From: a virus
Taxonomy: Duplodnaviria; Caudoviricetes
Length of the DNA: 63,674 bases
Reading direction: 5' to 3' (one strand)
Virus record (IMG/VR): IMGVR_UViG_3300048839_000884
Coordinates: 1 to 63,674 of that record
A model generated the notes under the pieces. It searched no databases. It had not been told where the DNA came from and worked only from the letters and a program-made list of their open reading frames with translations. The position numbers were made by a program, and so were the translations under genes. This document shows, piece after piece, positions 1 through 63,674 of this stretch; positions within the stretch are counted from its first letter, which is position 1; the number at the start of each line of letters is the position of its first letter.

Positions 1-14
1 GAGCGCGGCCCGGA

Positions 15-140
15 CGGCCGCGTCGAGCGGGTCGAAGGCGCTCGCCGGAACGTGGGAGGACACCTCCGCGAACGCCGGCGGCACCGCGGCGCACTGGCGC
101 CTCAAGGACAGCGGAGGCTCGACCTGCCACATGCAGGGCA
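15..140. repeat. Terminal direct repeat (126 bp), left copy; indicates circular assembly / complete genome
   Basis: 15-140 is identical to 63549-63674. Confidence 0.95.
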
Positions 141-250
141 ACATCACGGCGGACGGCGGCGGCGGTGATCTCGAACTCATCACCACGACCATCACCGCCG
201 GCCAGCCGGTGACCATTACCGCGTGGACCTTCACCGAGCCGGGCGCGTAA
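15..250 (+). CDS. 3' part of the virion structural protein starting at 63377
   Basis: ...TCHMQGNITADGGGGDLELITTTITAGQPVTITAWTFTEPGA*, frame continuous with 63377. Confidence 0.8.
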
Positions 251-273
251 GGCCGGGCTGAGGGGCGGGGCGG

Positions 274-2790
274 ATGACGCGCTGGTACATCAAGGGCGGG
301 GATAGCGCCGTCATCGCGTCGGGGTCGGCGGATTTCGACTTCGTTCCCGCATCGACGATCCGACCGGGCGATACCTTCATCGCCCGCGTCGCCACGCGCG
401 ACAACGTCACGCCGGCCCCGGTCACCAGCGGCGACTGGACGTCGATCACCTCGTCCCCGGACGCATCGAACAGCACGTCCGGGTCCGACGCGGCGCTGTC
501 CAAGGACTTCGTCTGGTACACGACCTTCACCGACGCGAAAGACCTGACGTGGTCGCGCGGCGGCACGGCGGTCCAGTTGCGCGGCGCCTTCGCCGTGGCG
601 CCGGCCATGGGCTACGAGATCGAACTGGTCGCGTCGTCCAGCGGGACGAACGCCTCCGGCTCGACGGCGAGCGTCCTCACCAGCCTGACTACGGCCGAAG
701 ACGACGAACTGATCGTCTGCTTCGGGTCGAGCGGCCGGAACACGTCGTGGACGAACTGGGACGCAGCGACTGACCCATCCGTCGCGTCGGGTTCCGGCGG
801 CTCCAGCCAGATCGGCCTGTTTTCGCCGACGTCTACGTGGCAGCGGCACCAGTCCAACGGCTCGACGTCCGGCTCGGACATCTCCGGATCCATCGGTGTC
901 GCGGTCAAGGATACCGCCGGCTCGACCGGCAACATTCAGGTCACCACCGGCGTCGGTGTCCGCCTCGCGTGGGTCACGACGCGCTGGCGGCAGGTGCAGG
1001 CGACCACCCTCAAGGTGGTGAACAACGGCGGCGGCGGCGTCTACCCCGGCACGGGCGACACCAACGCGGCGGCGCTGCCGTTCACGCCGACGAGCGGAAA
1101 TACCCTGTTCGCCTTCGTCGCCATCGACAAGGACGCGACCAGCGACGTCACGGCGACAGGCTGGACGCGGGAGATGCAGGAGCGCAGCGGCTCGGCCGTC
1201 AGCGCCGCCCTGTTCCGCAAGGTCTCCGACGGCACCGAGACGGAGATCGAGGTCACCTACACCTCGTCGGCTTCGCAGGGCTTCTCGTTGTTCGTGGTCG
1301 AGATCGAGGGCGAGGTCGAGATCGACGTCTCGGCGACGTCGACGACGAACCTCTCGACGCCGGCCAAGACGTCCGGCACCGCGACGACGGCCAATACCAC
1401 GGCGGCCGGCGGCCTCGCCATCGGCCTCTGGGCGAACGACAGCTACGGGTCGTGCGACACCGGTACTCTTGAGACGTGGTCTGACGGCTTCATCGCCAAC
1501 CCCGGCCCGAAGACCCGGCAGTATTTCGGCCCCGCCGACGTCGGCTCGCCGGCCATCGCGGTCGGGTGGAAGGAGATCCCGAGCAGCGGTACGGCCGTCT
1601 CGACGTCCTACACCTACACGGGCGACACCGACGACGAGAACCTTCTGTTCCTCGTCGTGCTCAAGGAAAGCGCGAGCGGCGTCACCGGCGACGCGGCGAT
1701 CACGCTCGGGAACGTCACCACGGCGGCGGACGGCACGCCGGAGATCATCGGCGACGCGGCCATCACGCTCGGGAACGTCACCACGGCGGCGGACGGCTGG
1801 CAACCGGCTCTCGGCGACGCGGCGATCACGCTCGGGCTCGTCACCACGGCGGCGGACGGCACACCGGAGATCATCGGCGACGCGGCGCCGACGCTTGGGC
1901 TGGTCACCACCTCCGCCGACGGGGCGCCGGAGGTCATCGGCGATTCGGCTGTCACTCTCGGGCTGGTGACCACGGCAGCGGACGGCACGCCGGAGGTGAC
2001 GGGCGATCTGGCCAAGACGCTGGGGCTGGTGACCACGGCAGCGGACGGCACGCCGGAGATCGTCGGCGACGCGGCCATCACCCTTGGGCTGGTGACCACG
2101 GCGACCGACGGCGCGCCTGAGATCATCGGCGACGCGGCCATCACGCTCCAGCTTATGACGCTGGAGACGCAGACGCTCTCCGAGGTCTCCGGCGACGCGG
2201 CCATCACGATGCCGCTCCTGACCACGGAGGCCGACGGCACGCCGGAGATCATCGGCGACGCGGCGCCGACGCTTGGGCTTGTCACACTCTCGGCCGACGG
2301 CGAGGCGAGCGCCGGCACCATCGAGGGCGACGCGGCGATCACGCTCGGGCTCGTCACCACGGACACCTACGGCTACCCCGGTGACGCGCCGCGGGTCGGG
2401 GGAGGTGGCGGCGGCCGGCCATCGAAGAAGAAGCGCCGCAAGCGGCCCAAGTACGAGCACGAGATCGAGGAGGAGGCCGAGGAGGAGGCCGAGTCCGCAA
2501 AAACGACAGAACCCGAAATCCGGCCGGAAATAGTACCCTCCTCCGAGGTCGACTTCCCGGCCGCGGCGGCGGGCCTGCCGGCACCGGATCTCGATCTCGA
2601 CCAGCGCCAGCCGGCGCCGCCGATCACGGTCGACCGGTCGAACCGCGGGCCGCTCCGGGTTCGGCGCGAGAACGAACAGGTTCGCGCGTTCATCTCGCAG
2701 GTTCGCGCCAAGGCGGCCGAGGAGCGGGCGCGGCGCGAGTACGAAGCCGCGCTCGACGACGACGACGACGCGCTCCTCCTCCTCCTGTGA
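274..2790 (+). CDS. Putative head/tail fibre or decoration protein with 21-aa repeats (838 aa)
   Basis: Thr/Ser/Gly-rich beta domains, 11 GDAAITLGLVTTAADGTPEII repeats, charged C-terminus ending DDDDDALLLLL; structural gene neighbourhood. Confidence 0.7.
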   Translation: MTRWYIKGGDSAVIASGSADFDFVPASTIRPGDTFIARVATRDNVTPAPVTSGDWTSITSSPDASNSTSGSDAALSKDFVWYTTFTDAKDLTWSRGGTAVQLRGAFAVAPAMGYEIELVASSSGTNASGSTASVLTSLTTAEDDELIVCFGSSGRNTSWTNWDAATDPSVASGSGGSSQIGLFSPTSTWQRHQSNGSTSGSDISGSIGVAVKDTAGSTGNIQVTTGVGVRLAWVTTRWRQVQATTLKVVNNGGGGVYPGTGDTNAAALPFTPTSGNTLFAFVAIDKDATSDVTATGWTREMQERSGSAVSAALFRKVSDGTETEIEVTYTSSASQGFSLFVVEIEGEVEIDVSATSTTNLSTPAKTSGTATTANTTAAGGLAIGLWANDSYGSCDTGTLETWSDGFIANPGPKTRQYFGPADVGSPAIAVGWKEIPSSGTAVSTSYTYTGDTDDENLLFLVVLKESASGVTGDAAITLGNVTTAADGTPEIIGDAAITLGNVTTAADGWQPALGDAAITLGLVTTAADGTPEIIGDAAPTLGLVTTSADGAPEVIGDSAVTLGLVTTAADGTPEVTGDLAKTLGLVTTAADGTPEIVGDAAITLGLVTTATDGAPEIIGDAAITLQLMTLETQTLSEVSGDAAITMPLLTTEADGTPEIIGDAAPTLGLVTLSADGEASAGTIEGDAAITLGLVTTDTYGYPGDAPRVGGGGGGRPSKKKRRKRPKYEHEIEEEAEEEAESAKTTEPEIRPEIVPSSEVDFPAAAAGLPAPDLDLDQRQPAPPITVDRSNRGPLRVRRENEQVRAFISQVRAKAAEERARREYEAALDDDDDALLLLL
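1687..2379 (+). repeat. Intragenic tandem repeat, ~11 x 63 bp (21 aa)
   Basis: Recurrent ggcgacgcggc(g/c)atcacgctcggg...accacggcggcggacggcacgccggagatcatc. Confidence 0.9.
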
Positions 2791-2847
2791 CCGGCTGTCA
2801 TATCTCGCGCGCTGCGCTATGCAGGGCCGTTCTTCGGCGGAGGACAC

Positions 2848-3255
2848 ATGCAGGAACAGGCACTTGATGCCGCCTACTCGGGCGGCGCCCTGCCTTGGGC
2901 GGTGGACATGATCGTCCACCAGCAGCTTCATCTCCTGAACGACAGGCTCGTCGCGCAGATCGTTGCAGATACCTACCTGCGGACGGCACCCCATGAGCGC
3001 GTCGCCGACATGCACGCGCATCTCCTCGCTCGACCGGTCCCCCTCGTCGACCGCCGCTTCGAGCGGTGCGTCTTCTACGCGGCGCCGGTCACCTTCGACA
3101 ATCTGACCGAGGACAGGAACGGATCCTCCATCGTCGTCTACCGCCCGGTGCGGGACGGCGACGGGATCACCGTCGCGTTCTTCCCAAGGGTCCACATCAA
3201 GGCCCTCTCTGGCCCCTCGCGGGTCAGATGGCCGGAAGGGCTATTCGACCTATGA
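2848..3255 (+). CDS. Hypothetical protein
   Basis: GGAGGA RBS; ATGA overlap with next gene. Confidence 0.7.
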   Translation: MQEQALDAAYSGGALPWAVDMIVHQQLHLLNDRLVAQIVADTYLRTAPHERVADMHAHLLARPVPLVDRRFERCVFYAAPVTFDNLTEDRNGSSIVVYRPVRDGDGITVAFFPRVHIKALSGPSRVRWPEGLFDL

Positions 3256-3656
3256 GCGAACGATTCTTCGACCGCGTCGCGCACCTCGCCGTGGATGGCT
3301 TCACTGCCGGCCAGACGCTCGACATCGCCACCATGCTCGGCGACCAACTCAACCCGCGGCGCGACGGCGCGCCGAAGACCGCGCTTCTCGTCGTCCGGGG
3401 CACGCTGCACCTCGAAGCCGTGGACGCGCTCCAGAAGCTCGTCGCCATCGCCCCGACCGATGCCGCCGGCATATCCGCCTTGCAGGCGCAGGTGAAAGCG
3501 TACATGGCAGTAGAGGACACGATCCGCCGGATCGTGGGAGCCGGCGCCGAGATATGGGCCGAGATGGATCGGGAGGACCGCGAAGTCCTCGCCGAGCACA
3601 TGGGCCTCGACATCGACGATGAGGCGGAACTGAGCAGGGGCTTCGACAATGATTGA
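3252..3656 (+). CDS. Hypothetical protein (head module)
   Basis: MSERFFDRVAH...; ATGA-coupled start; overlaps scaffold start. Confidence 0.7.
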   Translation: MSERFFDRVAHLAVDGFTAGQTLDIATMLGDQLNPRRDGAPKTALLVVRGTLHLEAVDALQKLVAIAPTDAAGISALQAQVKAYMAVEDTIRRIVGAGAEIWAEMDREDREVLAEHMGLDIDDEAELSRGFDND

Positions 3657-4995
3657 CATCGACGGTGGCGACGAGGACGAGCGCGGACTTTCCGACGCTG
3701 AGATCCGGGAACTCGCGCAGGCGCGAGAACTGAACTACGCCGACCGGCAGGAGGAACCCGAGCCGGTCGTCCGCGGGCAGGTCGAGGAGCCGGAGGAGGA
3801 CGAGGAGCCGGCTCCCCGCGTCCCGGTCGGCAGCGAGCGGGACGATCTCGCCGAGGAGATCGCCGAGCGCAACGAGCGCCGGCAGAGTGAGCAATCCCGC
3901 GAGTTCGACGAAGACCTGTCGAAGATGCGGAACCAGATCGGGGCCTTCGCCGATGACGACGAAGGCACCGAGGCCCCGCCGGACGATGAAGCCCCACCGT
4001 CCGGCGGGGACCAGCCAGCGCCGCGGTTGGCCGAGGACGACATGCTCGTCGAGGTCACCGTCCGCGGCGAGAAGCGGCTGGTCCCGCTCGGGGAACTCAA
4101 GGCATCCGCGCAGAAGATGGAGGCGGCGGACAGCTACCTCGCCGACAGCCGGCGCATCTTCGACGAGGCGCGCGCTCTCCGCGAGCAGATCGCGCAGGGC
4201 AAGGTGGTCCAGCCGGAAACGCCTGAGCAGCGGGCCGCCGCCGAGCGCGGGCTGACCGACGAGCAGAAGGAAGCCCGCCGGAGCCTCATCAACGCCCTGA
4301 CCTACGGAACCGAGGACGAAGGCGCCGCCGCGCTGGAGCGGTTCCAGCAGGAGACCGAGGAGCGCGCGATCCAGCGCCTCGAAGCCCGGCAGCAGATGAA
4401 GGAGCGCCGGGACATCTTCCTGAACAGGATGAACGTCGCGCAGCAGTACATCTCCGAGAACATGCCGGACATCGCCGGCAACCCGGCCATGCTCAAGGTC
4501 TTCGGTGTGAACCTCACCGAAGGTCAGAAGTTCCTCCTCGCGAAATTTGTGGAAAACCTTCCCGACCATGAACGGGCGCGCATGGCCCGGCATAACCTGA
4601 CCCCGGATCGAATCCGGAGCCTCACCTCGCCCCGGAAGATCATGGAAGTCTACGCTGACTTCGCCGTGAAGGGGTATCCAGTCCCCAACATCGACGAGGT
4701 CATGGTCCGGGCGGGTCAGATCACCCGAGACGAGGCAGGCTTCACGAACAGGAATCCGGCGCAGCCGGGCCGCGGCACCACCCCCGCCGATGGCCAAGGA
4801 CGCGGGAACGTCAGGCTCTCATCCGACCGCATGGCTCGGAAGGAGTCTCTTACCCCTCAACCCACACGCGCTGGCGTCGGGCAGGGGCCGTCCTCGCAGG
4901 CAGAGCAGCGCCGCGGAGTTTCCGAGTCCGACTTCCATCGCGAGGCCATGGCCGAGCGCATGGAGCAGGGCTACACCCTCCCCCGACGCAGGTAA
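3649..4995 (+). CDS. Capsid scaffolding protein
   Basis: Acidic coiled-coil protein with VEVTVRGEKRLVPLGEL motif directly upstream of the capsid gene. Confidence 0.75.
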   Translation: MIDIDGGDEDERGLSDAEIRELAQARELNYADRQEEPEPVVRGQVEEPEEDEEPAPRVPVGSERDDLAEEIAERNERRQSEQSREFDEDLSKMRNQIGAFADDDEGTEAPPDDEAPPSGGDQPAPRLAEDDMLVEVTVRGEKRLVPLGELKASAQKMEAADSYLADSRRIFDEARALREQIAQGKVVQPETPEQRAAAERGLTDEQKEARRSLINALTYGTEDEGAAALERFQQETEERAIQRLEARQQMKERRDIFLNRMNVAQQYISENMPDIAGNPAMLKVFGVNLTEGQKFLLAKFVENLPDHERARMARHNLTPDRIRSLTSPRKIMEVYADFAVKGYPVPNIDEVMVRAGQITRDEAGFTNRNPAQPGRGTTPADGQGRGNVRLSSDRMARKESLTPQPTRAGVGQGPSSQAEQRRGVSESDFHREAMAERMEQGYTLPRRR

Positions 4996-5046
4996 GCAGC
5001 GAACCGGCCTCCCTCGACAGGCGCATAGCCGACAAGGGAGGCCGAC

Positions 5047-6039
5047 GTGGCCGGTCAGCTTTGGTCCGTTCCCGCCGAAGGCGGGTATCTCTGGAGCGCG
5101 AATCTCTCGAAGAAGCTCCGGATGTCGCTTCGTCCAATGACGAAGTTCCGTCAGTTTTCGCAGCCGCACGACGGTCAGAAGCGCGGAATGCTTCATTCCG
5201 GCGAGACTTTCTCGTGGAATGTCTATAAGAAGGTCGGGCGTCAGGGACGGAGACTTGCGGAAACGCAGCCGATGCCTGAGACCGGCTTCGAGATCATCCA
5301 GAATAGTCTCACGGTTACTGAGGCTGGTCAATCCGTTCCTTTCACCGGGAAGCTGGACGCTCTCGCCGAGCATGAGGTTCAGGCGATCATCGACGCCAAC
5401 CTCAAGCACGACGCCGCCTGCTACTTCGACATCGAGGTCTTCCTCCAGATGAAGCGCACGCCGCTGCGTGCGTCGGCGGCGGCCTCGACCACGGCCGTGA
5501 CCTTCGACACGGACGGCACCGCGACCGAGACGAACAACATCGAACTCGGCACGGGGCACATCAAGGCCATCGTCGACTACATGAAGGAGCGGAACATCCC
5601 GCCCTACTTCGACGACGGCTCCTACGCCTGCATCAGCCACGTCTCGACGTTCCGGACGTTCAAGAACTCGCTGGAGTCGATCCACCAGTACACCGAGTCC
5701 GGCATCAACCGGATCATGTACGGCGAGATCGGCCGCTACGAGGACATCCGCTTCGTCGAGCAGAACCAGATCCCGAAGGGTGGCGCGCTCGACTCGACCA
5801 CGTTCGATGCGTGGGAGAAGACGGCGGATGCGTGGAACAACGCCAAGTCGTCGTGGGCGTTCTTCTTCGGCGGCGACACCGTCGCCGAGGCCGTGGTGAT
5901 CGCGGAGCAGATCCGCGCGAAGATCCCGTCCGACTTCGGTCGGTCGAAGGGTATCGCGTGGTACTACCTCGGCGGCTTCGGCCTGACCCACCCCGACGCG
6001 GACAACGCCCGCGTGGTGATGTGGGACTCCGCCGCCTGA
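5047..6039 (+). CDS. Major capsid protein (resembles N4-gp56 family)
   Basis: GTG start with GGGAGG RBS; 330 aa; GEIGRYEDIRFVE and DFGRSKGIAWY motifs; follows scaffold. Confidence 0.85.
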   Translation: MAGQLWSVPAEGGYLWSANLSKKLRMSLRPMTKFRQFSQPHDGQKRGMLHSGETFSWNVYKKVGRQGRRLAETQPMPETGFEIIQNSLTVTEAGQSVPFTGKLDALAEHEVQAIIDANLKHDAACYFDIEVFLQMKRTPLRASAAASTTAVTFDTDGTATETNNIELGTGHIKAIVDYMKERNIPPYFDDGSYACISHVSTFRTFKNSLESIHQYTESGINRIMYGEIGRYEDIRFVEQNQIPKGGALDSTTFDAWEKTADAWNNAKSSWAFFFGGDTVAEAVVIAEQIRAKIPSDFGRSKGIAWYYLGGFGLTHPDADNARVVMWDSAA

Positions 6040-6056
6040 CGATGGGCTCATGAACC

Positions 6057-6076
6057 GGAGGGGCTACGGCCCCTCC
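6057..6076 (+). terminator. Stem-loop after capsid gene (cUACGg tetraloop); weak terminator or mRNA-stabilising hairpin
   Basis: GGAGGGGC-TACG-GCCCCTCC, no U tract. Confidence 0.5.
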
Positions 6077-6101
6077 TCCTCGACATCAAGGAACCGCTCC
6101 C

Positions 6102-6515
6102 ATGTACGACGGCAGCACCCGGACCTACTACCTCGGGTCCATCACCCTCACCTCGGACAAGGTGTTCGACTTCGACGCGCCGGACAACGGTCGCTGGCGC
6201 GTGGTCGACATCCAGTACCGCGTCTCGACGACCTTCGCCGGCGCCACCCGCACGCCGGGCGTCAAGGCCGGATCGACCACGGACGATGACCTCCTGATCG
6301 ACGACACCCAGCTTGGGCTCGTCGCGAACGGGAACACCGTCCGCTCGATGCGGATCGAGAACCCGACCGCCTTCAACGACCGCGAGGGCTACGGCGCGGA
6401 GGTTCTGGAGAACGGCGACACGCTGCGTCTCTCGATCCTCGCGGCCACGGGCTCGGGCGCCGCTGGCGTCGCGGAGTTTTGGGCCGTGCTCCAGCTTTGC
6501 GGCGGCGACCTCTAA
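6102..6515 (+). CDS. Putative capsid decoration/minor virion protein
   Basis: AAGGA RBS; beta-rich 137 aa right after capsid gene. Confidence 0.6.
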   Translation: MYDGSTRTYYLGSITLTSDKVFDFDAPDNGRWRVVDIQYRVSTTFAGATRTPGVKAGSTTDDDLLIDDTQLGLVANGNTVRSMRIENPTAFNDREGYGAEVLENGDTLRLSILAATGSGAAGVAEFWAVLQLCGGDL

Positions 6516-6733
6516 TGCCCCGCGCCCGCTATGTCCGCTCGGCCGGTAACGGCCGGGCGGATGACGGCTTCGAGCCGACAGCGCGAGAGCGCAACCCCTC
6601 CATGGCCCGAGACGGCTATGAGGTGCTGACCGAGCGGAGCTACGACGAGTATGGTCTCCGCTCGGAGAGCAAGAAGCTCTCGGAGACCAAGTACGAGCCG
6701 GCCCTGCGGGGCGGCTACAACGAGGAGTGCTGA
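6515..6733 (+). CDS. Hypothetical protein
   Basis: TAATG coupling; MPRARYVRSAG... Confidence 0.6.
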   Translation: MPRARYVRSAGNGRADDGFEPTARERNPSMARDGYEVLTERSYDEYGLRSESKKLSETKYEPALRGGYNEEC

Positions 6734-6942
6734 TGATGAAGGAATCCAAGGGGAAGCTCGGCGGCACCGTCACCGAGTCGACCGCCCGCGGTGGCCAGAT
6801 GGTCCACTCCTACGGTCGCGACAACTCCGACTACGTCGGGTCCAAGAAGATGGCCCGCTCCGGGTCGGACGGCTTCGGCGGCGGGATGGACGACCTGTCG
6901 CACAGCCTGTCCGGCAACCGCGCGAACCAGACCTCGGAGTAA
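6733..6942 (+). CDS. Hypothetical protein
   Basis: TGATG coupling, GAGGAG RBS. Confidence 0.6.
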   Translation: MMKESKGKLGGTVTESTARGGQMVHSYGRDNSDYVGSKKMARSGSDGFGGGMDDLSHSLSGNRANQTSE

Positions 6943-6948
6943 CGGCCC

Positions 6949-7665
6949 ATGGGCCGGGCGCTCCCGACGCTCGATAGGGGACGGTCGTTCGCGACCGTCT
7001 TCCCCATCGGCGAGCATGGCGTTGCGTTCAAGCAGCGCCATTTCTCGCTTCCGACGCCCTACTGGTTCGACTCCATGGGGCAGTGCATTCAGGAAGCCCT
7101 GACGGAAGACCAGAAGGCATACCATTTCGGCTCGGGCGACGAGGAGTACGCCCGCATCATCGGCAGCACCTCTTTCCCCGACCCCATCCCCCTTTCGGAA
7201 GGGGTTGCGCTCCCGCTCGATCAGGCAGTCGCGCGGGCTCACACCACCTCCGGCCTCTCCATCGCGAAGTGGAATGCGCTCCCGCAGAAGCAGCGGGACA
7301 AGCACATCTCCTCGCTCGTCGAGGGCTTGAAGGCGAGCCTCGTCCCGGCCAAGGCGGACACCCGCCCGCGGCGGTTCGTCGGCACCAAGGACGAAGCGGA
7401 ACCGGAAGCCGAAGCCGAGCGGGAGACCCCGACGGTGGAGGTGAAGCGGCCGTCCGGTCCGAAGGCGCCGCCGGAGGAGGACGAGGCGCCGTTGGCGGCC
7501 GGCATGGTGTCGGACGAGGCGCTGGCGCAGTGGGTGAAGGGCGAGATCACCCTGTCCGTGCAGGATCTCAAGTCCACGGTGAAGAAGCGGTGGGGCGTCG
7601 GGCTCCGCACCGCGACGCAGATCCGCGAGTACCTGATTTCCGAGCACGGCTACACCAAGGGCTGA
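6949..7665 (+). CDS. Hypothetical protein
   Basis: GGAG RBS; 238-aa ORF in operon. Confidence 0.7.
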   Translation: MGRALPTLDRGRSFATVFPIGEHGVAFKQRHFSLPTPYWFDSMGQCIQEALTEDQKAYHFGSGDEEYARIIGSTSFPDPIPLSEGVALPLDQAVARAHTTSGLSIAKWNALPQKQRDKHISSLVEGLKASLVPAKADTRPRRFVGTKDEAEPEAEAERETPTVEVKRPSGPKAPPEEDEAPLAAGMVSDEALAQWVKGEITLSVQDLKSTVKKRWGVGLRTATQIREYLISEHGYTKG

Positions 7666-7687
7666 CGCCGGCGGATGACCAAGCCAC

Positions 7688-7714
7688 GGGGCCGGCCTGA
7701 CGCCGGCCCCTTTT
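7688..7714 (+). terminator. Rho-independent terminator
   Basis: GGGGCCGGC-CTGAC-GCCGGCCCC-TTTT. Confidence 0.75.
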
Positions 7715-7732
7715 CGCGTGAAGGAGCGGTAG

Positions 7733-8395
7733 ATGGCCGTCAGCTACACGACGCTCATCGGGACGAAGGCGACCGCCGGCTCGATCCTGAACTGGACCAA
7801 CATCGTTCGCGTCGACCCGGCTACCTGCGTGGCCATGGCGGAGGACATCATCTTCGCCGGCTACCTTGGCTTCGGCGGCCGGGCGTCGGCGCTGCGCGTG
7901 CGCGAGATGCGGACGAGCGTCGACTTCACGGTGGCGGCCGGCGCCTCGACCTACGCGCTGCCGACACGGTTCCTCGACCCGATCACCCTCTACGACCGGA
8001 CCAACTCCGGATGGATCGGCCCGGTCCACGAGGAGGCCCTGATCGGCCATCGGAGCTACGACGAGAACGGCGACATCGAGGCCGGCTACCCGTCCTACTA
8101 CGCCATCTTCAACGAGCTTCTACAGTTCGACGTGGCGTTCGAGGAGGACGCCGAGATGACCTTCCTTCACTACGCCCGGCCGGCGCCTCTTTCGGGGGGA
8201 AACCCGACCAACTGGCTGACCGACCGGTACGGCCGCATCCTGTTCTTGGCATCGTGCGCCATGGCCTACGAGTTCGACGACGACCAACAGAACTTCGCCA
8301 AGTGCATGGGGCAGGTCTTCAACGCCATCACCGCGGCCAACGCCGAGTCGGATCTGTCCCGCCGTGGAATGCTGATCGACCGGGAGATCCCGTGA
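7733..8395 (+). CDS. Head-tail adaptor (podovirus tail tubular A-like)
   Basis: AAGGAG RBS; LRVREM...YALPTRFL...GYPSYY...TNWLTDRYG pattern typical of adaptors; position. Confidence 0.7.
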   Translation: MAVSYTTLIGTKATAGSILNWTNIVRVDPATCVAMAEDIIFAGYLGFGGRASALRVREMRTSVDFTVAAGASTYALPTRFLDPITLYDRTNSGWIGPVHEEALIGHRSYDENGDIEAGYPSYYAIFNELLQFDVAFEEDAEMTFLHYARPAPLSGGNPTNWLTDRYGRILFLASCAMAYEFDDDQQNFAKCMGQVFNAITAANAESDLSRRGMLIDREIP

Positions 8396-8396
8396 C

Positions 8397-11237
8397 ATGA
8401 CCCGCGCCCTCTCCACGCTCTCCGCCTCGATCCCGGAGGCGTCCGATCCCGCCGATACCGATACTTGGGGCGCGACGACCGAGACGCTTCACGAGGCCAT
8501 CGACCGCGCCGTCGGCGGCGACCACGAGATCGCGACCACCGGCGGGACGACCGACCTCTCGGACGCGCAGAACGACTGCCTCCAGCTATTCGTCACCGGC
8601 ACGCTGGTCTCGAACGCGATCATCGAGGTGAAGGCGCGGCCGAAGGTCTGGCTGGTCCGGAACGAGACGTCCGGATCCTACACGGTCACCTTCCGGGTCG
8701 ACGGCGGCGCCGGCGCGTCCGTCGTGGTGAATCAGGGCAAGAGCGCCATCGTCCACACCGACGGCGCCGACTGCTTCATCATCGACCTCGGCACGGCGTC
8801 GGGCTCGCCGCCGTCGGTCTCCGGCCCGGTCGAGTACCCGGACGGGACGGAAGGGTCGCCGTCGATCACCAACACCGGCGACACCAACACCGGCATCTTC
8901 TTTCCCGACACCGACGCGGTCGGCATCTCGACCGGCGGCAGCGAGCGGATGCGCTTTGACGCCAGCGGCTACGTCGTGGTCGGCTACAAGGGCGCCGGCC
9001 GCACCTTCGGCGACAGCGTCGTCCCGAAGATGCAGGTCCACGGCACCAACGCGGCGTCCGCGGTCGGTGTCGGCCGCTTCTCCGCCGACGCACTGCCGGC
9101 GCACGTCCGCATGGCCAAGTCGCGCAACGCGACCGCGGGCTCGCACACCGTCGTGGTGAACAACGACGTCCTCGGCGCGATCTCCTTCGACGGGTCGGAC
9201 GGAACGAACTTCATTCCGGCCGCGCAGATCACCGGCATCGTGAACGGCACGCCCGGCACCAACGACATGCCCGGCGCCCTGATCTTCTCGACGACCGCAG
9301 ACGGCGGCGCGACGCCGGCGGAGTCGATGCGGCTCGACGCCAACGCCTTCCTGTCGCTGGACGGGGACACCGACACCGGTCTCCAGAACGGCGGGACGAA
9401 CATCCTCAACGTCTACACTGGCGGCACGCTCGCCGGATCGTTCGATGCCTCGCAGCGCCTCCTGCTTGGCGCCACGACGGCGCAGACGCTCGCCGGCTCC
9501 CGGTCGGTCAAGCTACAGGTCGCGGCCACCGGCGCCACCGCGGGCGCGTCCGTGGCGCGCTACTCGAACGACTCCACCGGCCCCTACCTCTCCCTCTACA
9601 AGTCGCGCGGCGCGGCCATCGGGACGAACACGGGGGTGAACGACGCTGATGAGCTTGGGACGATCTCCTTCGAGGGGGCGGACAGCGCCGGCAACCGCTT
9701 CGCCGGCGCCACGATCCAAGCATACGTCGCGGATGCCGTCGGCGCCGCGGAGATGCCGGGCGGCCTGATCTTCTCGACGACCCCAAACGCATCGACCACG
9801 CTCACGGAGGCGATGCGGATCAACGACGCGCAGCAGGTCATCGTCGGCGGGCTCACCGACGGCCTGACCCTGACCGTCGCCGGGGACTCCTACACCCCGA
9901 AGTTCCAGATCCGCGGGCAGGGCATGGCGCTCTCCAGCATCGCGTCCGCGTCGGACGAGGCCGCGGTGATCGCCTTCGCCAAGGGCAACGGCGGGCTTAC
10001 GCAGGTTGACGACGACGAGACGTTGGGCATCATCTCGTGGTCCGGCTACACGGACACCGGCTGGGCGAACGCGGCGCTCATCAAGGCGGAGGTTGACGGT
10101 ACGCCGGGCAGCGGCGACATCCCGACCCGCATCACGTTCTGGACGTCTCCCGACGGCAGCGCCACGCCGGTGGAGGCCATGCGGATCACGCAAGCCGGCA
10201 AGGTCATCGTCGGCGCCCATGACCCCGTCACGAACTACTTCTCCGCGGAATCGCCGCTACAGGTGCTCGGAACGAGCTACGGTACGGCGACCGCGTTCTT
10301 GGGGCGCTGGTCGAACGACAATGCCGGGGCGTCGCTCATCGGCTACAAGAGCCGCAACGCGACCGTCGGGTCTCACACCGTCGTGCAGAACGGCGACGTC
10401 GCGCTCCGCCTTGAGGCGACCGTTTCCGACGGGACGAACCCGAAGGGTGTCGCTGCAATCCTGATGCGCGTCGACGGCACGCCGGGCACGAACGACACGC
10501 CGGGCAGGATCGAGTTCTACACGACGCCCGATGGGTCATCGTCCCTTGGGCTGGCGCTGACCATCGACGAGGCCAAGGCCGCTGCGTTCGTCGGCGCCGT
10601 TTCTGTCGGGTCGACGCTGGACGTCACCTCGACGGCGACGTTCGATGCCGGCGTTGTCCTCACCGGCGGCCAGCTCAACGCGACGCGGGATGCCGGAACC
10701 GTCGGCGTCTTCAACCGGACGTCCTATACCAGCGGCACCAACACCGTCGTCTCCATCTCTATCAACGGCTCGCAGCAGGGCGACATCGCCTACGATGGAT
10801 CCAACGTTCTCTACCGCGCCTTCTGCGGCGCTCACTGGTCGCAGATGGTGCCCGGCCAGACAAACGATATCCCGCTCGGGACCATCGTCGACAGCGTCGC
10901 GGAGCTTGCGACATGGGAGGGCGAGGAGAACCTGCACCTTCCATGCTTCAAGGTCTCGGACGTCCCCGGCTCGAAGGCGGTCTACGGTGTCTACCGCGGG
11001 CTCGATGAAGACGGCGATGCCTCCATCGCCTCCCTCGGCGCTACGACGATCCGCATCGCCGCTGGCCAGACGCCGGCCATCGGCGACTACATCGAGAGCG
11101 ACGGGAACGGCTGCGGAAGGGTGCAGGCGGACGACATCCTGCGAGCCTCGACGGTCGCCAAGGTGACATCGACCGCGGTCGCGGCCACCTACCCGGACGG
11201 CTCGTTCCTGCTTCCCTGCACCCTGCACTGCGGATGA
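8397..11237 (+). CDS. Tail fibre protein with four ~90-aa repeats and a C-terminal chaperone-like domain (946 aa)
   Basis: Repeats KSR..DGTPG.NDMPG.LIFSTT.DG..E.MRI; C-terminus FCGAHWSQ...IGDYIESDGNG...VAKVTS...PCTLHCG. Confidence 0.8.
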   Translation: MTRALSTLSASIPEASDPADTDTWGATTETLHEAIDRAVGGDHEIATTGGTTDLSDAQNDCLQLFVTGTLVSNAIIEVKARPKVWLVRNETSGSYTVTFRVDGGAGASVVVNQGKSAIVHTDGADCFIIDLGTASGSPPSVSGPVEYPDGTEGSPSITNTGDTNTGIFFPDTDAVGISTGGSERMRFDASGYVVVGYKGAGRTFGDSVVPKMQVHGTNAASAVGVGRFSADALPAHVRMAKSRNATAGSHTVVVNNDVLGAISFDGSDGTNFIPAAQITGIVNGTPGTNDMPGALIFSTTADGGATPAESMRLDANAFLSLDGDTDTGLQNGGTNILNVYTGGTLAGSFDASQRLLLGATTAQTLAGSRSVKLQVAATGATAGASVARYSNDSTGPYLSLYKSRGAAIGTNTGVNDADELGTISFEGADSAGNRFAGATIQAYVADAVGAAEMPGGLIFSTTPNASTTLTEAMRINDAQQVIVGGLTDGLTLTVAGDSYTPKFQIRGQGMALSSIASASDEAAVIAFAKGNGGLTQVDDDETLGIISWSGYTDTGWANAALIKAEVDGTPGSGDIPTRITFWTSPDGSATPVEAMRITQAGKVIVGAHDPVTNYFSAESPLQVLGTSYGTATAFLGRWSNDNAGASLIGYKSRNATVGSHTVVQNGDVALRLEATVSDGTNPKGVAAILMRVDGTPGTNDTPGRIEFYTTPDGSSSLGLALTIDEAKAAAFVGAVSVGSTLDVTSTATFDAGVVLTGGQLNATRDAGTVGVFNRTSYTSGTNTVVSISINGSQQGDIAYDGSNVLYRAFCGAHWSQMVPGQTNDIPLGTIVDSVAELATWEGEENLHLPCFKVSDVPGSKAVYGVYRGLDEDGDASIASLGATTIRIAAGQTPAIGDYIESDGNGCGRVQADDILRASTVAKVTSTAVAATYPDGSFLLPCTLHCG

Positions 11238-11241
11238 CCCC

Positions 11242-13305
11242 ATGGAGTCGCGGCCGATCCCCCTCAAGATCCGGCCCGGCGTCCACCTGACGAACAGTCA
11301 GGAGGCGTCGTCGGGAAGGTTCACGGAAGCGCAATGGGTGCGCTTTGTCGACGGGCTCCCGGAGAAGATCGGCGGGTGGGAGAAGCGCAGCGCCCTACAG
11401 GCGTCGGGTATCCCGCGCGGGTGCCTGTGCTGGAACACGCGCTACGGCGACGCGCTCTACGCCTTCGGCACGTCGAAGCGGTTCTACGTGTCGGACGCGG
11501 ACGGGGCCGACTTCGCCGACGCCACGCCGACGGTGACCACGGACTTCCTGACCAACGCGGCGTCGGTGACCAACCTCGACGCGACGGTCACCATCACCCA
11601 CACCAGCCACGGCCGCTCGGTCGGGGACAAGGTGCGGCTCCGCGGCGCCAAGCACACCGGCGGCGGGCTGATCGGCGGCCTCGATCTCGACGGCGTGTGG
11701 ACCATCGCGACCGTGCCGGACGCGAACACCTACACGTTCGAGCACACCAGCAACGCCACCTCGACCGTCTCGGGCGGCGGCGGGGACATCTTCTATGTCT
11801 ACTCGACCGCGGACCCGTTCGAGACGACGAGTGGAAGCGCCACGGTCACGGTCAACAAGACCAGCCACGGTCTCGCCGAAGGGCAGCTTGTCGAGATCAG
11901 CGGCGCCTCCGCCGTCGGCGGGCTGACCATCGACGGCGTCTACACCGTCGGCACGGCGAGCGCGAACGAGTTCACCATCACGGCCGCCTCGAACGCCTCC
12001 AGCACGACGACCGGCGGCGGCGAGACCGTGATCGAGGCGCTTCTCCGCGAGGGCGCGTCCGTCGTTGGCGGCGGCATCGGCGGCGGCGGCGTCTACGGCG
12101 CCGGGGTCTACGGCGAAGGCCCCTACGGCACGGGCGCGGTCGACGAGATCGACGTGATCTATGTCGAGCCGCGGTTCTGGAGCATCGACAACTACGGCGA
12201 GGATCTGGTCCTCAACCCGCTCGGCGAGGGCATCTACTACTACGACACCAGCCGCGGCGGCCGGCCGACCCTCATCCACGAGGCGCCGCGGAGCGTCCGC
12301 TTCGTCTTCGTCACCGACGAGCGCATCGTCCACGCGCTCGGCATCGACGGCGACCCGCTCAAGTTCGCGTGGTCGGATCAGGGCGTTCTGAGCGATTGGG
12401 TGGCGACCGAGATCAACCAAGCCTCCGCCGGCCGGAACGTGCAGTCGGGCTCGCGGCTTCTCGCCGGCGTCTCGGTCGGCAACGGGCTGTCGCTCCTCTG
12501 GACGGACACGCACTGCTACATCCACCAGTACACCGGCGGCGAACTGGTCTACGACACCCGCATCGCGCCCGGCGGCGTCGACGGCGGCATCATCGGGCCG
12601 CTCGCGTTCGAGGCCACCGGCCCGTCCGGCGGCGTCTACTGGATGAGCCCCAACGGCTTCCGGATGTTCGACGGCTCGGTGCGCGGGATCCCGCAGTCGG
12701 AGGATGTCGAGAGCTACGTCTACGGCCGCCTCAACCGGACGCAGCAGGTCAAGACGGCCGCCTTCGCGGTCCCGGCCGAGGACGAGGTCTGGTTCTCGAT
12801 CCCGATGGATGGCGAGAGCGAACCCGGCTACTACGCCATGGTCAACCTCAAGGACTATGCGTGGTCCTTCGGGACGCTGACGCGGACCTGCGGCTCCTAC
12901 TTCGACATCGACACGCAGAACCCGGTCTGGTTCGGCAACGACGGCTACGTCTACACCCATGAGACCGGCGTCGACGCCAACGGCGCCGCGCTGCCGTGGG
13001 CGCTGGCCTATGCCGCGCTCGGCGACGGGTCGAGCTTCATCGAGATCGACTCCATCGACTTGGACTGGCAGCGCGACGCCGGCGAGATCACCGTGGCGCT
13101 CACGGGCTACGATTCCGACCCGGCCACGACCATAGACACCGACACGATGACCTACGACAGTTCGGTCGACGCGGCGGCGCTCCAGCCCCGGATTCACGCG
13201 CGCTTCATCAAAATGAGGATGACCGGCGGGACCGCGGTCGGTGACGACTTCCGCATGGGCGTCCCGAAGATCGCCTTCCGGCAGACCGGGCGGAGGCGGG
13301 CATGA
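11242..13305 (+). CDS. Tail nozzle / DNA-stabilisation protein (tail tubular B-like)
   Basis: VRFVDGLPEKIGGW, WSIDNYGEDL, FAWSDQ, EDEVWF motifs; two inserted Thr-rich beta modules. Confidence 0.7.
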   Translation: MESRPIPLKIRPGVHLTNSQEASSGRFTEAQWVRFVDGLPEKIGGWEKRSALQASGIPRGCLCWNTRYGDALYAFGTSKRFYVSDADGADFADATPTVTTDFLTNAASVTNLDATVTITHTSHGRSVGDKVRLRGAKHTGGGLIGGLDLDGVWTIATVPDANTYTFEHTSNATSTVSGGGGDIFYVYSTADPFETTSGSATVTVNKTSHGLAEGQLVEISGASAVGGLTIDGVYTVGTASANEFTITAASNASSTTTGGGETVIEALLREGASVVGGGIGGGGVYGAGVYGEGPYGTGAVDEIDVIYVEPRFWSIDNYGEDLVLNPLGEGIYYYDTSRGGRPTLIHEAPRSVRFVFVTDERIVHALGIDGDPLKFAWSDQGVLSDWVATEINQASAGRNVQSGSRLLAGVSVGNGLSLLWTDTHCYIHQYTGGELVYDTRIAPGGVDGGIIGPLAFEATGPSGGVYWMSPNGFRMFDGSVRGIPQSEDVESYVYGRLNRTQQVKTAAFAVPAEDEVWFSIPMDGESEPGYYAMVNLKDYAWSFGTLTRTCGSYFDIDTQNPVWFGNDGYVYTHETGVDANGAALPWALAYAALGDGSSFIEIDSIDLDWQRDAGEITVALTGYDSDPATTIDTDTMTYDSSVDAAALQPRIHARFIKMRMTGGTAVGDDFRMGVPKIAFRQTGRRRA

Positions 13306-13577
13306 GCGGGAAGCGGCCATTCAACTTCGGCACGCCGCCAGTCGGCGCCCGAGACCCCATGGTTCAGTGGATAGACCGGGCCTTCCGCCAAATCGAGATC
13401 GCGTCGCAGGAAGACCTGTCTACCGTGTTCGACGAGTACAGCTACACAGGAACGCTGACCGAGACGCGAGAAGTGGACCTGACGACGCCGTCCGTCGCGA
13501 ATCTTGCTGCGGTGCTGGCGACGCTTATCGTGGACATCAAGAAGCGCGGCTCCCGCCGCAAGCGCGAGGAAACCTGA
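13302..13577 (+). CDS. Hypothetical virion protein
   Basis: ATGA overlap, GGAGG RBS. Confidence 0.65.
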   Translation: MSGKRPFNFGTPPVGARDPMVQWIDRAFRQIEIASQEDLSTVFDEYSYTGTLTETREVDLTTPSVANLAAVLATLIVDIKKRGSRRKREET

Positions 13578-13579
13578 CC

Positions 13580-14374
13580 ATGGCCGATCCGATCATGTCG
13601 AGGCTGATCCCGCAGGGAACGAGCCCGGAGATGCTGGACTACATGCAGCGCCCCGGCGCCGGCGGCCCGAACCCCAACAACATGGCCGGCCTGATCGACT
13701 CGATCATGCCGACTGGCTGGCAGGGGCTCCTCAAGCAGATGCCGCGGCCGAATGGTGGCGGCGGTGGCGCTGGTGGCGGCGCCCCGGCCGCGCGCATGGC
13801 GCCTGCGGCGCCGGGTGGCGGCATCTCGGCTCTCGCGGCCGGTCGCATGGCCGGCGGCGGCGGCATCGGCGGGAGCGCCGTCGAGCGCCCCGGTATGCCG
13901 GCGGTGAAGCCCGGCCCCGTCCCCAAGGGCGGCAGCGGCGGCGGGCAGATCGACTCCGCGGCCGGGTGGGCATCCGATCTCCTGAACCCGGAAGCGAAGT
14001 ACCCGCCGGGCATGAAGGAGTTCTTGAAGGACTACTTCAAGAAGTCCCGGTCGGTGCTCAACATCAAGGCCCCGAACTACAAGGGCGACCGCGTCGCCAA
14101 CGCGACGCAGCGCCTAGACCGCGCGCGCAATGCCTACAACGAGGCCGGTAGGCGCATCCTGAACCCGGACAAGGCATACACCTCCGCGGTGAAGAAGCAC
14201 CTTGACCCGACGCAGTACGCGACGGGCGGCGCGCAGAACCGCTACGCCGCGCCGGTGAACATCCCGGCCCCGGTCGCGAACGCCGGTGGCGGGGCCTATG
14301 GCCAGCCGACGCGCACTCCGATGCCACCCCAGCCCGAGCTTCCGCCGGGGCTCGCCCGGCCGACCGGCTATTGA
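13580..14374 (+). CDS. Putative internal/ejection protein
   Basis: GAGGA RBS; MADPIMSRLIPQ...; Gly/Pro/Met-rich. Confidence 0.6.
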   Translation: MADPIMSRLIPQGTSPEMLDYMQRPGAGGPNPNNMAGLIDSIMPTGWQGLLKQMPRPNGGGGGAGGGAPAARMAPAAPGGGISALAAGRMAGGGGIGGSAVERPGMPAVKPGPVPKGGSGGGQIDSAAGWASDLLNPEAKYPPGMKEFLKDYFKKSRSVLNIKAPNYKGDRVANATQRLDRARNAYNEAGRRILNPDKAYTSAVKKHLDPTQYATGGAQNRYAAPVNIPAPVANAGGGAYGQPTRTPMPPQPELPPGLARPTGY

Positions 14375-14383
14375 GGACACACC

Positions 14384-15643
14384 ATGGCGCTCTCCTCCTC
14401 GCAGGTGATGCCGAAACCGTCCCCGACGATCTCCAGTCTCGCGGTGATGCCCGGCACCACGCCGCAGACCCGGACGAACACGCAGACCCGGACGCCGACG
14501 TCGGCGCCGCCGCCGGCCGCGCAGCCGAAGCCGGCGACCCAGCCGGGGATCAGCACGTCGCCGGGCGGGCAGGCTACGAACACGCGCACGTCGGCGCCTT
14601 CCCCACAGGGGCTTTCGCCAACCATCAGCGGGCTCCCCGGCGGGTCGTCGAGCGGCCCGACGTTATCCGGGCTCCCCGGCGGCGCCGTGCAGGGCAAGCC
14701 GGTGATCGAGCCGCCGCTTCCTCCGATCTACCCGCCGCCGGCCGACCCTCGCCAGCCGACCCCCCCGCCGCAGGACACCGGGCCGAAGCAGCGCGGCTAC
14801 CCGGACGGCGGCAACTACAACCCCGGCCCCTACGCCCCGCCCGGACAGCAGAACCCGCGCGGCTGGAGCGAGCAGCCGCTCCCGACCGAAGGGTCGGCGT
14901 GGAACGGCGGCCGCGCGCCGAGCCTCTACACCGCCGGCGGCGCGCCGCAGGTCGGCGTGGATCAGGTGAACGTCGGCGCCTTCATGAACCCCTACATCAA
15001 GGACTTCATGGAGCCGACGCTTCGGGACATCGAGCAGCGGTTCTCGAAGCAGCGGCGCGACATCGGGGCGACCGCGGCGACGTCCGGCGCCTTCGGCGAC
15101 GACCGGCACCGGATGCTCGACCAGTCCTCGTACAAGGACGAGCGCAGCCAGCTTGCCGACACCATGTCGAGCCTTCTCAAGCAGGGGTGGGACACCTCGC
15201 TCGGGGCGGCCGAGCGCGACACCGACCGCCTTCTCGGCGCCTCGCAGTTCAATGCCGGGATGCAGGACAGGTCGGTCGACCGGCAGGTCGGCGTGCAGGA
15301 GAACGCGGCCAACCGCGATATGTCGTGGAACCAGTTCCTCAACCAGCTTGACCAGCAGGAGCAGGACCGAGCCCTCCGCGCGTCCGAACTCGGGAACGCA
15401 ATGGAGATGGCGCAGAACGGCCAGATGCTCCAGTACGGGCAGGAGGAGATGGGCTTCGACAACTACCAGCGCGGCTGGGACCAGCAGCAGAAGAACGCCG
15501 ACTACGAGGACTACATGCAGAAGATCATGTGGCCGATGACCGTGCTCAAGGGGTCCGGCGGCACCGGCGGGAACCCGTATGGGCAGCAGGGCGACAACGG
15601 CCTCGCGTCGCTGATCGGGTCTCTCATCGGCGGCTTCTTCTGA
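14384..15643 (+). CDS. Putative DNA ejection (pilot) protein
   Basis: FMNPY...AATSGAFGDDR motif, Gln-rich helical C-half, hydrophobic Gly-rich end. Confidence 0.65.
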   Translation: MALSSSQVMPKPSPTISSLAVMPGTTPQTRTNTQTRTPTSAPPPAAQPKPATQPGISTSPGGQATNTRTSAPSPQGLSPTISGLPGGSSSGPTLSGLPGGAVQGKPVIEPPLPPIYPPPADPRQPTPPPQDTGPKQRGYPDGGNYNPGPYAPPGQQNPRGWSEQPLPTEGSAWNGGRAPSLYTAGGAPQVGVDQVNVGAFMNPYIKDFMEPTLRDIEQRFSKQRRDIGATAATSGAFGDDRHRMLDQSSYKDERSQLADTMSSLLKQGWDTSLGAAERDTDRLLGASQFNAGMQDRSVDRQVGVQENAANRDMSWNQFLNQLDQQEQDRALRASELGNAMEMAQNGQMLQYGQEEMGFDNYQRGWDQQQKNADYEDYMQKIMWPMTVLKGSGGTGGNPYGQQGDNGLASLIGSLIGGFF

Positions 15644-15653
15644 GGAGGATCTG

Positions 15654-16838
15654 ATGCCCCCTTACCGCGTCGCTCCCGTCAACGTTCCGATCCCGCGCCC
15701 GCGGCCACCCGAGATGGGGCCGTCGGTCGCGGCGGCTCGGGCGCCGTCGCTCGCCGGCAACGCCCCGACCGCGGCGCCAATCGCGGACCCGATGATGCTC
15801 GAAGACGAGGCGGCCCCGGCCGTGCCGCCGATGCAGGGCACCGACCCCTTTTGGGGCGGGATCGCCGAGGGCGTCGCCGGCTACAGGCCCCGCGGCGAGG
15901 CTCCGCTGGTGGCCGGCGCGGAGGCGTTTTTCCGCGCGAAGGCGGCGGGCGACCGCATCAAGTCGGAGAACGAGCGGCAGGCATACGAGGACCGGCGCCG
16001 CGACGAGGAATGGGACTGGCGCAAGAGCGAGCGCGAGGAGATCCGCCGCGACCGCGCCGAGGACCGGGCGCTCCGCCGCGAGGAGAGCGCCGCCAGCCGG
16101 CTCTACCGCGAGAAGGCGTTCGGGTTGCAGGAGCGGGCGGCCGACCGCGCCGACCGCGCCGACGCGCGCACGGCGCAGAGCCACGACTACGAAATCCTCG
16201 ACACGGCGATCCAGATCGAGACCGCGCGGCGGGCGCTCATGTCCGGCGCCACGCTGTCGGCCGACGACACGCTGAACCTCGCCAACGCCCGCAAGGTCGA
16301 ACTGGAGAGCATCGAGAACAACTACGACCTGACGGCGGAGGAGAAGGCCGCGGCGAAGGCGCGGATCAACGCCAAGATCGACCAGCTTCTCCAGCTATCG
16401 GACCAGAACGCGCGCGACGCGGCGGCCGACGCCGAGGCCGGGAATGTGGTCGGGCAGGCGAAGGGCAACCCCGGCGCCACGTCGAACACGGACGAGGGCG
16501 CCATCGACGAGGACGCCGACATCGGCGCCGTGCCGGAGCCGGAGGCGCCGGTCGATCTGAACAGCTTGGGCGGCGAGGGGATGCTGGGCGCGGAGGACAC
16601 CGGTCCGGCCCCGCCCGTCGCCAAGGGCGACCCGGCCGCGCCGCCGAAGGCGTCGGACTACTTCTCCAAGCCGCCGAAATTCTCGGGGACAGGGACCAAG
16701 GACGACCCCCTCGACATGGGGAATGCGCCAGTGTCCGAGGAGGACATGCGCCAGATCATGTACCTCTACGTGAAGCCGGGGCAGTGGATCCGCTTCGGCG
16801 ACGAGGTCATCATGAGGGCACCGCGGACGGGGAATTAA
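15654..16838 (+). CDS. Putative internal virion/ejection protein
   Basis: GAGGAGG RBS; charged coiled coil; directly upstream of giant protein. Confidence 0.65.
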   Translation: MPPYRVAPVNVPIPRPRPPEMGPSVAAARAPSLAGNAPTAAPIADPMMLEDEAAPAVPPMQGTDPFWGGIAEGVAGYRPRGEAPLVAGAEAFFRAKAAGDRIKSENERQAYEDRRRDEEWDWRKSEREEIRRDRAEDRALRREESAASRLYREKAFGLQERAADRADRADARTAQSHDYEILDTAIQIETARRALMSGATLSADDTLNLANARKVELESIENNYDLTAEEKAAAKARINAKIDQLLQLSDQNARDAAADAEAGNVVGQAKGNPGATSNTDEGAIDEDADIGAVPEPEAPVDLNSLGGEGMLGAEDTGPAPPVAKGDPAAPPKASDYFSKPPKFSGTGTKDDPLDMGNAPVSEEDMRQIMYLYVKPGQWIRFGDEVIMRAPRTGN

Positions 16839-19800
16839 ATGGCCGACGACGTGTTCCGGCGGCGCCTCGAAGAACTCATGCTGAGGGACTTCGGGGTGGC
16901 CAACGTAGGGGCGGTTCCCCTGCCGGGCTTCGAGGACCGACTGCCAGACATCCCGGCGGAGGACCCCCCTCCGAGGCCGCGCCCGCGACCGACCGATCCC
17001 GCGACCGAGATCCCGAGCCTCGACGAACTGATCGGCGACCGCACCACCGCGCCGCGGCCGAAGTCGAAGCCGTCCTCGCCCATGGACGGTATCCCCACAC
17101 TCGAAGAGATGACCGGCGCCCGCGTCCCGACCGGGTACGTCGATTCCGCGCTGAACGCGCTTGGCCGCGGGTGGAATCAGGCGCAGCAGGGCATCGCGGT
17201 CATCGGCGAGTCGACCGGCCTCCTGACGCCGGCGGAGGCCGCGCGCGATCTCGTCCAGAACCAGCGCGACCTTGAGCAGTACCCCACGTCCGCCGACGAG
17301 GATCAGGCGTGGAAGGATTGGGAGAACGCCAAGGGCTTTTGGGAGTCCGCGGGCGTCGCCCTGAGCAACCCCTTCGACATCGCCGCGCAGACGATGATCT
17401 CGTCGCTCCCGCACTCGATCCCGTCGGTGGCCGGCGGCCTCGCCGGCGCGGCGGGCGGGACGATGGCTGGCGGCCCGGTCGGCGGCACGGCCGGCCTCGT
17501 TGGCGGCATGTTCGCCGGTGGCATCGCGCCCGAGTATGCGGCCTCGCTTCTCGACGTCATGCGCGAGGAAGGCGTCGACACCAACGACGAACTGTCGATC
17601 CAGAAGGCGTTCGAGGATCCGCTCCTCATGGCGCGCGCCAAGGCCGAGGCCCTGCGCCGGGGCGTCGCCGTCTCCGCCTTCGACGCGGCGACGGCTCTTG
17701 TCGGCGGCAAGCTCGTCCCGGCGGCGGTCAAGCGCGGCATCTCGAAGCCTCTTACGACGCTCCTCGCCGGCGGCATCGAAATGGCCGGCGGCGCGGCCGG
17801 CGAGGCGGCTGGCCAGCTTGCGGCCAAGGGCGAGATCACCGACGCCGGCGACATCGGCCTCGAAGCCATCGCCGAAGGGCCGGGCATCGTCACCGACACC
17901 GGCGTCGCCGCGGCCACGGAGGCCATCAACCGCGGCGTCCAGCCGTCCGCTCCAGCCCCGGCGCCCGCCCCGGCGCCGACGACAGCCGCGCCCACGGCGC
18001 CTCCGGCGCCGACGACAGCCGGCCCGACGCAGATGGTCATCTCCGATCCGGGCGGCCCGCGCGACGGGCAGGTCGTCACGGTCGACCCGAACCAGCCGCA
18101 GGACCAGCCGACCCTTATCGTCACGGACGATCAGGGCCGGCAGTTCCGCGTCGGCAAGCGCGTTCTCACCGAATCCGGTGCTGCCCCGCCGATGGCGGCA
18201 CCGGTAGGGGCAGGGTCGCAGGCAGCGGGCGGACCTCCTCCGACGCCCCAAGCCTCCCCTGCCCCGTCCTCCCCCTCCGCGATCACGCCGGAGCAGCGCG
18301 CGCTCCTGCGGAATATGGGCTACCCGGACGACGACATCGACGTCATGGATCCGGAGCAGGCCCGCTACGAGGCCGAGGCGGCATTGGAGGACGGCGTCAC
18401 GGCGACGCCCGACGACATCGAGCGCGCGCGTGTCTACCAGCCGCCGGCGGCTGAACCGATCATCATGGGGGACGAGGAAGATGAGCGAGGCGTACCGCTC
18501 GACCAGCGAGGCGACCCGGTCGTCGGGACCACTGAGGATGCACCGGGCGTACCTTCTGGAGACGGCAATACCGGACCCGGTGGCCGTGGCGGTGCTGGCG
18601 TCGGGGACGTACCAGTACGGCCCGATGCGCCGGTTGGTGGAGTCCCCGACGCCGAAGGACTGGATCCTCAATCTGGTGCTCGACCCGCGCAACAGGATAC
18701 CGCAGGACGAGTTCCTGTCGGCTCTCCTGTAGTCGAGCCCGGCCGCACCGGACCGGAGGAGTCGCCCGAGGACGACGTCACGGTCGACGACATCAACGAC
18801 CTCGACATGGACCCCGACGCCATGCGGCGCCGGCTGGAGAAGGCCGGCGTAGACCCGGACCGCGCCGTCCTCATCGCGACCGGCGCACAGACGGACGAAG
18901 CCGGCAACGACATCATGCTCGACTCCGCGGAGGAGCGGCGGCTCTACGAGGTGATCGTCGACGAGATCCGGGAGCGCCGGGCGGCTGCGCGTCAGGCGGC
19001 CGTCGACGCGCCCATGCCGCCGGCGACCGTTCCCGAAGGCACCGGCACCCGCAAGCGGCCGGCCAAGGTCACCACCGAGGACGATCTCGCGCCGGCGCGC
19101 GAAGTCGTCGCCGAGCCGACGGATGCGCAGGCGCAGGCCGGCAACTACCAGAAGGGACACGTCCGCATCGCGGGCATGGACGTCTCCATCGAGACGCCGA
19201 AGGGTGGCACGCGGCGCTCGAAGGATCCGGCGAACCCGTGGGAGGCGGTCTCCCCGGCGGACTACGGCTACTTCAAGAACACGACGGGGAAGGATGGCGA
19301 CCATCTCGACGTCTTCATCGGCCCGAAGCCAGACAACGGGCAGGCGTTCGTCATCGACCAATACGACCCGGCGACCGGGCGCTTCGACGAGCACAAGGTC
19401 GTGCTCGGCGTCGACTCGGCCGAGGAAGCCCAAGCCCTCTACGATGCCGCGTTCAGCGACGGCAGCGGCCCGACGCGCCGCGGCGGCATCAAGGCCATGT
19501 CGACGGACGACCTGCGCGGTCGCCTCGCCGTCCGCAAGTCCCTCGGGCGCCGCCCGCTGGGCGGCCCGCGTCCACAGGCGCCGGCCCCGGCACCCGCGCC
19601 GGCCGCGCCGCCGGCCGCCCCGACGAACCCGGCACAGGTGGAAGGGGCGGGAAGGCCGAACGTGTGGGCACGCGGGAGCGAGTTGCAGGGCCGTGACCTT
19701 GACACGGTGCTCGCGACCCTCGCGGATGAGGGCTATTCAGACGACGAGATCGCCACCCGCGGCGTCGCCGGGTGGCTCGGCGAGGACGACCCGTCCCCCG

Positions 19801-22800
19801 ATCCAGTCGACATCCCCATGCCGCCTATCGCGGACATGGCCCGCGCGAAAATCTACGACGGCAAAAGCGACGAGCGTGTTCTTCGGGAACTGCGTGACGA
19901 CGGCTACCCCGAGGAGCAGATCGTCAGCGAGGCGATCCCCGCGATAGAGAAGGTCCGCCGCGAACTTGCGGACGAAGCCGAGCGCAACAAGGCGCGCGCC
20001 GACGAGAAGAAGGCAAAGGCAGCGGAGGCCGCGACCGCGGCCGAGAGCCCGCAACTGACGAACCGCCAGAAGGCGGAGGCCGGCAGGGTGTGGGACAGCC
20101 TTTCCCCCGGCGAACGGCTGCGTCAGATCGCCGATGCCGGGATCTATGCAGACGACCAGAGCAGCCGGAACGCCTCGCAGAGTTCATGGGATGAACTGGC
20201 GCCCGGAATCCGCGAGAACGTCGCTCGCGAACTCCTCATCCCGAAGCCGCCGCGTCCGACCCCGACGCAGGATCCCAAGGACTTCGCCCTCGACTACGTC
20301 CGGGACAAGGGGACGATGGTCGGCTTGGGGACGGCGATGATCGACGCCGGCTACGAGCCAGACGTTGTCGAGGACGCCGCGCGTGCCGCACAGGAGAGTA
20401 TGAACGCCCCGGCCAAGCCCGACGCAGCGGATGACGAGGAGACGATTCCGGAGGGCGTATGGGAGGAGGCGCGGGACGCGCTGGTCGGCGCCCTCATCGA
20501 GCGCATCGACGGCGAGGGTATGACCATCGTCGAGGCGCGCAAGATCGCCCGCGAGGTCGACCCGAGCCTGACGAACAAGCAGGTCGAGGAATTGGTCGAG
20601 GCCGCGATGGTCGACATCGGCCGCTCGACAGCGAGGGGCGCGCAGAACCGCGGCCGTGCGCCACTCGACGTCTTCCGCTCCTTCGTCCGCCTCTACAGCG
20701 TCCAGCCGCGTCTGGATCAGCGCACGTCGACGTCGATGGAGCAGCAGGCGTATTCGACGCCGCTCCCACTCGCCTACCTCGCGGCGAACCTCGCTGAGAT
20801 CGGCCCGAAGGATACCGTCTACGAGCCGACCGCGGGCAACGGGATGCTCCTCATCACGGCGAGCCCGTCGAACATCATCGCCAACGAACTGAACCCCGAC
20901 CGGTTCGCTTCGCTGGAGCGTTCACTGCCGTCGGCCAATCTCCATCAGGGCGACGCGATGGCCTACGCTCCGAGCGAGAAGGTCGACGCCGTCATCACGA
21001 ACCCGCCGTTCGGCAAGGTGAAGCGCGACGATCAGACGTCGGTGCGCTGGAATATCGACGGCCGGTTCACGCCACTGGTCGACCATGCGATTGCGTGGCG
21101 TGCCCTCAAGTCGATGCGGAAAGGCGGGCGCGCGGTCCTCATCATCGGTGGACAGCGTGGAACCACCGACGAGCGCCGCAACGGATACAGGAATGACGAC
21201 GTCCGGGCCTTCTTCAAGAAGCTCTACGACGCCTACAATGTGGTCGACCACTTCACGGTCGACGGAAAGCTCTACGAGCGGCAGGGGGCGAGTTGGCCGG
21301 TCGACGTGATCGTGATCGACGGGCAGGGGGCAAGCAAATTCTCCTACCCGATGGCCGAGCCGCCCCCCATTTATTCGTCGTGGGATGCTCTGGAGGAGAA
21401 GTTCGATGATCGCGTGGCAACCCCCCGGAAGCCAGAGGAACGCGGGAGCGGTGCTGATACCGGACCCGCCGGCGCGGCTGACGCCGGACCAGTATCGAGC
21501 CCTGTTGGCCGACCGGATCGACCGGCTGGTCAGGAAGGTGGAGGACAAGAAGGAGGCGTACCGGCTTCTGGAGGAGCGGCTGGTGGGCGAGGGGCTGACG
21601 CTGAACCAGCGGCTCGCGGTGGCAGGGATGCTGATGGCGGAGCACAGCAACGCCCTGATCGGAGCGGCGGGGTCGCCGACGGCGCCGGTGCCGCGGCGGG
21701 AACTGGAGCACGATCCGGCTCTCGCGAAGGCGCTGGAGGAGGAGACGCTGGAGGAGTTTCTGGACGCGGTCTACCAGTAGACCCGGAGGTCGAGGCCGCC
21801 TTCGACGAGGCCATGGCCGAAGTGTTCGGCGAGCCGGCCGCGGAGCCTGACGAGGCGTCCGAGGCCGCCGAGGCGTTGGACGAGGTCGCGAAGGCGCTGT
21901 CCGCCGCCGCCAAGCGGATTGGCGGCAAGAAGAAGAAGGCTTCAACGGCACCGGCCGCGGAGCCGGCGCCGGAGCCGACTGTCGGCGAAGCCGCGGCGTC
22001 GGCGGTGTCGAACGCCGCCACCGGTCTCGACGAGGTCGCGAGCGGCTTGTTCCAGCTATTCGGCGGCCCGAAGGTGTCGTCCGGGTTCTCCTTCGATGAG
22101 GAGACGTGGGCGAAGGCAAAGCCGTTGTTCCTCTCCGGCCTGTCGCACATGCGCGCGGCCGGGCGCGACGTCGTCGACATGATGAAGGCGCTTCTGCGCT
22201 ACCTCCAAGAGAAGGCGAACTTCACCGCGGACATGGTCCGCGCGATGCGGCCCTACATCACCCGCGTCATCACCGAGGTGAAGGCGGGCGTTCTGGCGAT
22301 CCCGCAGGCACAGGTCGACCCGGCATCGCAGAAGAAGGCGACGAAGGAGAAGGTCCGCCGGGAGAACCTTGAGCGCGAGACGACCTATCAGGTCGCCTAT
22401 GAGCCGACGTCGGCCGCGCGCTTCGCCGTCGGCACCCTTGTGCCGAACAACATGCAGACGGCGATCAAGGACTCGCTGGCAAAGCTCTCCGAGCGGGTCG
22501 GGGACATCGACGAGTATGTGGCCGGGAAACTCGGCTACACGCTGGACGAACTTCTCGGGACGGATTCCAAGCCGGGCTACTTCTCGGCGGAGCAGGTCGA
22601 CGCTCTCGCGCTCGCCATCTCCAACGTCGAGGATGGCGGCGGGTTCATCATCGGCGACCAGACCGGCGTCGGGAAGGGCCGGTTCGTCGCTGCGATGATC
22701 CGCTACGCCATGCGGGCCGGGAAGATCCCGGTGTTCTTCACCAAGCAGCCGGGGCTCTACGGCGACATGGTGCGCGATCTGCGCGACATCGGCATGGCCG

Positions 22801-25800
22801 GGATCGAGAAACGGATCTTCCTCACGAACAAGGATCTGACCGGGTCGAAGACGATCCCTCTGTCCGAAGATCCGACGGACGTCCTGCGGTCGCCGACGGC
22901 GGCGCAGATGACGCGCGCTCTGGCGCAGATGCAGAACGGCGGGACGCTAGGGCCGGAGTTCGACGTCGTCTTCACGACCTACGCGCAGGTGAATTTCGGC
23001 GGGAAGGGGAAGCCATACGACCGCCATCACGCGCTCCGCGGGATCGCGCCGTCGGCGATGTTCATCCTCGATGAATCGCACCTCGCCGGAGGCAGCGATG
23101 CGAAGCCGCAGGTCGACAAGGCGACGGGGAACCCGATCCCGCGGCGGCAGGATTTCGTGCGTGAACTTCTCGGCGCCTCGCAGGGTGCGGTCTACTCCTC
23201 CGCGACCTACGCCAAGAACCCCTATGTCATGAGCCTCTACTTCAAGACGGCGCTCGGTCAGGCAATGCCGAACCCCGAGCGGCTGTCCGAAGTCATCAAG
23301 GCCGGCGGTGTCCCGCTCCAGCAGGTCGTGGCGAACATGCTGGTCGAGGGCGGCCAATACGTCCGCCGCGAGCGTTCTTTCGACGGCGTCGAAATGAACA
23401 TGGAGCAGCTTCCGACCGACGTCGCGAAGGCCGACAGGGCCGCGGAGACGCTGGGGGAGGTGTTCGGTCTCGACCGGGATTTCATGGAAGGCGTGCGCCA
23501 AGCCTACATCGAGGAGATGGCCTCGGAAGGCATGTCGGCCATGGGAGACGAGGCGGTCGGGGAAAACTCCGCGTCGTCCGTCGGCTTCGCGAACGTGATG
23601 CACAACGTCGTCGCGCAGATGCTCCTCGCCCTCAAGGCCCCTGCCGTCGCGGATCGGGCTATCGCGCTGCACAAGGCGGGCGAGAAGCCGATCATCGCGC
23701 TTGCGAACACCAACGAGTCGATCATCAACGACTTCATCGAGGACCAGAAGCTCAAGGAAGGTGACGAGGCGCCGATCACGTTCAACCGCATCCTCGACAG
23801 GTACGTCAACAGGCTTCGCCGGATCGGACTCAAGGACGAGAACGACAAGCGCACGTACTACTACCTGACCGACGACGACATCGAGCGGCTGGGCGGAGAG
23901 GCGGCTCTGGAGGCGTTCAAGGAGGTCGAGCGCAAGGTCAAGGAGGCGGACCTTTCCGGCCTGCCGGCGTCCCCTATCGACTACGTCATGGACCGGCTGG
24001 AACAGGCCGGGATTCAGGTCGACGAGATCACCGGGCGCCAGAACACCCTCCGCGGTGGCGTGGTGACGAAGCGCGTCAGCACAGACCGGTCGAAGAAGTT
24101 GGTCATGAACGCCTTCAACGCCGGCCGGGTGAACGCGCTCATCATCAACAAGTCGGGCTCGACCGGGTTCTCCCTTCACGCCACCGCGGCGAAGAACAAC
24201 GACGGCAAGCAGCGGCACATGCTCCTGCTCCAGCCGGACCCGAACATCGACGACTTCATGCAGATGCTCGGCCGCATCCACCGGACCGGCCAGATCAAGC
24301 TGCCGAAGTATACCCTCGCCATCTCGGATCTTGCGGTCGAGAAGCGCGTCGCCGCCGTCCTCATGAAGAAGATGGCGAGCCTGAACGCCAACACGACGGG
24401 CGGGAAGAAGTCCGCGGTATCTCTCGAAGCCGTCGACTTCATGAACGAGTACGGCGACGACGTGGTCACGGATTTCCTGCGCGACAACCCTGACATCGCG
24501 CAGCGGATTGCCGTTTACCCCCCGAGCGGGGAGGAGAAGACGTCGAGCGATAGCAGCATCGCGGCTCGGTTCACCGGCCGCCTTGCCATACTGCCGTCCG
24601 CAGAAGTCCAGCGGATCTACGACGAGATCGAGAAGACCTACGTCGACTACGTCAAGTCGCTGGAGAACATGGGCATCAACACCCTTGAGGCCCGGACGAT
24701 CCCGCTCGACGCCGAGACGAAGTCGACCATGGAGATGGTCCCGGCGCGCGACGGCGACGGGCCGTTCGACGCCGCGGCCAACGTCGAGACGGTGTCCGTG
24801 GCCCGGCTCGGGTCGCCGTACAAGAGCGATGAGGTCAGGAAGCAGCTTGAGGACGCGCTGGCCGGCCGCACGCCGAGGCAGGTGATCGAGGAGGCGATCT
24901 CGTCCCTGCGGGACAAGATGCCCGGCTACCTGTCGCAGATCGACGAGGCTATCGCCCGCAAGGAAGAGGAACGCGACTCGACGGAGAGTGAAGCGCGGCA
25001 GGGTCGCGCCAACGTGGCCATCGACCACCTCCAGAAGAAGCGCGCTGAGGCCGAGGCTGCGCTGGAGTCGGTCATCGACATGCTCCGCACCATGGCGCCC
25101 GGCAATACCGGGAACCTTGGGGTGAACATCGGCGAGGTCAGCGCCAACCTCCCGGCGGTCATTCTCGACATCGACACCCGAAGGGTCAGGGCCAACCCGA
25201 CCGCCAAGTCGGCGATCATCATCCGGGTAGCCATCGGCGACGCGAGCCGAGAGCTTCGCGCGCCGCTGTCGAAGTTCCGGCCCGCGGTTCTTGCCGCCAA
25301 CTCCGACGTCGCGGAAGACCTGCCGACGGGCTACTTCTTCATCCCGAACGGCGGGAACATCGCCGGGTCTCCGCCCAAGGTCGTCGCGACCATCGGCGAA
25401 AACGAGACCCCCGTCTACGTCGGGGACAGGATCAGGGTCGACAGCTACTCGACCGGACAGTTCGAGGGAACCATCACGGAGGCCGCGCCCTATGGGCAGG
25501 TCCGTGTCCAGAACTACCGGGAACCGGTGTCGTCTTGGCAGATCGCGGAGGTCACCAAGGAGGGGCCGAGGGAATGGGGACCGGCGGACGAGGCGTCCCT
25601 GAGTTTTTGGGACAACAACGTCGATCAGGACGACACGCAGACCCGCGAGGAGCGGCAGATCATCACCGGCAACCTCCTCGCCGGGTTCGAGACGTTCCGC
25701 CGCGGGCAGTTCATTTTCTACACGACGTCGGCCGGCGAGGTTCGGCAGGGCATCCTGATGCCGCGGAACTTCGACGCGCAGCGGGAACTGGACAGTCAAG

Positions 25801-28800
25801 CGTTCCGGTTCTCCTCGGCGGAGACCGCCGCGCAGTTCCTGTTCGACGGCCCGCGCGCGATGCGGATGATCCTGTCGGAAGACGGGCTCTTCTCGGCGTC
25901 CATGAACGACGCCGGCGGATTCGCGATGAATGTCCGCGTTCAGGGTGGGCGCCCGTGGATGCTCCTCCGGCCGGCGCGCGATGCCTTCGCCGGCGACTTC
26001 GAGCAGCGTCGCGGCCAGCCGCTTGCGAAGCTCACGGTGATGAGCCGCGAGCGGTTCGTCCGGGGCCTCAAGGCATACGAGGAAAACCTCGGCGCGGTCT
26101 TCATCACCAACGCCAACCGGGCCGAGGCGCGCGCGGTGGAAGACGCTGCCGCCAGCCGCGGCCAGAACGAATCCGCGTCGATCAGGGGCCGCGCCTCGGC
26201 GCGCGCCGCCGTCCCGAAGCCCGCCGTCGCGCTCTCCGATGAGCAGCGCGAGATAGTCAACATGGTGTCGAGCATCGTCGGGTTCGCCGCCCCGGTCGGG
26301 TTCGAGAGCGAGATCCGCGTTCGCGGCTTCGGCGCGCAGCAATGGGGCGTAGACGAAACGAGCGCGGACGGGTCGTTCAACTGGACGACGAACGTCATCA
26401 AAATCGCGATGGACGGCCCGGATCGGCGGCGGGCGGCGCGCCACGAGATCGGGCACGCGCTCCAGACGCTCTACACGGATCAGGAGCGCGCCGTCCTCAA
26501 GGCCGAGATCGACCGCCTCCGCGAGTTCGTCCGCTCGCACCCGGAAGGGCACCCGGACATCGCAACCGCCTCACCGGCGGAGGTCGAGGCCGAGGCGTTC
26601 GCCCTGTATTGGGCCGACCGGCAGGCACAGCGGCCGACCGGGTCCGGGATCCACATCGTCATCCGGCGGGCGTGGGAGCGGATCATCGCGACCTTCGGGC
26701 GCGTCAGGAACGCCTTGCAGGGCCGCGGCTACCAGACAGCCGAGGACGTGTTCAAGCGCGCGCTGGCCGGCGGGATGCGCCGGCGCGACCGCAATCCGAT
26801 GTCGGCGGCGCAGCGGCGCTACCTGTTCGGAACGGGAGAGCCGGAGGCGAGCCCCGCTGCCCCGCAGCCGGGGTCTGGGACGACGCAGGTCGCCACGACA
26901 GCAGGCTCATACCGCAAGGCCGCGGCCATCATTGCGGGAATGGGTGGGCGCCGCGTCCTAGACTACGGCGCCGGGCTTGGTCTCGGCAGCGATGCTATGT
27001 CCGAGCGCGGGCTCGATGTCTCGTCCTTCGAGCCGAACCCGCAACGGTGGTCCGGCAAGACCCCGGTCACCTTCACCGACTCTGACCAGATCACCGGCCA
27101 GTACGACGGTGTCGTCAGCCTCAACGTCCTGAACGTTCTGGAGCCCGAACTCCGCGACGAGGTCACCGCTGACATCCTCGCGCGCGTCGCGCCGGGCGGG
27201 TCCGCCTTGATCGGAGCGCGCCGATGGGAGGGGGACGTCGGCGCCACCAAGAACGCCGAGGTGACCGGCGAGCCAGATGCGATATGGGTCAACAAGAGCG
27301 GCGTGCGCGTCTACCAGAAGGGGTTCTCCGGGAACGAACTGGTCGACTACGTGACGAGGATGGCCGGCGAAGGCTGGACCGTGCGCCGGGTGAACGGGAT
27401 CGGCGCTGTTGGGGTCATCGCGACCCGGAGCGCAGATATGGTCTCCGCGGTGCGCCGGCTTCGCCCCGGACAGCAGATCAACACCCCGGTCGCCCCGACG
27501 CCGCAGCAGACGTTGGCGCAGGCGCAGGCGGTCTTGCAGCGCACCCGGCGCCATTTCAGCGGGCTGTCCAGAATGGATAAGCTTCGCGTCAAGGTGCAGG
27601 ACCGGTTCCTCGCCGTCCGCCGCGATCAGGAGCGCATGGTCGCGTCCGGGTTCCAGATGCGGGCCGCCAACGACACCTACGAGGCGGAGGAAAGGTTCCC
27701 CGGCAAGGCCGGAGAGCGCATCGCGCTTCTGGAGGAACGGGCTCTCCAGCCGTTCGTCAGGCATCTTCGGGAGTCCGGGATCAGCATCGAGGAACTGGAC
27801 GACTACCTGATCGCCCGGCACGCGGAGGAGCGGACGGACCGGATCGCGCAGATCACCAACGGGCAGAACATGGAAGGCGCCGGCGTCGATCTCCAGTCGG
27901 CGAATGACGTGCTGGCGGATGTGGCCGCCGACGCGCGCCATCAGGATTTTCTCCGGGCGGCGGCGATGATCGACAAGGTGATCCGGGATACCCGCGACCG
28001 CCAGTTCCAGTCCGGCCTGATCTCCCGCGAGGAGTACGACTCGTTGCGGACCATGTACCAGCACTATGTCCCGCTCCGTGGGTGGGAAGCCGACCCCGAG
28101 CTTGCGGAAGACCAGCCGCTCGGCACCGGCCGCGGCTTCGACATTCGCGGGAAGGAGAACAAAGCGGCGTTCGGGCGCACGACGAAGTCGGACTCCCCGA
28201 CCGCCTACGTCTTCATGGCGGCGCAGCAGTCGATCATCCGGTCGGAGAAGAACCGCGTTCTCCGCACGTTCCTCCGGTACGTCGACGAGGTGAACGACCC
28301 GACCCGGTTCGAGCGGGTCAAGGGCCAGTACCGGAAGCGGATCAACCCGCGGACCGGGTTCGTCGAGGTCTACTTCGTCCCGGCGCAGGCGATGGACGAC
28401 CGGGACATGGTCTCCATAAAGCAGGGCGGCCGGGAGATCCGCGTCAGGGTCCACGACCGGGACATCCTCCGCGCGCTCCAGCAGTTCGGCTCGGTGGAGG
28501 TGAACGGGTTCCTGCGCGGGCTGATGCGCGTGGCGCGCATCTACGCCCAACTCCAGACGCAGTGGAACCCGAGCTTCATCGTCCCGAACTTCTTCCGTGA
28601 CGTCGAGACGGCGCTCATCAACATCTCGGACGTCGAGAACCTGCCGCCCGGCACCCGCCGGCGCCTGACTGGAAAGCTCGGCAAGAGCATATGGGGGATC
28701 ATGAAGGCGCTCCGGGAGTCCCGGAAGACGGGGCGCCCGCCGACCGGGGCCGTAGGCCAGTTCTACGAGGAGTTCCGCCTCGCCGGCGGCAAGGTCTCGT

Positions 28801-30176
28801 TCGGGATGGTCGACCCGGTCGAGCGGATCAAGGATCGCATCGACGACGCGCTCGACACCTCGAAGTGGGGAGGCGTCAAGCGCGCCGCGCGCGATAACCC
28901 TGTCTTCCGACTCATCACGGACGCGAACGAGGCGGTCGAGAACGGCGTGCGCCTCGCCGCCTACATCGCGCTCCGGGAAGCCGCGGTGCCGCAGACCAAG
29001 GCGGCATCCATCGTCCGGAACCTGACGACGAACTTCAACCGCCGCGGCGAGTACGGGCCGGCGATCAACGCCCTCTACATCTTCTTCAATGCCTCGCTCC
29101 AAGGCACGACGAGGATGCTCCACTCGATCCGCCGGTCGAGGACGACGCAGGCCATCGTCGTGTCTCTCGTCGGCGCCGGCTTCGCCATGGACGCCTTCAA
29201 CATCCTCGTCTCTGAACTGTTCGGCGACGACGACGAGGAGAAGCGCGCCTACGACGAGATTCCGGACTACGTGAAGGAGCGGAACTTCGTCCTGATGATT
29301 CCGGGGACGAAGGAGTATCTGAAGCTCCCTCTGGCCTTCGGCTACTCGTGGTTCTACAACACCGGCCGCCTCGTTTCGGCGACGATGCGCGGGGCTGTAG
29401 AGCCGGGCGAGGCGGCCAAGCAGACCGTTCTCTCCGCGCTCGATGCCTTCAACCCCATGGGCACCGCGCCGAGTATTGGGCAGTACATCACGCCGACGCT
29501 CGCCGACCCTGCGGTCCAGATCGGCGAGAACCTGAACTTCTTCGGCTCGCCGATCCGGCCGGAGAACTTCGACCGCTCGGTGCCGGCGTCGCAGACGGCC
29601 TACGATAGCGTCGGCGCGCCGTGGCGCGTGATTGCCGAAGGACTGAACAGCATCACCGGCGGCACGGCCGGGCGGCCGGGCGCCATCGACGTGAGCCCGG
29701 AGGACATCGAGCACATCGTCGAGTTCGCGACCGGCGGCGCGGGGCGGTTCATCGCCAACACGATCAAGGCTGGCGGGGCCTTGCTGGGCGCCACGGACAC
29801 CGAATGGCTTCCGGAAAAGACCCCGATCCTCAACTCCTTCTACGGCTCCGGCGGCACGGTGCAGGCGCAGCGCGACGCCTTCTACCGGGCATGGCGCGAA
29901 GTCGATCAGGCGGACCACGAGGTCAAGGAGTTGAAGAAGCGCGGCGACATCGAAATGATGCGCCAGCGCCAGCGCGAGTACCGCACCGAGATCGCCGCCT
30001 ACCCGCACTTCTCGAAGGTCTACAAGGAGCTTGGCGAGATCCGGCGGGAGAAGTCCCGCATCCGCGACAAGCTCTCCGGAGCCGAGCGGCGCACCGCGCT
30101 GGAGCGGCTGGAGGAGCGGGAGAAGCGGCTCATCAGCGGCGTCATGCGCCGGCTTGAGGTCGAGGAGGCGAACTGA
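16839..30176 (+). CDS. Giant DarB-like polyvalent virion protein (4445 aa): inorganic-pyrophosphatase-like, N6-adenine MTase, strawberry-notch-type SF2 helicase, metallopeptidase, second SAM-MTase and LPD38-like domains
   Basis: GNYQKGH..DGDHLDVF..FDEHKV (~19140-19450); EPTAGNG/NPPF (~20820-21010); GDQTGVGKGR, DESH, QMLGRIHRTGQ (~22650-24300); HEIGH..EAEAF (~26440-26600); LDYGAGLG..NVLNV (~26960-27140); NFNRRGE..FFNASLQG (~29030-29105). Confidence 0.85.
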   Translation: MADDVFRRRLEELMLRDFGVANVGAVPLPGFEDRLPDIPAEDPPPRPRPRPTDPATEIPSLDELIGDRTTAPRPKSKPSSPMDGIPTLEEMTGARVPTGYVDSALNALGRGWNQAQQGIAVIGESTGLLTPAEAARDLVQNQRDLEQYPTSADEDQAWKDWENAKGFWESAGVALSNPFDIAAQTMISSLPHSIPSVAGGLAGAAGGTMAGGPVGGTAGLVGGMFAGGIAPEYAASLLDVMREEGVDTNDELSIQKAFEDPLLMARAKAEALRRGVAVSAFDAATALVGGKLVPAAVKRGISKPLTTLLAGGIEMAGGAAGEAAGQLAAKGEITDAGDIGLEAIAEGPGIVTDTGVAAATEAINRGVQPSAPAPAPAPAPTTAAPTAPPAPTTAGPTQMVISDPGGPRDGQVVTVDPNQPQDQPTLIVTDDQGRQFRVGKRVLTESGAAPPMAAPVGAGSQAAGGPPPTPQASPAPSSPSAITPEQRALLRNMGYPDDDIDVMDPEQARYEAEAALEDGVTATPDDIERARVYQPPAAEPIIMGDEEDERGVPLDQRGDPVVGTTEDAPGVPSGDGNTGPGGRGGAGVGDVPVRPDAPVGGVPDAEGLDPQSGARPAQQDTAGRVPVGSPVVEPGRTGPEESPEDDVTVDDINDLDMDPDAMRRRLEKAGVDPDRAVLIATGAQTDEAGNDIMLDSAEERRLYEVIVDEIRERRAAARQAAVDAPMPPATVPEGTGTRKRPAKVTTEDDLAPAREVVAEPTDAQAQAGNYQKGHVRIAGMDVSIETPKGGTRRSKDPANPWEAVSPADYGYFKNTTGKDGDHLDVFIGPKPDNGQAFVIDQYDPATGRFDEHKVVLGVDSAEEAQALYDAAFSDGSGPTRRGGIKAMSTDDLRGRLAVRKSLGRRPLGGPRPQAPAPAPAPAAPPAAPTNPAQVEGAGRPNVWARGSELQGRDLDTVLATLADEGYSDDEIATRGVAGWLGEDDPSPDPVDIPMPPIADMARAKIYDGKSDERVLRELRDDGYPEEQIVSEAIPAIEKVRRELADEAERNKARADEKKAKAAEAATAAESPQLTNRQKAEAGRVWDSLSPGERLRQIADAGIYADDQSSRNASQSSWDELAPGIRENVARELLIPKPPRPTPTQDPKDFALDYVRDKGTMVGLGTAMIDAGYEPDVVEDAARAAQESMNAPAKPDAADDEETIPEGVWEEARDALVGALIERIDGEGMTIVEARKIAREVDPSLTNKQVEELVEAAMVDIGRSTARGAQNRGRAPLDVFRSFVRLYSVQPRLDQRTSTSMEQQAYSTPLPLAYLAANLAEIGPKDTVYEPTAGNGMLLITASPSNIIANELNPDRFASLERSLPSANLHQGDAMAYAPSEKVDAVITNPPFGKVKRDDQTSVRWNIDGRFTPLVDHAIAWRALKSMRKGGRAVLIIGGQRGTTDERRNGYRNDDVRAFFKKLYDAYNVVDHFTVDGKLYERQGASWPVDVIVIDGQGASKFSYPMAEPPPIYSSWDALEEKFDDRVATPRKPEERGSGADTGPAGAADAGPVSSPVGRPDRPAGQEGGGQEGGVPASGGAAGGRGADAEPAARGGRDADGGAQQRPDRSGGVADGAGAAAGTGARSGSREGAGGGDAGGVSGRGLPVDPEVEAAFDEAMAEVFGEPAAEPDEASEAAEALDEVAKALSAAAKRIGGKKKKASTAPAAEPAPEPTVGEAAASAVSNAATGLDEVASGLFQLFGGPKVSSGFSFDEETWAKAKPLFLSGLSHMRAAGRDVVDMMKALLRYLQEKANFTADMVRAMRPYITRVITEVKAGVLAIPQAQVDPASQKKATKEKVRRENLERETTYQVAYEPTSAARFAVGTLVPNNMQTAIKDSLAKLSERVGDIDEYVAGKLGYTLDELLGTDSKPGYFSAEQVDALALAISNVEDGGGFIIGDQTGVGKGRFVAAMIRYAMRAGKIPVFFTKQPGLYGDMVRDLRDIGMAGIEKRIFLTNKDLTGSKTIPLSEDPTDVLRSPTAAQMTRALAQMQNGGTLGPEFDVVFTTYAQVNFGGKGKPYDRHHALRGIAPSAMFILDESHLAGGSDAKPQVDKATGNPIPRRQDFVRELLGASQGAVYSSATYAKNPYVMSLYFKTALGQAMPNPERLSEVIKAGGVPLQQVVANMLVEGGQYVRRERSFDGVEMNMEQLPTDVAKADRAAETLGEVFGLDRDFMEGVRQAYIEEMASEGMSAMGDEAVGENSASSVGFANVMHNVVAQMLLALKAPAVADRAIALHKAGEKPIIALANTNESIINDFIEDQKLKEGDEAPITFNRILDRYVNRLRRIGLKDENDKRTYYYLTDDDIERLGGEAALEAFKEVERKVKEADLSGLPASPIDYVMDRLEQAGIQVDEITGRQNTLRGGVVTKRVSTDRSKKLVMNAFNAGRVNALIINKSGSTGFSLHATAAKNNDGKQRHMLLLQPDPNIDDFMQMLGRIHRTGQIKLPKYTLAISDLAVEKRVAAVLMKKMASLNANTTGGKKSAVSLEAVDFMNEYGDDVVTDFLRDNPDIAQRIAVYPPSGEEKTSSDSSIAARFTGRLAILPSAEVQRIYDEIEKTYVDYVKSLENMGINTLEARTIPLDAETKSTMEMVPARDGDGPFDAAANVETVSVARLGSPYKSDEVRKQLEDALAGRTPRQVIEEAISSLRDKMPGYLSQIDEAIARKEEERDSTESEARQGRANVAIDHLQKKRAEAEAALESVIDMLRTMAPGNTGNLGVNIGEVSANLPAVILDIDTRRVRANPTAKSAIIIRVAIGDASRELRAPLSKFRPAVLAANSDVAEDLPTGYFFIPNGGNIAGSPPKVVATIGENETPVYVGDRIRVDSYSTGQFEGTITEAAPYGQVRVQNYREPVSSWQIAEVTKEGPREWGPADEASLSFWDNNVDQDDTQTREERQIITGNLLAGFETFRRGQFIFYTTSAGEVRQGILMPRNFDAQRELDSQAFRFSSAETAAQFLFDGPRAMRMILSEDGLFSASMNDAGGFAMNVRVQGGRPWMLLRPARDAFAGDFEQRRGQPLAKLTVMSRERFVRGLKAYEENLGAVFITNANRAEARAVEDAAASRGQNESASIRGRASARAAVPKPAVALSDEQREIVNMVSSIVGFAAPVGFESEIRVRGFGAQQWGVDETSADGSFNWTTNVIKIAMDGPDRRRAARHEIGHALQTLYTDQERAVLKAEIDRLREFVRSHPEGHPDIATASPAEVEAEAFALYWADRQAQRPTGSGIHIVIRRAWERIIATFGRVRNALQGRGYQTAEDVFKRALAGGMRRRDRNPMSAAQRRYLFGTGEPEASPAAPQPGSGTTQVATTAGSYRKAAAIIAGMGGRRVLDYGAGLGLGSDAMSERGLDVSSFEPNPQRWSGKTPVTFTDSDQITGQYDGVVSLNVLNVLEPELRDEVTADILARVAPGGSALIGARRWEGDVGATKNAEVTGEPDAIWVNKSGVRVYQKGFSGNELVDYVTRMAGEGWTVRRVNGIGAVGVIATRSADMVSAVRRLRPGQQINTPVAPTPQQTLAQAQAVLQRTRRHFSGLSRMDKLRVKVQDRFLAVRRDQERMVASGFQMRAANDTYEAEERFPGKAGERIALLEERALQPFVRHLRESGISIEELDDYLIARHAEERTDRIAQITNGQNMEGAGVDLQSANDVLADVAADARHQDFLRAAAMIDKVIRDTRDRQFQSGLISREEYDSLRTMYQHYVPLRGWEADPELAEDQPLGTGRGFDIRGKENKAAFGRTTKSDSPTAYVFMAAQQSIIRSEKNRVLRTFLRYVDEVNDPTRFERVKGQYRKRINPRTGFVEVYFVPAQAMDDRDMVSIKQGGREIRVRVHDRDILRALQQFGSVEVNGFLRGLMRVARIYAQLQTQWNPSFIVPNFFRDVETALINISDVENLPPGTRRRLTGKLGKSIWGIMKALRESRKTGRPPTGAVGQFYEEFRLAGGKVSFGMVDPVERIKDRIDDALDTSKWGGVKRAARDNPVFRLITDANEAVENGVRLAAYIALREAAVPQTKAASIVRNLTTNFNRRGEYGPAINALYIFFNASLQGTTRMLHSIRRSRTTQAIVVSLVGAGFAMDAFNILVSELFGDDDEEKRAYDEIPDYVKERNFVLMIPGTKEYLKLPLAFGYSWFYNTGRLVSATMRGAVEPGEAAKQTVLSALDAFNPMGTAPSIGQYITPTLADPAVQIGENLNFFGSPIRPENFDRSVPASQTAYDSVGAPWRVIAEGLNSITGGTAGRPGAIDVSPEDIEHIVEFATGGAGRFIANTIKAGGALLGATDTEWLPEKTPILNSFYGSGGTVQAQRDAFYRAWREVDQADHEVKELKKRGDIEMMRQRQREYRTEIAAYPHFSKVYKELGEIRREKSRIRDKLSGAERRTALERLEEREKRLISGVMRRLEVEEAN
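18481..18732 (+). CDS. Putative overprinted gene (+1 frame, 83 aa) inside the giant protein
   Basis: GGGGACGAGGAAG before ATG; globular-looking product; host frame becomes G/P/R low-complexity with A/T-ending codons. Confidence 0.5.
   Translation: MSEAYRSTSEATRSSGPLRMHRAYLLETAIPDPVAVAVLASGTYQYGPMRRLVESPTPKDWILNLVLDPRNRIPQDEFLSALL
21406..21780 (+). CDS. Putative overprinted gene (+1 frame, 124 aa) inside the giant protein
   Basis: GGAGGAG RBS; nearly all codons end in G/C in this frame; helical product; host frame is a G/A/R linker. Confidence 0.7.
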   Translation: MIAWQPPGSQRNAGAVLIPDPPARLTPDQYRALLADRIDRLVRKVEDKKEAYRLLEERLVGEGLTLNQRLAVAGMLMAEHSNALIGAAGSPTAPVPRRELEHDPALAKALEEETLEEFLDAVYQ

Positions 30177-33082
30177 TGCGCGCGTCGTGGCAGGACATCA
30201 GCGCCATCGCGGATGCGATCTACGCCGAGGCCCGCGGCGACGGTGTGCGCTCGATGCGCGCGGTCGGCCACGTCGTCATGAACCGGGCGGCCATCGCCGG
30301 CGTTTCGCCGGCGCAGGCGGCCTATGCGGAGGCGCAGTTCTCCGGACTCATGCCGGGCGACCCGAACCGGGACGTCGTCGAGAAGGCCGACCTGTCGGAC
30401 CCGGCCTACGCCAAGGCGGTTCAGATCGCCACCGAGATCGCCTCCAAGCAGTCCGTCGACCCGACCGACGGGGCGACCTACTACCACACGACGACGATCA
30501 AGCCGGATTGGTCGGGCTCGCAGGAGTTCGAGGACGTCGGCACCATCGGCTCCCACCAGTTCTACAAGGCGCCCGAGCGCGAGGTCCGCGCGGTCACGCG
30601 GCAGGCGGCCGTCGACATGCCGGCCCGCGACGAGGCGTTCGTCACCGGGCTCCAGCAGGCCGTCTCGCAGGTCGCCGCGGCGCCGGTAGACGCCGAGACG
30701 GGCGAGTTCGTCTTCGCCGAGGCGTCGCCGCGGCCCTACGATCAGACGGAGGAGCGCCCGGACCCGCCGTCCACCTTCATGGCCTACGCCGGCATGACGC
30801 CGGCCAGCGCCAAGACGGAGCGTCAGATCGACGCCATGACGCCGGAGGGGCAGGCGCTCCTCTCGCAGACCGAGGCGAACCTGTCCCGCATGGGCGAGCT
30901 TGGCTACGAGGTGCCCGAGCAGAGCGTCGTCACCAGCGGGATGCGCGACTACAGCACGGACCGCAGGACTCACCCGACGGGTGGCGCCTTCGATCTCCGC
31001 ACCCGCGGGCTGACGGACGATCAGGTGCGCTCGACCGCGCTCGCGGCGCTCGGCGCCGGCGCGCAGGGGCTCGGCGTCTTCGACGGCAACAAGGACCGGT
31101 TCGCGACCCACATGCACGTCGACAACGTCGGCGCATGGGGGCCGGACGTGGCGCTCGGCTCCGCCGTCCCGGCCGACATCCGGAACACCGTGCGCGGCGC
31201 CGGCGTGCGCCCGACCGGGGAGAAGATCGCCGAGGCGCTACAGGCGGGCGTCGTCCTCCCGGACGGCACCCTCTCGCCCGACTTCGTCACGCAGGGCACG
31301 ATCCCGCGCGAGGGACCGCGGGCGCGGCCGGAGCCGGAGGCGATGGTCGCCGATCTCGGGGCGGGGATGCCGTCGTGGGCGGCTGAGGGGATGGCTGCGC
31401 CCTACGCCGAGGAGGAGATGGTCGCCGCGGTGCCGGAGATGGATCCGGGGCAGCGGGTGACGCAGGCGTGGAACGAGATGGCCGGCGACATCCGGACGCT
31501 CCCGCGGGAGTCGATGATCGGCGCCATGGCGGACGAGATGCCGGTCGACGTCCCGGCGCCGGACTACGCCGGCGACGGCCTCGCCACGCCCTACGCCCCG
31601 GACGAGAGGATGGTCCGGACCGAATCCATGCCGGCCGACATCGCCGGCCGCGTCGAGCAGGGCTTCGGTGCCTTCGGCGGCGACATCAAGACATTGCCCT
31701 CGCCCGGCCTCATGGCGGCCCAAGCGGCGCCCGTAGAGACCGTTCCGGGGTATGACCCCCTCTCCTCTCCCATGGTGCCCCAGCAAGCTCCTGTGGCCCC
31801 GCAATACGATCCCCTGTCGTCGCCCATGGCGCCGGGTCCGATCCCGACGGCGCGTCCGGGCGGCCCCGCCCCTCCGCTCACCGGCCCGAACACGGTCGCG
31901 GCGGCTCCGATTCCGGCCGTGCCGGCGGCGCCGGTGGCCCCCGTCGACGAGGAAGCCGACATCGTCGGCGCCGTCCCGGACCCCACCACGGCGACGCGGC
32001 CGGACGACATCGGCCATCTGACGGGCGACTACAGCGTCGCCGCGGCCGGCACTCCGATCCCACCGGACCGGCCGGAGCGCGACACTTTCATGGGGAACAT
32101 CATCGGGCAGGGCTTCGGCATGGTCGGCGGCGGCATCATGGCCGGTATCCCCGGCGCCATGCTCGGCCGGAAGGTCGGCGGCGCGCTCGGGCGCGGCGCG
32201 TCCCGGCTCGGGCTCGGCGACTGGATGGACGACGTCGTGCAGGCCGACCCGCGGCTGGAGGCCGGCATCGAGGCCGGCTGGTCGTCGCCGGACGGCTCGC
32301 TGAACAGCGAGTGGGACGACAAGCGGTACTGGTCGGAGATCAGCAAGAACGGCTACACGAACAACGAGCGTAACATCCAGCTTGCCATGTCGCGGGAGCA
32401 GCGCGAGCGCGCGGCGGCCGGCCAGAAGACGTGGGCCGACGCCTTCGGGATCAATCAGGACACCTCGATCCTCGACGCCGGCAAGGACGCGCTCGGCAGG
32501 ATGGTCTCGGATCTCGCTGCGCCTATCGTCGACCCGATCAAGGAGAACGTGACGACGCCGATCCGCGAGGCGTGGGAGGACAACGTCACCGAGCCGATCA
32601 AGACGAACGTCACCGAGCCGATCAAGTCGGCGGTGCGCGGCGTGACCGACCCGATCCGGTCGACCGTGCGCGGCGTGACGTCGGCCATCACCACGCCGAT
32701 CTCCAACACGGTCGATGCGGCCACGGAATCCATCGGCGAGGCGACGAAGTCGGTCCTCTCCGACGTGACGTCGTCGGTGTCTTCGTCGAACGTGACCCCG
32801 CCGACCGACCCGCAGCGCATGGAGGCGCAGCGGACGGTCGAGAAGGCGTCCGAGCAGGCGGCCGAGCAGGCGGCCGAATCGCAGTCCTCGTCCTCGTCGT
32901 CCGACTCCTCGTCCTCGTCGTCCGGCGACAGCGCAGGATCCGGGAACCCGAACGAGAATGGCGGCGGTGGCAGCGACGAGGAGAGCCGGAACACGAACGG
33001 CACGGGCGGGCTCTATTCTCTGGAGATGCGCGACAAGGAGCGCCGCAGGAACCGAGGCGGCCCGGTCAGCGTCACGATCTAG
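30176..33082 (+). CDS. Virion-associated peptidoglycan hydrolase (SleB/Hydrolase_2 domain plus Peptidase M15-like domain, long low-complexity tail)
   Basis: IYAEARGD..AVGHVVMNR..QFS..DPTDGATYYH..IGSHQFY; VTSGMR..HPTGGAFD..HMHVD. Confidence 0.8.
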   Translation: MRASWQDISAIADAIYAEARGDGVRSMRAVGHVVMNRAAIAGVSPAQAAYAEAQFSGLMPGDPNRDVVEKADLSDPAYAKAVQIATEIASKQSVDPTDGATYYHTTTIKPDWSGSQEFEDVGTIGSHQFYKAPEREVRAVTRQAAVDMPARDEAFVTGLQQAVSQVAAAPVDAETGEFVFAEASPRPYDQTEERPDPPSTFMAYAGMTPASAKTERQIDAMTPEGQALLSQTEANLSRMGELGYEVPEQSVVTSGMRDYSTDRRTHPTGGAFDLRTRGLTDDQVRSTALAALGAGAQGLGVFDGNKDRFATHMHVDNVGAWGPDVALGSAVPADIRNTVRGAGVRPTGEKIAEALQAGVVLPDGTLSPDFVTQGTIPREGPRARPEPEAMVADLGAGMPSWAAEGMAAPYAEEEMVAAVPEMDPGQRVTQAWNEMAGDIRTLPRESMIGAMADEMPVDVPAPDYAGDGLATPYAPDERMVRTESMPADIAGRVEQGFGAFGGDIKTLPSPGLMAAQAAPVETVPGYDPLSSPMVPQQAPVAPQYDPLSSPMAPGPIPTARPGGPAPPLTGPNTVAAAPIPAVPAAPVAPVDEEADIVGAVPDPTTATRPDDIGHLTGDYSVAAAGTPIPPDRPERDTFMGNIIGQGFGMVGGGIMAGIPGAMLGRKVGGALGRGASRLGLGDWMDDVVQADPRLEAGIEAGWSSPDGSLNSEWDDKRYWSEISKNGYTNNERNIQLAMSREQRERAAAGQKTWADAFGINQDTSILDAGKDALGRMVSDLAAPIVDPIKENVTTPIREAWEDNVTEPIKTNVTEPIKSAVRGVTDPIRSTVRGVTSAITTPISNTVDAATESIGEATKSVLSDVTSSVSSSNVTPPTDPQRMEAQRTVEKASEQAAEQAAESQSSSSSSDSSSSSSGDSAGSGNPNENGGGGSDEESRNTNGTGGLYSLEMRDKERRRNRGGPVSVTI

Positions 33083-33174
33083 TTGGTGGACAGCGGCGCC
33101 TAACCGCCACGGTGCGGTAGATCGGCCACGCGATGAAGGTTCAAGGTTTTCGCGCCAAACCGACGGGGTGCCCC

Positions 33175-33423
33175 ATGAAGCTCATCGACAACTGGAAGGA
33201 AATCGCGCGCGACGCCTACTCGATGCGCTGGCTCTACCTCCTGTCCATCGTGGCCGGCATCGAGGTCGCCCTCCCGTTCTTCCTATCCGGCTTCATGGTC
33301 CCGCCGATCTGGTCGGGGCTTCTCACGCTCGTCATTGCCATCGCGGCGATGGTCGGGCGGATCACCTACCAGTCGCACCTGACGCGGCCGAAGCCGCAGG
33401 TCGAGGAGGAGCCATGGGTGTAG
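33175..33423 (+). CDS. Holin
   Basis: MKLIDNWKEIARDAYSMRW, two TM helices, precedes lysozyme. Confidence 0.75.
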   Translation: MKLIDNWKEIARDAYSMRWLYLLSIVAGIEVALPFFLSGFMVPPIWSGLLTLVIAIAAMVGRITYQSHLTRPKPQVEEEPWV

Positions 33424-33926
33424 AGCATCGCTCTCGCTTCCGCGTCGGCGCCAAGACAACGGCGGCCGGCGCGGCCATCATCGCGCTCGTCGCCGGCTTC
33501 GAGGGGCTTCGGCAGACCGTCTATGCCGACCCGGTCGGGATCCCAACCGTGTGCTTCGGCTCGACCAAGGGGCTGACCAAGGACATGGTCGGGAAGGTGA
33601 CGTTCACGCGCCCGGAGTGCGACGCCCTTCTCGTCGAGGAGATCGTCGAGCATGAGCAGCGGGTGCGAGCGTGCTTGAAGAACCCCGACTCGCTCCCGGC
33701 CGGCGTCTACGAGGCGTCCGTTTCGTTCGCCTTCAACGTGGGCACTGGTGCCTTCTGCGCTTCGACGATGAAGCGCCTTCTCGATGCCGCGAACTGGCGC
33801 GCGGCGTGCGACCAGCTTCCGAAGTGGAACAAGGCGCGCAAGCTCGGGGTGCTCATCACGCTCCCCGGCCTCACGAAGCGCCGCGCGGTCGAGCGCGAGC
33901 GGTGTCTGGAGGGCCTGCCGACATGA
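33414..33926 (+). CDS. Endolysin, GH24 lysozyme (possibly SAR type)
   Basis: GAGGAGGAG RBS; FEG..YADPVGIPTVCFGST (E-x8-D-x5-T), FAFNVG, GLTKRR; Ala/Gly-rich N-terminal segment. Confidence 0.9.
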   Translation: MGVEHRSRFRVGAKTTAAGAAIIALVAGFEGLRQTVYADPVGIPTVCFGSTKGLTKDMVGKVTFTRPECDALLVEEIVEHEQRVRACLKNPDSLPAGVYEASVSFAFNVGTGAFCASTMKRLLDAANWRAACDQLPKWNKARKLGVLITLPGLTKRRAVERERCLEGLPT

Positions 33927-34417
33927 TCCCGCTCTGGATGATCGTCGCCGGCGGCGCCGCGGCCTTCACGGTCGGGGGGGTGACAGGATTTGCCGCCGGG
34001 TGGTGGGCCGGCGACACGTCGCAGGCGATCATCACCATGCAGGAGACCTTGAAGGCGGCCGAGCTTCGGGCGGCGGCCGCCCGGCAGGAGGCCGAGATCG
34101 CGGCCGTCACCATCGCCGAGCAGACCAAGCAGATCGCGATTCTGGAGCAGACCAAGGCGACCGGCGCCCTCCTCGCGGCGCGCATCGCACGAGACGAGCG
34201 GGAGGCGCTGGATCGGGCGAGGGAACTGGAGGAGCAGATCGATGACGTCACAGCGAGACTGGAGCAGGCGCAAGCGGCTCGCGGCGGGTGCTCTTGCGTG
34301 TTCGATGATGATGATCTCCGCCGGCTGCGCTCCCTCGAAAGGACCGTCGCCCCGCCCGGTGCAAGTCGCCCTGCCAGCGACGGCGCCGCGCGTCCCGGTT
34401 CCACCGTTGCCCGCTGA
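33923..34417 (+). CDS. i-spanin (Rz-like)
   Basis: N-terminal TM helix then coiled coil; follows endolysin with ATGA overlap. Confidence 0.75.
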   Translation: MIPLWMIVAGGAAAFTVGGVTGFAAGWWAGDTSQAIITMQETLKAAELRAAAARQEAEIAAVTIAEQTKQIAILEQTKATGALLAARIARDEREALDRARELEEQIDDVTARLEQAQAARGGCSCVFDDDDLRRLRSLERTVAPPGASRPASDGAARPGSTVAR

Positions 34418-34607
34418 GGTCGCGCAGCCATGTACGCTCGGGACCATTCCCCGCAAGATGGAGGCGGCCGCGGCGCATCTGGCCGGCCGCGTCGTTGCCT
34501 GCGAGGAGAGGAGGCGCGCCGCCGTCTGCGCCTATCAGCGCGTCGAGACGGCTTTCGGTGTGGGTGCGCGCGATGACGAACGAGGAAATCCAGAAGATTG
34601 CCCATGA
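34242..34607 (+). CDS. o-spanin (Rz1-like lipoprotein), overlapping
   Basis: GGAGGAG RBS; lipobox ISAG-C, Pro-rich mature part; shifted frame within Rz. Confidence 0.7.
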   Translation: MTSQRDWSRRKRLAAGALACSMMMISAGCAPSKGPSPRPVQVALPATAPRVPVPPLPAEVAQPCTLGTIPRKMEAAAAHLAGRVVACEERRRAAVCAYQRVETAFGVGARDDERGNPEDCP

Positions 34608-34830
34608 CGCGGCCGAGCTTGCCGCGAAGAAGGCCGTGCGCGAGACCTTGACCGCGCTCGGGATCAACGGCGACAACCCGCTGGAGTTCCAAGAGCAAAT
34701 GCACTTCGTCCGGACCCTTCGGTCCGCGGCGGCAACAGTAGGCCGGCAGACCCTCACGGTCATGATCGGCGCAATCGTGATGGGTGTGCTATGGTCGGTG
34801 TGGGGGAAGATCGGGGGGCCGCCGAAATGA
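34573..34830 (+). CDS. Small membrane protein
   Basis: MTNEEIQKIAHDAAELAAKKAVRETLTALG..., C-terminal TM. Confidence 0.65.
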   Translation: MTNEEIQKIAHDAAELAAKKAVRETLTALGINGDNPLEFQEQMHFVRTLRSAAATVGRQTLTVMIGAIVMGVLWSVWGKIGGPPK

Positions 34831-35384
34831 GCGTGACCGCCGTCAAATTGATCGCCGGGACAGGAGTGTGGATCACGTTTGCACTGCTTCTCATGAGCGG
34901 TTTCTCGACGTGGTACATCATCGACCGCATCGTCAATCCGACCGATAAAGCCTTTGAAATACAGGACTTTACGGTCATAAATCCCGTCGTAGCGCCGGGC
35001 GAGGTCGTCGTCTTCTCCCTGACCGGCGCGCGCTACCACAACTGCCCGTCCATCATCGCGAGCTTCTGGATGGACGAGGACGGCGCACCGGTTACCCGGT
35101 TCCCGCCACTCACGGGTGGCTACACGCCCCTCGATCCGGACGGCTACACGATTCCGGTCCGGATCCCGGCGCCTGACCGGGACACGGTCACAGGCGAGCC
35201 TGTGCCGCCGGGGATCTACCACTACCGATCCCTCAACGCGCCGCTCTGCCGGCACCTGTCCCCGACCGAGACGCCGGACGCGGTGATCTGCCTCGTTCGC
35301 CCCGACCAGCCGAAGCCGCCCTGCGCTACTGATCCGGGCGCTCTGGAGGCCGCGGTGCAGCGATGGTCTGTCCAGTCGCCGTAG
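34827..35384 (+). CDS. Membrane-anchored hypothetical protein
   Basis: ATGA overlap, N-terminal TM, Cys-containing soluble domain. Confidence 0.65.
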   Translation: MSVTAVKLIAGTGVWITFALLLMSGFSTWYIIDRIVNPTDKAFEIQDFTVINPVVAPGEVVVFSLTGARYHNCPSIIASFWMDEDGAPVTRFPPLTGGYTPLDPDGYTIPVRIPAPDRDTVTGEPVPPGIYHYRSLNAPLCRHLSPTETPDAVICLVRPDQPKPPCATDPGALEAAVQRWSVQSP

Positions 35385-35508
35385 CGACGCCGGACCAGTA
35401 ATTCGATTCACGGGACGCGCAGCCGCCGAGAATGGCGAAGAGGACCACGGCGCCGACTGCGATGAGCAGGGCGACGTGGCTGGTCACGGCTGGATCAGGC
35501 CATCGCAT
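35326..35508 (-). CDS. Putative small lipoprotein
   Basis: AAGGAG RBS; MRWPD...VVLFAILGG-C lipobox. Confidence 0.45.
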   Translation of the reverse strand: MRWPDPAVTSHVALLIAVGAVVLFAILGGCASRESNYWSGVATATGQTIAAPRPPERPDQ

Positions 35509-37234
35509 CGTTGATCTCCTTGGCAAGCCGGTCCTCGCGGGGATTCGCGGGCCGGGGCTCCATGTCGTAGAGGCGTGAGCAGGCGTCGACGAGGTCGTCA
35601 TGCGGCGCGAAGGGGAACAACGTCATCTCCTCGATGAGCATGACCGTCAGGTCGTACACCTCCCGGTTCTCGTTCTGCCGCTTGATCGGCCGCGCGATCC
35701 GGTGCGCCTGCCCGGTCTCCATCATCCGCCGGGCTGCGCCGGACTGCGAGACGACCGGCTTGTAGAGGATCGCGTTGCCCTTCAACTCCCATGTGCATTC
35801 GGTGTGGTGCTGCGGCGACCAGACGACGGCCGGGAGCCAGAACCGGCTGTGCCGGACGTCCGGCTCCAGCCGCTCGACACGGTCCTTCTTGGACTGCGAG
35901 ATCGAGTCCCGGCTCCAGTTCAGTTCCGTGATGTGGAAGTTCGGCCCGTGGGTCATCTGTTGCTCGCGGACGTATTCGAGGTCCACGGCCATGCCGTACT
36001 GTTCCCAACCGACCTTGATGAGCGCGACGCCGGGCCGGTCCTTCCATTTCCTGTAGAGGTCGCGGACGTGCTGCCATCGCTCGGACAGCGCCATGCGGTG
36101 ACAGTAGCCGTCCAACAGGTATTTGTTCCCCTCCGCGTCGATGCCGATCACGGCGATGGCGGTCCGGTCGGACGTCGCCGAGCGGCCCTTCGACGGGTCG
36201 ACCATGATGTAGACGTTCACGGTCGCCGGCCGGACGTCGTAGTGCCGCAGCCAGTCCGGGCGGAAGACGTTCTCCTTGCCCGCGGTCGGGTTCTGGAGCA
36301 TCTGCGCGGCCACCGTGGTGCGCTGGTCGCGGACGACTTCCATCCACTTCTCGGGCGAGAGGAACACCGGCTTGCCGTCCACCTCACCGGTGTCGGTCGC
36401 CGGGTAGATCCGCTGCTTCACCGAGCCGCGCTGGATGAGGACGCCGTAGGTGTCGTTGTAGCTGTAGCGGGTGCCGACGTGCCACTTCCTCGTCCCCTCT
36501 CCGACGCCGAGGTTGTCGGAGAGTTCCCACGCGGTCGTCACCTTCAAGACCATGTCCGGGTTGGAGACGAGATCCTGATCGACGAGATCGTCGTAGACGA
36601 GAAGGCGGAAGTGGCGGCCGGTCGGCGAGCCCTGCACCAGCCCGAACGCCTCGACGGTCGCCTCCTTGGGGTTCGACTGCCGCTTGACGACGATCCCCTC
36701 GTCCGACCACTTCGGCGCCTCCTTCGCCGGGTTGTCCCATAGGACGTCCGGGAACACCGCCTTGAGGAGTTCGTTCGATTCGAGTTCGCGCTTGATCTGC
36801 TGGAGGAAGGGGATCGCGATCTTCGAGGTGCCGGCGAAGATGCCGACCGTGATCTCCGGATCGCGCAGGATCTCCTGAATGACGCCGGCGAAGGTGATGA
36901 ACGTGCTCTTGTAGTGGTAGCGCGCCCACAGATCGAGGTAGCCGTCTGGCTCCGCCTCCACCTCCCGGCAGCGGTCGTAAAGCCACGGGTGCAGCGCGTC
37001 GTGGCGCCGCAGGAGGACGGTCGTCAGGTAGAAGCGGTCTTGGCAGGCCGCATAGGCTTGCTCGTAGCGGGACATGATCGGCGCCGCGCGCCGGACCCAA
37101 TCGAAATACTCGTCGAAGGAGAGGTAGGGCAGTTCGTCCCGGATGAAGTCGATGACGTCGGGATGCGGGCGCTTGAGCGGGTCAGGGTCCGCGGCGCCCA
37201 TGGTCAGGTATCGCTCGCCGTGGTCGACCATCAT
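35495..37234 (-). CDS. terL: Terminase large subunit
   Basis: ARYHYKST (Walker A-like), LLVYDDLV (Walker B), VGTRY, IMVDPS and HDDLVDA nuclease motifs. Confidence 0.9.
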   Translation of the reverse strand: MMVDHGERYLTMGAADPDPLKRPHPDVIDFIRDELPYLSFDEYFDWVRRAAPIMSRYEQAYAACQDRFYLTTVLLRRHDALHPWLYDRCREVEAEPDGYLDLWARYHYKSTFITFAGVIQEILRDPEITVGIFAGTSKIAIPFLQQIKRELESNELLKAVFPDVLWDNPAKEAPKWSDEGIVVKRQSNPKEATVEAFGLVQGSPTGRHFRLLVYDDLVDQDLVSNPDMVLKVTTAWELSDNLGVGEGTRKWHVGTRYSYNDTYGVLIQRGSVKQRIYPATDTGEVDGKPVFLSPEKWMEVVRDQRTTVAAQMLQNPTAGKENVFRPDWLRHYDVRPATVNVYIMVDPSKGRSATSDRTAIAVIGIDAEGNKYLLDGYCHRMALSERWQHVRDLYRKWKDRPGVALIKVGWEQYGMAVDLEYVREQQMTHGPNFHITELNWSRDSISQSKKDRVERLEPDVRHSRFWLPAVVWSPQHHTECTWELKGNAILYKPVVSQSGAARRMMETGQAHRIARPIKRQNENREVYDLTVMLIEEMTLFPFAPHDDLVDACSRLYDMEPRPANPREDRLAKEINDAMA

Positions 37235-37237
37235 CCC

Positions 37238-37453
37238 TCACCGGTCGGACGTCTTCTCGCTGCGAAGATATACTCGATCCGACGCCGCGCCGCACACGGG
37301 GCACTTCGCGTCCTTGAACGCCCGTGCCGTCACCGCGATGGCGCACAGGCGCGGGATGATGATGTCGCTGTCCTCGCCGCAGTCCCGGCAATGTGCCGGG
37401 ACCACCGAGAAGAAGCGAGGGTTCGACGGGCGGCCCACTACCAGCCCGTCCAC
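37238..37453 (-). CDS. Zinc-ribbon protein
   Basis: CRDC...CPVC; GTG start uncertain. Confidence 0.5.
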   Translation of the reverse strand: MDGLVVGRPSNPRFFSVVPAHCRDCGEDSDIIIPRLCAIAVTARAFKDAKCPVCGAASDRVYLRSEKTSDR

Positions 37454-37575
37454 ATGAAGACGATGAGCCGCAGCGCCCCCGACGAAACGGTGATGATCGC
37501 CGTCGTCGCCACGGCGGCGAGCGCGATATCCTCGCCGTCGGCGCGAATGAACCAGTCGTAGACCCGGCGGATCAT
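37438..37575 (-). CDS. Small membrane protein
   Basis: AAGGAG RBS, ATGA overlap, hydrophobic segment. Confidence 0.5.
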   Translation of the reverse strand: MIRRVYDWFIRADGEDIALAAVATTAIITVSSGALRLIVFMWTGW

Positions 37576-37919
37576 TGCAGTTGCTCCTTCCACGAGTGCG
37601 GCGGGTTCGCGGCCCGCTTGGCTGCGTAGCGCGCGACAACGTCGCGGCCGGCGGCGGTCGGCCAATAGCCGCTGTCCCTCTCATCACCCCTGACCCATTC
37701 GATCCAGCCTAGCCGTTCCATGGCCATAAGCTCGTCAGGCGTCGGTTCCTTCCCCTCCTCCGCGAACTTTACGAAGCGGGGGAGGACGATCATCAGAAGG
37801 GACTCCGTGGCAAGGTCGAGTTGGTCTTTAAGCTCGGCGAGCCGGGCGATGGTCTCGTCGATCAGGGCGTTCGCGGCGAACTGGCGGAGCCTCGCCATCA
37901 GGTCGGTGTCGTCGCTCAT
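37572..37919 (-). CDS. Hypothetical protein
   Basis: GGAGA RBS, coupled; MSDDTDLMARL... Confidence 0.6.
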   Translation of the reverse strand: MSDDTDLMARLRQFAANALIDETIARLAELKDQLDLATESLLMIVLPRFVKFAEEGKEPTPDELMAMERLGWIEWVRGDERDSGYWPTAAGRDVVARYAAKRAANPPHSWKEQLQ

Positions 37920-38347
37920 TTCTCTCCAAGCTCCTTGTCGATGCGGGCGAGGAGCCCGGCTGCGAGTTCCGACCCGACGCCGGCGATGCGCTGCCAGTCC
38001 TCGACGTACCATCGCGCGTCCTTGAGTAGTTCGCGCAGGCGCTCCGCCGGCTCCGCCAGCCTGCGTTCGCGCTCCCGCGCGCGGGCGATGTCCGCCTCGA
38101 TCTTCTCGTGCATCTTCCGGTCGCTCTCGGCCCGGCGGCGAAGGACGGCGACCGGGTCGTGCTGCCCGCAGTAGCGGAGCTTCCCGTAGGTGTGCTTCGG
38201 CTCCCGGCTACACTGTGTCGGGAACAGGCCGCGACCGTGCCAGACGGACGCGCAACATCGGTCCGGGTTGTGGCGGAACGCGCCGCCCCTCCACCCGGAG
38301 ATCGGCGGCGAGACCCGCGCGGCTTCATCCTCGGTCATGTCACTCAT
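37916..38347 (-). CDS. Hypothetical protein with Cys/His motif
   Basis: RCCASV..QCSR..YCGQH then coiled coil. Confidence 0.6.
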   Translation of the reverse strand: MSDMTEDEAARVSPPISGWRGGAFRHNPDRCCASVWHGRGLFPTQCSREPKHTYGKLRYCGQHDPVAVLRRRAESDRKMHEKIEADIARARERERRLAEPAERLRELLKDARWYVEDWQRIAGVGSELAAGLLARIDKELGEK

Positions 38348-38801
38348 CGTCGAAATCCTCCGAGAAGATGTTCTTCGTCGGCCCGGCGCAGGTCGGCTTG
38401 ACCCGGCCGTAGCCGATCAGGCCGTGGATCTGCCAGTCGCCTTGCTTCTGGAGCCCGAGCGTGAGGTTCCCGGTGAAGCCGATATAGCCCCGGACCTGCG
38501 CCTTCGACCGCTTCTTGCGGTCGACGATGTCGAGCGTCCCGGTCACCTCGCCCATGGCGCTGACGAGGAGCCGACCGTCGAGGATCCGCATCGGCCGCGG
38601 CGCGCAGGTCGCGGTCTGGATGTGCGCCTTCCGGCCGAACTTGAGGTGGCACTCCATCGAGTTGCCCTGCACATGCAGGACCGTGATGCGGTGCAGGCCG
38701 CAGATGAGTGGTTCCGGCCACTCGTCCGCGGCGGCGTCGCCCGGCGAGGCCGCGGCGACCGTGGCTGCGATCAGGGCAGCGAGGAAGGTGCGACGATTCA
38801 T
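38340..38801 (-). CDS. Exported protein with Tat-like signal
   Basis: GAGGAGG RBS; MNRRTFLAALIAATVAAASPGDAAA. Confidence 0.6.
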   Translation of the reverse strand: MNRRTFLAALIAATVAAASPGDAAADEWPEPLICGLHRITVLHVQGNSMECHLKFGRKAHIQTATCAPRPMRILDGRLLVSAMGEVTGTLDIVDRKKRSKAQVRGYIGFTGNLTLGLQKQGDWQIHGLIGYGRVKPTCAGPTKNIFSEDFDDE

Positions 38802-38980
38802 TGGTCGCGCCTCCTCTTCACGAGGTAGACCCACGCGCCCACCGCCGCGACGGGCAGAACGAGCACGCCCCACCCGGCCACGAGGATGGCCATCGTTGCG
38901 ACTACGATCAGGATGATCGTGACCACGATCACGATCAGGTAGTCGGTGGCGTCGAGTTGCGGATCCGGTTCCCACGTCAT
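38798..38980 (-). CDS. Small two-TM membrane protein
   Basis: MTWEPDPQLDATDYLIVIVV...; ATGA overlaps. Confidence 0.55.
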   Translation of the reverse strand: MTWEPDPQLDATDYLIVIVVTIILIVVATMAILVAGWGVLVLPVAAVGAWVYLVKRRRDQ

Positions 38981-39477
38981 GCCGCACCCCCGATCTCGCC
39001 GGCGGCGAAGCGGCGCGCGACCTCCGCATGAAGGTCGGAGAGCGGCACCTCCGAGAGCGGCGTGCCGCACACGACCCGGCGCATCGTCTTCTCGACGAAG
39101 CCGTGGATCATGTGGTTGGCCTCCTCCAGCGTCAGCGACCCCTCGTCGACCTTGCCGACGTCACCGACCCATTTCTCCTGCATCCCGCGATAGGTCGTTG
39201 GGAGGAGCGGATGCAGGATGATGAAGCGCGGGCGCTTCGGAGCCGACTTGAGGCGGAACGGCCGGGCGTAGCCCCACACCGAAAGGTAGTAGAAAACCGT
39301 CAGGCAGACCGTCCGGCCGGCGTTGGACTCGGTGCGGGTTATGTTCGCCTGCGGCGCGTAGATGGCGCGGTAGACGTCTTCCGGGTCGACCTCCTGTCCG
39401 ACGCTGACGGTGCTCCGGATGAAGGCGTAGATTTTTTCGGACAGCGTCTCGGTGTCCGTGTTGTCGATCAGCGACAT
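38977..39477 (-). CDS. Hypothetical protein
   Basis: CAGGAGGGATCC-ATG start as in early genes. Confidence 0.7.
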   Translation of the reverse strand: MSLIDNTDTETLSEKIYAFIRSTVSVGQEVDPEDVYRAIYAPQANITRTESNAGRTVCLTVFYYLSVWGYARPFRLKSAPKRPRFIILHPLLPTTYRGMQEKWVGDVGKVDEGSLTLEEANHMIHGFVEKTMRRVVCGTPLSEVPLSDLHAEVARRFAAGEIGGAA

Positions 39478-39493
39478 GGATCCCTCCTGTTGG

Positions 39494-40270
39494 TCAGGCT
39501 GACTGCATCACGCGGCGGAGCGCGCCGCGGGTGTGCTCGTACATCGCGGCGACGATGGCCTCGCTCATCGTTTCCTGAAACCGCGGCTTCCACTTCTTCC
39601 AGACGGCCTCGACGTCGGTCTTCGATTCCGCGACGTCGAGATCCATGAGGTAGGCGTCTTCGTCGGCGCGCTGCTCGGTCGTCAGCACGATCTCGGGCTC
39701 GCCCGGCACCTGCGGCTCGCCCGGCCGCTCGTCTCGCTCCTGCGGCAGCGGATCCTCCCGCGGCGGCGGCGGCGGCCGGCGGGGCGGCTGGCGCACGGGT
39801 GGCGGCGCCGGCGGCGCCCGCCGTGGCAGGCTCGGCTCCGGCCGCCGGTCGTCGTAGGCGGCGCCGATGTCCGCGTCCTCGTCGCTGGCCACGCCCAGCG
39901 CCACGCAGGCGGCGTAGCGGCGCGCGTAGGTCAGGTTGCCGCCGATCTGCTGCATGGCGGCGCCCGCCTGCCCGGCCGGCATCCGGCCGGCGTCGATCAC
40001 TCCGCCGCCCCGGTGCAGGATGCGGGTGCAGACGACGAGGCCGCCGTTCTGCGTGATCTCGACCGACTGCGCGAGCGCGAGCCCGTGCTTGGCCAGCACC
40101 GGCAGCGCCACGGCGAGGACGTCGGCGATGTCGGCGTACTTGTAGCTGTAGCCCTGCCGCCCGTCCTTGCCCGGCACCTTCGCCTCCTTGTTCTTCGGGA
40201 TCGCCGGCACCTCGCCCTGAAAGGCCGACAGGGCGGCGTAGGCTTCGGCGAGCGGGTCACCGGCGGACAT
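39494..40270 (-). CDS. erf: ERF-family ssDNA annealing protein
   Basis: YKYADIADV..LAKHGL..QQIGGNLTYARRYA..LGVASDED. Confidence 0.85.
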   Translation of the reverse strand: MSAGDPLAEAYAALSAFQGEVPAIPKNKEAKVPGKDGRQGYSYKYADIADVLAVALPVLAKHGLALAQSVEITQNGGLVVCTRILHRGGGVIDAGRMPAGQAGAAMQQIGGNLTYARRYAACVALGVASDEDADIGAAYDDRRPEPSLPRRAPPAPPPVRQPPRRPPPPPREDPLPQERDERPGEPQVPGEPEIVLTTEQRADEDAYLMDLDVAESKTDVEAVWKKWKPRFQETMSEAIVAAMYEHTRGALRRVMQSA

Positions 40271-41219
40271 CGGCGACCTCCTCGATCTCGACGCCGTCGA
40301 CGACGAGCCCGCGCTTCACGTCCGCCTCGACCAGCCTCTTGAGCACGTCGACGAAGGCCGGCTCCATCCGGTAGCGGGCGATCACCTTGTCCATGTCGAC
40401 GATGCGCGGGATGCGCTTGATCCCGACCGACGACGCGCGGCCGGTGACGGTCTGGATCCGCTGCGGCAGGATCTCCGGCGCCGGCTCCGGGGTGGGCTCC
40501 ACGGGCTCTGGCGCGGGCGCTGACGCCCGTTCCGCTTCGGCGGCCCTCCGGGCCTCCTCCTCCGCAAGGCGCCGCTGGCGGGCCTCCTCCTCGCGCTGTG
40601 CGCGGAGCTTGGCGGTCATGTAGGCGTCCAGCATCGCCTTAAGCGAGGCGTCGGCGGTCTTCGACCGGGCGATCAGCGGGCGAAAGTGCTCGTCGACCGC
40701 CTGCCCGGCGCGCAGGTGCGGTTCCTTGCGCTCCGAGCGCAGCTTGTCCAGCTTCGACCCGATCTTGCCGATGGACGAGCGCAGGCCGGCCACCTTCGTG
40801 GCCTCCTCGTCGGTCCGGATCTCCTCGTAGCGCGCCGCGGCGACCTCAAGCTCGATCAGGTTCTCGACCAGCAACGTCTCCTCGTCGACCGTCTCGGCGT
40901 TCCGGCGCACGACGGTGGCCGCCGCCTCGTCGACGTCCGGCCACTCGCCGGTCTCCATGCGCCGCTCGTAGACGAAGTGCGCTATCGGATGCCGGCAGGA
41001 CCGCTGGAAGATCGACCAGACCCGGTCCGGGTCGCAGGTCGGTTCGTTGTGGTCGACCTGCGCCCACATCGTCCCGTCGTCTTCCTTCCAGATCGCCACC
41101 GCGGACGGCAGTCCGTCGCGGTTGTTCCGCCGGTAGTAGCCGATGTGCGGCTCGCCTTCATGAACGGGCATGTCTTCGCCGGCGAGCGAGCGCCGCCAGT
41201 ACGTCCAGTCCGCTGTCAT
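40257..41219 (-). CDS. Hypothetical coiled-coil protein adjacent to ERF
   Basis: CAGGAGGG RBS; RKEPHLRAGQAVDEHF..VDGVEIEE pattern. Confidence 0.7.
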   Translation of the reverse strand: MTADWTYWRRSLAGEDMPVHEGEPHIGYYRRNNRDGLPSAVAIWKEDDGTMWAQVDHNEPTCDPDRVWSIFQRSCRHPIAHFVYERRMETGEWPDVDEAAATVVRRNAETVDEETLLVENLIELEVAAARYEEIRTDEEATKVAGLRSSIGKIGSKLDKLRSERKEPHLRAGQAVDEHFRPLIARSKTADASLKAMLDAYMTAKLRAQREEEARQRRLAEEEARRAAEAERASAPAPEPVEPTPEPAPEILPQRIQTVTGRASSVGIKRIPRIVDMDKVIARYRMEPAFVDVLKRLVEADVKRGLVVDGVEIEEVADVRR

Positions 41220-41243
41220 GCTTCCCTCCTGTGCCGAAGCAGC

Positions 41244-41275
41244 ATCTTGCACCGGCTTCACCGACGTGTCAACAT
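41244..41275. promoter_or_regulatory. Overlapping divergent sigma70-like promoters
   Basis: - strand TTGACA-17-CAAGAT; + strand TTGCAC-17-CAACAT. Confidence 0.55.
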
Positions 41276-41297
41276 GCGCTCAACACAGGAGGCGACC

Positions 41298-41741
41298 ATG
41301 GACCAGATACGGCGGCGCGAGCAGCCGGCCAAGACCATAGACGAGATCGTGCGCGATCACCTGCACCAAGTCGTCAGCCGGCGCGGCTTCGCCTACAAGG
41401 CGCTCCGCAGGCGGGTGCTCGACAACGGGGTGATCCCCGAGCACCTGTGGCTCCCGCTGGAGGCGACCGGCGTCTCGTGGGACGACATCTGCGCGATCCA
41501 CGGCATCAGCGCCGGCCCGGCCCGCATCATCAAGCGGTTCGGCCTCATGCGCGTCGACGGCAAGCGCGGCCGGCAGCACATGATGGATCGCCTCGGGGTC
41601 TGCAAGACCGCCATCAGCCATTGGGCGGGGAAGAACCACGTCCCATGGGGCCGGCGTTTCGAGTTCATCAAGATGGCGTTGGAGGACTTCGGGCTTGTCC
41701 TCGACGTCGAAGACCTGAGCCCCGGAGGACGTCGGTCATGA
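41298..41741 (+). CDS. Putative Cro-like/HTH regulator
   Basis: CAGGAGG RBS; MDRLGVCKTAISHWAGKNHVP; first gene at the divergence. Confidence 0.55.
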   Translation: MDQIRRREQPAKTIDEIVRDHLHQVVSRRGFAYKALRRRVLDNGVIPEHLWLPLEATGVSWDDICAIHGISAGPARIIKRFGLMRVDGKRGRQHMMDRLGVCKTAISHWAGKNHVPWGRRFEFIKMALEDFGLVLDVEDLSPGGRRS

Positions 41742-42016
41742 AGCCGCAGCAGATGGAAGCGTTCGAGCCGAAGGAGACCGGCGAGGTGGTGGCCGGCGCC
41801 GAGATCAAGCAATTCGTCGAGCGGGTCGAGCGGCTGGCCGAGGAGAAGAAGGCGATCAGCGACGACATTCGGGACGTCTTCGCCGAGGCGAAGGGGCGTG
41901 GGTTCGACGTCAAGGCGCTCCGGACGATCATCCGCCTACGCGCCAAGGAGCCGCACGAGCGCGAGGAGGAGGAGGCGATGGTCGACCTCTACAAGTCGGC
42001 GCGCGGGATGCGCTGA
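41738..42016 (+). CDS. gapR: GapR-like (DUF2312) DNA-binding protein
   Basis: IKQFVERVERLAEEKKAISDDIRDVFAEAKGRGFDVKALRTIIRLR..EEEAMVDLY. Confidence 0.9.
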   Translation: MKPQQMEAFEPKETGEVVAGAEIKQFVERVERLAEEKKAISDDIRDVFAEAKGRGFDVKALRTIIRLRAKEPHEREEEEAMVDLYKSARGMR

Positions 42017-42420
42017 TGCTCCGCATCCCCCGCCACCAGCAGGCGGCGCCGCCGCGCGAGGACGAGATCCAGCGAAGCATCGTGTCGCTCCTCACCGTCG
42101 TCCTGCGTCGCGATGTCATCATGTTCCATCCGGCCAACGGGGGCAGTCGGCACGGCGTTGAGGCGGCGAAGTTCAAGGGGCTCGGCGTCGTGCCGGGGGT
42201 GGCGGATCTCATCTTCCTCGCGGACGGTCGTGGGTACGCGATGGAGGTGAAGCGACCGAAGCTCGGGCGCCAGTCGCCCAGCCAAGAGACGTTCGAGGCC
42301 CGGTGCATCGGTACGGGCATCCCGTACCGGATCGTCACCAGTGCAGAGGAGGCGCTGCAATGCGCGAGGGATTGGGGATTGGTGAGGGCGACGCTGCCGG
42401 CGTCCCCATCACGGGACTGA
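42016..42420 (+). CDS. VRR-NUC domain nuclease
   Basis: EDEIQ..FHPANGG..GVVPGVADL..MEVK..QSPSQETF. Confidence 0.85.
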   Translation: MLRIPRHQQAAPPREDEIQRSIVSLLTVVLRRDVIMFHPANGGSRHGVEAAKFKGLGVVPGVADLIFLADGRGYAMEVKRPKLGRQSPSQETFEARCIGTGIPYRIVTSAEEALQCARDWGLVRATLPASPSRD

Positions 42421-42617
42421 GCGAATGCACCTGCCGCTGGCCGCTGTGGCCGGTGGTGCGGCGCCGGATCCGCTTCGAGGAAATCCGGTACTGCGGCCGG
42501 GCGGTGTCTCCCGCCCGCGCCTATTGCGAGCAGCATGACGCGGTCGCCCATGGCCGGGCGGCCCTCGACGACGTCGACTTCCGCGTCGGCGACGAGGTGC
42601 TGCATGACGAGGAGTAG
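42360..42617 (+). CDS. GcrA C-terminal-domain-like protein
   Basis: AGAGGAGG RBS; GLSECTCRWPL..YCG..AYCEQH. Confidence 0.7.
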   Translation: MREGLGIGEGDAAGVPITGLSECTCRWPLWPVVRRRIRFEEIRYCGRAVSPARAYCEQHDAVAHGRAALDDVDFRVGDEVLHDEE

Positions 42618-42801
42618 GCTTCCCAGCCTCGTCGAGACGAGGGACGGGCTTGCCCTGATGATCTCCCGCGCCGAGCGCGCGGGTGACACCGGCCGGGTGG
42701 CGATGATCCACGCGGCCGACATCGACATCCTGCGGTCCGCTTGGCACCGGCTTCTCGAAGTCGAGGCGCAGCAGATCCGTGACAGATTGCGTGGCCGTTA
42801 G
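42604..42801 (+). CDS. Hypothetical protein
   Basis: GAGGTG RBS; fills operon. Confidence 0.5.
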   Translation: MTRSRLPSLVETRDGLALMISRAERAGDTGRVAMIHAADIDILRSAWHRLLEVEAQQIRDRLRGR

Positions 42802-42824
42802 ACGGCGAAATTTGGAGGGACACC

Positions 42825-43577
42825 ATGTCGAGCATCGGACCAGTCGAGCAAGCCGCACGCGCCCGCCGGCAGCAGCTTCGCGCCAAGTTCTTCCCCGACC
42901 GGGAACACCTCATCGCCCGGTCGCGTCACAGAGCCTCACCGCACCCGGTCGACGTCGTTCAAGGCTGCGTCCTGATGGAGATGGCCGAGGAGCCCGAGGC
43001 CCCAAAGGTCACCGAGGTGGAGGCGATGATCGTCCCGCCGGTCGGCATGGACGTAACCCCGGAGGTGCTGTCCTTCGTCGGCTCCTATCCCGTCACGATG
43101 TACCTGCACGAGCCGACCACGAAGCGCAGCGCGAAGGCGATCATCAAGCTAACAGCCGCGGCGCACGGGTTCCGCGTCGATGCCTTGGCCGGCCCGCGCC
43201 GACAGAAGGATCTCGTCTTCGCGCGCCACGAGGCGATATGGCGCGTCGCGATGGCCTGCCCGCACCTGAGCCTCCTAAGCATCGGCCGGCTGATCGGGAA
43301 CCGCGACCACACGACGATCCTGCACGCGATCCACGCCTACGACGAGATACTGCGCGCGCAGGGCCGCACCGCCTTCGTGGCGCAGTGCATAGAATGGGGC
43401 GGGCTCACAGCCGACGAAGCGGAGCGGACCTTCGACAGCGGCGCGCAGGCGCTCCGGCGAGAGCGGGTGAAGGCGAAGGCCGACCGCGACGCGATGAAGA
43501 AGCGGCTGGAGCGCGAGGCGCAGCGGGCCGCCCGTGCTGTGGAAAACGGGGACAGCGCGAAGGGGGGTGCGAAGTGA
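42825..43577 (+). CDS. Protein with DnaA C-terminal (domain IV) HTH
   Basis: LAGPRRQKDLVFARHEAIW..SLLSIGRLIGNRDHTTILHAI. Confidence 0.85.
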   Translation: MSSIGPVEQAARARRQQLRAKFFPDREHLIARSRHRASPHPVDVVQGCVLMEMAEEPEAPKVTEVEAMIVPPVGMDVTPEVLSFVGSYPVTMYLHEPTTKRSAKAIIKLTAAAHGFRVDALAGPRRQKDLVFARHEAIWRVAMACPHLSLLSIGRLIGNRDHTTILHAIHAYDEILRAQGRTAFVAQCIEWGGLTADEAERTFDSGAQALRRERVKAKADRDAMKKRLEREAQRAARAVENGDSAKGGAK

Positions 43578-43741
43578 TCGGCAAGCGCACGGCGGCGAGA
43601 CTGCGTCGCGAAAAGATCAACGAAAACAAGGTCTGGCGCCTCATACACGACCAGAAGATCGCCGGGATCGAAAACGAGGTCGTGACCCGGCTGATCGAGA
43701 ATCGGAAAAGCCCAATGGAATCAAAGGGGACGCGCCAATGA
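43574..43741 (+). CDS. Small protein paralogous to the N-terminus of the next gene
   Basis: GTGA and ATGA overlaps; QKIAGI motif shared. Confidence 0.55.
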   Translation: MIGKRTAARLRREKINENKVWRLIHDQKIAGIENEVVTRLIENRKSPMESKGTRQ

Positions 43742-43886
43742 ACCGCCGGGCTTTATCGAGGCAGCGGAAGGAAAACGTCAATGAAATCAAGCGATGGTTG
43801 CTTCTTCTGGAGCAGAAGATCGCCGGGATCGACGAAAAAGTGGCACAGAAACGGGTCCGGCGGGGCGAAAAGCCCAATGAAATCAG
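43618..43886. repeat. Degenerate 161-bp tandem duplication with CAATGAAATCA-like motifs; candidate replication origin
   Basis: cagaagatcgccgggatcga at 43652 and 43813; motifs at 43618, 43713, 43779, 43875. Confidence 0.7.
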
Positions 43887-44640
43887 CGTCCCGTGCCCAA
43901 AGCGCCTCGCGCGCACATACGTATGGGTGCCCGCGCGCGTAGTTGTTTCTTTCTCCTCACTACGTTCGGAGGATAGGGATCCACCTTCGGTGTCTCCCTC
44001 TCCTCCTCCACTTCGTTCAGAGGTTAGCCTCGCTTCGCTCGGCCCGCTCGCTTCGCTCGCTGACCCCCTGACTGATTTTTCAAATCCTTCGGATTGTGAA
44101 GAAATCAGTCCTCCCCCGCTGCCGGCGGCCGATCCGGAACCCGGTCCGACCCGGACATCGCGGGTTTCGGGGAAAAGTCGGATCGGGCTTGCGTCTCCCG
44201 GCTGGGATGTGTTCTGGTCGGTCTACCCCAAGCGGGCCGGCCGAGTGGCGGCGGAGCGGGCGTGGCGGGTGGTGGTCGAGCGTGGCGGCGTCGACCCGGA
44301 GATGGTCATCGAAGCGGCCCGGCGGTACGCGGCCAGCCGGGTGAGGCAAGACCCGAGGTACACGCTCCACCCGGCATCGTGGATCCGGGGACGGCGGTTC
44401 GAGGACGAGGAGGGATCCGGCAGTGAACAGCATCGTGGCGCATCGTGGTCCTTCTCCGGACGAGACCTCCTTGAGGCGGTCCGTCGCGGTCCTTCTGGCG
44501 GAGATCCAGTCCCGGCCGGGAGTGCGCGTCCCGCCGATCAGCCGGCCGCTGACGGACGCGGAGCGCGAGTGGGCGGACGCCCGGCTGCGGGAGATCCGCG
44601 CGGACCTCGCGCCGAAGGAGTTCGACGTCCCGGTCGCTGA
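43738..44640 (+). CDS. Replication initiator-like protein
   Basis: FWSVYPKRAGRVAAERAW..HPASWIRGRRFEDE C-terminal motif; low-complexity repeat-rich middle. Confidence 0.7.
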   Translation: MNRRALSRQRKENVNEIKRWLLLLEQKIAGIDEKVAQKRVRRGEKPNEISVPCPKRLARTYVWVPARVVVSFSSLRSEDRDPPSVSPSPPPLRSEVSLASLGPLASLADPLTDFSNPSDCEEISPPPLPAADPEPGPTRTSRVSGKSRIGLASPGWDVFWSVYPKRAGRVAAERAWRVVVERGGVDPEMVIEAARRYAASRVRQDPRYTLHPASWIRGRRFEDEEGSGSEQHRGASWSFSGRDLLEAVRRGPSGGDPVPAGSARPADQPAADGRGARVGGRPAAGDPRGPRAEGVRRPGR

Positions 44641-45142
44641 CGCCTTCGTGGACTTCTTCATGGCTTTCGAGAGGATCCCGTTCGAGGTGGCCGAGCGCGT
44701 GGTCCGGGTCTATTGGGACGCGGTCGCGGAGTTCCCGGAGTGGGCGACGCTCGCCGTGCTGCGCGAGTTCCGGACGGGCGTGATCCAGCATGACGGCCAT
44801 CGTGCCCCGTCGGCTGCACAGGTCGCGCAGGCGCTCCGCGCCCGTGTCGCCCCGCTCAGGGCCGAGGCGTTCGCGCTGGAGCGGCTTCTGGCGGCGCGTC
44901 CCGTGGATGAGATTCGCGGCGAGGTGCGGGCCGTGGCGCCCGCTCCGGCGCCCGTGCTGCCGTTGCGGCGTGACCCGGCGAAGGCGAGTGGGGCGGAGGC
45001 CACGCCTCGCTCGCCTGTGGTCTTCGTCCCGCGCGACGACGAGCGTTTCCCGGACCTCGCGGCGCGCTGGAGCGCCGAGGCCGGCAAGGTGATCCCGGAC
45101 GACGGCGAGGGGTGGCTGTTCCCCTCGCGCTGGGTCGTCTGA
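44423..45142 (+). CDS. Putative replication accessory protein (helicase-loader position)
   Basis: GGAGGGATCC RBS + GTG; YWDAVAEFPEWA..APSAAQV; follows initiator. Confidence 0.6.
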   Translation: MNSIVAHRGPSPDETSLRRSVAVLLAEIQSRPGVRVPPISRPLTDAEREWADARLREIRADLAPKEFDVPVADAFVDFFMAFERIPFEVAERVVRVYWDAVAEFPEWATLAVLREFRTGVIQHDGHRAPSAAQVAQALRARVAPLRAEAFALERLLAARPVDEIRGEVRAVAPAPAPVLPLRRDPAKASGAEATPRSPVVFVPRDDERFPDLAARWSAEAGKVIPDDGEGWLFPSRWVV

Positions 45143-45421
45143 CGAGATGGTCGCGCGCGGGGCCGATCCCTCCTTCGCGCTCGACCGGGGTGGCGTCGCC
45201 TCGAAACGCCACCCCACCCTTCCCCCTCCCGGCGGCGGCTTCGCAACCCTCTCCCGTTCAGGCGCCGGGGAATCGAGCTACGGCGCGCATCATCTGCCCC
45301 GCGCGGACCGGGCTTGATCGGGGCGGCGGCCGGTTTGTCTCCATGGGCCGGTCGCCGTTCTTTCGTCTCGGGCACGGGACGATCCCCCGGAGGTTCCTCC
45401 TCCCCCTCCGGGCAAACTGAA

Positions 45422-45444
45422 AGGGCCGGCTACGCGCCGGCCCT
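45422..45444. terminator. Hairpin at end of early operon (probable terminator)
   Basis: AGGGCCGGC-TACGC-GCCGGCCCT; short U run follows on the - strand; convergent junction. Confidence 0.55.
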
Positions 45445-45615
45445 CCTTTCTTCCTCGATGGTCTTCATCGTTGCGACCACGGTCTCCGGGATCCGGATCG
45501 TCCCGGTCTCCCATCGCCAGAGCGTGATCCGGTCCCGGCTGAGCGCCCGCGCGGCGGCGCTCCTGTTGCCGGCAAAAACCCTATCCATCCACGCGCGGAA
45601 ATCCTTCGGGCTCAT
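45430..45615 (-). CDS. Small XRE/Cro-like HTH protein (61 aa)
   Basis: GAGGTG RBS; MSPKDFRAWM..RSAAARALSRDRITLWRWETGTIRIP. Confidence 0.75.
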   Translation of the reverse strand: MSPKDFRAWMDRVFAGNRSAAARALSRDRITLWRWETGTIRIPETVVATMKTIEEERRAGA

Positions 45616-45617
45616 GG

Positions 45618-45980
45618 TCACCTCTTGAGGAAGGGGATGACGTCCCCTCCGTGCTCCCGGCTCACGCCGATTGCCCGCGCGACCTTCCGGCGGACCTCCG
45701 TCGATCCGGGCGGGACGTAGGATCCGGGTTCGACCTTGAGCCCGAGGTTGCGCGACAGGCGCACGAGCGCGTGCCACGTCAGGTCGACGTCGACGATGGC
45801 CGGCACGATCCGCCGGGTGTCGGTCGCCGTGCAGGCCGGCACGGCGGCGAGCGTGTCGTCTCCCCGCTTGACGACCACGTAGAGGGCCGCTGCCGGCTCT
45901 CCACCGGTCGCGGCGGGGTCGAGCGGCTTGGCCAGCAGTTCGAGTCTCACGGGCTCGCTGCGCGTCCGGAATGGCCACAT
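45618..45980 (-). CDS. Hypothetical early protein
   Basis: GGGAGG RBS; in operon. Confidence 0.6.
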   Translation of the reverse strand: MWPFRTRSEPVRLELLAKPLDPAATGGEPAAALYVVVKRGDDTLAAVPACTATDTRRIVPAIVDVDLTWHALVRLSRNLGLKVEPGSYVPPGSTEVRRKVARAIGVSREHGGDVIPFLKR

Positions 45981-45982
45981 GA

Positions 45983-46279
45983 TCAGACCTCCCCCTCGCC
46001 GGCCGAGCCGTCGACGTACCGGAGATAGCTCACGCGGCCCTCGCCGGCGTTCCCCGGTCCATTCCAGCCGTCGAACTTCGGCAATCCCTGCGTGACCGGG
46101 TGCGCGGCGCCCGACCGGACCGTGCCGACGCGGGCGGAGCCGCGCGCGGCCATCGCCTTTTCGAGATCGGCGACGGCGACCTCGACGCGGACATCCCGGA
46201 CGCCGGGGATCCGCTCGATCAGCACGGCGGTGGTGGCCGGCGCGACCCGGCCAAGGAAGGCGTAGCGTGACGTTCCCAT
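45983..46279 (-). CDS. Hypothetical early protein
   Basis: GAGGAGGGAACC-ATG; MGTSRYAFLG... Confidence 0.65.
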   Translation of the reverse strand: MGTSRYAFLGRVAPATTAVLIERIPGVRDVRVEVAVADLEKAMAARGSARVGTVRSGAAHPVTQGLPKFDGWNGPGNAGEGRVSYLRYVDGSAGEGEV

Positions 46280-46296
46280 GGTTCCCTCCTCTCGCC

Positions 46297-46503
46297 TCAC
46301 GGCGCGTCCCAATGCACGTTCCGGAGCGCCTGCGCGGCGCGCTCGATGCCGGCCAGCCATTCCGTGTAGGCGGCGCCCTGCGGCCCGTCCTGCCAGCGGA
46401 TCGGCTGGCGGTTCAGCCATTGGCGGCCGTGCCCCAGCGACATCTCCAGCGCCTCCAACGTCTCGTCGAGCAGCTTCGCCGTGTGCCTGTCCAGACTCTT
46501 CAT
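46297..46503 (-). CDS. Hypothetical early protein
   Basis: AGGAGGGATCC-ATG. Confidence 0.7.
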   Translation of the reverse strand: MKSLDRHTAKLLDETLEALEMSLGHGRQWLNRQPIRWQDGPQGAAYTEWLAGIERAAQALRNVHWDAP

Positions 46504-46577
46504 GGATCCCTCCTATGCGGGCGGGTGGTGCCCGAGAAGGCCGGCGGATCGCACCCGCCGGCCGGCTCTCGCATCAC
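46501..46577 (-). repeat. Intergenic stop-to-start element, divergent copy
   Basis: GUGAUGC..hairpin..GGGCACCACCCGCCCG..AGGAGGGAUCCAUG; shares central hairpin with 47850 copy. Confidence 0.75.
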
Positions 46578-46873
46578 TCGTAGCGCGGGCGGAACTCCGG
46601 GAAGTGCTTCGGCGCCTTCCCGACCGGATGCACCTCAAGGCAGTAGCGGCCTCCGGAGTAGGCCATGGACGAGAGCGGGCGCAGGCTGCGGTTCCGGTCC
46701 TGCATCCGCTCCAGCAGGTCGCCCATCCGCCGGCAGGCCCGTGCGGCCTCGCCCTTGGTCTTCCAGCGGCGCCTGAGGGTCCGCCGAAGGTCGCCGTAGG
46801 TGAACCACCAGCCGCCCTCCTCCGGGCCGCCGTAGCCCATGCCTAGCTCGTAGACGTGGATTGCGTAGCGCAT
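46574..46873 (-). CDS. Hypothetical early protein (YGGPEEGGWW motif)
   Basis: GAGGAGGG RBS, TGATG coupling. Confidence 0.7.
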   Translation of the reverse strand: MRYAIHVYELGMGYGGPEEGGWWFTYGDLRRTLRRRWKTKGEAARACRRMGDLLERMQDRNRSLRPLSSMAYSGGRYCLEVHPVGKAPKHFPEFRPRYE

Positions 46874-47145
46874 CACGACGCCCTCCTCTCGCCGGCGTAG
46901 TAGCGCCGCCACGACCCGCCCATTTCGTCGAAGTCGCGGATCGAGACGTGGTCGCGGGCGGTGCGCTTGCGCGCCGGGTGCTCGGCGATGACGACGTAGC
47001 GCATCTCCTCGCGGTCGAGCGCGGCGCGCTGGATCGCCTCCGCCTGATCGAGCGTGTCGCAGCGGACGGACAGGCGGGAGACCCCGCCCTTCGCCTCGCC
47101 CCAGCCGCTCAAGAACCTGTCGACCATGTTGACGTAGAAGCTCAT
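46873..47145 (-). CDS. Hypothetical early protein
   Basis: GGAGGGATCC-ATG; YVNMVDRFLSGWG motif. Confidence 0.75.
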   Translation of the reverse strand: MSFYVNMVDRFLSGWGEAKGGVSRLSVRCDTLDQAEAIQRAALDREEMRYVVIAEHPARKRTARDHVSIRDFDEMGGSWRRYYAGERRAS

Positions 47146-47191
47146 GGATCCCTCCGGGTGGTGGCGCCGGGCAACCCGCCCGACGCCCTCG

Positions 47192-47220
47192 ACTATACAC
47201 GAAACTGTTGCATATGCAAC
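47192..47220 (-). promoter_or_regulatory. Early sigma70-like promoter with palindromic operator
   Basis: TTGCAT-16-TATAGT; perfect palindrome GTTGCATATGCAAC at 47207-47220 over the -35. Confidence 0.75.
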
Positions 47221-47224
47221 GGTG

Positions 47225-47434
47225 TCACCAATCCTGCACCCGCACCTCGACGGTCAGACCGGGGCGGAGAAGGGTCCGGGGGACGGTGAACTCCAGCCCG
47301 GAGGCTGTCGCCATGACGGCGCGCGAGCGCGGCCACGTCTCGCGGACGTAGCCGATGGCTTCGTGCAGCGTCGGGAACTCCGCGACGCGGTTCATGGTGG
47401 TGGGCGTGAAGCCGCGAAGCACGACGGTGGTCAT
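47225..47434 (-). CDS. Hypothetical early protein
   Basis: GGAGGGATCCAG-ATG, ATGA overlap. Confidence 0.65.
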   Translation of the reverse strand: MTTVVLRGFTPTTMNRVAEFPTLHEAIGYVRETWPRSRAVMATASGLEFTVPRTLLRPGLTVEVRVQDW

Positions 47435-47655
47435 CTGGATCCCTCCGAGCGGATGGCGCGCCGCAGGTGCGCGATGAAGGACTGCCGGCTCCCGTAGTCG
47501 TGCCGGCAGGCGGGCGAGTGTGAGACGACCGCGACGAGGCGGCCGTCGATCCGGACCTGTAGGTGCTTGCCCCCGACCCGCACGTCGACGCGGTCGCCAA
47601 GCGGATCGAGGATAGCGCGCACGCGCGGGTCCGCGAGGATGCGGTGCCGCGCCAT
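47431..47655 (-). CDS. Hypothetical early protein
   Basis: TGATG coupling; MARHRILADPR...GGKHLQVR. Confidence 0.6.
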   Translation of the reverse strand: MARHRILADPRVRAILDPLGDRVDVRVGGKHLQVRIDGRLVAVVSHSPACRHDYGSRQSFIAHLRRAIRSEGSR

Positions 47656-47852
47656 CAGTCCTCGTCCTTCTCGGTCGCCGCAAAGGACAGGATGCCGATG
47701 CGGTTCCCGTTGAAGTCGCGAAGCGGCGTGTAGATCACCTCGCCCCCGGATTCGAGGTGGGCAAGCGCGACGCGGAGGACGCTCATCGCCACTTCGCGCG
47801 GCATGGCGGTCGCGTCGGCGCCGTACGACCGGACGTCGATCAGAAGTCTCAT
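47655..47852 (-). CDS. Hypothetical early protein
   Basis: Start at end of repeat element; LRDFNGNRIG motif. Confidence 0.7.
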   Translation of the reverse strand: MRLLIDVRSYGADATAMPREVAMSVLRVALAHLESGGEVIYTPLRDFNGNRIGILSFAATEKDED

Positions 47853-47926
47853 GGATCCCTCCTGTATGGAGCACTGGCGCTCCGGGAGGCCGGCGGATCG
47901 CACCCGCCGGCCGACCGCTGCGTCAG
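47850..47926 (-). repeat. Intergenic stop-to-start element
   Basis: CTGACGCAGCGG-hairpin-CCGGAGCGCCAGTGCTCC-ATAC-AGGAGGGATCCATG. Confidence 0.9.
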
Positions 47927-48162
47927 GCGAGACGGCGAACTTCGGCGATCAGGTCCGGGCGAAGGCGCAGGTGATCCACGCCGACACCGACCGGCTCCCG
48001 GACGACGGCGCCAAGCACCCCGTCGGTGATCCACGCTCGGCCGCCGTAGGCAGTCACGCAGCCCGAATCAGACAGCGTGAAGGTGCCTATCCCCTTCGGG
48101 CAGGCAAATTCCACCTCGATGCCGAAGAAGCCCGGGCGGGCCGAAATGATTCTGATGCTCAT
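47923..48162 (-). CDS. Hypothetical early protein
   Basis: Exactly bounded by two repeat elements. Confidence 0.75.
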   Translation of the reverse strand: MSIRIISARPGFFGIEVEFACPKGIGTFTLSDSGCVTAYGGRAWITDGVLGAVVREPVGVGVDHLRLRPDLIAEVRRLA

Positions 48163-48236
48163 GGATCCCTCCATCGTGGAGCACTGGCGCTCCGGGAGAG
48201 GCAGGGCACGCGGCCCTGCCCCGACCGCTGCGTCAG
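48160..48236 (-). repeat. Intergenic stop-to-start element
   Basis: Same consensus; ~60 bp identical to the 48753 copy. Confidence 0.9.
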
Positions 48237-48493
48237 GCGAACGGGAACGGGCCGAAGCCGTCCGGCCCGAAAAGCCCCCCGCGCGGAGGCTTCCGCCCGA
48301 CGCACAGGTAGGCCCCGCGCCAAATCTGGACCGCCTCTTTCCGGGTGACGGCGCGGGCGCGGCGGTTGCTCTCCATGGCGACGAAGGCGTCGCGCTCCTC
48401 GCGGGTGGCGAACCGGGCGACCTCCCAAGTGTTCGCGAATCCCCGGTTTCCCCGGTCTAGGTCGGCGTAGATGTTGTAGGTAGCGTAGAACAT
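48233..48493 (-). CDS. Hypothetical early protein
   Basis: Bounded by repeats; GFANTW..FATREERDAFV. Confidence 0.75.
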   Translation of the reverse strand: MFYATYNIYADLDRGNRGFANTWEVARFATREERDAFVAMESNRRARAVTRKEAVQIWRGAYLCVGRKPPRGGLFGPDGFGPFPFA

Positions 48494-48567
48494 GGATCCC
48501 TCCTGTATGGAGCACTGGCGCTCCGGGAGAGGCCCCGCCGGCGGCGAGGCCCCGACCGCTGCGTCAG
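48491..48567 (-). repeat. Intergenic stop-to-start element
   Basis: Same consensus, different central hairpin. Confidence 0.9.
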
Positions 48568-48755
48568 GCGAGCCCCAACGCCTGCGTGAAGCCGTGCAGC
48601 GCGTCGTGCGTCAGGTCGGCGCGGGTGACGTCGCCGTAGACCCGGTAGACGCGGAGGCGCCCGGTCGCCGGGTCGTACTTGCTGTCGAAGTGGATGAGCA
48701 CCCCATCCTCGCGGGTGACCGGCTCGTAGGTGTAGGTGATGCGCTTGTCTGCCAT
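48564..48755 (-). CDS. Hypothetical early protein
   Basis: Bounded by repeats; MADKRITYTYEP... Confidence 0.75.
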   Translation of the reverse strand: MADKRITYTYEPVTREDGVLIHFDSKYDPATGRLRVYRVYGDVTRADLTHDALHGFTQALGLA

Positions 48756-48830
48756 GGATCCCTCCTGTGGTGGAGCACTGGCGCTCCGGGAGAGGCAGGG
48801 CACGCGGCCCTGCCCCGACCGCTGCGTCAG
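48753..48830 (-). repeat. Intergenic stop-to-start element
   Basis: Same consensus. Confidence 0.9.
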
Positions 48831-49150
48831 CCGCCGATGTGGCGCATCGCCTCCTCCCACGCCGGCCGCGCGCCCCGGCAGGGCCGATAGCTGCGGCAGG
48901 GCGCAGCCCCGCGCACGTCGGCGCCGGCGAAGACCGGGCGCGACCCAAAGGTCTGGATCACGCGCCAGATGACGACGGCGGCGTCGCAGTCCTCCTCGGC
49001 GTAGAGGGTGCCGTCGGGGCCGACGTAGCTGTACCGGGTGAGCATGTCCTCGGTGAGCCCGATTTCGTCGGCGAGCGCCGGCCCGACCATGACCCAGCCG
49101 TGCGCGGGGTCGGTGACGTGGGTGAGGCGGATGGTGGTGGTGGTGTTCAT
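48827..49150 (-). CDS. Hypothetical early protein (DPAHGW..YAEEDCDA)
   Basis: Bounded by repeats. Confidence 0.75.
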   Translation of the reverse strand: MNTTTTIRLTHVTDPAHGWVMVGPALADEIGLTEDMLTRYSYVGPDGTLYAEEDCDAAVVIWRVIQTFGSRPVFAGADVRGAAPCRSYRPCRGARPAWEEAMRHIGG

Positions 49151-49229
49151 GTCGGATCCCTCCGGGTGCTGGAGCATGGCGCTCCGGAGGACGCCCCGCC
49201 CGTAGGCGAGGCGCCCGCCGCTGCGTCAG
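49148..49229 (-). repeat. Intergenic stop-to-start element
   Basis: Same consensus; central hairpin closed by cUACGg. Confidence 0.85.
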
Positions 49230-49564
49230 CCGGCCATCTCGGGGTCGACTTCGGCGAGGAGCGCGTCCAGCGCCGGAGCGTTGGCGGTGCAATCGCTGAT
49301 GACGTCCGCGCCATTGCCGTGGATGAGCCAGACCCGGCCAATCTGCGCCGGGGCGACCGGGTCGCGGAAGTTGAGGGTCGTCTCGTCGGTCGCGCAGACT
49401 TCGGCCGTGATCGCTTCATAGTCGGTCGACCGCTTGAGCGACCATTCCTCGCCGTCGAACACGCTGATGGTCCAGCCACGGCCGAGCGCGGCGCGGATGA
49501 GGCGGTCGACGATAGCGCGCTCGGTGTCGAGGTGCGGGGCGAGGTAGTGTTCGGGGTAGGCCAT
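49226..49564 (-). CDS. Hypothetical early protein
   Basis: AAGGAGGGATCC-ATG; SVFDGEEW..LIHGNG.DVISD. Confidence 0.75.
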   Translation of the reverse strand: MAYPEHYLAPHLDTERAIVDRLIRAALGRGWTISVFDGEEWSLKRSTDYEAITAEVCATDETTLNFRDPVAPAQIGRVWLIHGNGADVISDCTANAPALDALLAEVDPEMAG

Positions 49565-49605
49565 GGATCCCTCCTTGGTGCTGCCGGGCGACGCCCGGTC
49601 CGAGA

Positions 49606-49635
49606 GTTATAGCGCCAGAGCGTTGCACATGCAAC
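49606..49635 (-). promoter_or_regulatory. Early sigma70-like promoter with near-palindromic operator
   Basis: TTGCAT-17-TATAAC; GTTGCACATGCAAC at 49622-49635. Confidence 0.75.
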
Positions 49636-49657
49636 ACCATGGCGCTTTTCTGACAGG

Positions 49658-49999
49658 CTAGATCGCCCTTGGGATGTTGGCGAGGATCGCCTGCCGGACC
49701 TTGTCGACGCCGGCGTTGGTGACGTCGTCCAGAACCTTGCTCTCGACGACGCGCCGGCCGCCGTCGGGGCGGACGCGGATCGTCAGGCTTGCGACATGGC
49801 CGCACATGCCGGCCATGGTGGCGGCGCCCATGACCGCGCCGACGATGGCGATGGTCATCTCCTCGCGGGTGCGGCACAGGACCGGGTGCGCGTCCAGCAG
49901 GTCGACAATCTCGTCGCTGCGCCGCGCGGTCGTCGCGTTGACCCACATCCAGAAGTCGTCGCCCGTGCCATCGGCGTTGACGTTGATGTTGATGCTCAT
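49658..49999 (-). CDS. Hypothetical early protein
   Basis: Start at end of repeat element; MSININVNADG... Confidence 0.7.
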   Translation of the reverse strand: MSININVNADGTGDDFWMWVNATTARRSDEIVDLLDAHPVLCRTREEMTIAIVGAVMGAATMAGMCGHVASLTIRVRPDGGRRVVESKVLDDVTNAGVDKVRQAILANIPRAI

Positions 50000-50070
50000 G
50001 GATCCCTCCTGTGTGAAGCACTGGCGCTTCGGAAGGCCCCGCCCGTAGGCGAGGCCGGCCGCTGCGTCAG
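49997..50070 (-). repeat. Intergenic stop-to-start element (GAAGCG/TGCTTC variant)
   Basis: Compensatory variant; cUACGg hairpin. Confidence 0.9.
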
Positions 50071-50441
50071 CCCCAGCGGTAGTCCCCGGCGCCGGCCCAA
50101 GCCGCGAAGTTCCCGTCCTCCATCGCCGCGAGGCGCCGATCCGCCGCGTTGCGCTCCAGCTCGCCCATCCGGTCGTCGGTGACGACCCGCTCGCCCTTGC
50201 AGGCGCCGCAGACCACGTCGTAGTCACCACGCCAGTAGGATTCCTCGAAGTCCGGGTCGTCGTCGAAGTCCTCGGCCGTGAGCCCGTTGCAGTCGATGGA
50301 CGGGTTGACCGTGGTCCCCTCACCGTCGCAGACCGGGCAGACCATGTACTTGCGGCGGTGCGGGCGGCGGTGCGCCGGCTCCTCGTCGTCCTCGGTGCGG
50401 CACTCGTCGTCCGGGTGGACGGAAATGATCGTGATGCTCAT
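50067..50441 (-). CDS. Early protein with DnaJ-type CxxCxGxG zinc finger
   Basis: CPVCDGEG...CGACKGE; bounded by repeats. Confidence 0.75.
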   Translation of the reverse strand: MSITIISVHPDDECRTEDDEEPAHRRPHRRKYMVCPVCDGEGTTVNPSIDCNGLTAEDFDDDPDFEESYWRGDYDVVCGACKGERVVTDDRMGELERNAADRRLAAMEDGNFAAWAGAGDYRWG

Positions 50442-50514
50442 GGATCCCTCCTGTGGTGAAGCACTGGCGCTTCGGGCGACCGGGGCGCTCGGCCCCGGCC
50501 CACCGCTGCGTCAG
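50439..50514 (-). repeat. Intergenic stop-to-start element (GAAGCG/TGCTTC variant)
   Basis: Same consensus. Confidence 0.9.
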
Positions 50515-50891
50515 GCCGAAGCCCGCTCAAGCGCCGCGTCCATCCGGGCGATGGCGGCCCGCGCCTCCTCCGCGTCCATCGCGTTCATGATCGCCTTGAA
50601 CACATCGGCCCGGCTGACCCCGATCATCGCCGGCTTGATCCCGGCAAGGGCACCCGCCGCCTGCTCCAGAGCATGAGCCGCCGTGGAGGCGACGTCCGCC
50701 GCAGCCTGCGCGGTCCGGAAGTCCTTGGCATATCCGCACTGCGTGAAGGTCAGGACGTAGTCGGCGTCGGTCCGCTCGACCCCGGCATGGTCCATCATGC
50801 GGACCCAGACGGAGATCAGGAAGTCGTCGCTGTCCGCGCTCCGGATAACCGAGAGTTCAAGGTCGATGCGGATGTCGATGGGCTTGGTCAT
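50511..50891 (-). CDS. Hypothetical early protein (first of array)
   Basis: GGAGGGATCCGACC-ATG; stop inside repeat. Confidence 0.7.
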   Translation of the reverse strand: MTKPIDIRIDLELSVIRSADSDDFLISVWVRMMDHAGVERTDADYVLTFTQCGYAKDFRTAQAAADVASTAAHALEQAAGALAGIKPAMIGVSRADVFKAIMNAMDAEEARAAIARMDAALERASA

Positions 50892-50949
50892 GGTCGGATC
50901 CCTCCGGTCTGGCGGGCGATCCCCTATGGACCCACCACGCCGTGCCGAT

Positions 50950-50978
50950 AAGATGGCATGTCTCGGCATCCCGTGCAA
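50950..50978 (-). promoter_or_regulatory. Probable promoter heading the early array
   Basis: TTGCAC-17-CATCTT; carries one TGCAAC operator half-site. Confidence 0.5.
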
Positions 50979-51004
50979 CACGGTACAAATGACAGGGGGA
51001 CCAT

Positions 51005-51436
51005 ATGGGCAAGAGCAAGGGCAAGCGCAGGACCGCGCGCATCCCGGAAGTCGACGCCGCACTGGCCGCAGCACCGCGCCGCAGGGCGCCCAAGGCTCCA
51101 GCACCCGCACCAGAGGACATGCCGCGCTCGCGCGCAAAGGGCGTGGCCGCCGCGCAGGGCGACGCCGTCCCCGCGCCCGAGCCCGCCGGCCCGTGGACGT
51201 GGATCCACTACGTCATCAGCTTCGGCCAGTACGCACCCGCCCAGCACGCCGGCCGCTTCGCGCAGGGCCGCATCACCACGCCCGCCGACGTCGTCAACGC
51301 GCAGGAGTCGCTCCTCGCGATGGAGCGAGAGCACTTCGTCAAGGCCAACGCGGGCGTAACAGACCAGCAGCAGGTGGCGCAGGTGGCCGAGGCCATGCGG
51401 GTCACCGTGGCATCGTGGCAGGAGGGGGGCAAATGA
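51005..51436 (+). CDS. Hypothetical protein
   Basis: AGGGGGA RBS; basic N-terminus. Confidence 0.65.
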   Translation: MGKSKGKRRTARIPEVDAALAAAPRRRAPKAPAPAPEDMPRSRAKGVAAAQGDAVPAPEPAGPWTWIHYVISFGQYAPAQHAGRFAQGRITTPADVVNAQESLLAMEREHFVKANAGVTDQQQVAQVAEAMRVTVASWQEGGK

Positions 51437-51550
51437 CATATGCACCGCGCACATGGGACAGGCAGGGGGGAGGGAGGGATAGATCAACCCTCCGGGCATA
51501 TGCCCACCGGGCGGGCGTTTGCTCATGGTTAGAAACGGATCAACCCCACC

Positions 51551-52138
51551 ATGGCTGACGACGGGGCGGCTGGCGCCCGTAAAGGCAGCAACCCGACGGG
51601 TGTCCCCAAGTCGAGCGACAAGCGCGCCAAGCAGCGGATAGACGGCATCCGCCGGCGCGGGAGTGTCGAGCACCTGAAGATCGAGACGTACAAGGACCGG
51701 CATTGGGTGCCCGAGCCGGCAACCATGCTGGCGATCAAGGAGTCCTTGCGAATACCTGACGCGATGGAGTTGACCTACGCGGAGGACGCCGAGGCGGTGA
51801 TCGAGAACAACATGCGCTACCACGCGCTCGTGGGTAAGCGGATCCTCGACGCGGCGGCGGCGATGATCGAGGATCGCACGCCGACGAGGGACGCGCTTTT
51901 CCTGATCGACGAGGGACTTCGGCACCGCAAGATCGCGCAGGCGGCGGCGGAAATCCTCCTCCCGTACCGCAAGGCGCGGAAGGCGCCGGAGAAGGCCGTG
52001 CCCGTGGACGAGCCGCAGGCGGCCATGGGGACGGAGATCGAGGCCATCGTTCGGGACCAGATCGCCGTGCAGATCGGCGAGACCTTCCTCAAGGCCAAGC
52101 GCCGGGACCAGACCGACGAAAAGCCCCCGTCGAAGTGA
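51551..52138 (+). CDS. Candidate terminase small subunit
   Basis: Basic G-x-P N-terminus (NPTGVPKSSDKR), helical, AAAEILLPYRKAR resembling the AA..APY.HP.L motif of TerS-like proteins. Confidence 0.4.
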   Translation: MADDGAAGARKGSNPTGVPKSSDKRAKQRIDGIRRRGSVEHLKIETYKDRHWVPEPATMLAIKESLRIPDAMELTYAEDAEAVIENNMRYHALVGKRILDAAAAMIEDRTPTRDALFLIDEGLRHRKIAQAAAEILLPYRKARKAPEKAVPVDEPQAAMGTEIEAIVRDQIAVQIGETFLKAKRRDQTDEKPPSK

Positions 52139-52327
52139 AGGCCCGACACGGGGCGGATACACCGGTTTTCGTCAGAACGGAGGGGATTTGTCGTCGAAGC
52201 GACCAGATCCGGACCGTCCTGTCCGGCTGTCCACCGGGGACAGCGGGGATAACTCCGGCAGCGGTCGACGGGCCGTCATTCGCCGGCCATGGTGAGCCAC
52301 CCGGATCGGCCGGGCGGAGGACAGACC

Positions 52328-52792
52328 ATGGACGACAGGCAGGCGGCGCTCGTCGCCGCATCCACCGACATGCTGCGCTGGATCGAACGCGAGGCGTCGA
52401 TGATCGCCGCGCTCGCCGATGTGGCGACCAAGGAGCACGACGGGCATCGGCATGCCGATCTCCTCGCGGACCCGACCTGCCACGACTTGCTGGAGCGGGC
52501 GACCAAGGCGGCGATGGCGGTCGAGAAGACGCTGCCGGCGCTGCGCGAGGCGCTGGACAAGCTCACAAACCAACAGTCGGCAATCTGCGTGGCCATGACC
52601 GTAGCGGCCAAGGTGGCGCACCAGCAGGGCGCCGAGGCGACGGTGACCATCCGGTCCGAGGGCGTGGACTACACCTGCGTCATGTCGACGGAGCAGGCCA
52701 AGCGGATCAACGAGGCGATGGAGGACCAGCGCAAGGTGCGCGGCGCGACGCGGTCGCTGGCCGACTTCATCCGGGGAGGCGACGATGAGTGA
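52328..52792 (+). CDS. Hypothetical protein
   Basis: GGAGGA RBS. Confidence 0.65.
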   Translation: MDDRQAALVAASTDMLRWIEREASMIAALADVATKEHDGHRHADLLADPTCHDLLERATKAAMAVEKTLPALREALDKLTNQQSAICVAMTVAAKVAHQQGAEATVTIRSEGVDYTCVMSTEQAKRINEAMEDQRKVRGATRSLADFIRGGDDE

Positions 52793-53141
52793 AGGCCGCA
52801 TCATGAGCCCGAAGGAGCAGTTGGACATGCTCTTCGGGCTGGTCGAGTCGATGCACGGCGCGCTGACGATGCTCCACCGGGCGACGTCCGACATCGTCTA
52901 CGGGGACCAGTACACGGAGGCTGAGGCCGCCGAGTTCTGGCGGGACGACGACCGGGTGCGGTCTCTCCTCATGGCGCTGGAGCGGTTCGAGGACGAGATG
53001 CCGAAAGGCTTCGGGGCGACGCTCATCACGCTCTACGCCCGCGTTCGGGCGATGGAGACGGCGCTTCGGTCGGGCATGGCGCTCGCCGGGGCGGAGGCAC
53101 TGGTGCGGAAGACGAAGGAGGACGCGGGCGATGAGCGGTGA
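52785..53141 (+). CDS. Hypothetical protein
   Basis: GGAGG RBS, coupled. Confidence 0.65.
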   Translation: MSEGRIMSPKEQLDMLFGLVESMHGALTMLHRATSDIVYGDQYTEAEAAEFWRDDDRVRSLLMALERFEDEMPKGFGATLITLYARVRAMETALRSGMALAGAEALVRKTKEDAGDER

Positions 53142-53457
53142 TCTCTCGCGCTTGAAGAACCGGGCGGCCGCGGCGCGCCTGAAGATGACGATGCGCCGGG
53201 TGGGCAAGCTCACGGCGGCGATGACGCGCCTTCGCAATGTGCTGGAGCAGTCCTGTGCGTCGACGGGCGGGGTGCTGGACGACGTGTTCGACGGGATCGC
53301 CGGGTGGGATTGGGGCGTCGACGCCCGGATCGACGAGCGGTTGGTCGACGTCGTGGAGCGGACGGCGACGATTCAGTCGGTCATCGACCAGATCGACGGG
53401 GCATATCATGCGGCCAAGGCCAAGGCCGCGCAGGAGGAGGAGCGGGGCGATGCTTGA
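53131..53457 (+). CDS. Hypothetical protein
   Basis: GGAGG RBS, coupled. Confidence 0.65.
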   Translation: MSGDLSRLKNRAAAARLKMTMRRVGKLTAAMTRLRNVLEQSCASTGGVLDDVFDGIAGWDWGVDARIDERLVDVVERTATIQSVIDQIDGAYHAAKAKAAQEEERGDA

Positions 53458-54106
53458 CGCGGCGCAGGCGGGCAAGATGGTGATGCCGTTCACGACGCTG
53501 GTCGATCAGGTCCGGCAGGAGATCCTTGCCATGGGCGATGCAACGGAGGCGTTGCGCGAGATCGAGCGTCGGTTCGCGCGGATGCACAACGAGGCGTGGG
53601 ACCGTGAGCGGCACATCGCCGGGCTACAGGACCGCATCGCTCGGGCGGAGATGGAGCACGCCGAGGAGGTGAAGAAGCTCAAGGCCGAGATCGAGCGGGC
53701 GGAGACACGGGCGAAGGTCGGCGAGGCGTGGAAGACGCGGGCGCAGATAGCCGACCAGCAGATCACGCGGATGGCAGCGGATCACGCGCGGCTGCGGAAG
53801 GAACTGGACGAGGCACGGGCGGCGAGGCCGGTGATCGGGCCGCAAGAGCCGAGCGGGCCGAAGTGGGCGACGTTGCGGGATCCGGGGCTAAAGCCGGACC
53901 CGGACATCGTGGTGCGCGAGCCGGGCGTTGGCGACATCCGGATTGCCCCTCCGGCGCCGGAGGTGGACATACCGGCGCTGCTTCGCCGGCTGGCGGCGCT
54001 TGAGGTGCGGATCGGTGGCGCGGAGGATCGGCTGGGCATCATGGCGGTGCAGGTGCGGCTGATCGACGAGCGGCTGTCGCCGGTGCGGGCCGGGGAGGAG
54101 ACCTGA
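53450..54106 (+). CDS. Coiled-coil hypothetical protein
   Basis: GGAGGAGG RBS; MLDAAQAGKM... Confidence 0.65.
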   Translation: MLDAAQAGKMVMPFTTLVDQVRQEILAMGDATEALREIERRFARMHNEAWDRERHIAGLQDRIARAEMEHAEEVKKLKAEIERAETRAKVGEAWKTRAQIADQQITRMAADHARLRKELDEARAARPVIGPQEPSGPKWATLRDPGLKPDPDIVVREPGVGDIRIAPPAPEVDIPALLRRLAALEVRIGGAEDRLGIMAVQVRLIDERLSPVRAGEET

Positions 54107-54465
54107 TGCGGACGCCGAAGGGGCTGGCGGACCCGGAGGGGACGAACCGGGCGATCATCCAGCACAACGCGAAGCTCAAGCTGGACGAGATCGGGGTGAT
54201 GGTGGACCCCGAGCATCTGGATGAGGCGGTGGGCATCGCCTACGCGATCCGGGCGGCGAGCCTGAAACCGAGCACGCGGACGGTGCCGCCGCATCTGGAC
54301 GCGGTGCTGATCGTGCTGCGGGACAAGGAGTGGCCGCACCGGCTGGCGTGCGAGCGGATCGGCGTAGACCGGCGCCGTGCGATGGACACCTACAACTTCG
54401 CGGTCCGGCGCCGGGAGGTGCGCGCGCTGAGGAGGATGGCCGATGGGCAGCCTGATCGAGGATAG
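54106..54465 (+). CDS. Hypothetical protein, possible C-terminal HTH
   Basis: TGATG coupling. Confidence 0.6.
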   Translation: MRTPKGLADPEGTNRAIIQHNAKLKLDEIGVMVDPEHLDEAVGIAYAIRAASLKPSTRTVPPHLDAVLIVLRDKEWPHRLACERIGVDRRRAMDTYNFAVRRREVRALRRMADGQPDRG

Positions 54466-54781
54466 CGGGGACATGCTGGGCCGGATGCAGCAACTCACGG
54501 CATTCTGGCGCATACCGGAGGCGCATGAGGAGGAGGTGGCTGCGGCGGTCGCGGCGGCGAACGAGTACCGGGCAGCGACGAAGCCCGGCGTCGGGTTCCG
54601 CCTGTCGGCCTACGAGGAGGTGGCGATCTGGTTCCTGCACGGTCGCGGGATGCGCCGGACGGCGATCTCCGAGCGGCTTGGGATCTCGCGGAACACGGTG
54701 TCGCAGCGGCTTCTGCCGGGGCGGCGCGAGGACAACCGGCGGCGGTCGTCGGAGTGGCGCTGGGACAGGAGGGCGAAATGA
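54443..54781 (+). CDS. HTH DNA-binding protein
   Basis: GMRRTAISERLGISRNTVSQRL. Confidence 0.7.
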   Translation: MGSLIEDSGDMLGRMQQLTAFWRIPEAHEEEVAAAVAAANEYRAATKPGVGFRLSAYEEVAIWFLHGRGMRRTAISERLGISRNTVSQRLLPGRREDNRRRSSEWRWDRRAK

Positions 54782-54993
54782 GCGGGATCCGGATGAATGA
54801 GGATCGGGCGCTGGCGGCCATCGAGTCGCTGGAGCGCCGGGTGATGGTCTACGAGCACTCGAACCGGGAACTGGCGCAGCGGCTGCGGGCGGCGAGCGAG
54901 AAGGCGGCGGCGATGACGCAACTCGCCGTGGCGCTCGGCGTCGCGACGGCCGGGCTGACGGTCGTGCTCTACATGAGGGCGTTCGGATGGTGA
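54778..54993 (+). CDS. Small protein with C-terminal TM
   Basis: AGGAGGG RBS, ATGA overlap. Confidence 0.6.
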   Translation: MSGIRMNEDRALAAIESLERRVMVYEHSNRELAQRLRAASEKAAAMTQLAVALGVATAGLTVVLYMRAFGW

Positions 54994-55475
54994 CCCCGAT
55001 CTACGAGACGATCTCGGACCGCCTCATTCAGGAGGCGGCGCTCCGGCGGATGGTCGGCTACATGCCGGGCTGCACGGTGGCGTTCACGCACAAGCTCGCG
55101 GGCGTGGACGGGGTGATCGAGCGCGATGGCCGCGTCTTCGGGGTCGTCGAGTTCAAGGACCGGGACGTCCCGGACGGTGTGAGCACGGTGTTCTTCTCGG
55201 CCGAGAAGGCGGCGCGGCTCTACATGCTGCACGTCACGCTGAAATGCCGGGCGTTCTACTGCGTCCAGCGGCTCGGCGAGCTTGGGGTGTTCGAGGTTCC
55301 GTGGGCCGGGAAGATCGGCGCGGACATCTCGGGGCGGAACGACCGGCTGAATGACCCGAAGCGCAAGGAGGTGATGCTCCATGTGCCGCTCCGGGGGTTC
55401 TGGTGGTCGCCGCAGGAGGGGGACGACGACGGGTTCGTGTTCCCGTTCATGAGCCGAGAGGAGTGGGACGAATGA
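54987..55475 (+). CDS. Putative PD-(D/E)xK nuclease-fold protein
   Basis: VDGVIE..VVEFKDR motif. Confidence 0.5.
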   Translation: MVTPIYETISDRLIQEAALRRMVGYMPGCTVAFTHKLAGVDGVIERDGRVFGVVEFKDRDVPDGVSTVFFSAEKAARLYMLHVTLKCRAFYCVQRLGELGVFEVPWAGKIGADISGRNDRLNDPKRKEVMLHVPLRGFWWSPQEGDDDGFVFPFMSREEWDE

Positions 55476-55648
55476 GCAGCAACACGGGCGAGCCGGCGCA
55501 GGGGTTGACGTCGGTAACCGTGACCTTGGTCGCGAACAATGGCGTCATCATCACGCACGCGCGGTCCGCGAACGTCATCGCCGCGTTCTCGGAACTCGAT
55601 GCCGCGCTGGACTGGTTGAAGACGCAGGTGTGGAGGCCGTCGCCATGA
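55472..55648 (+). CDS. Hypothetical protein
   Basis: GAGGAG RBS, ATGA overlaps. Confidence 0.55.
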   Translation: MSSNTGEPAQGLTSVTVTLVANNGVIITHARSANVIAAFSELDAALDWLKTQVWRPSP

Positions 55649-56109
55649 CCGTCCACGCCGACCTGATTGCCCGGATGGAAGAAATCGCAACCCGACCTGA
55701 CTGCACCTACCCCGGACACATGCTCGACGCCGCCATGATCATCAAGGCGCTGGTGTGCGAGCGGGACGAAGCCCTGCGCCACGTAGAACAGCTACAGGAC
55801 AAGCTCGACCCGGAGCACTCCTGCGCGTGCTGCTACGACCGTCCCGACATCACCTGCGGCCACCACTCGCCGATGCTGGCGAAGGCCGAGGCCGAGCGGG
55901 ACGAAGCCCGTGCGGCGCTGCGTGAGGCTCGGGCGGCCATGCACGCCGTCGTGACGGGCGACTACCCGAATCCTCGCGACCACCGGCCGGGCCAGTGCAA
56001 GCACGGCACGTTCTACTGGGTCGACTGCGGCCAGTGCATCGACGAGTGGCTGGAGGCCGCCGTCGCCCGCATCGACACGCTGCTCGCCAAGACGGAGGGG
56101 ACGACGTGA
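55645..56109 (+). CDS. Cys/His-rich hypothetical protein
   Basis: CACCYD..CGHH and CKHG..CGQC. Confidence 0.6.
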   Translation: MTVHADLIARMEEIATRPDCTYPGHMLDAAMIIKALVCERDEALRHVEQLQDKLDPEHSCACCYDRPDITCGHHSPMLAKAEAERDEARAALREARAAMHAVVTGDYPNPRDHRPGQCKHGTFYWVDCGQCIDEWLEAAVARIDTLLAKTEGTT

Positions 56110-56321
56110 GCGACCGTGACCAGATTGAGCGCGACGTGGATGTGCGCGTGATCGACCAGCGCATCGGCATGGGGATCGGCGGGTGGGATACGGTCATCCG
56201 CGTCTACCACAAGCCGACAGGCATCTTGATCGAGATGCCGAGGCTGTCGCGCAGTCAATACAAGGACCGGAAGCTGGCGCTCGACATGATCGAGTATGCA
56301 CTAGCGGAGATCACCCCATGA
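56106..56321 (+). CDS. Mini peptide-chain-release-factor-domain protein lacking GGQ (71 aa)
   Basis: GGAGGGG RBS, GTGA/ATGA overlaps; VIRVYHKPTGILIE..RSQYKDRKLAL resembles RF1/2 domain 3 (IRITHLPTGIVV..RSQHKNK.KA). Confidence 0.65.
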   Translation: MSDRDQIERDVDVRVIDQRIGMGIGGWDTVIRVYHKPTGILIEMPRLSRSQYKDRKLALDMIEYALAEITP

Positions 56322-56686
56322 CCACCGACCTCGAAACCGCCGCCCGCGCCGCGCTGGAAACCATGAAGGGGATCCGCGACGACGACACGGCCATCGTCGT
56401 CGAGACCGGCCAGCGATATGTCGGCAAGTACGCGCGCGCATTACAGCCGCACATCGCCGCGCTGGAGTCCGCGCTGGCTTCGCCGGGTGTCGACACTAGG
56501 CTCGACACTGGCAAATCTGTCGACCCCGCCGCCATCCGCCGCGCGGCTCTTGAGGAGGCAGTGAGGCTGGCCCGTGCGGTCGCTGACAAGCATTGGGACG
56601 CCGAGGAAGATCTAAGGATGGCGGGCGCTCTTGACGCGGAGAGCGCCATCCGCGCCCTCGCCAAGAAGGAGAAGGGCGATGAATGA
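56318..56686 (+). CDS. Hypothetical protein
   Basis: Coupled; RRAALEEA..AIRAL pattern. Confidence 0.6.
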   Translation: MTTDLETAARAALETMKGIRDDDTAIVVETGQRYVGKYARALQPHIAALESALASPGVDTRLDTGKSVDPAAIRRAALEEAVRLARAVADKHWDAEEDLRMAGALDAESAIRALAKKEKGDE

Positions 56687-56909
56687 CCTACGCGAGCGCG
56701 TGACCGAAGCCATCCGCGCGGCCGAGTACCGCATGACCGGGATGCTGCCGGCCGGCGCGTATCACCGTGTCTTTGCCGCCGCCGCGATTGATGCAATCCG
56801 CGAGCAACTGACCGGCGACGAGGCGGTGGCGCGGGCGATCTACGCCTTCGAGGACAACGATTTCTCGATGCGCGCCGCCATCCTTGCCGCGCTGGGGGAT
56901 GAGATATGA
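56679..56909 (+). CDS. Hypothetical protein
   Basis: AAGGAG RBS, coupled. Confidence 0.6.
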   Translation: MNDLRERVTEAIRAAEYRMTGMLPAGAYHRVFAAAAIDAIREQLTGDEAVARAIYAFEDNDFSMRAAILAALGDEI

Positions 56910-57568
56910 GCACGGGACAGCGGTTCGCCATGGGCGCCTACCGGGCGCCGGCGCAGGACGACGGCCGGGACTTCTTCCCGACGCCGCCATGGGCGACGCG
57001 GGCGATCCTGCGCGAGATGAGCCTCTACGCGCTGATGCACCGGGACATGCGGGTGCTGGACCCGTGCGCCGGGCAGGGGCACATGACGCGGGTGCTCGGC
57101 GAGGTGTTCGGCGAGGTCCATGCGCTCGACATCGAGCGGTATCCGGCGCCGGTCTGGCCGGGGCTGATCCACGAAGCGGACTTCCTGACGATCCCGTTCG
57201 AGGCGGTGGTGCCCGGCGGCCGGGTGGACTGGACGGTGATGAACCCGCCGTTCACCGGGCTGCTGCCGTTCGTGCAGAAGGCCCTGTCGGTGTCGAAGGT
57301 GGGCGTGGCCGCGCTGATGCGGATGCAGGCGCTGGAGGGGCGCAAGCGGTACGAAGACCTGTGGACGAAGCTGATCCCGACCTTCGTCTGCCCGTTCGTC
57401 GAGCGGGTGCCGATGCACAAGGGGCGGCTGGATCCGAAGGGGTCGACGGCGACGGCCTACGTGTGGGTAGTATGGGCTCCGACGCTCGGGTTGAAGGGGA
57501 CGCGCCTGCGGTGGATCCCGCCGTGCCGCGCAGAGCTTGAGAGGCCGGGCGATTACGCGGAGGCGTGA
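56906..57568 (+). CDS. Orphan SAM-dependent DNA amino-methyltransferase
   Basis: DFFPTPPW, VLDPCAGQGH, MNPPF. Confidence 0.85.
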   Translation: MSTGQRFAMGAYRAPAQDDGRDFFPTPPWATRAILREMSLYALMHRDMRVLDPCAGQGHMTRVLGEVFGEVHALDIERYPAPVWPGLIHEADFLTIPFEAVVPGGRVDWTVMNPPFTGLLPFVQKALSVSKVGVAALMRMQALEGRKRYEDLWTKLIPTFVCPFVERVPMHKGRLDPKGSTATAYVWVVWAPTLGLKGTRLRWIPPCRAELERPGDYAEA

Positions 57569-57936
57569 ACATGCTCGTGCGGATCATCATCCTCTACCTG
57601 ATCGTCGTCTTCCTCCTCGTCTTCTTCGTGCCCGGCATGGCCTACGTGTTCGCGCAGGCGAACCCGGCGCATCCGCCGGTCGGCTCGCCGGCGCACCAGT
57701 ACCCGGCCGCCTGCTGCGGCCTGAACGACTGCAACCCGATCCCGGACGACGCGGTGACCGAGACGCACGCCGGAGTGATCATCAACGGCACCGGCGAATT
57801 TCTCGCCTACGACGACCCGCGGATGATGGTGACCCCGCCCGAGTTCCACGAACCGGGCTGGCACTGGTGCCGGCACATCAAGGACGGCGTCGACGGCAAG
57901 ACGATCTGTCTCTACCGGCCGGATCGCGGCGTCTGA
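57565..57936 (+). CDS. Exported Cys-rich protein
   Basis: Signal/TM N-terminus; CCGLNDC..WCR..IC. Confidence 0.65.
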   Translation: MNMLVRIIILYLIVVFLLVFFVPGMAYVFAQANPAHPPVGSPAHQYPAACCGLNDCNPIPDDAVTETHAGVIINGTGEFLAYDDPRMMVTPPEFHEPGWHWCRHIKDGVDGKTICLYRPDRGV

Positions 57937-58031
57937 TTCTGGTGGATACCCCGACGTTTGTGGTCTTGCGGCCGGGCGGCGCGCGAGCGGGCAGGTAATC
58001 CTCCCGGTGACGTGACCGGGAGAACGCCCCC

Positions 58032-58187
58032 GTGACCAAGCAGACCCTTACGACGCTCGACCGCGAAATCCGCAGGGTCGACCCCGACTTCGACAAGGAG
58101 CGGCGCACCGAGCTTGAATACAAGTTCGACCTGCGCGAGTTCACGGCAAACCCGGCGCAGCGCGGCGCCTACGCGCCGGAGTCCTGA
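58032..58187 (+). CDS. Small hypothetical protein (51 aa)
   Basis: GGGGAG RBS + GTG; ends 3 bp before tailspike. Confidence 0.45.
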   Translation: MTKQTLTTLDREIRRVDPDFDKERRTELEYKFDLREFTANPAQRGAYAPES

Positions 58188-58190
58188 GCC

Positions 58191-60020
58191 ATGCCCTACA
58201 TCATGCCCGGCCAGTTCGACATCGACGAGCTTTCGGCGACCGACTTCCTCATGGGCTTCTCCAAGCACGGGCGGATGATCGCCGTCCCGGCCGGCGGGCT
58301 CGCCGGCGGCGTGACGCCGGCGCTGCGCGAGGACAACACGGCGGCGCAGAACGGCACGCTCCTCGCGGCGGCCGTCGCGGAGGCGCAGCGGACCAACGGC
58401 TACGTCAAGCTCCCGGCCGGCCGCTACCCGATGCAGTGCTCCCTGACGAGCGGGTGCGTGATCGAGTTCTCGCCGTCGACGGTGCTGCTCCAGCCCGAGA
58501 ACGCGGCGGTGCTCGACATCGACCTGTCCGGGTCGGCGCTCGGGCCGCACACCATCACGGCGCTCGCCGTGGCGGAGAACGCGGCATCGAGCGGCGCGTC
58601 GACGAACAAGGTGCTCCGGCTGACGATGGCCGAGGCCGACGCGAGCAACTACCGGACCGGCGACGCGATCATGGTCTGCTCGCGGAACGCCCGGTCCTAC
58701 TACACCGGCGACACGAACTACGCCGGCGAGATGTTCCGGGTGCTCTCGGTCGAACTGAACGGGGCGTCCAGCTACGTCTACCTGAACGGGCAGGGCTACC
58801 TGAACGCGGCGTCGCTCTACTCCGACACGCCGGTAGCCTACCGGCTCGCGCGCGGCCAGCCGGTGCGGCTGGTCCGGCCGCAGGTCGAGGCGGACGGCGA
58901 CGTCTACGACCAGTCGCTCACCGGGTCGTGGCCCGGCTCGATCCAGATCAAGGCGGCGGCCGACGTCCAGATCGACGACATCCGGGTCAACTCGGCGTGG
59001 GGCATCGGCCTCTACCTCAAGTCCTGCGCGGACGCGAAGATCCGGGTGGACCGGATTACGGACTGCCCCGGCGATCCGGGCGACAGCCGCTTCGGCTACG
59101 GGATCCTCCTGCGCGGCGCCTGCTCGAACGCGCTGGTCTACGGCGGCTACATCGACCGCTGCCGGCACGCCTTCACCACGGACTGCCGGGAGGCGTCGGC
59201 GTGGTCGGCGGCGAACGTTTGGGACCACGGCGACTGCACGAACTGCACGGTGGTCGGGGTGGTCAGCGTCGCCAACGGCGCGCCGCCCTTCGACACGCAC
59301 GAGAACAGCGTCGGGACGACGTTCCGCAACTGCGTCGCCATCGGCGCCCATTACGCCATGACCGGCGTGACGGCGGCCAACGGCTACGGCTTCAACTTGC
59401 GCGGCCCCTACGACTCGGTGATCGACTGCCGGGCGGTCGACTGCGAGGGCGGCGCGAGCGTGGCGGCCACCGGGCTGATCCACGAGATCGTCGGCGACAA
59501 CGTCATCGACGGGCTGGAGGTGTTGCAGGAGGCGACGAACAACCTCGCCGGCTACGCGATCCAGATCGACGGGAACGCCAGCGAGTCGACGCCGCAGCGG
59601 GTCAGCATCCGCAACCTCAAGCCGGCGCGGGGCTCGCGCGGCGTGATCGTCGGGGCGAACTACGGCGGCCGGGTCAGCATCGAGTATTCGACCTTCCGGG
59701 GGTTCGTCGACACGGCGCTCCGGATTCAGGGCTCCTGCACGGTCGACGTCTTCGCGTCGATGTTCGACATGGCCGAGGGTGGCGCATCCGAGCTTCTGAT
59801 CTCGGTCGACAACTCGAACACGGTGGCGCTGAACCTCATCAACGTCGCGGTCCGGTCGCGGTCGTCCTCGTCGGCGACGGTGCTGGTCACCACGGCGTCG
59901 GGCGCCACCTCGAACATCCGGCACTACGGCTGCGTCGAGGTGAACGGGGCGAACCTGTCGGGCGGCATCTCGGGCGGCACCGGCACCAACAACGAGACCG
60001 CCATCACGGCGCTGGCATGA
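58191..60020 (+). CDS. Tailspike-like right-handed beta-helix protein (putative depolymerase)
   Basis: DNTAA..VKLPAGRY pectate-lyase-like start; GYGI, CRHAF, FDTH repeats. Confidence 0.75.
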   Translation: MPYIMPGQFDIDELSATDFLMGFSKHGRMIAVPAGGLAGGVTPALREDNTAAQNGTLLAAAVAEAQRTNGYVKLPAGRYPMQCSLTSGCVIEFSPSTVLLQPENAAVLDIDLSGSALGPHTITALAVAENAASSGASTNKVLRLTMAEADASNYRTGDAIMVCSRNARSYYTGDTNYAGEMFRVLSVELNGASSYVYLNGQGYLNAASLYSDTPVAYRLARGQPVRLVRPQVEADGDVYDQSLTGSWPGSIQIKAAADVQIDDIRVNSAWGIGLYLKSCADAKIRVDRITDCPGDPGDSRFGYGILLRGACSNALVYGGYIDRCRHAFTTDCREASAWSAANVWDHGDCTNCTVVGVVSVANGAPPFDTHENSVGTTFRNCVAIGAHYAMTGVTAANGYGFNLRGPYDSVIDCRAVDCEGGASVAATGLIHEIVGDNVIDGLEVLQEATNNLAGYAIQIDGNASESTPQRVSIRNLKPARGSRGVIVGANYGGRVSIEYSTFRGFVDTALRIQGSCTVDVFASMFDMAEGGASELLISVDNSNTVALNLINVAVRSRSSSSATVLVTTASGATSNIRHYGCVEVNGANLSGGISGGTGTNNETAITALA

Positions 60021-60027
60021 GGACCGC

Positions 60028-60402
60028 ATGAACCGCTTCGACTTCCTCCCCGGCCGCGGCACGCCGAAGATGAACCTGTCGCCGGCGGCGCTGGAGCACT
60101 ACGAGACGCACGCGGCCGCGCGGATCCACGAGATCATCCAGCGCGCCTACCCCGGCCACCCGTTCGAGGTGACCGTGCGGCTCATGGAGATGCGGACCAT
60201 CGTCAACCACCCGCTCATGCCCGACGGCTATGCCATCACGGTGCGGCTGATGGACGAGGATCCGGACGGGAAGATTTACGTCCGCCTCTGCGGCGAACTT
60301 CTGGAGCGGTTCGGGATCCCGCGCGCGGGCATCGAGGCGAACGGCGGCGACATCTGGATCGACCCGGTGAAGCAGGCCGAAGCCCTGTCCGACATCAAGT
60401 GA
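60028..60402 (+). CDS. Hypothetical protein
   Basis: GAGGA RBS; YPGHPF..GELLERFGIPR. Confidence 0.7.
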   Translation: MNRFDFLPGRGTPKMNLSPAALEHYETHAAARIHEIIQRAYPGHPFEVTVRLMEMRTIVNHPLMPDGYAITVRLMDEDPDGKIYVRLCGELLERFGIPRAGIEANGGDIWIDPVKQAEALSDIK

Positions 60403-60409
60403 GGCCGAC

Positions 60410-63367
60410 ATGGGTGTGATGAACGAGCGCGACCCGCTGGAGGACAGCGACCCGAGATTCGCGGGCGGGAAGCGCGACCGGCCGACCAGCGAGGAGCCCG
60501 GCGGCCAGTCCGTCGACGACATGATCCTCGGCGAGCTTTCCGGCTACGGCGTCCTGCCCGGCGAGGCGATGCCGGGCATGGAGGAACCCGTCTTCGGCGA
60601 GCCGCCGGACGACAAGGCGGTTCTCCGGTTCATCTCGCAGGCGGAGCCCAAGGCCAACGAGTTCTTCCAAGACAAGGCGATGGACAAGGTGCTCGCAGTC
60701 TATCGCGCGGCGCGCAATGAACATCCTCTAAAATCTAAGTATTTCTCGCCGCTCTACAAGAACAGGTCGGCGTATCATCGCCCGAAGACGCGGAACGCGA
60801 TCAAGCGGGTGCAGACCGCGGCGGCGAACGCGCTGTTCGCGGCGCGCGACGTGATCGACATCTCTCCGGGCGACGAGTCGAACCCGGTCCACCGCGCCGC
60901 GGCGGCGATGCGGAAGGAACTGGTGAACTATCGCCTGTCGCGGTCGAGCGGCCGGAACGCGATCCCGTGGTTCGAGATCGCCGTCGGTGGCCGGACGGAC
61001 GCCTACTGCACCGGCTACACGATCTCGCTCCAGACGTGGCAGTACCGGCGCCGGAAGACCGGCACGGAACCGATGCGGGACGAGATGGGGCGCGAGATCA
61101 TGACGGCCGGCGGGCCGGTCATGAAGGACGTCCACGAGATACTGGCCGACCGGCCGGATATCACGCTCTACCCGATAGAGAACGTCGGCATCGACCCGGC
61201 CGCGCCGTGGCAGGATCCGGCGCAGGGCGCCGCGTTCATCTACCTCAAGGATCCCGTCTACTCGAATGACCTCAAGGCGGTCATGACGCAGGGCGGGAAC
61301 CGGTCGAACATCCCGTGGCGCGACCCGGAGTCGATCTCGTGGTCGGACGGGCGCGTCGACCCCAATCAGGACAGCCGCTCGGTGCGGACCGGCCGCGGTG
61401 ACGGCGGAACGGACCGGATGGAGGATCTGGCCGGCACGCAGGAGTACGAGGACGGCAACACGCTGGTGTGGCGCTACCTCTGGTTCTTCCGCTGGGAGGG
61501 CGAGGACTACTGCGTCTACACGCTCGGCACGCGCACACTCCTCTCCGACCCGATCCCGACCGCGGAGGCGTTCCCGCACCTCTCCGGCCAACGGCCGGTG
61601 GTGATCGGCACCGACGTCATCGCGCCGCACGACCTGATGCCGACGTCGAACGCTTCGGCGCTCCAGCCGATGCAACAGGAGATCAACGAGCAGACCAACC
61701 TCCGGATCGACGCGATCAAGCAGTCGGTCTACCCGCTGGCGAAGGTGAAGCGCGGGCGGAACGTCGACATCACGTCCCTGTCGCGGCGCGGGCCGTCCTC
61801 GAACATCCTCGTCGAGGACACCGACGACGTCACCTACGAGACGATCCCGAATGGCGCGGCGCCGCTGTTTCAGGAGATGGACCGGCTCAACAACGACTTC
61901 GACGAGAGCGCGGGCATCTTCTCGAACTCGTCGGTGCAGGGCCAGCGGGCCATGAACGAGACCGTCGGCGGGATGAAGATCCTCGCCGGCGACGCGCAGG
62001 CGGTGGCGAACCTTGAGCTTCGGGTCTGGACGGAGACGTGGGTCGAGCGCGTGATCTCGCAGATCGTGCTCCTCGAAGCCTACTACGAGACCGACGAGCG
62101 GATCCTGTCGATCTGCGGGCAGCGCGCGGACCTTGAGGGCAAGTTCGGCGTCTCGGTCATCAACGACGACCTGCTTCTCGCCGAGGTGCAGACCCTCGTC
62201 GACGTCGGCACCGGCGCCGCGGACCCCAACGAGTCCATCGGCCGCTTCAAGATGGCCTTCGACACGGTCATGCCGCTGATCGGCGCCGAGGTGCAGGCCG
62301 GCCGCGCGAGCCTCAACGTCAAGGAGATCGTCAACGAGGTGTTCGGGCACGCCGGCTACAAGGACGCCGGCGACCGCTTCATCACCGTGAACGAGGAAGG
62401 CACGCCGACGCAGGACCAGTTGAACCAGTTGCAGGCGCAGTTGGACGAGGCGAACGCCCGGCTTCAGGAACTGGAGATCGGCCGGCAGGCGGAGAAGGAC
62501 ATCACCAAGGCCAAGCTCGACACCGATCTCGCCAAGCAGGAGGCCGACCAGCGGCACGAGAAGGAGATGCTGTTCCTTCAGGCGAAGATCGACCAGATCA
62601 GCACCCTTCTTGGTGGCGTCATGGGCGCGCAGGCGGACCAGCGCAAGGCGCAGTTCGCCGAGGCCGCGGACGAGCGCAAGGCCAACACCGCCATGGAGGC
62701 GGACAAGCGCAAGCTCACCATGACCGAGCGGCAGACCCGCGCCACCGACCAGCGCGCCGCGCAGGATCGCCTGTTCCAGCTTCAGCAGCAGGCGATGACG
62801 GCCCCGCCGGCTCGCCCGAGCCCGACCGAGCAGCTTGCCGCACCGCCGCCGGCCGCAGCCGGGCCGCAGCCGGGCGCATCCGGGCCGCAGCCGGGCATGG
62901 AAGGCGCCCCGCCCGAGGGGATGCCGCCGGAGATGGGCGGGCTCCCGGCCGAGATTCCAATTCCGCCGGAGGGTATTCCGCCGGCGGAATCCACTCCGCC
63001 GCCCGACATGGGAGCGGACTTGACCAGCCCGGTGGTCGACATCGTGCAGCAGGCGCTCGCCGGCATGGCGCAGCAACTCATCCTGCCGATGCAGCAGATG
63101 ATGATGGAGGTCGCGCAGACGCAGGCGGCCCAGCAGGCGCAGATCGACATCGTGCTCCGCGCGATGACGGCGCCGCAGAAGATCGAGCGCGGCCCGGACG
63201 GCCGCGTCGCAGGCGCCCGGCGCGACCTGTCAGGAATCGACCTGTCGAGCCTCCCCGGCCCGCAGCGAGAGCAGATGGAGCGGATGATGGCCGCTCTGTC
63301 ATCCCCGGCCGTCGCGGAACGCGGCGAAGACGGTCGGGTCACCGGAACCCGTCGCGACATGAACTGA
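60410..63367 (+). CDS. Portal protein with long Gln/Pro-rich C-terminal extension (985 aa)
   Basis: RPKTR, GIDPAA, LQPMQQEINEQTNLRID, NETVGGMKIL, ETWVE motifs; head-module position. Confidence 0.8.
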   Translation: MGVMNERDPLEDSDPRFAGGKRDRPTSEEPGGQSVDDMILGELSGYGVLPGEAMPGMEEPVFGEPPDDKAVLRFISQAEPKANEFFQDKAMDKVLAVYRAARNEHPLKSKYFSPLYKNRSAYHRPKTRNAIKRVQTAAANALFAARDVIDISPGDESNPVHRAAAAMRKELVNYRLSRSSGRNAIPWFEIAVGGRTDAYCTGYTISLQTWQYRRRKTGTEPMRDEMGREIMTAGGPVMKDVHEILADRPDITLYPIENVGIDPAAPWQDPAQGAAFIYLKDPVYSNDLKAVMTQGGNRSNIPWRDPESISWSDGRVDPNQDSRSVRTGRGDGGTDRMEDLAGTQEYEDGNTLVWRYLWFFRWEGEDYCVYTLGTRTLLSDPIPTAEAFPHLSGQRPVVIGTDVIAPHDLMPTSNASALQPMQQEINEQTNLRIDAIKQSVYPLAKVKRGRNVDITSLSRRGPSSNILVEDTDDVTYETIPNGAAPLFQEMDRLNNDFDESAGIFSNSSVQGQRAMNETVGGMKILAGDAQAVANLELRVWTETWVERVISQIVLLEAYYETDERILSICGQRADLEGKFGVSVINDDLLLAEVQTLVDVGTGAADPNESIGRFKMAFDTVMPLIGAEVQAGRASLNVKEIVNEVFGHAGYKDAGDRFITVNEEGTPTQDQLNQLQAQLDEANARLQELEIGRQAEKDITKAKLDTDLAKQEADQRHEKEMLFLQAKIDQISTLLGGVMGAQADQRKAQFAEAADERKANTAMEADKRKLTMTERQTRATDQRAAQDRLFQLQQQAMTAPPARPSPTEQLAAPPPAAAGPQPGASGPQPGMEGAPPEGMPPEMGGLPAEIPIPPEGIPPAESTPPPDMGADLTSPVVDIVQQALAGMAQQLILPMQQMMMEVAQTQAAQQAQIDIVLRAMTAPQKIERGPDGRVAGARRDLSGIDLSSLPGPQREQMERMMAALSSPAVAERGEDGRVTGTRRDMN

Positions 63368-63376
63368 GGTTGACCC

Positions 63377-63674
63377 ATGGCCATCCAGATGAGCACCACG
63401 CTCCGGAATGCCCGTCTCGACGCCATCGAGACGACCATCGGAACGTCCGCGATCCTCGAAATCCGCACCGGCGCACAGCCGGCGAACTGCGCTGCCGCCG
63501 ACAGCGGAACGCTTCTCGCGTCCCTGACCCTCCCGTCGGATTGGCTGGCGGCCGCGTCGAGCGGGTCGAAGGCGCTCGCCGGAACGTGGGAGGACACCTC
63601 CGCGAACGCCGGCGGCACCGCGGCGCACTGGCGCCTCAAGGACAGCGGAGGCTCGACCTGCCACATGCAGGGCA
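63377..63674 (+). CDS. Virion structural protein (135 aa), 5' part; continues across the circular join to TAA at 248-250
   Basis: GAGG RBS, ATG 63377; MAIQMSTTLRNARLDAIETTIGTSAILEIRTGAQPANC...; in frame across the repeat; lies between portal and fibre genes. Confidence 0.8.
   Translation, partial: MAIQMSTTLRNARLDAIETTIGTSAILEIRTGAQPANCAAADSGTLLASLTLPSDWLAAASSGSKALAGTWEDTSANAGGTAAHWRLKDSGGSTCHMQG
63549..63674. repeat. Terminal direct repeat (126 bp), right copy
   Basis: Identical to 15-140; the ORF starting at 63377 reads through the join. Confidence 0.95.

What the first reader, a model, noticed from the sequence alone, without database searches (positions are those of the whole stretch)
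21406..21780. Overprinted 124-aa gene in the linker between MTase and helicase of the giant protein
Seen: the +1 frame has a GGAGGAG RBS, an ATG and almost exclusively G/C-ending codons (ctg gtc agg aag gtg gag gac aag...). It encodes an ordered helical protein (QYRALLADRIDRLVRKVEDKKEAYRLLEERL...LEEETLEEFLDAVYQ). Over the same span the 4445-aa frame turns into G/A/R/P low-complexity text with A/T-ending codons, and it recovers after the TAG. Inference: a real nested gene, perhaps a chaperone, inhibitor or packaging partner of the DarB-like protein. Standard annotation would miss it.
Basis: partly seen in the sequence, partly recalled or inferred. Interest (0 to 1): 0.72.

Follow-up and report, generated by a model that had tools for sequence, protein, structure and literature searches.

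The report
Hidden gene inside giant phage gene
A small, well-folded protein is encoded in a shifted reading frame inside the flexible linker of a giant phage anti-restriction protein, and the same hidden gene is kept in dozens of distant phages and plasmids, so annotation has been missing a likely extra component of this machinery.

Summary
No translation data exist.

- **The gene:** window 21406..21780 (+1 frame, 124 aa) has a GGAGGAG Shine-Dalgarno 7 nt before its ATG. It carries the genome's normal codon-position GC. The 4445-aa frame over the same span shows an inverted pattern and reads as G/A/R/P text.
- **The family:** the product belongs to an unnamed family: 75 database representatives, 60 of them 92-146 aa. 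AlphaFold2 folds it at pLDDT 96.
- **Relatives:** 57 loci with the same methyltransferase-helicase pair were examined. In 46, a family member sits in the same place and always in the +1 frame.
- **Both frames kept:** in 44 of 44 non-redundant loci the host frame stays open across the nested gene. Synonymous shuffles predict 9.3. The third frame is open in 0 of 44.
- **Selection:** in the one informative close pair, substitutions are synonymous in the nested frame (21:13), not in the host frame (3:30).

So both frames are maintained. The nested frame is the constrained one, and the host frame is a disordered linker.

Function is unknown. My best guess (about 0.4) is an accessory factor of the methyltransferase-translocase module.

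The arrangement is unannotated in 5 of the 6 named records that carry it, including Picosynechococcus PCC 7002 pAQ6.

The parts
16839..30176 (+). Giant 4445-aa polyvalent-protein ORF (host frame). It lies in the virion-structural block of a complete 63.7-kb phage record.
   Evidence: ORF. Pfam LPD38 (3.5e-41), InPase (2.7e-39), AAA_34, Helicase_C_4; N6_Mtase is below its cut-off. Neighbours are a major head protein, tail fibre, virion structural protein and lysozyme-like protein. The record is 100% complete by CheckV.
20700..21419 (+). EcoKI/TaqI-like N6-adenine DNA methyltransferase core of the host protein (NPPFG motif). Its tail 'ALEEKFDD' carries the nested gene's Shine-Dalgarno run and ATG.
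   Evidence: Translation. It is 36-55% identical to 38 relatives, and NPPF is invariant. tblastn matches.
21392..21398 (+). Shine-Dalgarno-like GGAGGAG, 7 nt upstream of the nested ATG.
   Evidence: Sequence. A GGAG/GAGG/AGGA core at -17..-5 is present in 16 of 25 non-redundant loci, against 122 of 1376 other same-frame ATGs (binomial p 1.4e-11).
21406..21780 (+). Nested gene in the +1 frame: 124 codons plus TAG. It encodes a compact beta-hairpin plus six-helix protein of an unnamed family.
   Evidence: 75 phmmer hits. Alignment A1. AF2 pLDDT 96.1, pTM 0.88. HMM hits in the +1 frame in 31 of 31 positive sources.
21385..21387 (+). Upstream in-frame ATG of the +1 ORF. Probably not the start.
   Evidence: Homologue alignments begin at the Met encoded at 21406. 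One low-depth contig of a related strain reads T>C at 21386, but the tool warns that a single contig under depth 5 may be an error.
21420..21779 (+). Dual-coding stretch. The host frame reads a G/A/R/P/D-rich, hydrophobic-poor linker.
   Evidence: The host frame is open in 44 of 44 loci (9.3 expected). Its hydrophobic fraction is below the shuffle mean in 39 of 44.
21781..22376 (+). Extra host-frame segment between the nested stop and the conserved helicase start. Present only in long-linker relatives.
   Evidence: The linker is 969 nt in the window, against about 390-450 nt in most relatives. Other long linkers of 795-1680 nt: L004, L018, L028, L029, L039, L042, L050, L055.
22377..24485 (+). 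Strawberry-notch-type SWI2/SNF2 helicase of the host protein (AAA_34 at 22584-23420, Helicase_C_4 at 24012-24485).
   Evidence: Pfam. The N-lobe is 38-58% identical to 33 relatives. It is always in the same frame as the methyltransferase.

Best explanation
Window 21406..21780 is a genuine protein-coding gene embedded, on the same strand and in the +1 frame, inside the inter-domain linker of a giant virion-associated polyvalent protein (a DarB-like methyltransferase-helicase dyad).

**Shown by sequence comparison.**
- The nested frame encodes a conserved, foldable protein of about 125 aa with its own ATG and a Shine-Dalgarno-like run.
- The host frame is kept free of stops across it, so the methyltransferase and helicase stay fused by a disordered, low-complexity linker.
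- Both readings are maintained by selection in dozens of divergent phage, plasmid and metagenomic loci.
- The nested frame is the more constrained one.

**Inferred.**
- Ribosomes initiate internally on the giant gene's mRNA and make the small protein as a separate polypeptide, co-expressed with and genetically inseparable from the dyad.
- The likeliest role (about 0.4) is a trans-acting accessory factor (partner, regulator or assembly factor) of the methyltransferase-translocase module.
- The likeliest history is that the linker frame was laid over a pre-existing small gene when the flanking genes became one ORF. De novo birth of the small gene is less likely.

The confidence given refers to the gene being real and dual-coding, not to the function.
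For: 1. **Composition.** Codon-position GC flips to the +1 frame exactly over the ORF.
2. **Family.** phmmer against 1.84 billion representatives gave 75 hits at E<=1e-3 and 26 at E<=1e-10. 60 of the 75 are 92-146 aa, and most align from the Met of 21406 to the end. The alignment shows shared motifs: AWTPP, LT..YR.ALA.RIDRLV, ENS.WL, ETLEEFL..LY.
3. **Fold.** AF2 with 41 sequences gave pLDDT 96.1 and pTM 0.88.
4. **Place and frame.** Of 62 sources found through the methyltransferase or helicase (61 loci plus the window), 31 hit the family HMM, and all 31 are in the +1 frame at the methyltransferase end. After three HMM rounds, 46 of the 57 loci that hold both domains are members. 53 of 57 have a +1 ORF of 88-185 aa, whereas +2-frame ORFs are at most 54 aa in all but one locus, L036 at 99.
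5. **Start signals.** There is an ATG just upstream of the conserved motif in 31 of 31. A Shine-Dalgarno-like core is present in 16 of 25 against an 8.9% background.
6. **Both frames kept.** The host frame is open in 44 of 44 non-redundant loci, against 9.3 expected from synonymous shuffles of the nested frame. The third frame is open in 0 of 44, with observed stops close to expected. The 25-locus subset gives the same result.
7. **Substitutions.** In the pair L046/L049 (88% identical), differences in the nested region by nested-frame codon position are 10/4/24. Synonymous:nonsynonymous codons are 21:13 in the nested frame and 3:30 in the host frame. The flanks show the reverse phase, 17/2/88 and 11/8/123 by host-frame position.
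8. **Co-divergence with the host domains.** Mantel Spearman 0.34 and 0.32, p<=5e-4.
9. **Negative control.** Seven distant plasmid loci (L065-L068, L074-L076) have no family hit, no Shine-Dalgarno-plus-ATG and a +1 ORF of at most 69 aa. The six with a fused ORF have ordinary linkers; in Persicobacter (L075) the two genes are separate.
10. **Links to function.** Two family members (P0067, P0078) carry an N-terminal domain whose stand-alone homologues sit between hsdS and hsdR in two type I restriction-modification operons. P0065 carries a segment similar to a giant phage-like polyvalent protein.
Against: - There is no direct evidence of translation: no Ribo-seq and no peptides.
- 9 of 25 loci lack a clear Shine-Dalgarno core at my chosen ATG.
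- 11 of 57 loci are not family members by HMM. 7 of these have other +1 ORFs and 4 have none.
- The iterated HMM could drift.
- The loci are related by descent, so products of probabilities (1.6e-30, 10^-51) overstate significance.
- The substitution test rests on one informative pair and does not include the window's own gene.
- The database relatives are gene-caller predictions whose genomic contexts I could not see.
- P0010 has the domain in frame with downstream host-like sequence, and P0065 has it in frame with an upstream polyvalent-type segment. Other arrangements therefore exist.
- The function guess rests on linkage and two domain fusions only. No family in Pfam, PHROGs, NCBIfam, PADLOC or PDB sequences matches.
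Confidence: 0.88

Rival explanations
1. Programmed ribosomal frameshifting rather than internal initiation. Either a +1 shift at the methyltransferase tail makes a truncated methyltransferase fused to the domain, or a -1 shift at the nested stop makes a domain-helicase fusion.
For: The Shine-Dalgarno-like run could in principle stimulate a +1 shift, as in prfB (recalled, not from a call). P0010 (249 aa) reads from the domain straight into sequence resembling the window's host frame after the TAG. P0065 has a polyvalent-type segment in frame upstream of the domain.
Against: An ATG lies just before the conserved motif in 31 of 31 loci. Most of the 60 short database relatives start at that Met. 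There is no in-frame stop at the putative +1 site. A slippery X_XXY_YYZ heptamer in the nested frame is present anywhere in only 13 of 44 loci, at no conserved place. The Shine-Dalgarno-to-ATG spacing of 7 nt suits initiation.
Confidence: 0.05
2. [quoted passage not shown]
For: The architecture is the same in outline: a phage methylase-containing gene, an insertion read through in frame as a loop or linker, and an out-of-frame ORF with its own start (PMC11855218; I saw the abstract and outline only). Distant fused relatives have ordinary linkers without the ORF.
Against: No nuclease or any other known domain is detected. The ORF occupies the same site in 46-53 of 57 divergent loci. It has diverged to 24% mean identity, in step with the host domains (Mantel p<=5e-4). 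That fits long vertical co-inheritance, not recent homing.
Confidence: 0.04
3. The domain is really an in-frame part of the giant protein, and the window shows a pair of compensating indels or assembly errors.
For: A C6 run at 21421-21426 lies where the coding signal changes frame. The frame change happens over a short stretch.
Against: The same +1 arrangement with its own ATG and stop recurs in 46 of 57 independent loci, and never in frame. None of the 75 phmmer hits places the domain in frame inside a methyltransferase-helicase giant. The two hits over 400 aa, P0034 (931 aa) and P0051 (1744 aa), are multi-stretch matches; P0034 shows no methyltransferase or helicase domain in Pfam, and P0051 was not examined further. 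Contigs of public runs reproduce 21557-21800 and 21532-21682 without a difference, and a related strain covers 21530-21912 without gaps. One of these runs may be the source sample.
Confidence: 0.02
4. A chance open frame in G+C-rich DNA, with no gene.
For: Long spurious ORFs are common in this 65-75% GC window: 92 ORFs of at least 200 aa are listed in all six frames.
Against: All argue against it. The arrangement also holds in loci with 46-57% GC, where the third frame has 10-20 stops.
Confidence: 0.01

Closest known systems
Rz1 embedded in Rz (lambda spanin genes) and similar embedded phage genes such as phiX174 E in D
   Same: A complete gene with its own start lies wholly inside another gene, on the same strand and in the +1 frame. 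Both products are made, and in Rz/Rz1 they work as one complex. (Details recalled. PMC5295617 and PMC6139136 were seen only as search listings with abstract starts.)
   Different: Here the host is a 4445-aa multi-domain protein, and the overlap sits in an inter-domain linker that has no structure of its own. The nested product is a 124-aa globular cytoplasmic-type protein, not a lipoprotein. The arrangement is conserved across phages and plasmids of several phyla. No interaction between the two products has been shown.
comS embedded out of frame in srfA (Bacillus subtilis surfactin synthetase)
   Same: A small protein gene hidden out of frame inside a giant multi-domain enzyme gene, and co-transcribed with it. 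(Recalled. PMC12915044 was seen as a search listing only.)
   Different: comS is 46 aa, species-restricted, and regulates an unrelated pathway. The present ORF is 88-185 aa, folds confidently, and tracks the methyltransferase-helicase dyad across distant lineages.
ShiLan insertion with a hidden out-of-frame HNH endonuclease in actinophage DNA methylase genes (PMC11855218)
   Same: A phage methylase gene is read through an inserted stretch without stops, while another frame of that stretch encodes a separate protein with its own start (abstract).
   Different: No nuclease domain is detected. The position is fixed and the sequence has diverged deeply and in step with the host, so there are no signs of homing.
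DarB-type methyltransferase-helicase dyad of polyvalent proteins (Iyer et al. 2017, PMC5512222)
   Same: The host protein has the dyad (an NPPF adenine methyltransferase fused to a SWI2/SNF2, Strawberry-notch-type ATPase) plus phage-type polyvalent domains InPase and LPD38 (section 14 of the paper).
   Different: The paper describes the dyad as two fused domains. A text search of it found 0 occurrences of 'overlap' and 'frameshift' and nothing about a gene in the linker. Its supplementary files were not seen.

Membership tests
Out-of-frame embedded (nested) protein-coding gene | ORF lies wholly within another ORF, on the same strand and in a different frame | tested here: met
   21406..21780 lies inside 16839..30176 in the +1 frame. 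The geometry is the same in 31 of 31 HMM-positive sources.
Out-of-frame embedded (nested) protein-coding gene | Own translation start signals | tested here: met
   ATG in 31 of 31. Shine-Dalgarno-like core in 16 of 25 against an 8.9% background. This is sequence-level evidence only.
Out-of-frame embedded (nested) protein-coding gene | Purifying selection on the embedded frame | tested here: met
   Family conservation. Synonymous:nonsynonymous codons 21:13 in the nested frame against 3:30 in the host frame, in one pair.
Out-of-frame embedded (nested) protein-coding gene | Host frame stays functional across the overlap | tested here: met
   Open in 44 of 44 loci against 9.3 expected. The third frame is open in 0 of 44.
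Out-of-frame embedded (nested) protein-coding gene | Product shown to be made | not testable with these tools
   No Ribo-seq or proteomics was available. One metatranscriptome contig covers only part of the methyltransferase region of a relative.
DarB-like methyltransferase-helicase dyad / polyvalent protein (host gene) | EcoKI/TaqI-like adenine methyltransferase with an NPP(Y/F) motif fused N-terminal to a SWI2/SNF2-type ATPase | tested here: met
   NPPFG is invariant. AAA_34 (1.1e-17) and Helicase_C_4 (3e-22) match. Pfam N6_Mtase scores 17.9 bits, below its 20.4 cut-off.
DarB-like methyltransferase-helicase dyad / polyvalent protein (host gene) | Several further conflict-related domains in one polypeptide of a phage or conjugative element | tested here: met
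   InPase, LPD38 and Methyltransf_23 (weak) match. An HEIGH motif is visible in the translation. The context is phage structural genes.
Hidden homing-endonuclease insertion (ShiLan type) | The out-of-frame ORF encodes a homing nuclease | tested here: not met
   No HNH or other nuclease family matches in Pfam, PHROGs, NCBIfam or PADLOC.
Hidden homing-endonuclease insertion (ShiLan type) | Sporadic presence with near-identical copies in divergent hosts | tested here: not met
   Present in 46-53 of 57 loci. Mean identity is 24%, and distances correlate with those of the host domains.
Programmed frameshift product | Conserved slippery site at the frame junction | tested here: not met
   Only 13 of 44 loci have any X_XXY_YYZ heptamer in the nested frame, and none is at a conserved place.
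Any named protein family for the nested product | Significant match to a curated profile or a solved structure | tested here: not met
   Pfam gave 0 families. PHROGs gave E 0.006 to a family of unknown function. NCBIfam gave 18.2 bits against a 42.2 cut-off. The best PDB profile match was E 0.4. The Atlas gave no usable hit. A fold comparison could not be run.

The most novel reading that the evidence does not exclude
The 'methyltransferase-helicase dyad' of DarB-like polyvalent proteins is in a large clade really a triad. A third, separately translated subunit is encoded in the +1 frame of the linker, from phages to cyanobacterial plasmids. This subunit binds or regulates the methyltransferase-translocase, as accessory ORFs in type I restriction-modification operons may do. 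The disordered linker arose when two genes fused across this older gene, an example of a host frame overprinted onto a pre-existing gene rather than the reverse.
Probability: 0.35. Interest if true: 0.82.

Novelty: new variant of a known kind. Interest (0 to 1): 0.78.

Why it matters
Long same-strand overlapping genes that both frames demonstrably keep are rare outside tiny viral genomes, and annotation pipelines forbid them. This one is about 370-450 nt long. It folds with very high predicted confidence and is conserved across dozens of loci whose flanking domains are only 40-55% identical.

It sits inside the best-known class of phage and plasmid anti-restriction proteins, so that machinery may have an unrecognised component.

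It offers a clean natural system for studying how two frames share one sequence, with one frame folded and the other reduced to a stop-free disordered linker.

It is testable in cultured, tractable carriers (Picosynechococcus PCC 7002 pAQ6, Chroococcidiopsis, Acaryochloris, and possibly Bacteroides phage BS-TP4). A start-codon change can be made that is silent in the host frame.

Tried and rejected
**Searches with the nested protein itself**
- tblastn against phages and plasmids: no match.
- Viral-contig scans with P0001, P0004, alignment A2, P0067 and P0010: no confirmed relative.
- A sample of 401 genomes of one phylum: 0 matches. Even the known carrier G001 was missed there, so this shows nothing.

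**Function and fold look-ups**
- PHROGs, NCBIfam, PADLOC, PDB profile and protein Atlas: only sub-threshold or unusable hits.
- The weak TrpR-like (E 0.0025) and Fis-type HTH (E 0.4) matches were considered as a hint of DNA binding. I rejected them as below any threshold.
- Pfam on ten longer family members: nothing relevant.
- tblastn of P0030 and P0050 against plasmids: no match.
- The family HMM found no member in the two type I restriction-modification operons.

**Other checks**
- Complex prediction (methyltransferase core, helicase N-lobe and nested protein as partner): verdict 'no answer', score 0.00, controls not run. This says nothing for or against binding.
- Promoter scan of 20400-22400: none found, none expected.
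- Public runs: only fragments were laid. The 11 differences of the related strain inside 21530-21912 were not listed, so I could not classify them by frame. Parts without cover and small-share runs are no evidence. The metatranscriptome contig does not reach the nested gene.
- Pairs L006/L010/L060 had too few differences, and their flanks were out of register, so I dropped them from the substitution test.
- A second region of inverted codon-position GC (18369-18848) showed no conservation in the loci held.
- In an early note I wrote 33 HMM-positive sources. The correct count is 31.

**Rows left out of counts**
- Near-duplicates L008, L009, L011, L024, L021 and L017.
- L008, L009, L010, L011, L024, L041, L047, L048 and L060, plus the four distant plasmid loci L065-L068.
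- The named records examined (13 methyltransferase-helicase loci, from 272 plasmid and 3 phage records with matches) were picked by me from the top of the listings. They are not a random sample.

- Supplementary files of papers were not opened. Those of PMC5512222 (domain architectures) might bear on whether the linker ORF was ever noted.
Full report
**What the window is.** The window is a complete 63,674-bp virus record. The giant ORF 16839..30176 (4445 aa) lies among genes for a major head protein, a tail fibre, a virion structural protein and a lysozyme-like protein. It carries InPase, LPD38, an NPPF-type adenine methyltransferase and a Strawberry-notch-type helicase. It is therefore a phage 'polyvalent protein' with the DarB-like methyltransferase-helicase dyad described by Iyer et al. 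2017 (PMC5512222; I read section 14 and term passages).

- GGAGGAG (21392-21398), ATG (21406) and TAG (21778-21780) delimit a 124-aa ORF in the +1 frame.
- GC by codon position of the giant frame is 0.68/0.48/0.87 overall. It inverts to about 0.92/0.78/0.38 between 21450 and 21750, then recovers.
- In the nested frame the same bases read 0.77/0.44/0.90.
- The host frame there translates to G/A/R/P/D text.

**The nested product is a real protein family.**
- phmmer against 1.84 billion cluster representatives found 75 relatives (26 at E<=1e-10; the best is 50% identical).
- 60 of the 75 are 92-146 aa, and most align from the Met of 21406 to the C-terminus.
- They share clear motifs.
- No curated family or solved structure matches.
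- AlphaFold2 with 41 sequences gives pLDDT 96.1 and pTM 0.88: a beta-hairpin followed by six helices.

**The arrangement is conserved.** I collected relatives through the flanking host domains, not through the nested ORF: 2 loci from genomes, 59 from metagenomes and 13 named plasmid or phage records.
- Of 62 sources (61 loci plus the window), 31 hit the family HMM. All 31 are in the +1 frame relative to the methyltransferase and begin at its end, and the helicase is always in the methyltransferase frame.
- Among the 57 loci that hold both domains, 46 are family members after three HMM rounds.
- Seven more have other helical +1 ORFs of 88-185 aa in the same place.
- Only four distant plasmid loci (Vogesella, Yersinia, Pseudomonas, Xanthomonas) have none.
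- The +2 frame there holds only ORFs of at most 54 aa, with one exception of 99 aa in L036.
- Three further distant records (Serratia, Persicobacter, Cupriavidus) also lack it. Where the ORF is fused, the seven negative loci show ordinary linkers, and none has a Shine-Dalgarno-plus-ATG at the methyltransferase tail.
- Carriers include Chroococcidiopsis pB, Thalassospira, Acaryochloris, Gloeobacter pGMOR1 and Picosynechococcus PCC 7002 pAQ6. Bacteroides phage BS-TP4 is a weak case, E 0.07.

**Start signals.** An ATG lies a few codons before the conserved AW.P motif in 31 of 31 loci. A GGAG/GAGG/AGGA core lies 5-17 nt upstream in 16 of 25 non-redundant loci, against 122 of 1376 other same-frame ATGs (p 1.4e-11). 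In the host frame these bases encode the conserved tail L-(K/E)-E-K-(L/F)-(D/N).

**Both frames are kept.**
- The host frame has no stop across the nested ORF in 44 of 44 non-redundant loci.
- Shuffling synonymous codons of the nested frame predicts 9.3 open.
- The third frame is open in 0 of 44, with stop counts close to expectation. The 25-locus subset agrees.
- The loci are related by descent, so the combined probabilities overstate significance. The contrast between the two alternative frames is the robust part.
- The hydrophobic content of the host frame is below the shuffle mean in 39 of 44 loci (mean z -1.25).

**Which frame is constrained.** In the one informative close pair (L046/L049, 88% identical), differences in the nested region fall 10/4/24 by nested-frame codon position. 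Synonymous:nonsynonymous codons are 21:13 in the nested frame and 3:30 in the host frame. The flanking methyltransferase and helicase show 17/2/88 and 11/8/123 by host-frame position. The nested protein evolves fast (24% mean identity, against 47% for the flanks) but in step with them (Mantel 0.34 and 0.32, p<=5e-4).

**Rivals.**
- Assembly error or compensated frameshift is excluded by the recurrence of the arrangement. Public-run contigs also reproduce 21557-21800 and 21532-21682 exactly, and a related strain is gap-free over 21530-21912. One of these runs may be the source sample.
- Frameshifting lacks a conserved slippery site: 13 of 44 loci have any heptamer. It also does not explain the conserved Met. 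P0010 and P0065 do show in-frame fusions elsewhere.
- A ShiLan-like selfish insertion (PMC11855218, abstract only) is unlikely. There is no nuclease domain, and divergence is deep and host-correlated.

**How it most likely works.**
- Shown: dual coding under selection, with a folded product in the +1 frame and a stop-free, hydrophilic linker in the host frame.
- Inferred: internal initiation on the giant gene's mRNA gives a separate protein of about 14 kDa, made whenever the polyvalent protein is made and inherited with it.
- Function is not established. Strict linkage to the dyad is one lead. A second is the fusion of the domain, in P0067 and P0078, to a domain whose free-standing homologues sit between hsdS and hsdR in two type I restriction-modification operons (pairwise E 1e-11 and 1e-12). 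A third is a fusion to a polyvalent-type segment in P0065.
- On these leads, an accessory role for the methyltransferase-translocase module is my leading guess (about 0.4). An independent anti-defence effector is second (about 0.25).
- The nested frame has the normal codon usage, and the family also occurs with unrelated N-terminal regions. I therefore think the linker reading was laid over an older gene. The contexts of those relatives could not be fetched.

**Novelty.**
- Embedded out-of-frame genes are a known kind: Rz1 in Rz and comS in srfA (recalled; search listings only), and ShiLan.
- I found no report of a gene in the linker of the methyltransferase-helicase dyad. Searches found none, and PMC5512222 has 0 occurrences of 'overlap' or 'frameshift'.
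- Five of the six named carrier records do not list it. Gloeobacter pGMOR1 lists it only because the annotator split the giant ORF.
- I rate it a new variant of a known kind, of high interest for phage anti-restriction biology and for the study of overlapping genes.

**Verdict.** Observation confirmed. The core interpretation (a real nested gene) is supported, but its function is untested. Confidence that the gene is real and dual-coding is 0.88. Interest 0.78.

Noticed in passing
window 18369-18848: A second stretch of the giant ORF where codon-position GC is inverted (0.87/0.57/0.60) and the host frame reads low-complexity G/P/D/V text. A +1-frame ORF lies at 18430..18732 (100 aa, GTG start). 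tblastn against the loci I hold found no significant relative of either frame.
   Followed up: partly
L078 5971-6423 (Paracoccus yeei pYEE5); L077 5980-6384 (Croceicoccus marinus pCME4A9II): Small unannotated-function ORFs between hsdS and hsdR of type I restriction-modification operons are homologous to the N-terminal domain of P0067 and P0078, whose C-terminal half is the nested-gene family. They have no Pfam family.
   Followed up: partly
L079 9001-9285 (Brucella pseudintermedia plasmid pOps-OCH-23_4): This 59-kb 'plasmid' carries a tail-fibre gene followed by a 4953-aa 'PLxRFG domain-containing protein' that shares the InPase region with the window's giant protein. The N-terminal part of family member P0065 matches its main frame. 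No methyltransferase-helicase dyad or nested ORF was found in the 18 kb fetched.
   Followed up: partly
L072 1183-5136 (Gloeobacter morelensis pGMOR1): The host frame is open throughout. RefSeq nevertheless lists the +1 ORF (2198..2647, WP_230844304.1, hypothetical protein) and starts the helicase CDS at 2644, and the methyltransferase part is not listed in the table. This looks like an annotation split of a fused ORF.
   Followed up: partly
L075 1276-4916 (Persicobacter psychrovividus pPP10): The methyltransferase and helicase are separate adjacent genes in different frames with a 4-nt overlap, and there is no nested ORF. This may be an unfused state of the dyad.
   Followed up: no
window 21781-22376: An extra segment of about 200 aa in the host frame (acidic repeats, a K-rich patch and a helical domain 'FSFDEETWAKAKPLF...') lies between the nested stop and the helicase. 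Most relatives go from the nested stop almost directly into the helicase. Long linkers also occur in L004, L018, L028, L029, L039, L042, L050 and L055.
   Followed up: no
window 30176-33082: The next ORF (968 aa, with a lysozyme-like N-terminus by PHROGs) starts at the last base of the giant ORF's stop codon. This suggests translational coupling of two putative ejected or internal virion proteins.
   Followed up: no
window 21156-21321: A metatranscriptome run (X6) holds a 168-nt contig of the methyltransferase region with 3 differences, the same variants as in DNA run X2. A related strain may be transcribed in a wetland sample. DNA carry-over was not excluded.
   Followed up: no
window 26900-27100 (host protein around residue 3360-3460) and the HEIGH motif upstream: The giant protein also has a weak second methyltransferase domain (Methyltransf_23, E 4.8e-4, below cut-off) and an HExxH zincin-like motif (HEIGHALQ). 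These are typical of self-processing polyvalent proteins.
   Followed up: no

What the first reader, a model, noticed from the sequence alone, without database searches (positions are those of the whole stretch)
46501..50514. Repeated two-state RNA element linking each stop codon to the next start: candidate ribosome-triggered translation switch
Seen: eight ~75-nt spacers (46501, 47850, 48160, 48491, 48753, 49148, 49997, 50439). On the mRNA they read C-UGA(stop)-CGC-AG-CGG-[variable GC hairpin]-CCG-GA-GCGCCAG-UGCUCC-N5-7-GGAGGGAUCC-AUG. Fold A: CUGACGC pairs with GCGCCAG, with an A-C mismatch at the A of the stop codon; this closes a long hairpin and leaves CUCC free to pair with GGAG of the Shine-Dalgarno. 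Fold B: GGAGCG pairs with UGCUCC, which excludes A and frees the SD. Both folds show compensation. Two copies change to GAAGCG/UGCUUC, and CUUC can still pair with GGAG. The 46501 copy is rewritten to GUGAUGC/GCACCAC with the same A-C mismatch plus CGGGC/GCCCG. The central hairpins vary but keep G-U pairs and cUACGg loops on the mRNA strand. Genes directly behind promoters (starts 47145, 49564, 50891) keep the SD but lack the element. Inference: a ribosome reaching the upstream UGA melts fold A and switches on the downstream gene, giving portable, distance-independent coupling. Alternatives are RNase III processing sites (as between T7 early genes) or recombination sites. I know of no named family with this architecture, but did not search.
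Basis: partly seen in the sequence, partly recalled or inferred. Interest (0 to 1): 0.92.

Follow-up and report, generated by a model that had tools for sequence, protein, structure and literature searches.

The report
Repeated hairpin leaders between phage early genes
An uncultivated high-GC phage separates eight of its small early genes with copies of one RNA hairpin that starts at the upstream stop codon and ends in a very strong ribosome-binding site, a layout like the RNase III processing signals between phage T7 early genes, though its function is untested.

Summary
The window is a complete 63.7-kb phage record. A covariance model finds exactly eight copies (63-102 bits; next hit 23.6), all on the minus strand between small unrelated ORFs. 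The long hairpin is strongly supported: 98% of 148 cells pair, 11 of 19 pairs change on both sides, and 0 of 500 shuffles reach this. The stop codon sits at the same place in the 5' arm in 8 of 8 copies. A competing 5-bp hairpin B exists in all eight, in three sequence versions. Promoter-proximal genes carry "5' hairpin, A/C spacer, same SD", which is the layout hairpin B would give. The T7 0.4/0.5 spacer has the same anatomy and is the model's best hit in T7 early DNA (15.3 bits). My best reading (0.4) is a T7-like processing and leader module. It also resembles the SAS/ESAS repeats of cluster K mycobacteriophages. The ribosome-triggered switch remains possible (0.2). I found no homologous copies elsewhere and no Rfam match. 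Verdict: a new variant of a known kind, of moderate interest.

The parts
50439..50516 (-). Element copy 1. It runs from the last sense codon and UGA of ORF 50511-50891 to the ATG of ORF 50067-50441. Hairpin B is GAAGC/GCUUC.
   Evidence: CM 82.3 bits; fold
49997..50072 (-). Element copy 2, upstream of ORF 49658-49999. It has a C(UACG)G loop and hairpin B GAAGC/GCUUC.
   Evidence: CM 82.3 bits
49148..49231 (-). Element copy 3, upstream of ORF 48827-49150. One G of the 3' arm is missing, the minimum-energy fold is fold B, and 3 nt lie between the SD block and the ATG.
   Evidence: CM 63.2 bits. A relative's copy has the full arm.
48753..48832 (-). Element copy 4, upstream of ORF 48564-48755. Its hairpin is identical to that of copy 6.
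   Evidence: CM 98.8 bits
48491..48569 (-). Element copy 5, upstream of ORF 48233-48493.
   Evidence: CM 95.3 bits
48160..48238 (-). Element copy 6, upstream of ORF 47923-48162.
   Evidence: CM 97.4 bits
47850..47928 (-). Element copy 7, upstream of ORF 47655-47852. Its upper hairpin is identical to that of copy 8.
   Evidence: CM 101.8 bits
46501..46579 (-). Element copy 8, the divergent one, upstream of ORF 46297-46503. Its arms are GUGAUGC/GCACCAC and hairpin B is CGGGC/GCCCG.
   Evidence: CM 85.3 bits
46297..50891 (-). Array of 14 small ORFs (63-126 aa) in three apparent transcription units. Junctions are an element (8), ATGA-type or GTGATG overlaps (3), or promoter regions (2).
   Evidence: No paralogy (best E 0.12). 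Only PHROGs of unknown function match.
49565..49657 (-). Promoter-like region P2 (TTGCAT, 17 nt, TATAAC, with palindrome GTTGCATGTGCAAC) and its leader. The leader is a 5' GC hairpin, spacer CAGCACCAA and the SD block.
   Evidence: Read. Not called by the promoter scan.
47146..47224 (-). Promoter-like region P3 (TTGCAT, 16 nt, TATAGT, with palindrome GTTGCATATGCAAC) and its leader. The leader is a 9-bp predicted 5' hairpin (10 bp if the G just 5' of the folded stretch pairs), spacer ACCACCC and the SD block.
50892..51004 (-). Divergent control region ahead of ORF 50511-50891. The SD block is present but not the element.
47437..47446 (-). SD block GGAGGGATCC lying inside the end of ORF 47431-47655, ahead of the overlapping start at 47434. 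There is no hairpin element.
39478..39487 (-). SD block ahead of ORF 38977-39477, 7 nt after the Erf stop codon. This junction has no hairpin.
39494..41219 (-). Erf-like annealing protein (39494-40270) and exonuclease (40257-41219). They are the phage's own recombination module and could act on the repeated arms.
   Evidence: PHROG hits 1.4e-29 and 5.4e-16

Best explanation
The eight elements are cis-acting parts of the early polycistronic mRNA. Each is a portable leader module made of four parts:
1. An irregular hairpin of about two helical turns. Its conserved 5' arm contains the upstream stop codon. It has two 2x2 internal loops around a 3-bp helix and a variable 9-12-bp top.
2. A weaker alternative 5-bp hairpin B, which uses part of the 3' arm.
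3. A 5-7-nt A/C-rich spacer.
4. A ten-base Shine-Dalgarno block.

Most likely they work like the RNase III processing signals between the early genes of phage T7.
- A host double-strand-specific endonuclease cuts in the loop-helix-loop region and divides the operon RNA into single-gene units.
- Once the 5' arm is gone, hairpin B forms at or next to the new 5' end.
- The downstream gene then has the 'terminal hairpin, A/C spacer, strong SD' leader that the promoter-proximal genes of the same phage have from the start.

The conserved arms are also ready-made homology at which genes can be gained, lost or exchanged.

Shown: the copies, both helices, the stop-codon placement, the leader parallel and the anatomical match to a T7 spacer.
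Inferred: the cleavage itself, its position, and any effect on stability or translation.
For: - There are exactly 8 copies.
- The long hairpin has strong covariation. It has 18-21 paired positions plus two 2x2 loops and one mismatch. That is about two helical turns. [quoted passage not shown] They also say internal loops can limit cleavage to one strand.
- Hairpin B is present in 8 of 8 copies and is 4.8-7.6 kcal/mol weaker than the lower half of fold A when the two are compared within a copy, except in the divergent 46501 copy, where the gap is 3.1. It is therefore conditional on loss of the 5' arm.
- The P2 and P3 leaders fold as a 5' GC hairpin, an 8-9-nt A/C spacer and the same SD.
- In the T7 0.4/0.5 spacer the UGA lies in the 5' arm of the lower stem. 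Above it are a 10-bp upper stem and loops, and the SD follows the hairpin.
- That spacer is the best hit of my model in 6.6 kb of T7 early DNA: 15.3 bits, aligned over the full length from stop to AUG.
- The elements fill all 8 long promoter-less junctions of the array. Other junctions are overlaps.
- The flanking ORFs are unrelated to each other, so the repeat is kept for itself.
Against: - There is no direct evidence of cleavage, and the reads laid were contigs only.
- The model hit only 1 of the T7 early spacers, weakly, and with rough E-values.
- That the T7 spacers are RNase III sites, and where they are cut, is recalled by me. The record I fetched does not annotate them.
- Wobble pairs do not decide the strand. 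There are 10 G.U cells on the mRNA strand. The A.C mismatch conserved in 8 of 8 copies would be a G.U pair on the other strand.
- A loop-helix-loop can also give RNase III binding without cleavage (PMC1540722, passage).
- Fixed placement of the stop codon is not required by a processing site.
- The host is unknown.
Confidence: 0.4

Rival explanations
1. Ribosome-triggered two-state switch. A ribosome terminating at the embedded UGA melts the lower stem and hairpin B forms. Initiation on the next gene is favoured for a short time, so translation is coupled across about 70 nt.
For: - The stop codon is at the same position of the 5' arm in 8 of 8 copies, including the rewritten 46501 copy.
- The A.C mismatch and two purine-purine loops are conserved and keep the lower stem weak.
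- B and the lower stem exclude each other, and both show compensation.
- The RNA-unfolding model of coupling is established, with examples at +52 and +62 nt spacing (PMC12548453, passages).
Against: - Modelled SD exposure does not rise from fold A to fold B. It is the same in 6 of 8 copies, up in 1 and down in 1.
- With the 5' part blocked it is equal or lower in 7 of 8 copies.
- The proposed CUCC:GGAG mask is 4 bp, against a ten-base SD block. It appears in 1 of 8 minimum-energy folds.
- A T7 spacer also has its stop codon in the stem, so that feature is not special to a switch.
Confidence: 0.2
2. Start-associated module without processing or switching. It would be a passive structured spacer (mRNA stabiliser, insulator between cistrons, protection of untranslated RNA) or the binding site of an unknown phage or host factor. 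The same was left open for the SAS/ESAS repeats of cluster K mycobacteriophages.
For: - GGAGGGATCC occurs 14 times against 0.33 expected. 13 of these are in one orientation, 0-6 nt before starts of non-structural genes, and 8 of the 13 have the inverted-repeat extension.
- This is the SAS/ESAS pattern described in section 15 (part 1 of 2) of PMC3203893.
Against: - A passive hairpin does not explain the conserved mismatch, the two conserved loops, or hairpin B kept through three sequence versions.
- No candidate binding protein was identified.
Confidence: 0.2
3. DNA-level element. It would be a recombination site or small mobile palindromic unit (attC-like, REP-like, or a PeSL-like shuffling joint) whose main role is moving gene cassettes.
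For: - The arms are conserved around a variable centre, and upper hairpins are shared between otherwise different copies (47850 with 46501; 48753 with 48160).
- The ORFs between the copies are unrelated.
- A relative's contig joins 47654 to 48564 and so lacks exactly three element-plus-ORF units (909 nt).
- Three ORFs share their first 10 nt after the ATG.
- The phage has Erf and an exonuclease.
Against: - That indel leaves no hybrid element at the joint. It is an ATGA overlap with 4 nt of shared letters, so it is not element-by-element exchange.
- The record has no tyrosine recombinase and no Y1 transposase.
- No row of the alignment contains GTT or AAC, so the attC core as I recall it is absent.
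- No promoter-like site was called.
- No copies were found in viral, metagenome or genome contigs.
Confidence: 0.12
4. Partial transcription terminators without a U tract, which would give a falling gradient of expression along each operon.
For: GC-rich hairpins directly follow each ORF. PeSL stem-loops act as terminators in T4-type phages (PMC2839356, section 13).
Against: - No U run follows any copy. The terminator scan found only the operator palindrome at 47207-47220.
- The base of the hairpin is weak and interrupted, unlike a terminator stem.
Confidence: 0.05

Closest known systems
RNase III processing signals between the early genes of phage T7 (R0.3, R0.5, R1, R1.1, R1.3; names and cleavage recalled, not from a call)
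   Same: - Repeated, related hairpins fill 60-80-nt spacers between small early genes.
- Each has an upper stem of about 10 bp, an internal loop region and a lower stem.
- In the 0.4/0.5 spacer the UGA lies in the 5' arm of the lower stem and the SD follows the hairpin.
- That spacer aligns over the full length of my model.
   Different: - There is no sequence kinship: the T7 spacers are AU-rich and these are 71-76% G+C.
- Here the lower half is conserved and the top varies.
- A conserved alternative hairpin B and an invariant ten-base SD block are added.
- Cleavage is not shown here.
Start-associated sequences (SAS) and extended SAS (ESAS) of cluster K mycobacteriophages (Pope et al. 2011, PMC3203893)
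   Same: - An asymmetric conserved block containing the SD lies a few nt before start codons.
- It occurs in many copies, in one orientation, only among non-structural genes, and at long intergenic gaps.
- About half the copies have imperfect inverted repeats with a variable spacer just upstream.
- One stray copy lies in the opposite orientation.
- The function is unknown.
   Different: - The sequence is different.
- Here the inverted repeats are about 12 nt and enclose a further 9-12-bp hairpin instead of a 4-13-bp spacer.
- The upstream stop codon is part of the repeat.
- A competing helix is conserved.
PeSLs (promoter-early stem-loops) of T4-type phages (Arbiol et al. 2010, PMC2839356)
   Same: - The composite motif runs from the stop codon of one small gene to the SD and start of the next.
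- It contains a stem-loop with G-T pairs.
- It is concentrated among small ORFs of unknown function.
- It is linked to gain and loss of genes.
   Different: - PeSLs contain a strong sigma-70 promoter. None is seen in these elements.
- The one indel seen here is not an exchange between two elements.
Translational coupling by RNA unfolding (for example rpmI-rplT and phage f1 genes VII/IX; review PMC12548453)
   Same: The upstream ribosome must open one arm of a structure that lies between two cistrons, with spacing of tens of nt.
   Different: In the known cases the structure covers the downstream ribosome-binding site. Here the SD is outside both helices, and its modelled exposure does not change.
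Integron attC sites
   Same: Imperfect inverted repeats with conserved unpaired positions surround a variable centre, and they recur between single promoter-less ORFs.
   Different: - The core triplet is absent.
- There is no integrase.
- The element is fused to the SD and start of the next gene.

Membership tests
T7-type RNase III processing signal | Lies between cistrons of an early polycistronic unit | tested here: met
   8 of 8 copies lie between co-oriented small ORFs downstream of promoter-like regions.
T7-type RNase III processing signal | Irregular hairpin of about two helical turns with an internal loop | tested here: met
   18-21 pairs plus two 2x2 loops and one mismatch. Covariation. 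The criterion is taken from passages of PMC1540722.
T7-type RNase III processing signal | Cut by RNase III in vivo or in vitro | not testable with these tools
   Only contigs could be laid.
T7-type RNase III processing signal | Sequence or profile similarity to the T7 sites | tested here: inconclusive
   Model R1 hits the 0.4/0.5 spacer at 15.3 bits (E 0.0058, rough). It hits no other T7 early spacer.
SAS/ESAS (cluster K mycobacteriophages) | Asymmetric conserved block with the SD, a few nt before start codons, many copies in one orientation | tested here: met
   14 exact GGAGGGATCC against 0.33 expected. 13 are on the minus strand, 0-6 nt before an ATG.
SAS/ESAS (cluster K mycobacteriophages) | Confined to the non-structural part of the genome | tested here: met
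   All 13 lie at 39478-50905, among small ORFs, Erf and the exonuclease.
SAS/ESAS (cluster K mycobacteriophages) | About half of the copies carry imperfect inverted repeats with a variable spacer just upstream | tested here: met
   8 of 13.
SAS/ESAS (cluster K mycobacteriophages) | Shares the cluster K consensus sequence | tested here: not met
   The 13-bp consensus printed in PMC3203893 differs from the block here. This is similar in kind, not a member.
PeSL | Contains a strong sigma-70-like early promoter | tested here: not met
   0 promoter-like sites in 45500-52000, and none seen by eye in the elements.
PeSL | Differences between related phages arise by exchange between the motifs | tested here: inconclusive
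   One indel was seen. One end lies at the start of an element and the other at an ATGA overlap, and no hybrid element is left.
Integron attC | Conserved core sites at both ends (consensus recalled) | tested here: not met
   No GTT or AAC in any of the 8 aligned rows.
Integron attC | Integron integrase (tyrosine recombinase) beside the array | tested here: not met
   PF00589: 0 matches in the whole record, while the control rang in 14 of 14 genomes.
RNA-unfolding translational coupling | The upstream ribosome's path overlaps one arm of the structure | tested here: met
   UGA lies inside the 5' arm in 8 of 8 copies.
RNA-unfolding translational coupling | The structure masks the downstream ribosome-binding site until it is opened | tested here: not met
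   Modelled SD exposure is unchanged in 6 of 8 copies. It is equal or lower in 7 of 8 when the 5' part is blocked. This is a model only.
REP/RAYT-type palindromic repeats | Y1 transposase partner, and many copies in the host chromosome | tested here: inconclusive
   PF01797: 0 matches in the record.

The most novel reading that the evidence does not exclude
The element is a portable, self-resetting coupling device. Each termination at the embedded UGA flips the spacer from the long hairpin to hairpin B. That licenses one round of initiation on the next gene by a route other than simple SD unmasking, for example hand-over of the terminating ribosome across the base of the hairpin. The same module is also the joint at which new genes are plugged into the early operon. 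The small release-factor-like ORF at 55995-56321 might act on these stop codons.
Probability: 0.12. Interest if true: 0.8.

Novelty: new variant of a known kind. Interest (0 to 1): 0.5.

Why it matters
Arrays of one repeated RNA module between small early genes recur in unrelated phages: the T7 RNase III sites, the SAS/ESAS repeats, the PeSLs, and several other uncultivated phages noted earlier in this scan. For most of them nobody knows what they do. This copy family is unusually easy to read. It has eight copies in one operon system, two competing helices each with compensatory changes, a stop codon fixed inside one arm, and internal controls, namely the same ribosome-binding block with and without the hairpin. 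That makes it a good test case for whether such modules are processing sites, coupling devices or exchange joints. It is also a possible source of compact parts for balancing expression in synthetic operons for high-GC bacteria.

Tried and rejected
- Rfam: 0 matches at gathering scores in the whole window. With E up to 1 on 46200-51000 there was one chance-level match (PhotoRC-I, 16.5 bits against a gathering score of 45).
- Homologous copies elsewhere: blastn of 46250-51000 against phage records gave no match. The viral contigs pattern scan gave 15 loci, all single matches without the other arm. The metagenome-contig scan gave 3 loci, none with a hairpin or the SD block.
- Relatives found by protein:
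  - The zinc-ribbon ORF 50067-50441 found 5 viral loci at 54-63% identity. All have lower G+C (0.41-0.54). The one I read (L030) has no such element.
  - ORF 49226-49564 found none.
  - Erf found 3 loci at 37-47% identity without comparable repeats.
  - The terminase is at most 29% identical to cultured phages.
  - ORF 48827-49150 has one homologue (48% identity) among 5.8 billion proteins. Its contig could not be fetched.
- Sequencing runs: no RNA holder was listed. The runs I laid are contigs and cannot show RNA ends. Joints with a side under 30 letters were set aside as unreliable.
- Readthrough or SECIS reading of UGA plus hairpin: rejected. The distance from UGA to ATG falls in all three frames among the copies (lengths).
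- Operator reading of the palindrome GGAGC-N6-GCTCC: judged unlikely, because the half-sites differ completely in the 46501 copy.
- Small proteins: no Pfam family above its cut-off, and only PHROGs of unknown function.
- Supplementary files of the papers were not opened. The ESAS alignments in the supplements of PMC3203893 might sharpen that comparison.

Full report
What the window is.
- The window is a whole virus record of 63,674 bases that CheckV rates as complete. Its G+C content is 0.685.
- It encodes a large terminase, a weak portal-like match (E 7.5e-07), an Erf-like annealing protein, an exonuclease and a 4445-aa ORF.
- Cultured phages are only distantly related. The terminase is at most 29% identical.
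- The finding lies in a leftward (minus-strand) block of 14 small ORFs of 63-126 aa at 46297-50891. None has a Pfam family above its cut-off. A few match PHROGs of unknown function.

- On the mRNA strand, each of the eight spacers reads in this order: last sense codon, UGA, conserved 5' arm, variable GC hairpin, conserved 3' arm, a short pyrimidine-rich stretch, a 5-7-nt A/C-rich spacer, GGAGGGAUCC, 0-3 nt, AUG.
- The motif counts far exceed shuffles.
- A covariance model built from the copies finds those eight at 63-102 bits and nothing else above 24 bits in the whole genome.
  - The spacers are 67-75 nt.
  - The UACG tetraloop is in 2 of 8 copies.
  - The 49148 copy has lost one G of its 3' arm.
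  - The three promoters were read by eye, and the pattern scan did not call them.

Structure.
- The long hairpin (fold A) has four tiers: a 7-position lower stem with an A.C mismatch at the A of UGA, a 2x2 purine-purine loop, a 3-bp helix, a second 2x2 loop, and a 9-12-bp upper stem.
- On the model-based alignment 98.0% of 148 cells form standard pairs and 11 of 19 pairs change on both sides. No shuffle out of 500 reaches these values, and sliding the partner by 1-3 columns drops pairing to 43.5-51.0%. That alignment was fitted to the structure, which favours it somewhat.
- The divergent 46501 copy changes two lower-stem pairs on both sides and keeps the A.C mismatch.
- Wobble pairs do not tell the strands apart. 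There are 10 G.U cells on the mRNA strand, but the conserved A.C would be a G.U on the other strand. Folding energies of the two strands are similar.
- I take the mRNA strand as the functional one because the element includes the stop codon, the ribosome-binding block and the start codon.

The second helix.
- Hairpin B (5 bp, loop of 5-7 nt) uses the last base of the 3-bp helix, the 3' side of the first loop and the first two bases of the 3' arm. It therefore excludes the lower half of fold A.
- It is present in all eight copies: GGAGC/GCUCC (5), GAAGC/GCUUC (2) and CGGGC/GCCCG (1).
- On fixed columns 34 of 40 cells pair. The six misses are in the two rows whose loop differs by one base, where the helix is shifted by one column.
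- Shuffling the 11-13-nt tail gives such a helix in 2-8% of trials per copy.
- Hairpin B is worth -6.4 to -8.8 kcal/mol and the lower half of fold A -11.5 to -14.0. In free RNA fold A wins, and B needs the 5' arm to be occupied or cut off.

- A ribosome with UGA in its A site must have opened the 5' arm, so transient formation of B after each termination is physically reasonable.
- The proposed consequence is not seen in the model. With A or B enforced, the probability that GGAGG is unpaired is the same in 6 of 8 copies, higher in B in one and lower in one.
- With the first 26 nt blocked it is equal or lower in 7 of 8 copies. The freed pyrimidine-rich descending strand can then pair with the SD.
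- The 4-bp CUCC:GGAG mask shows up in one minimum-energy fold of eight. It would be competing with a ten-base SD block.
- From memory, that block is almost fully complementary to the 3' tail of 16S rRNA. I did not test this.
- These are equilibrium models, so they weaken the switch idea without excluding it.

What points to processing.
- The two clear promoter-proximal leaders (P2, P3) fold as a GC hairpin placed where the transcript should begin, then 8-9 unpaired A/C-rich bases, then the same SD block. This is the layout 'hairpin B, spacer, SD'. It suggests that hairpin B is the 5' end structure of a downstream RNA once the 5' arm has gone.
- I folded the T7 early spacers from the fetched record. 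In the 0.4/0.5 spacer the UGA lies in the 5' arm of the lower stem. Above it are an internal loop region and a 10-bp upper stem, and the SD follows the hairpin.
- My model, built only from this phage, picks that spacer as its best hit in 6.6 kb of T7 early DNA. It aligns from the stop codon to the AUG at 15.3 bits. The E-value is rough, and the other T7 spacers are not hit.
- That these T7 hairpins are RNase III sites, and that the 0.4/0.5 site is cut on the 3' side of its loop, is recalled from the T7 literature and not from a call. Carried over through the alignment, the cut would fall at the first bases of hairpin B.
- Passages I read of PMC1540722 say that E. coli RNase III substrates typically span two helical turns. 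They add that internal loops can restrict cutting to one strand, leaving a protective 3' hairpin, and that a bulge-helix-bulge can allow binding without cutting.
- The phage has no RNase III gene of its own, so a host enzyme would be needed.

Relation to other repeated start modules.
- GGAGGGATCC occurs 14 times. 13 copies are in one orientation before starts at 39478-50905, 8 of them have the hairpin, and one stray copy lies on the other strand at 44409.
- This is the pattern Pope et al. described as SAS and ESAS in cluster K mycobacteriophages. They left the function open (PMC3203893, passages and part 1 of section 15).
- PeSLs of T4-type phages also run from stop codon to SD and start and include a stem-loop, but they contain a strong promoter (PMC2839356, abstract and section 13). 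None is seen here.
- Earlier notes of this scan describe similar hairpin-plus-SD arrays in other uncultivated phages. They gave me the SAS lead. I did not test those cases.

Evolution of the array.
- The 15 small proteins compared show no paralogy (best E 0.12), yet the element arms are nearly identical.
- Upper hairpins are shared between otherwise different copies: 47850 with 46501, and 48753 with 48160. Three ORFs share their first 10 nt after the ATG.
- Contigs of public runs hold relatives.
  - One 151-nt contig (X5, record 28) has 66 and 85 letters on the two sides. It joins 47654 to 48564 and so lacks 909 nt, which is exactly three element-plus-ORF units. The stop and start overlap (ATGA type) at the joint, with 4 shared letters.
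  - Another relative (X1 record 1 and X2 record 13, same study) carries the 49148 copy with both sides of one hairpin-B pair changed (GGAGC/GCUCC to GAAGC/GCUUC) and the missing G of the 3' arm present.
  - With the listed differences applied, that copy folds into the canonical fold A. The difference table was truncated.
- Genes therefore come and go in units of 'leader plus ORF', and copies exchange parts. The one indel seen is not an exchange between two elements.
- No integrase or Y1 transposase is present. The phage's Erf and exonuclease could promote exchange at the conserved arms. That last point is inference.

Verdict.
- The feature is real and strongly structured. As far as I could search, it is confined to this phage lineage.
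- It is best described as a structured intercistronic leader module.
- I put 0.4 on T7-like endonucleolytic processing that creates hairpin-B leaders.
- It is a new variant of known kinds, not a new category, and its function remains to be shown at the bench.

Noticed in passing
window 55995-56321 (+): A small ORF whose C-terminal half resembles release-factor domain 3, with GGW where GGQ is expected. The Pfam RF-1 match is weak (20 bits against a cut-off of 35, E 0.0007). Any link to the UGA-embedded hairpins is speculation.
   Followed up: partly
window 47207-47220 and 49622-49635 (-): Fourteen-base palindromes (GTTGCATATGCAAC and GTTGCATGTGCAAC on the mRNA strand) overlap the -35 region of the two clearest early promoters. 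They are probably operators of a phage regulator.
   Followed up: no
window 47654/48564: A contig of a relative (run X5, record 28) lacks 909 nt, which equals three element-plus-ORF units. It joins the two flanking genes by an ATGA-type overlap.
   Followed up: partly
window 50441, 49999, 48162 (starts, minus strand): Three otherwise unrelated ORFs begin with the same 10 nt after the ATG (proteins start MSI-I-). The repeat, or a past recombination joint, therefore reaches into the coding sequence.
   Followed up: no
window 49175-49177 (-): In the 49148 copy the lost G creates an ATG inside the 3' arm, in frame with the downstream ORF. Gene callers may therefore report 116 aa (as in P0001) instead of 107 aa starting behind the SD block.
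   Followed up: no
window 44409-44418 (+): A single exact GGAGGGATCC in the opposite orientation, not before a start codon. It recalls the single reverse SAS copies of cluster K phages.
   Followed up: no
window 16839-30176 (+): One ORF of 4445 aa takes up about a fifth of the genome. I did not analyse it.
   Followed up: no
elements, mRNA strand, e.g. 47874, 48184, 48515, 48778: Inside the 3' arm, GGAG followed 5 nt later by GUG looks like a weak start site. It opens out-of-frame ORFs of 38-147 aa and is probably incidental.
   Followed up: no
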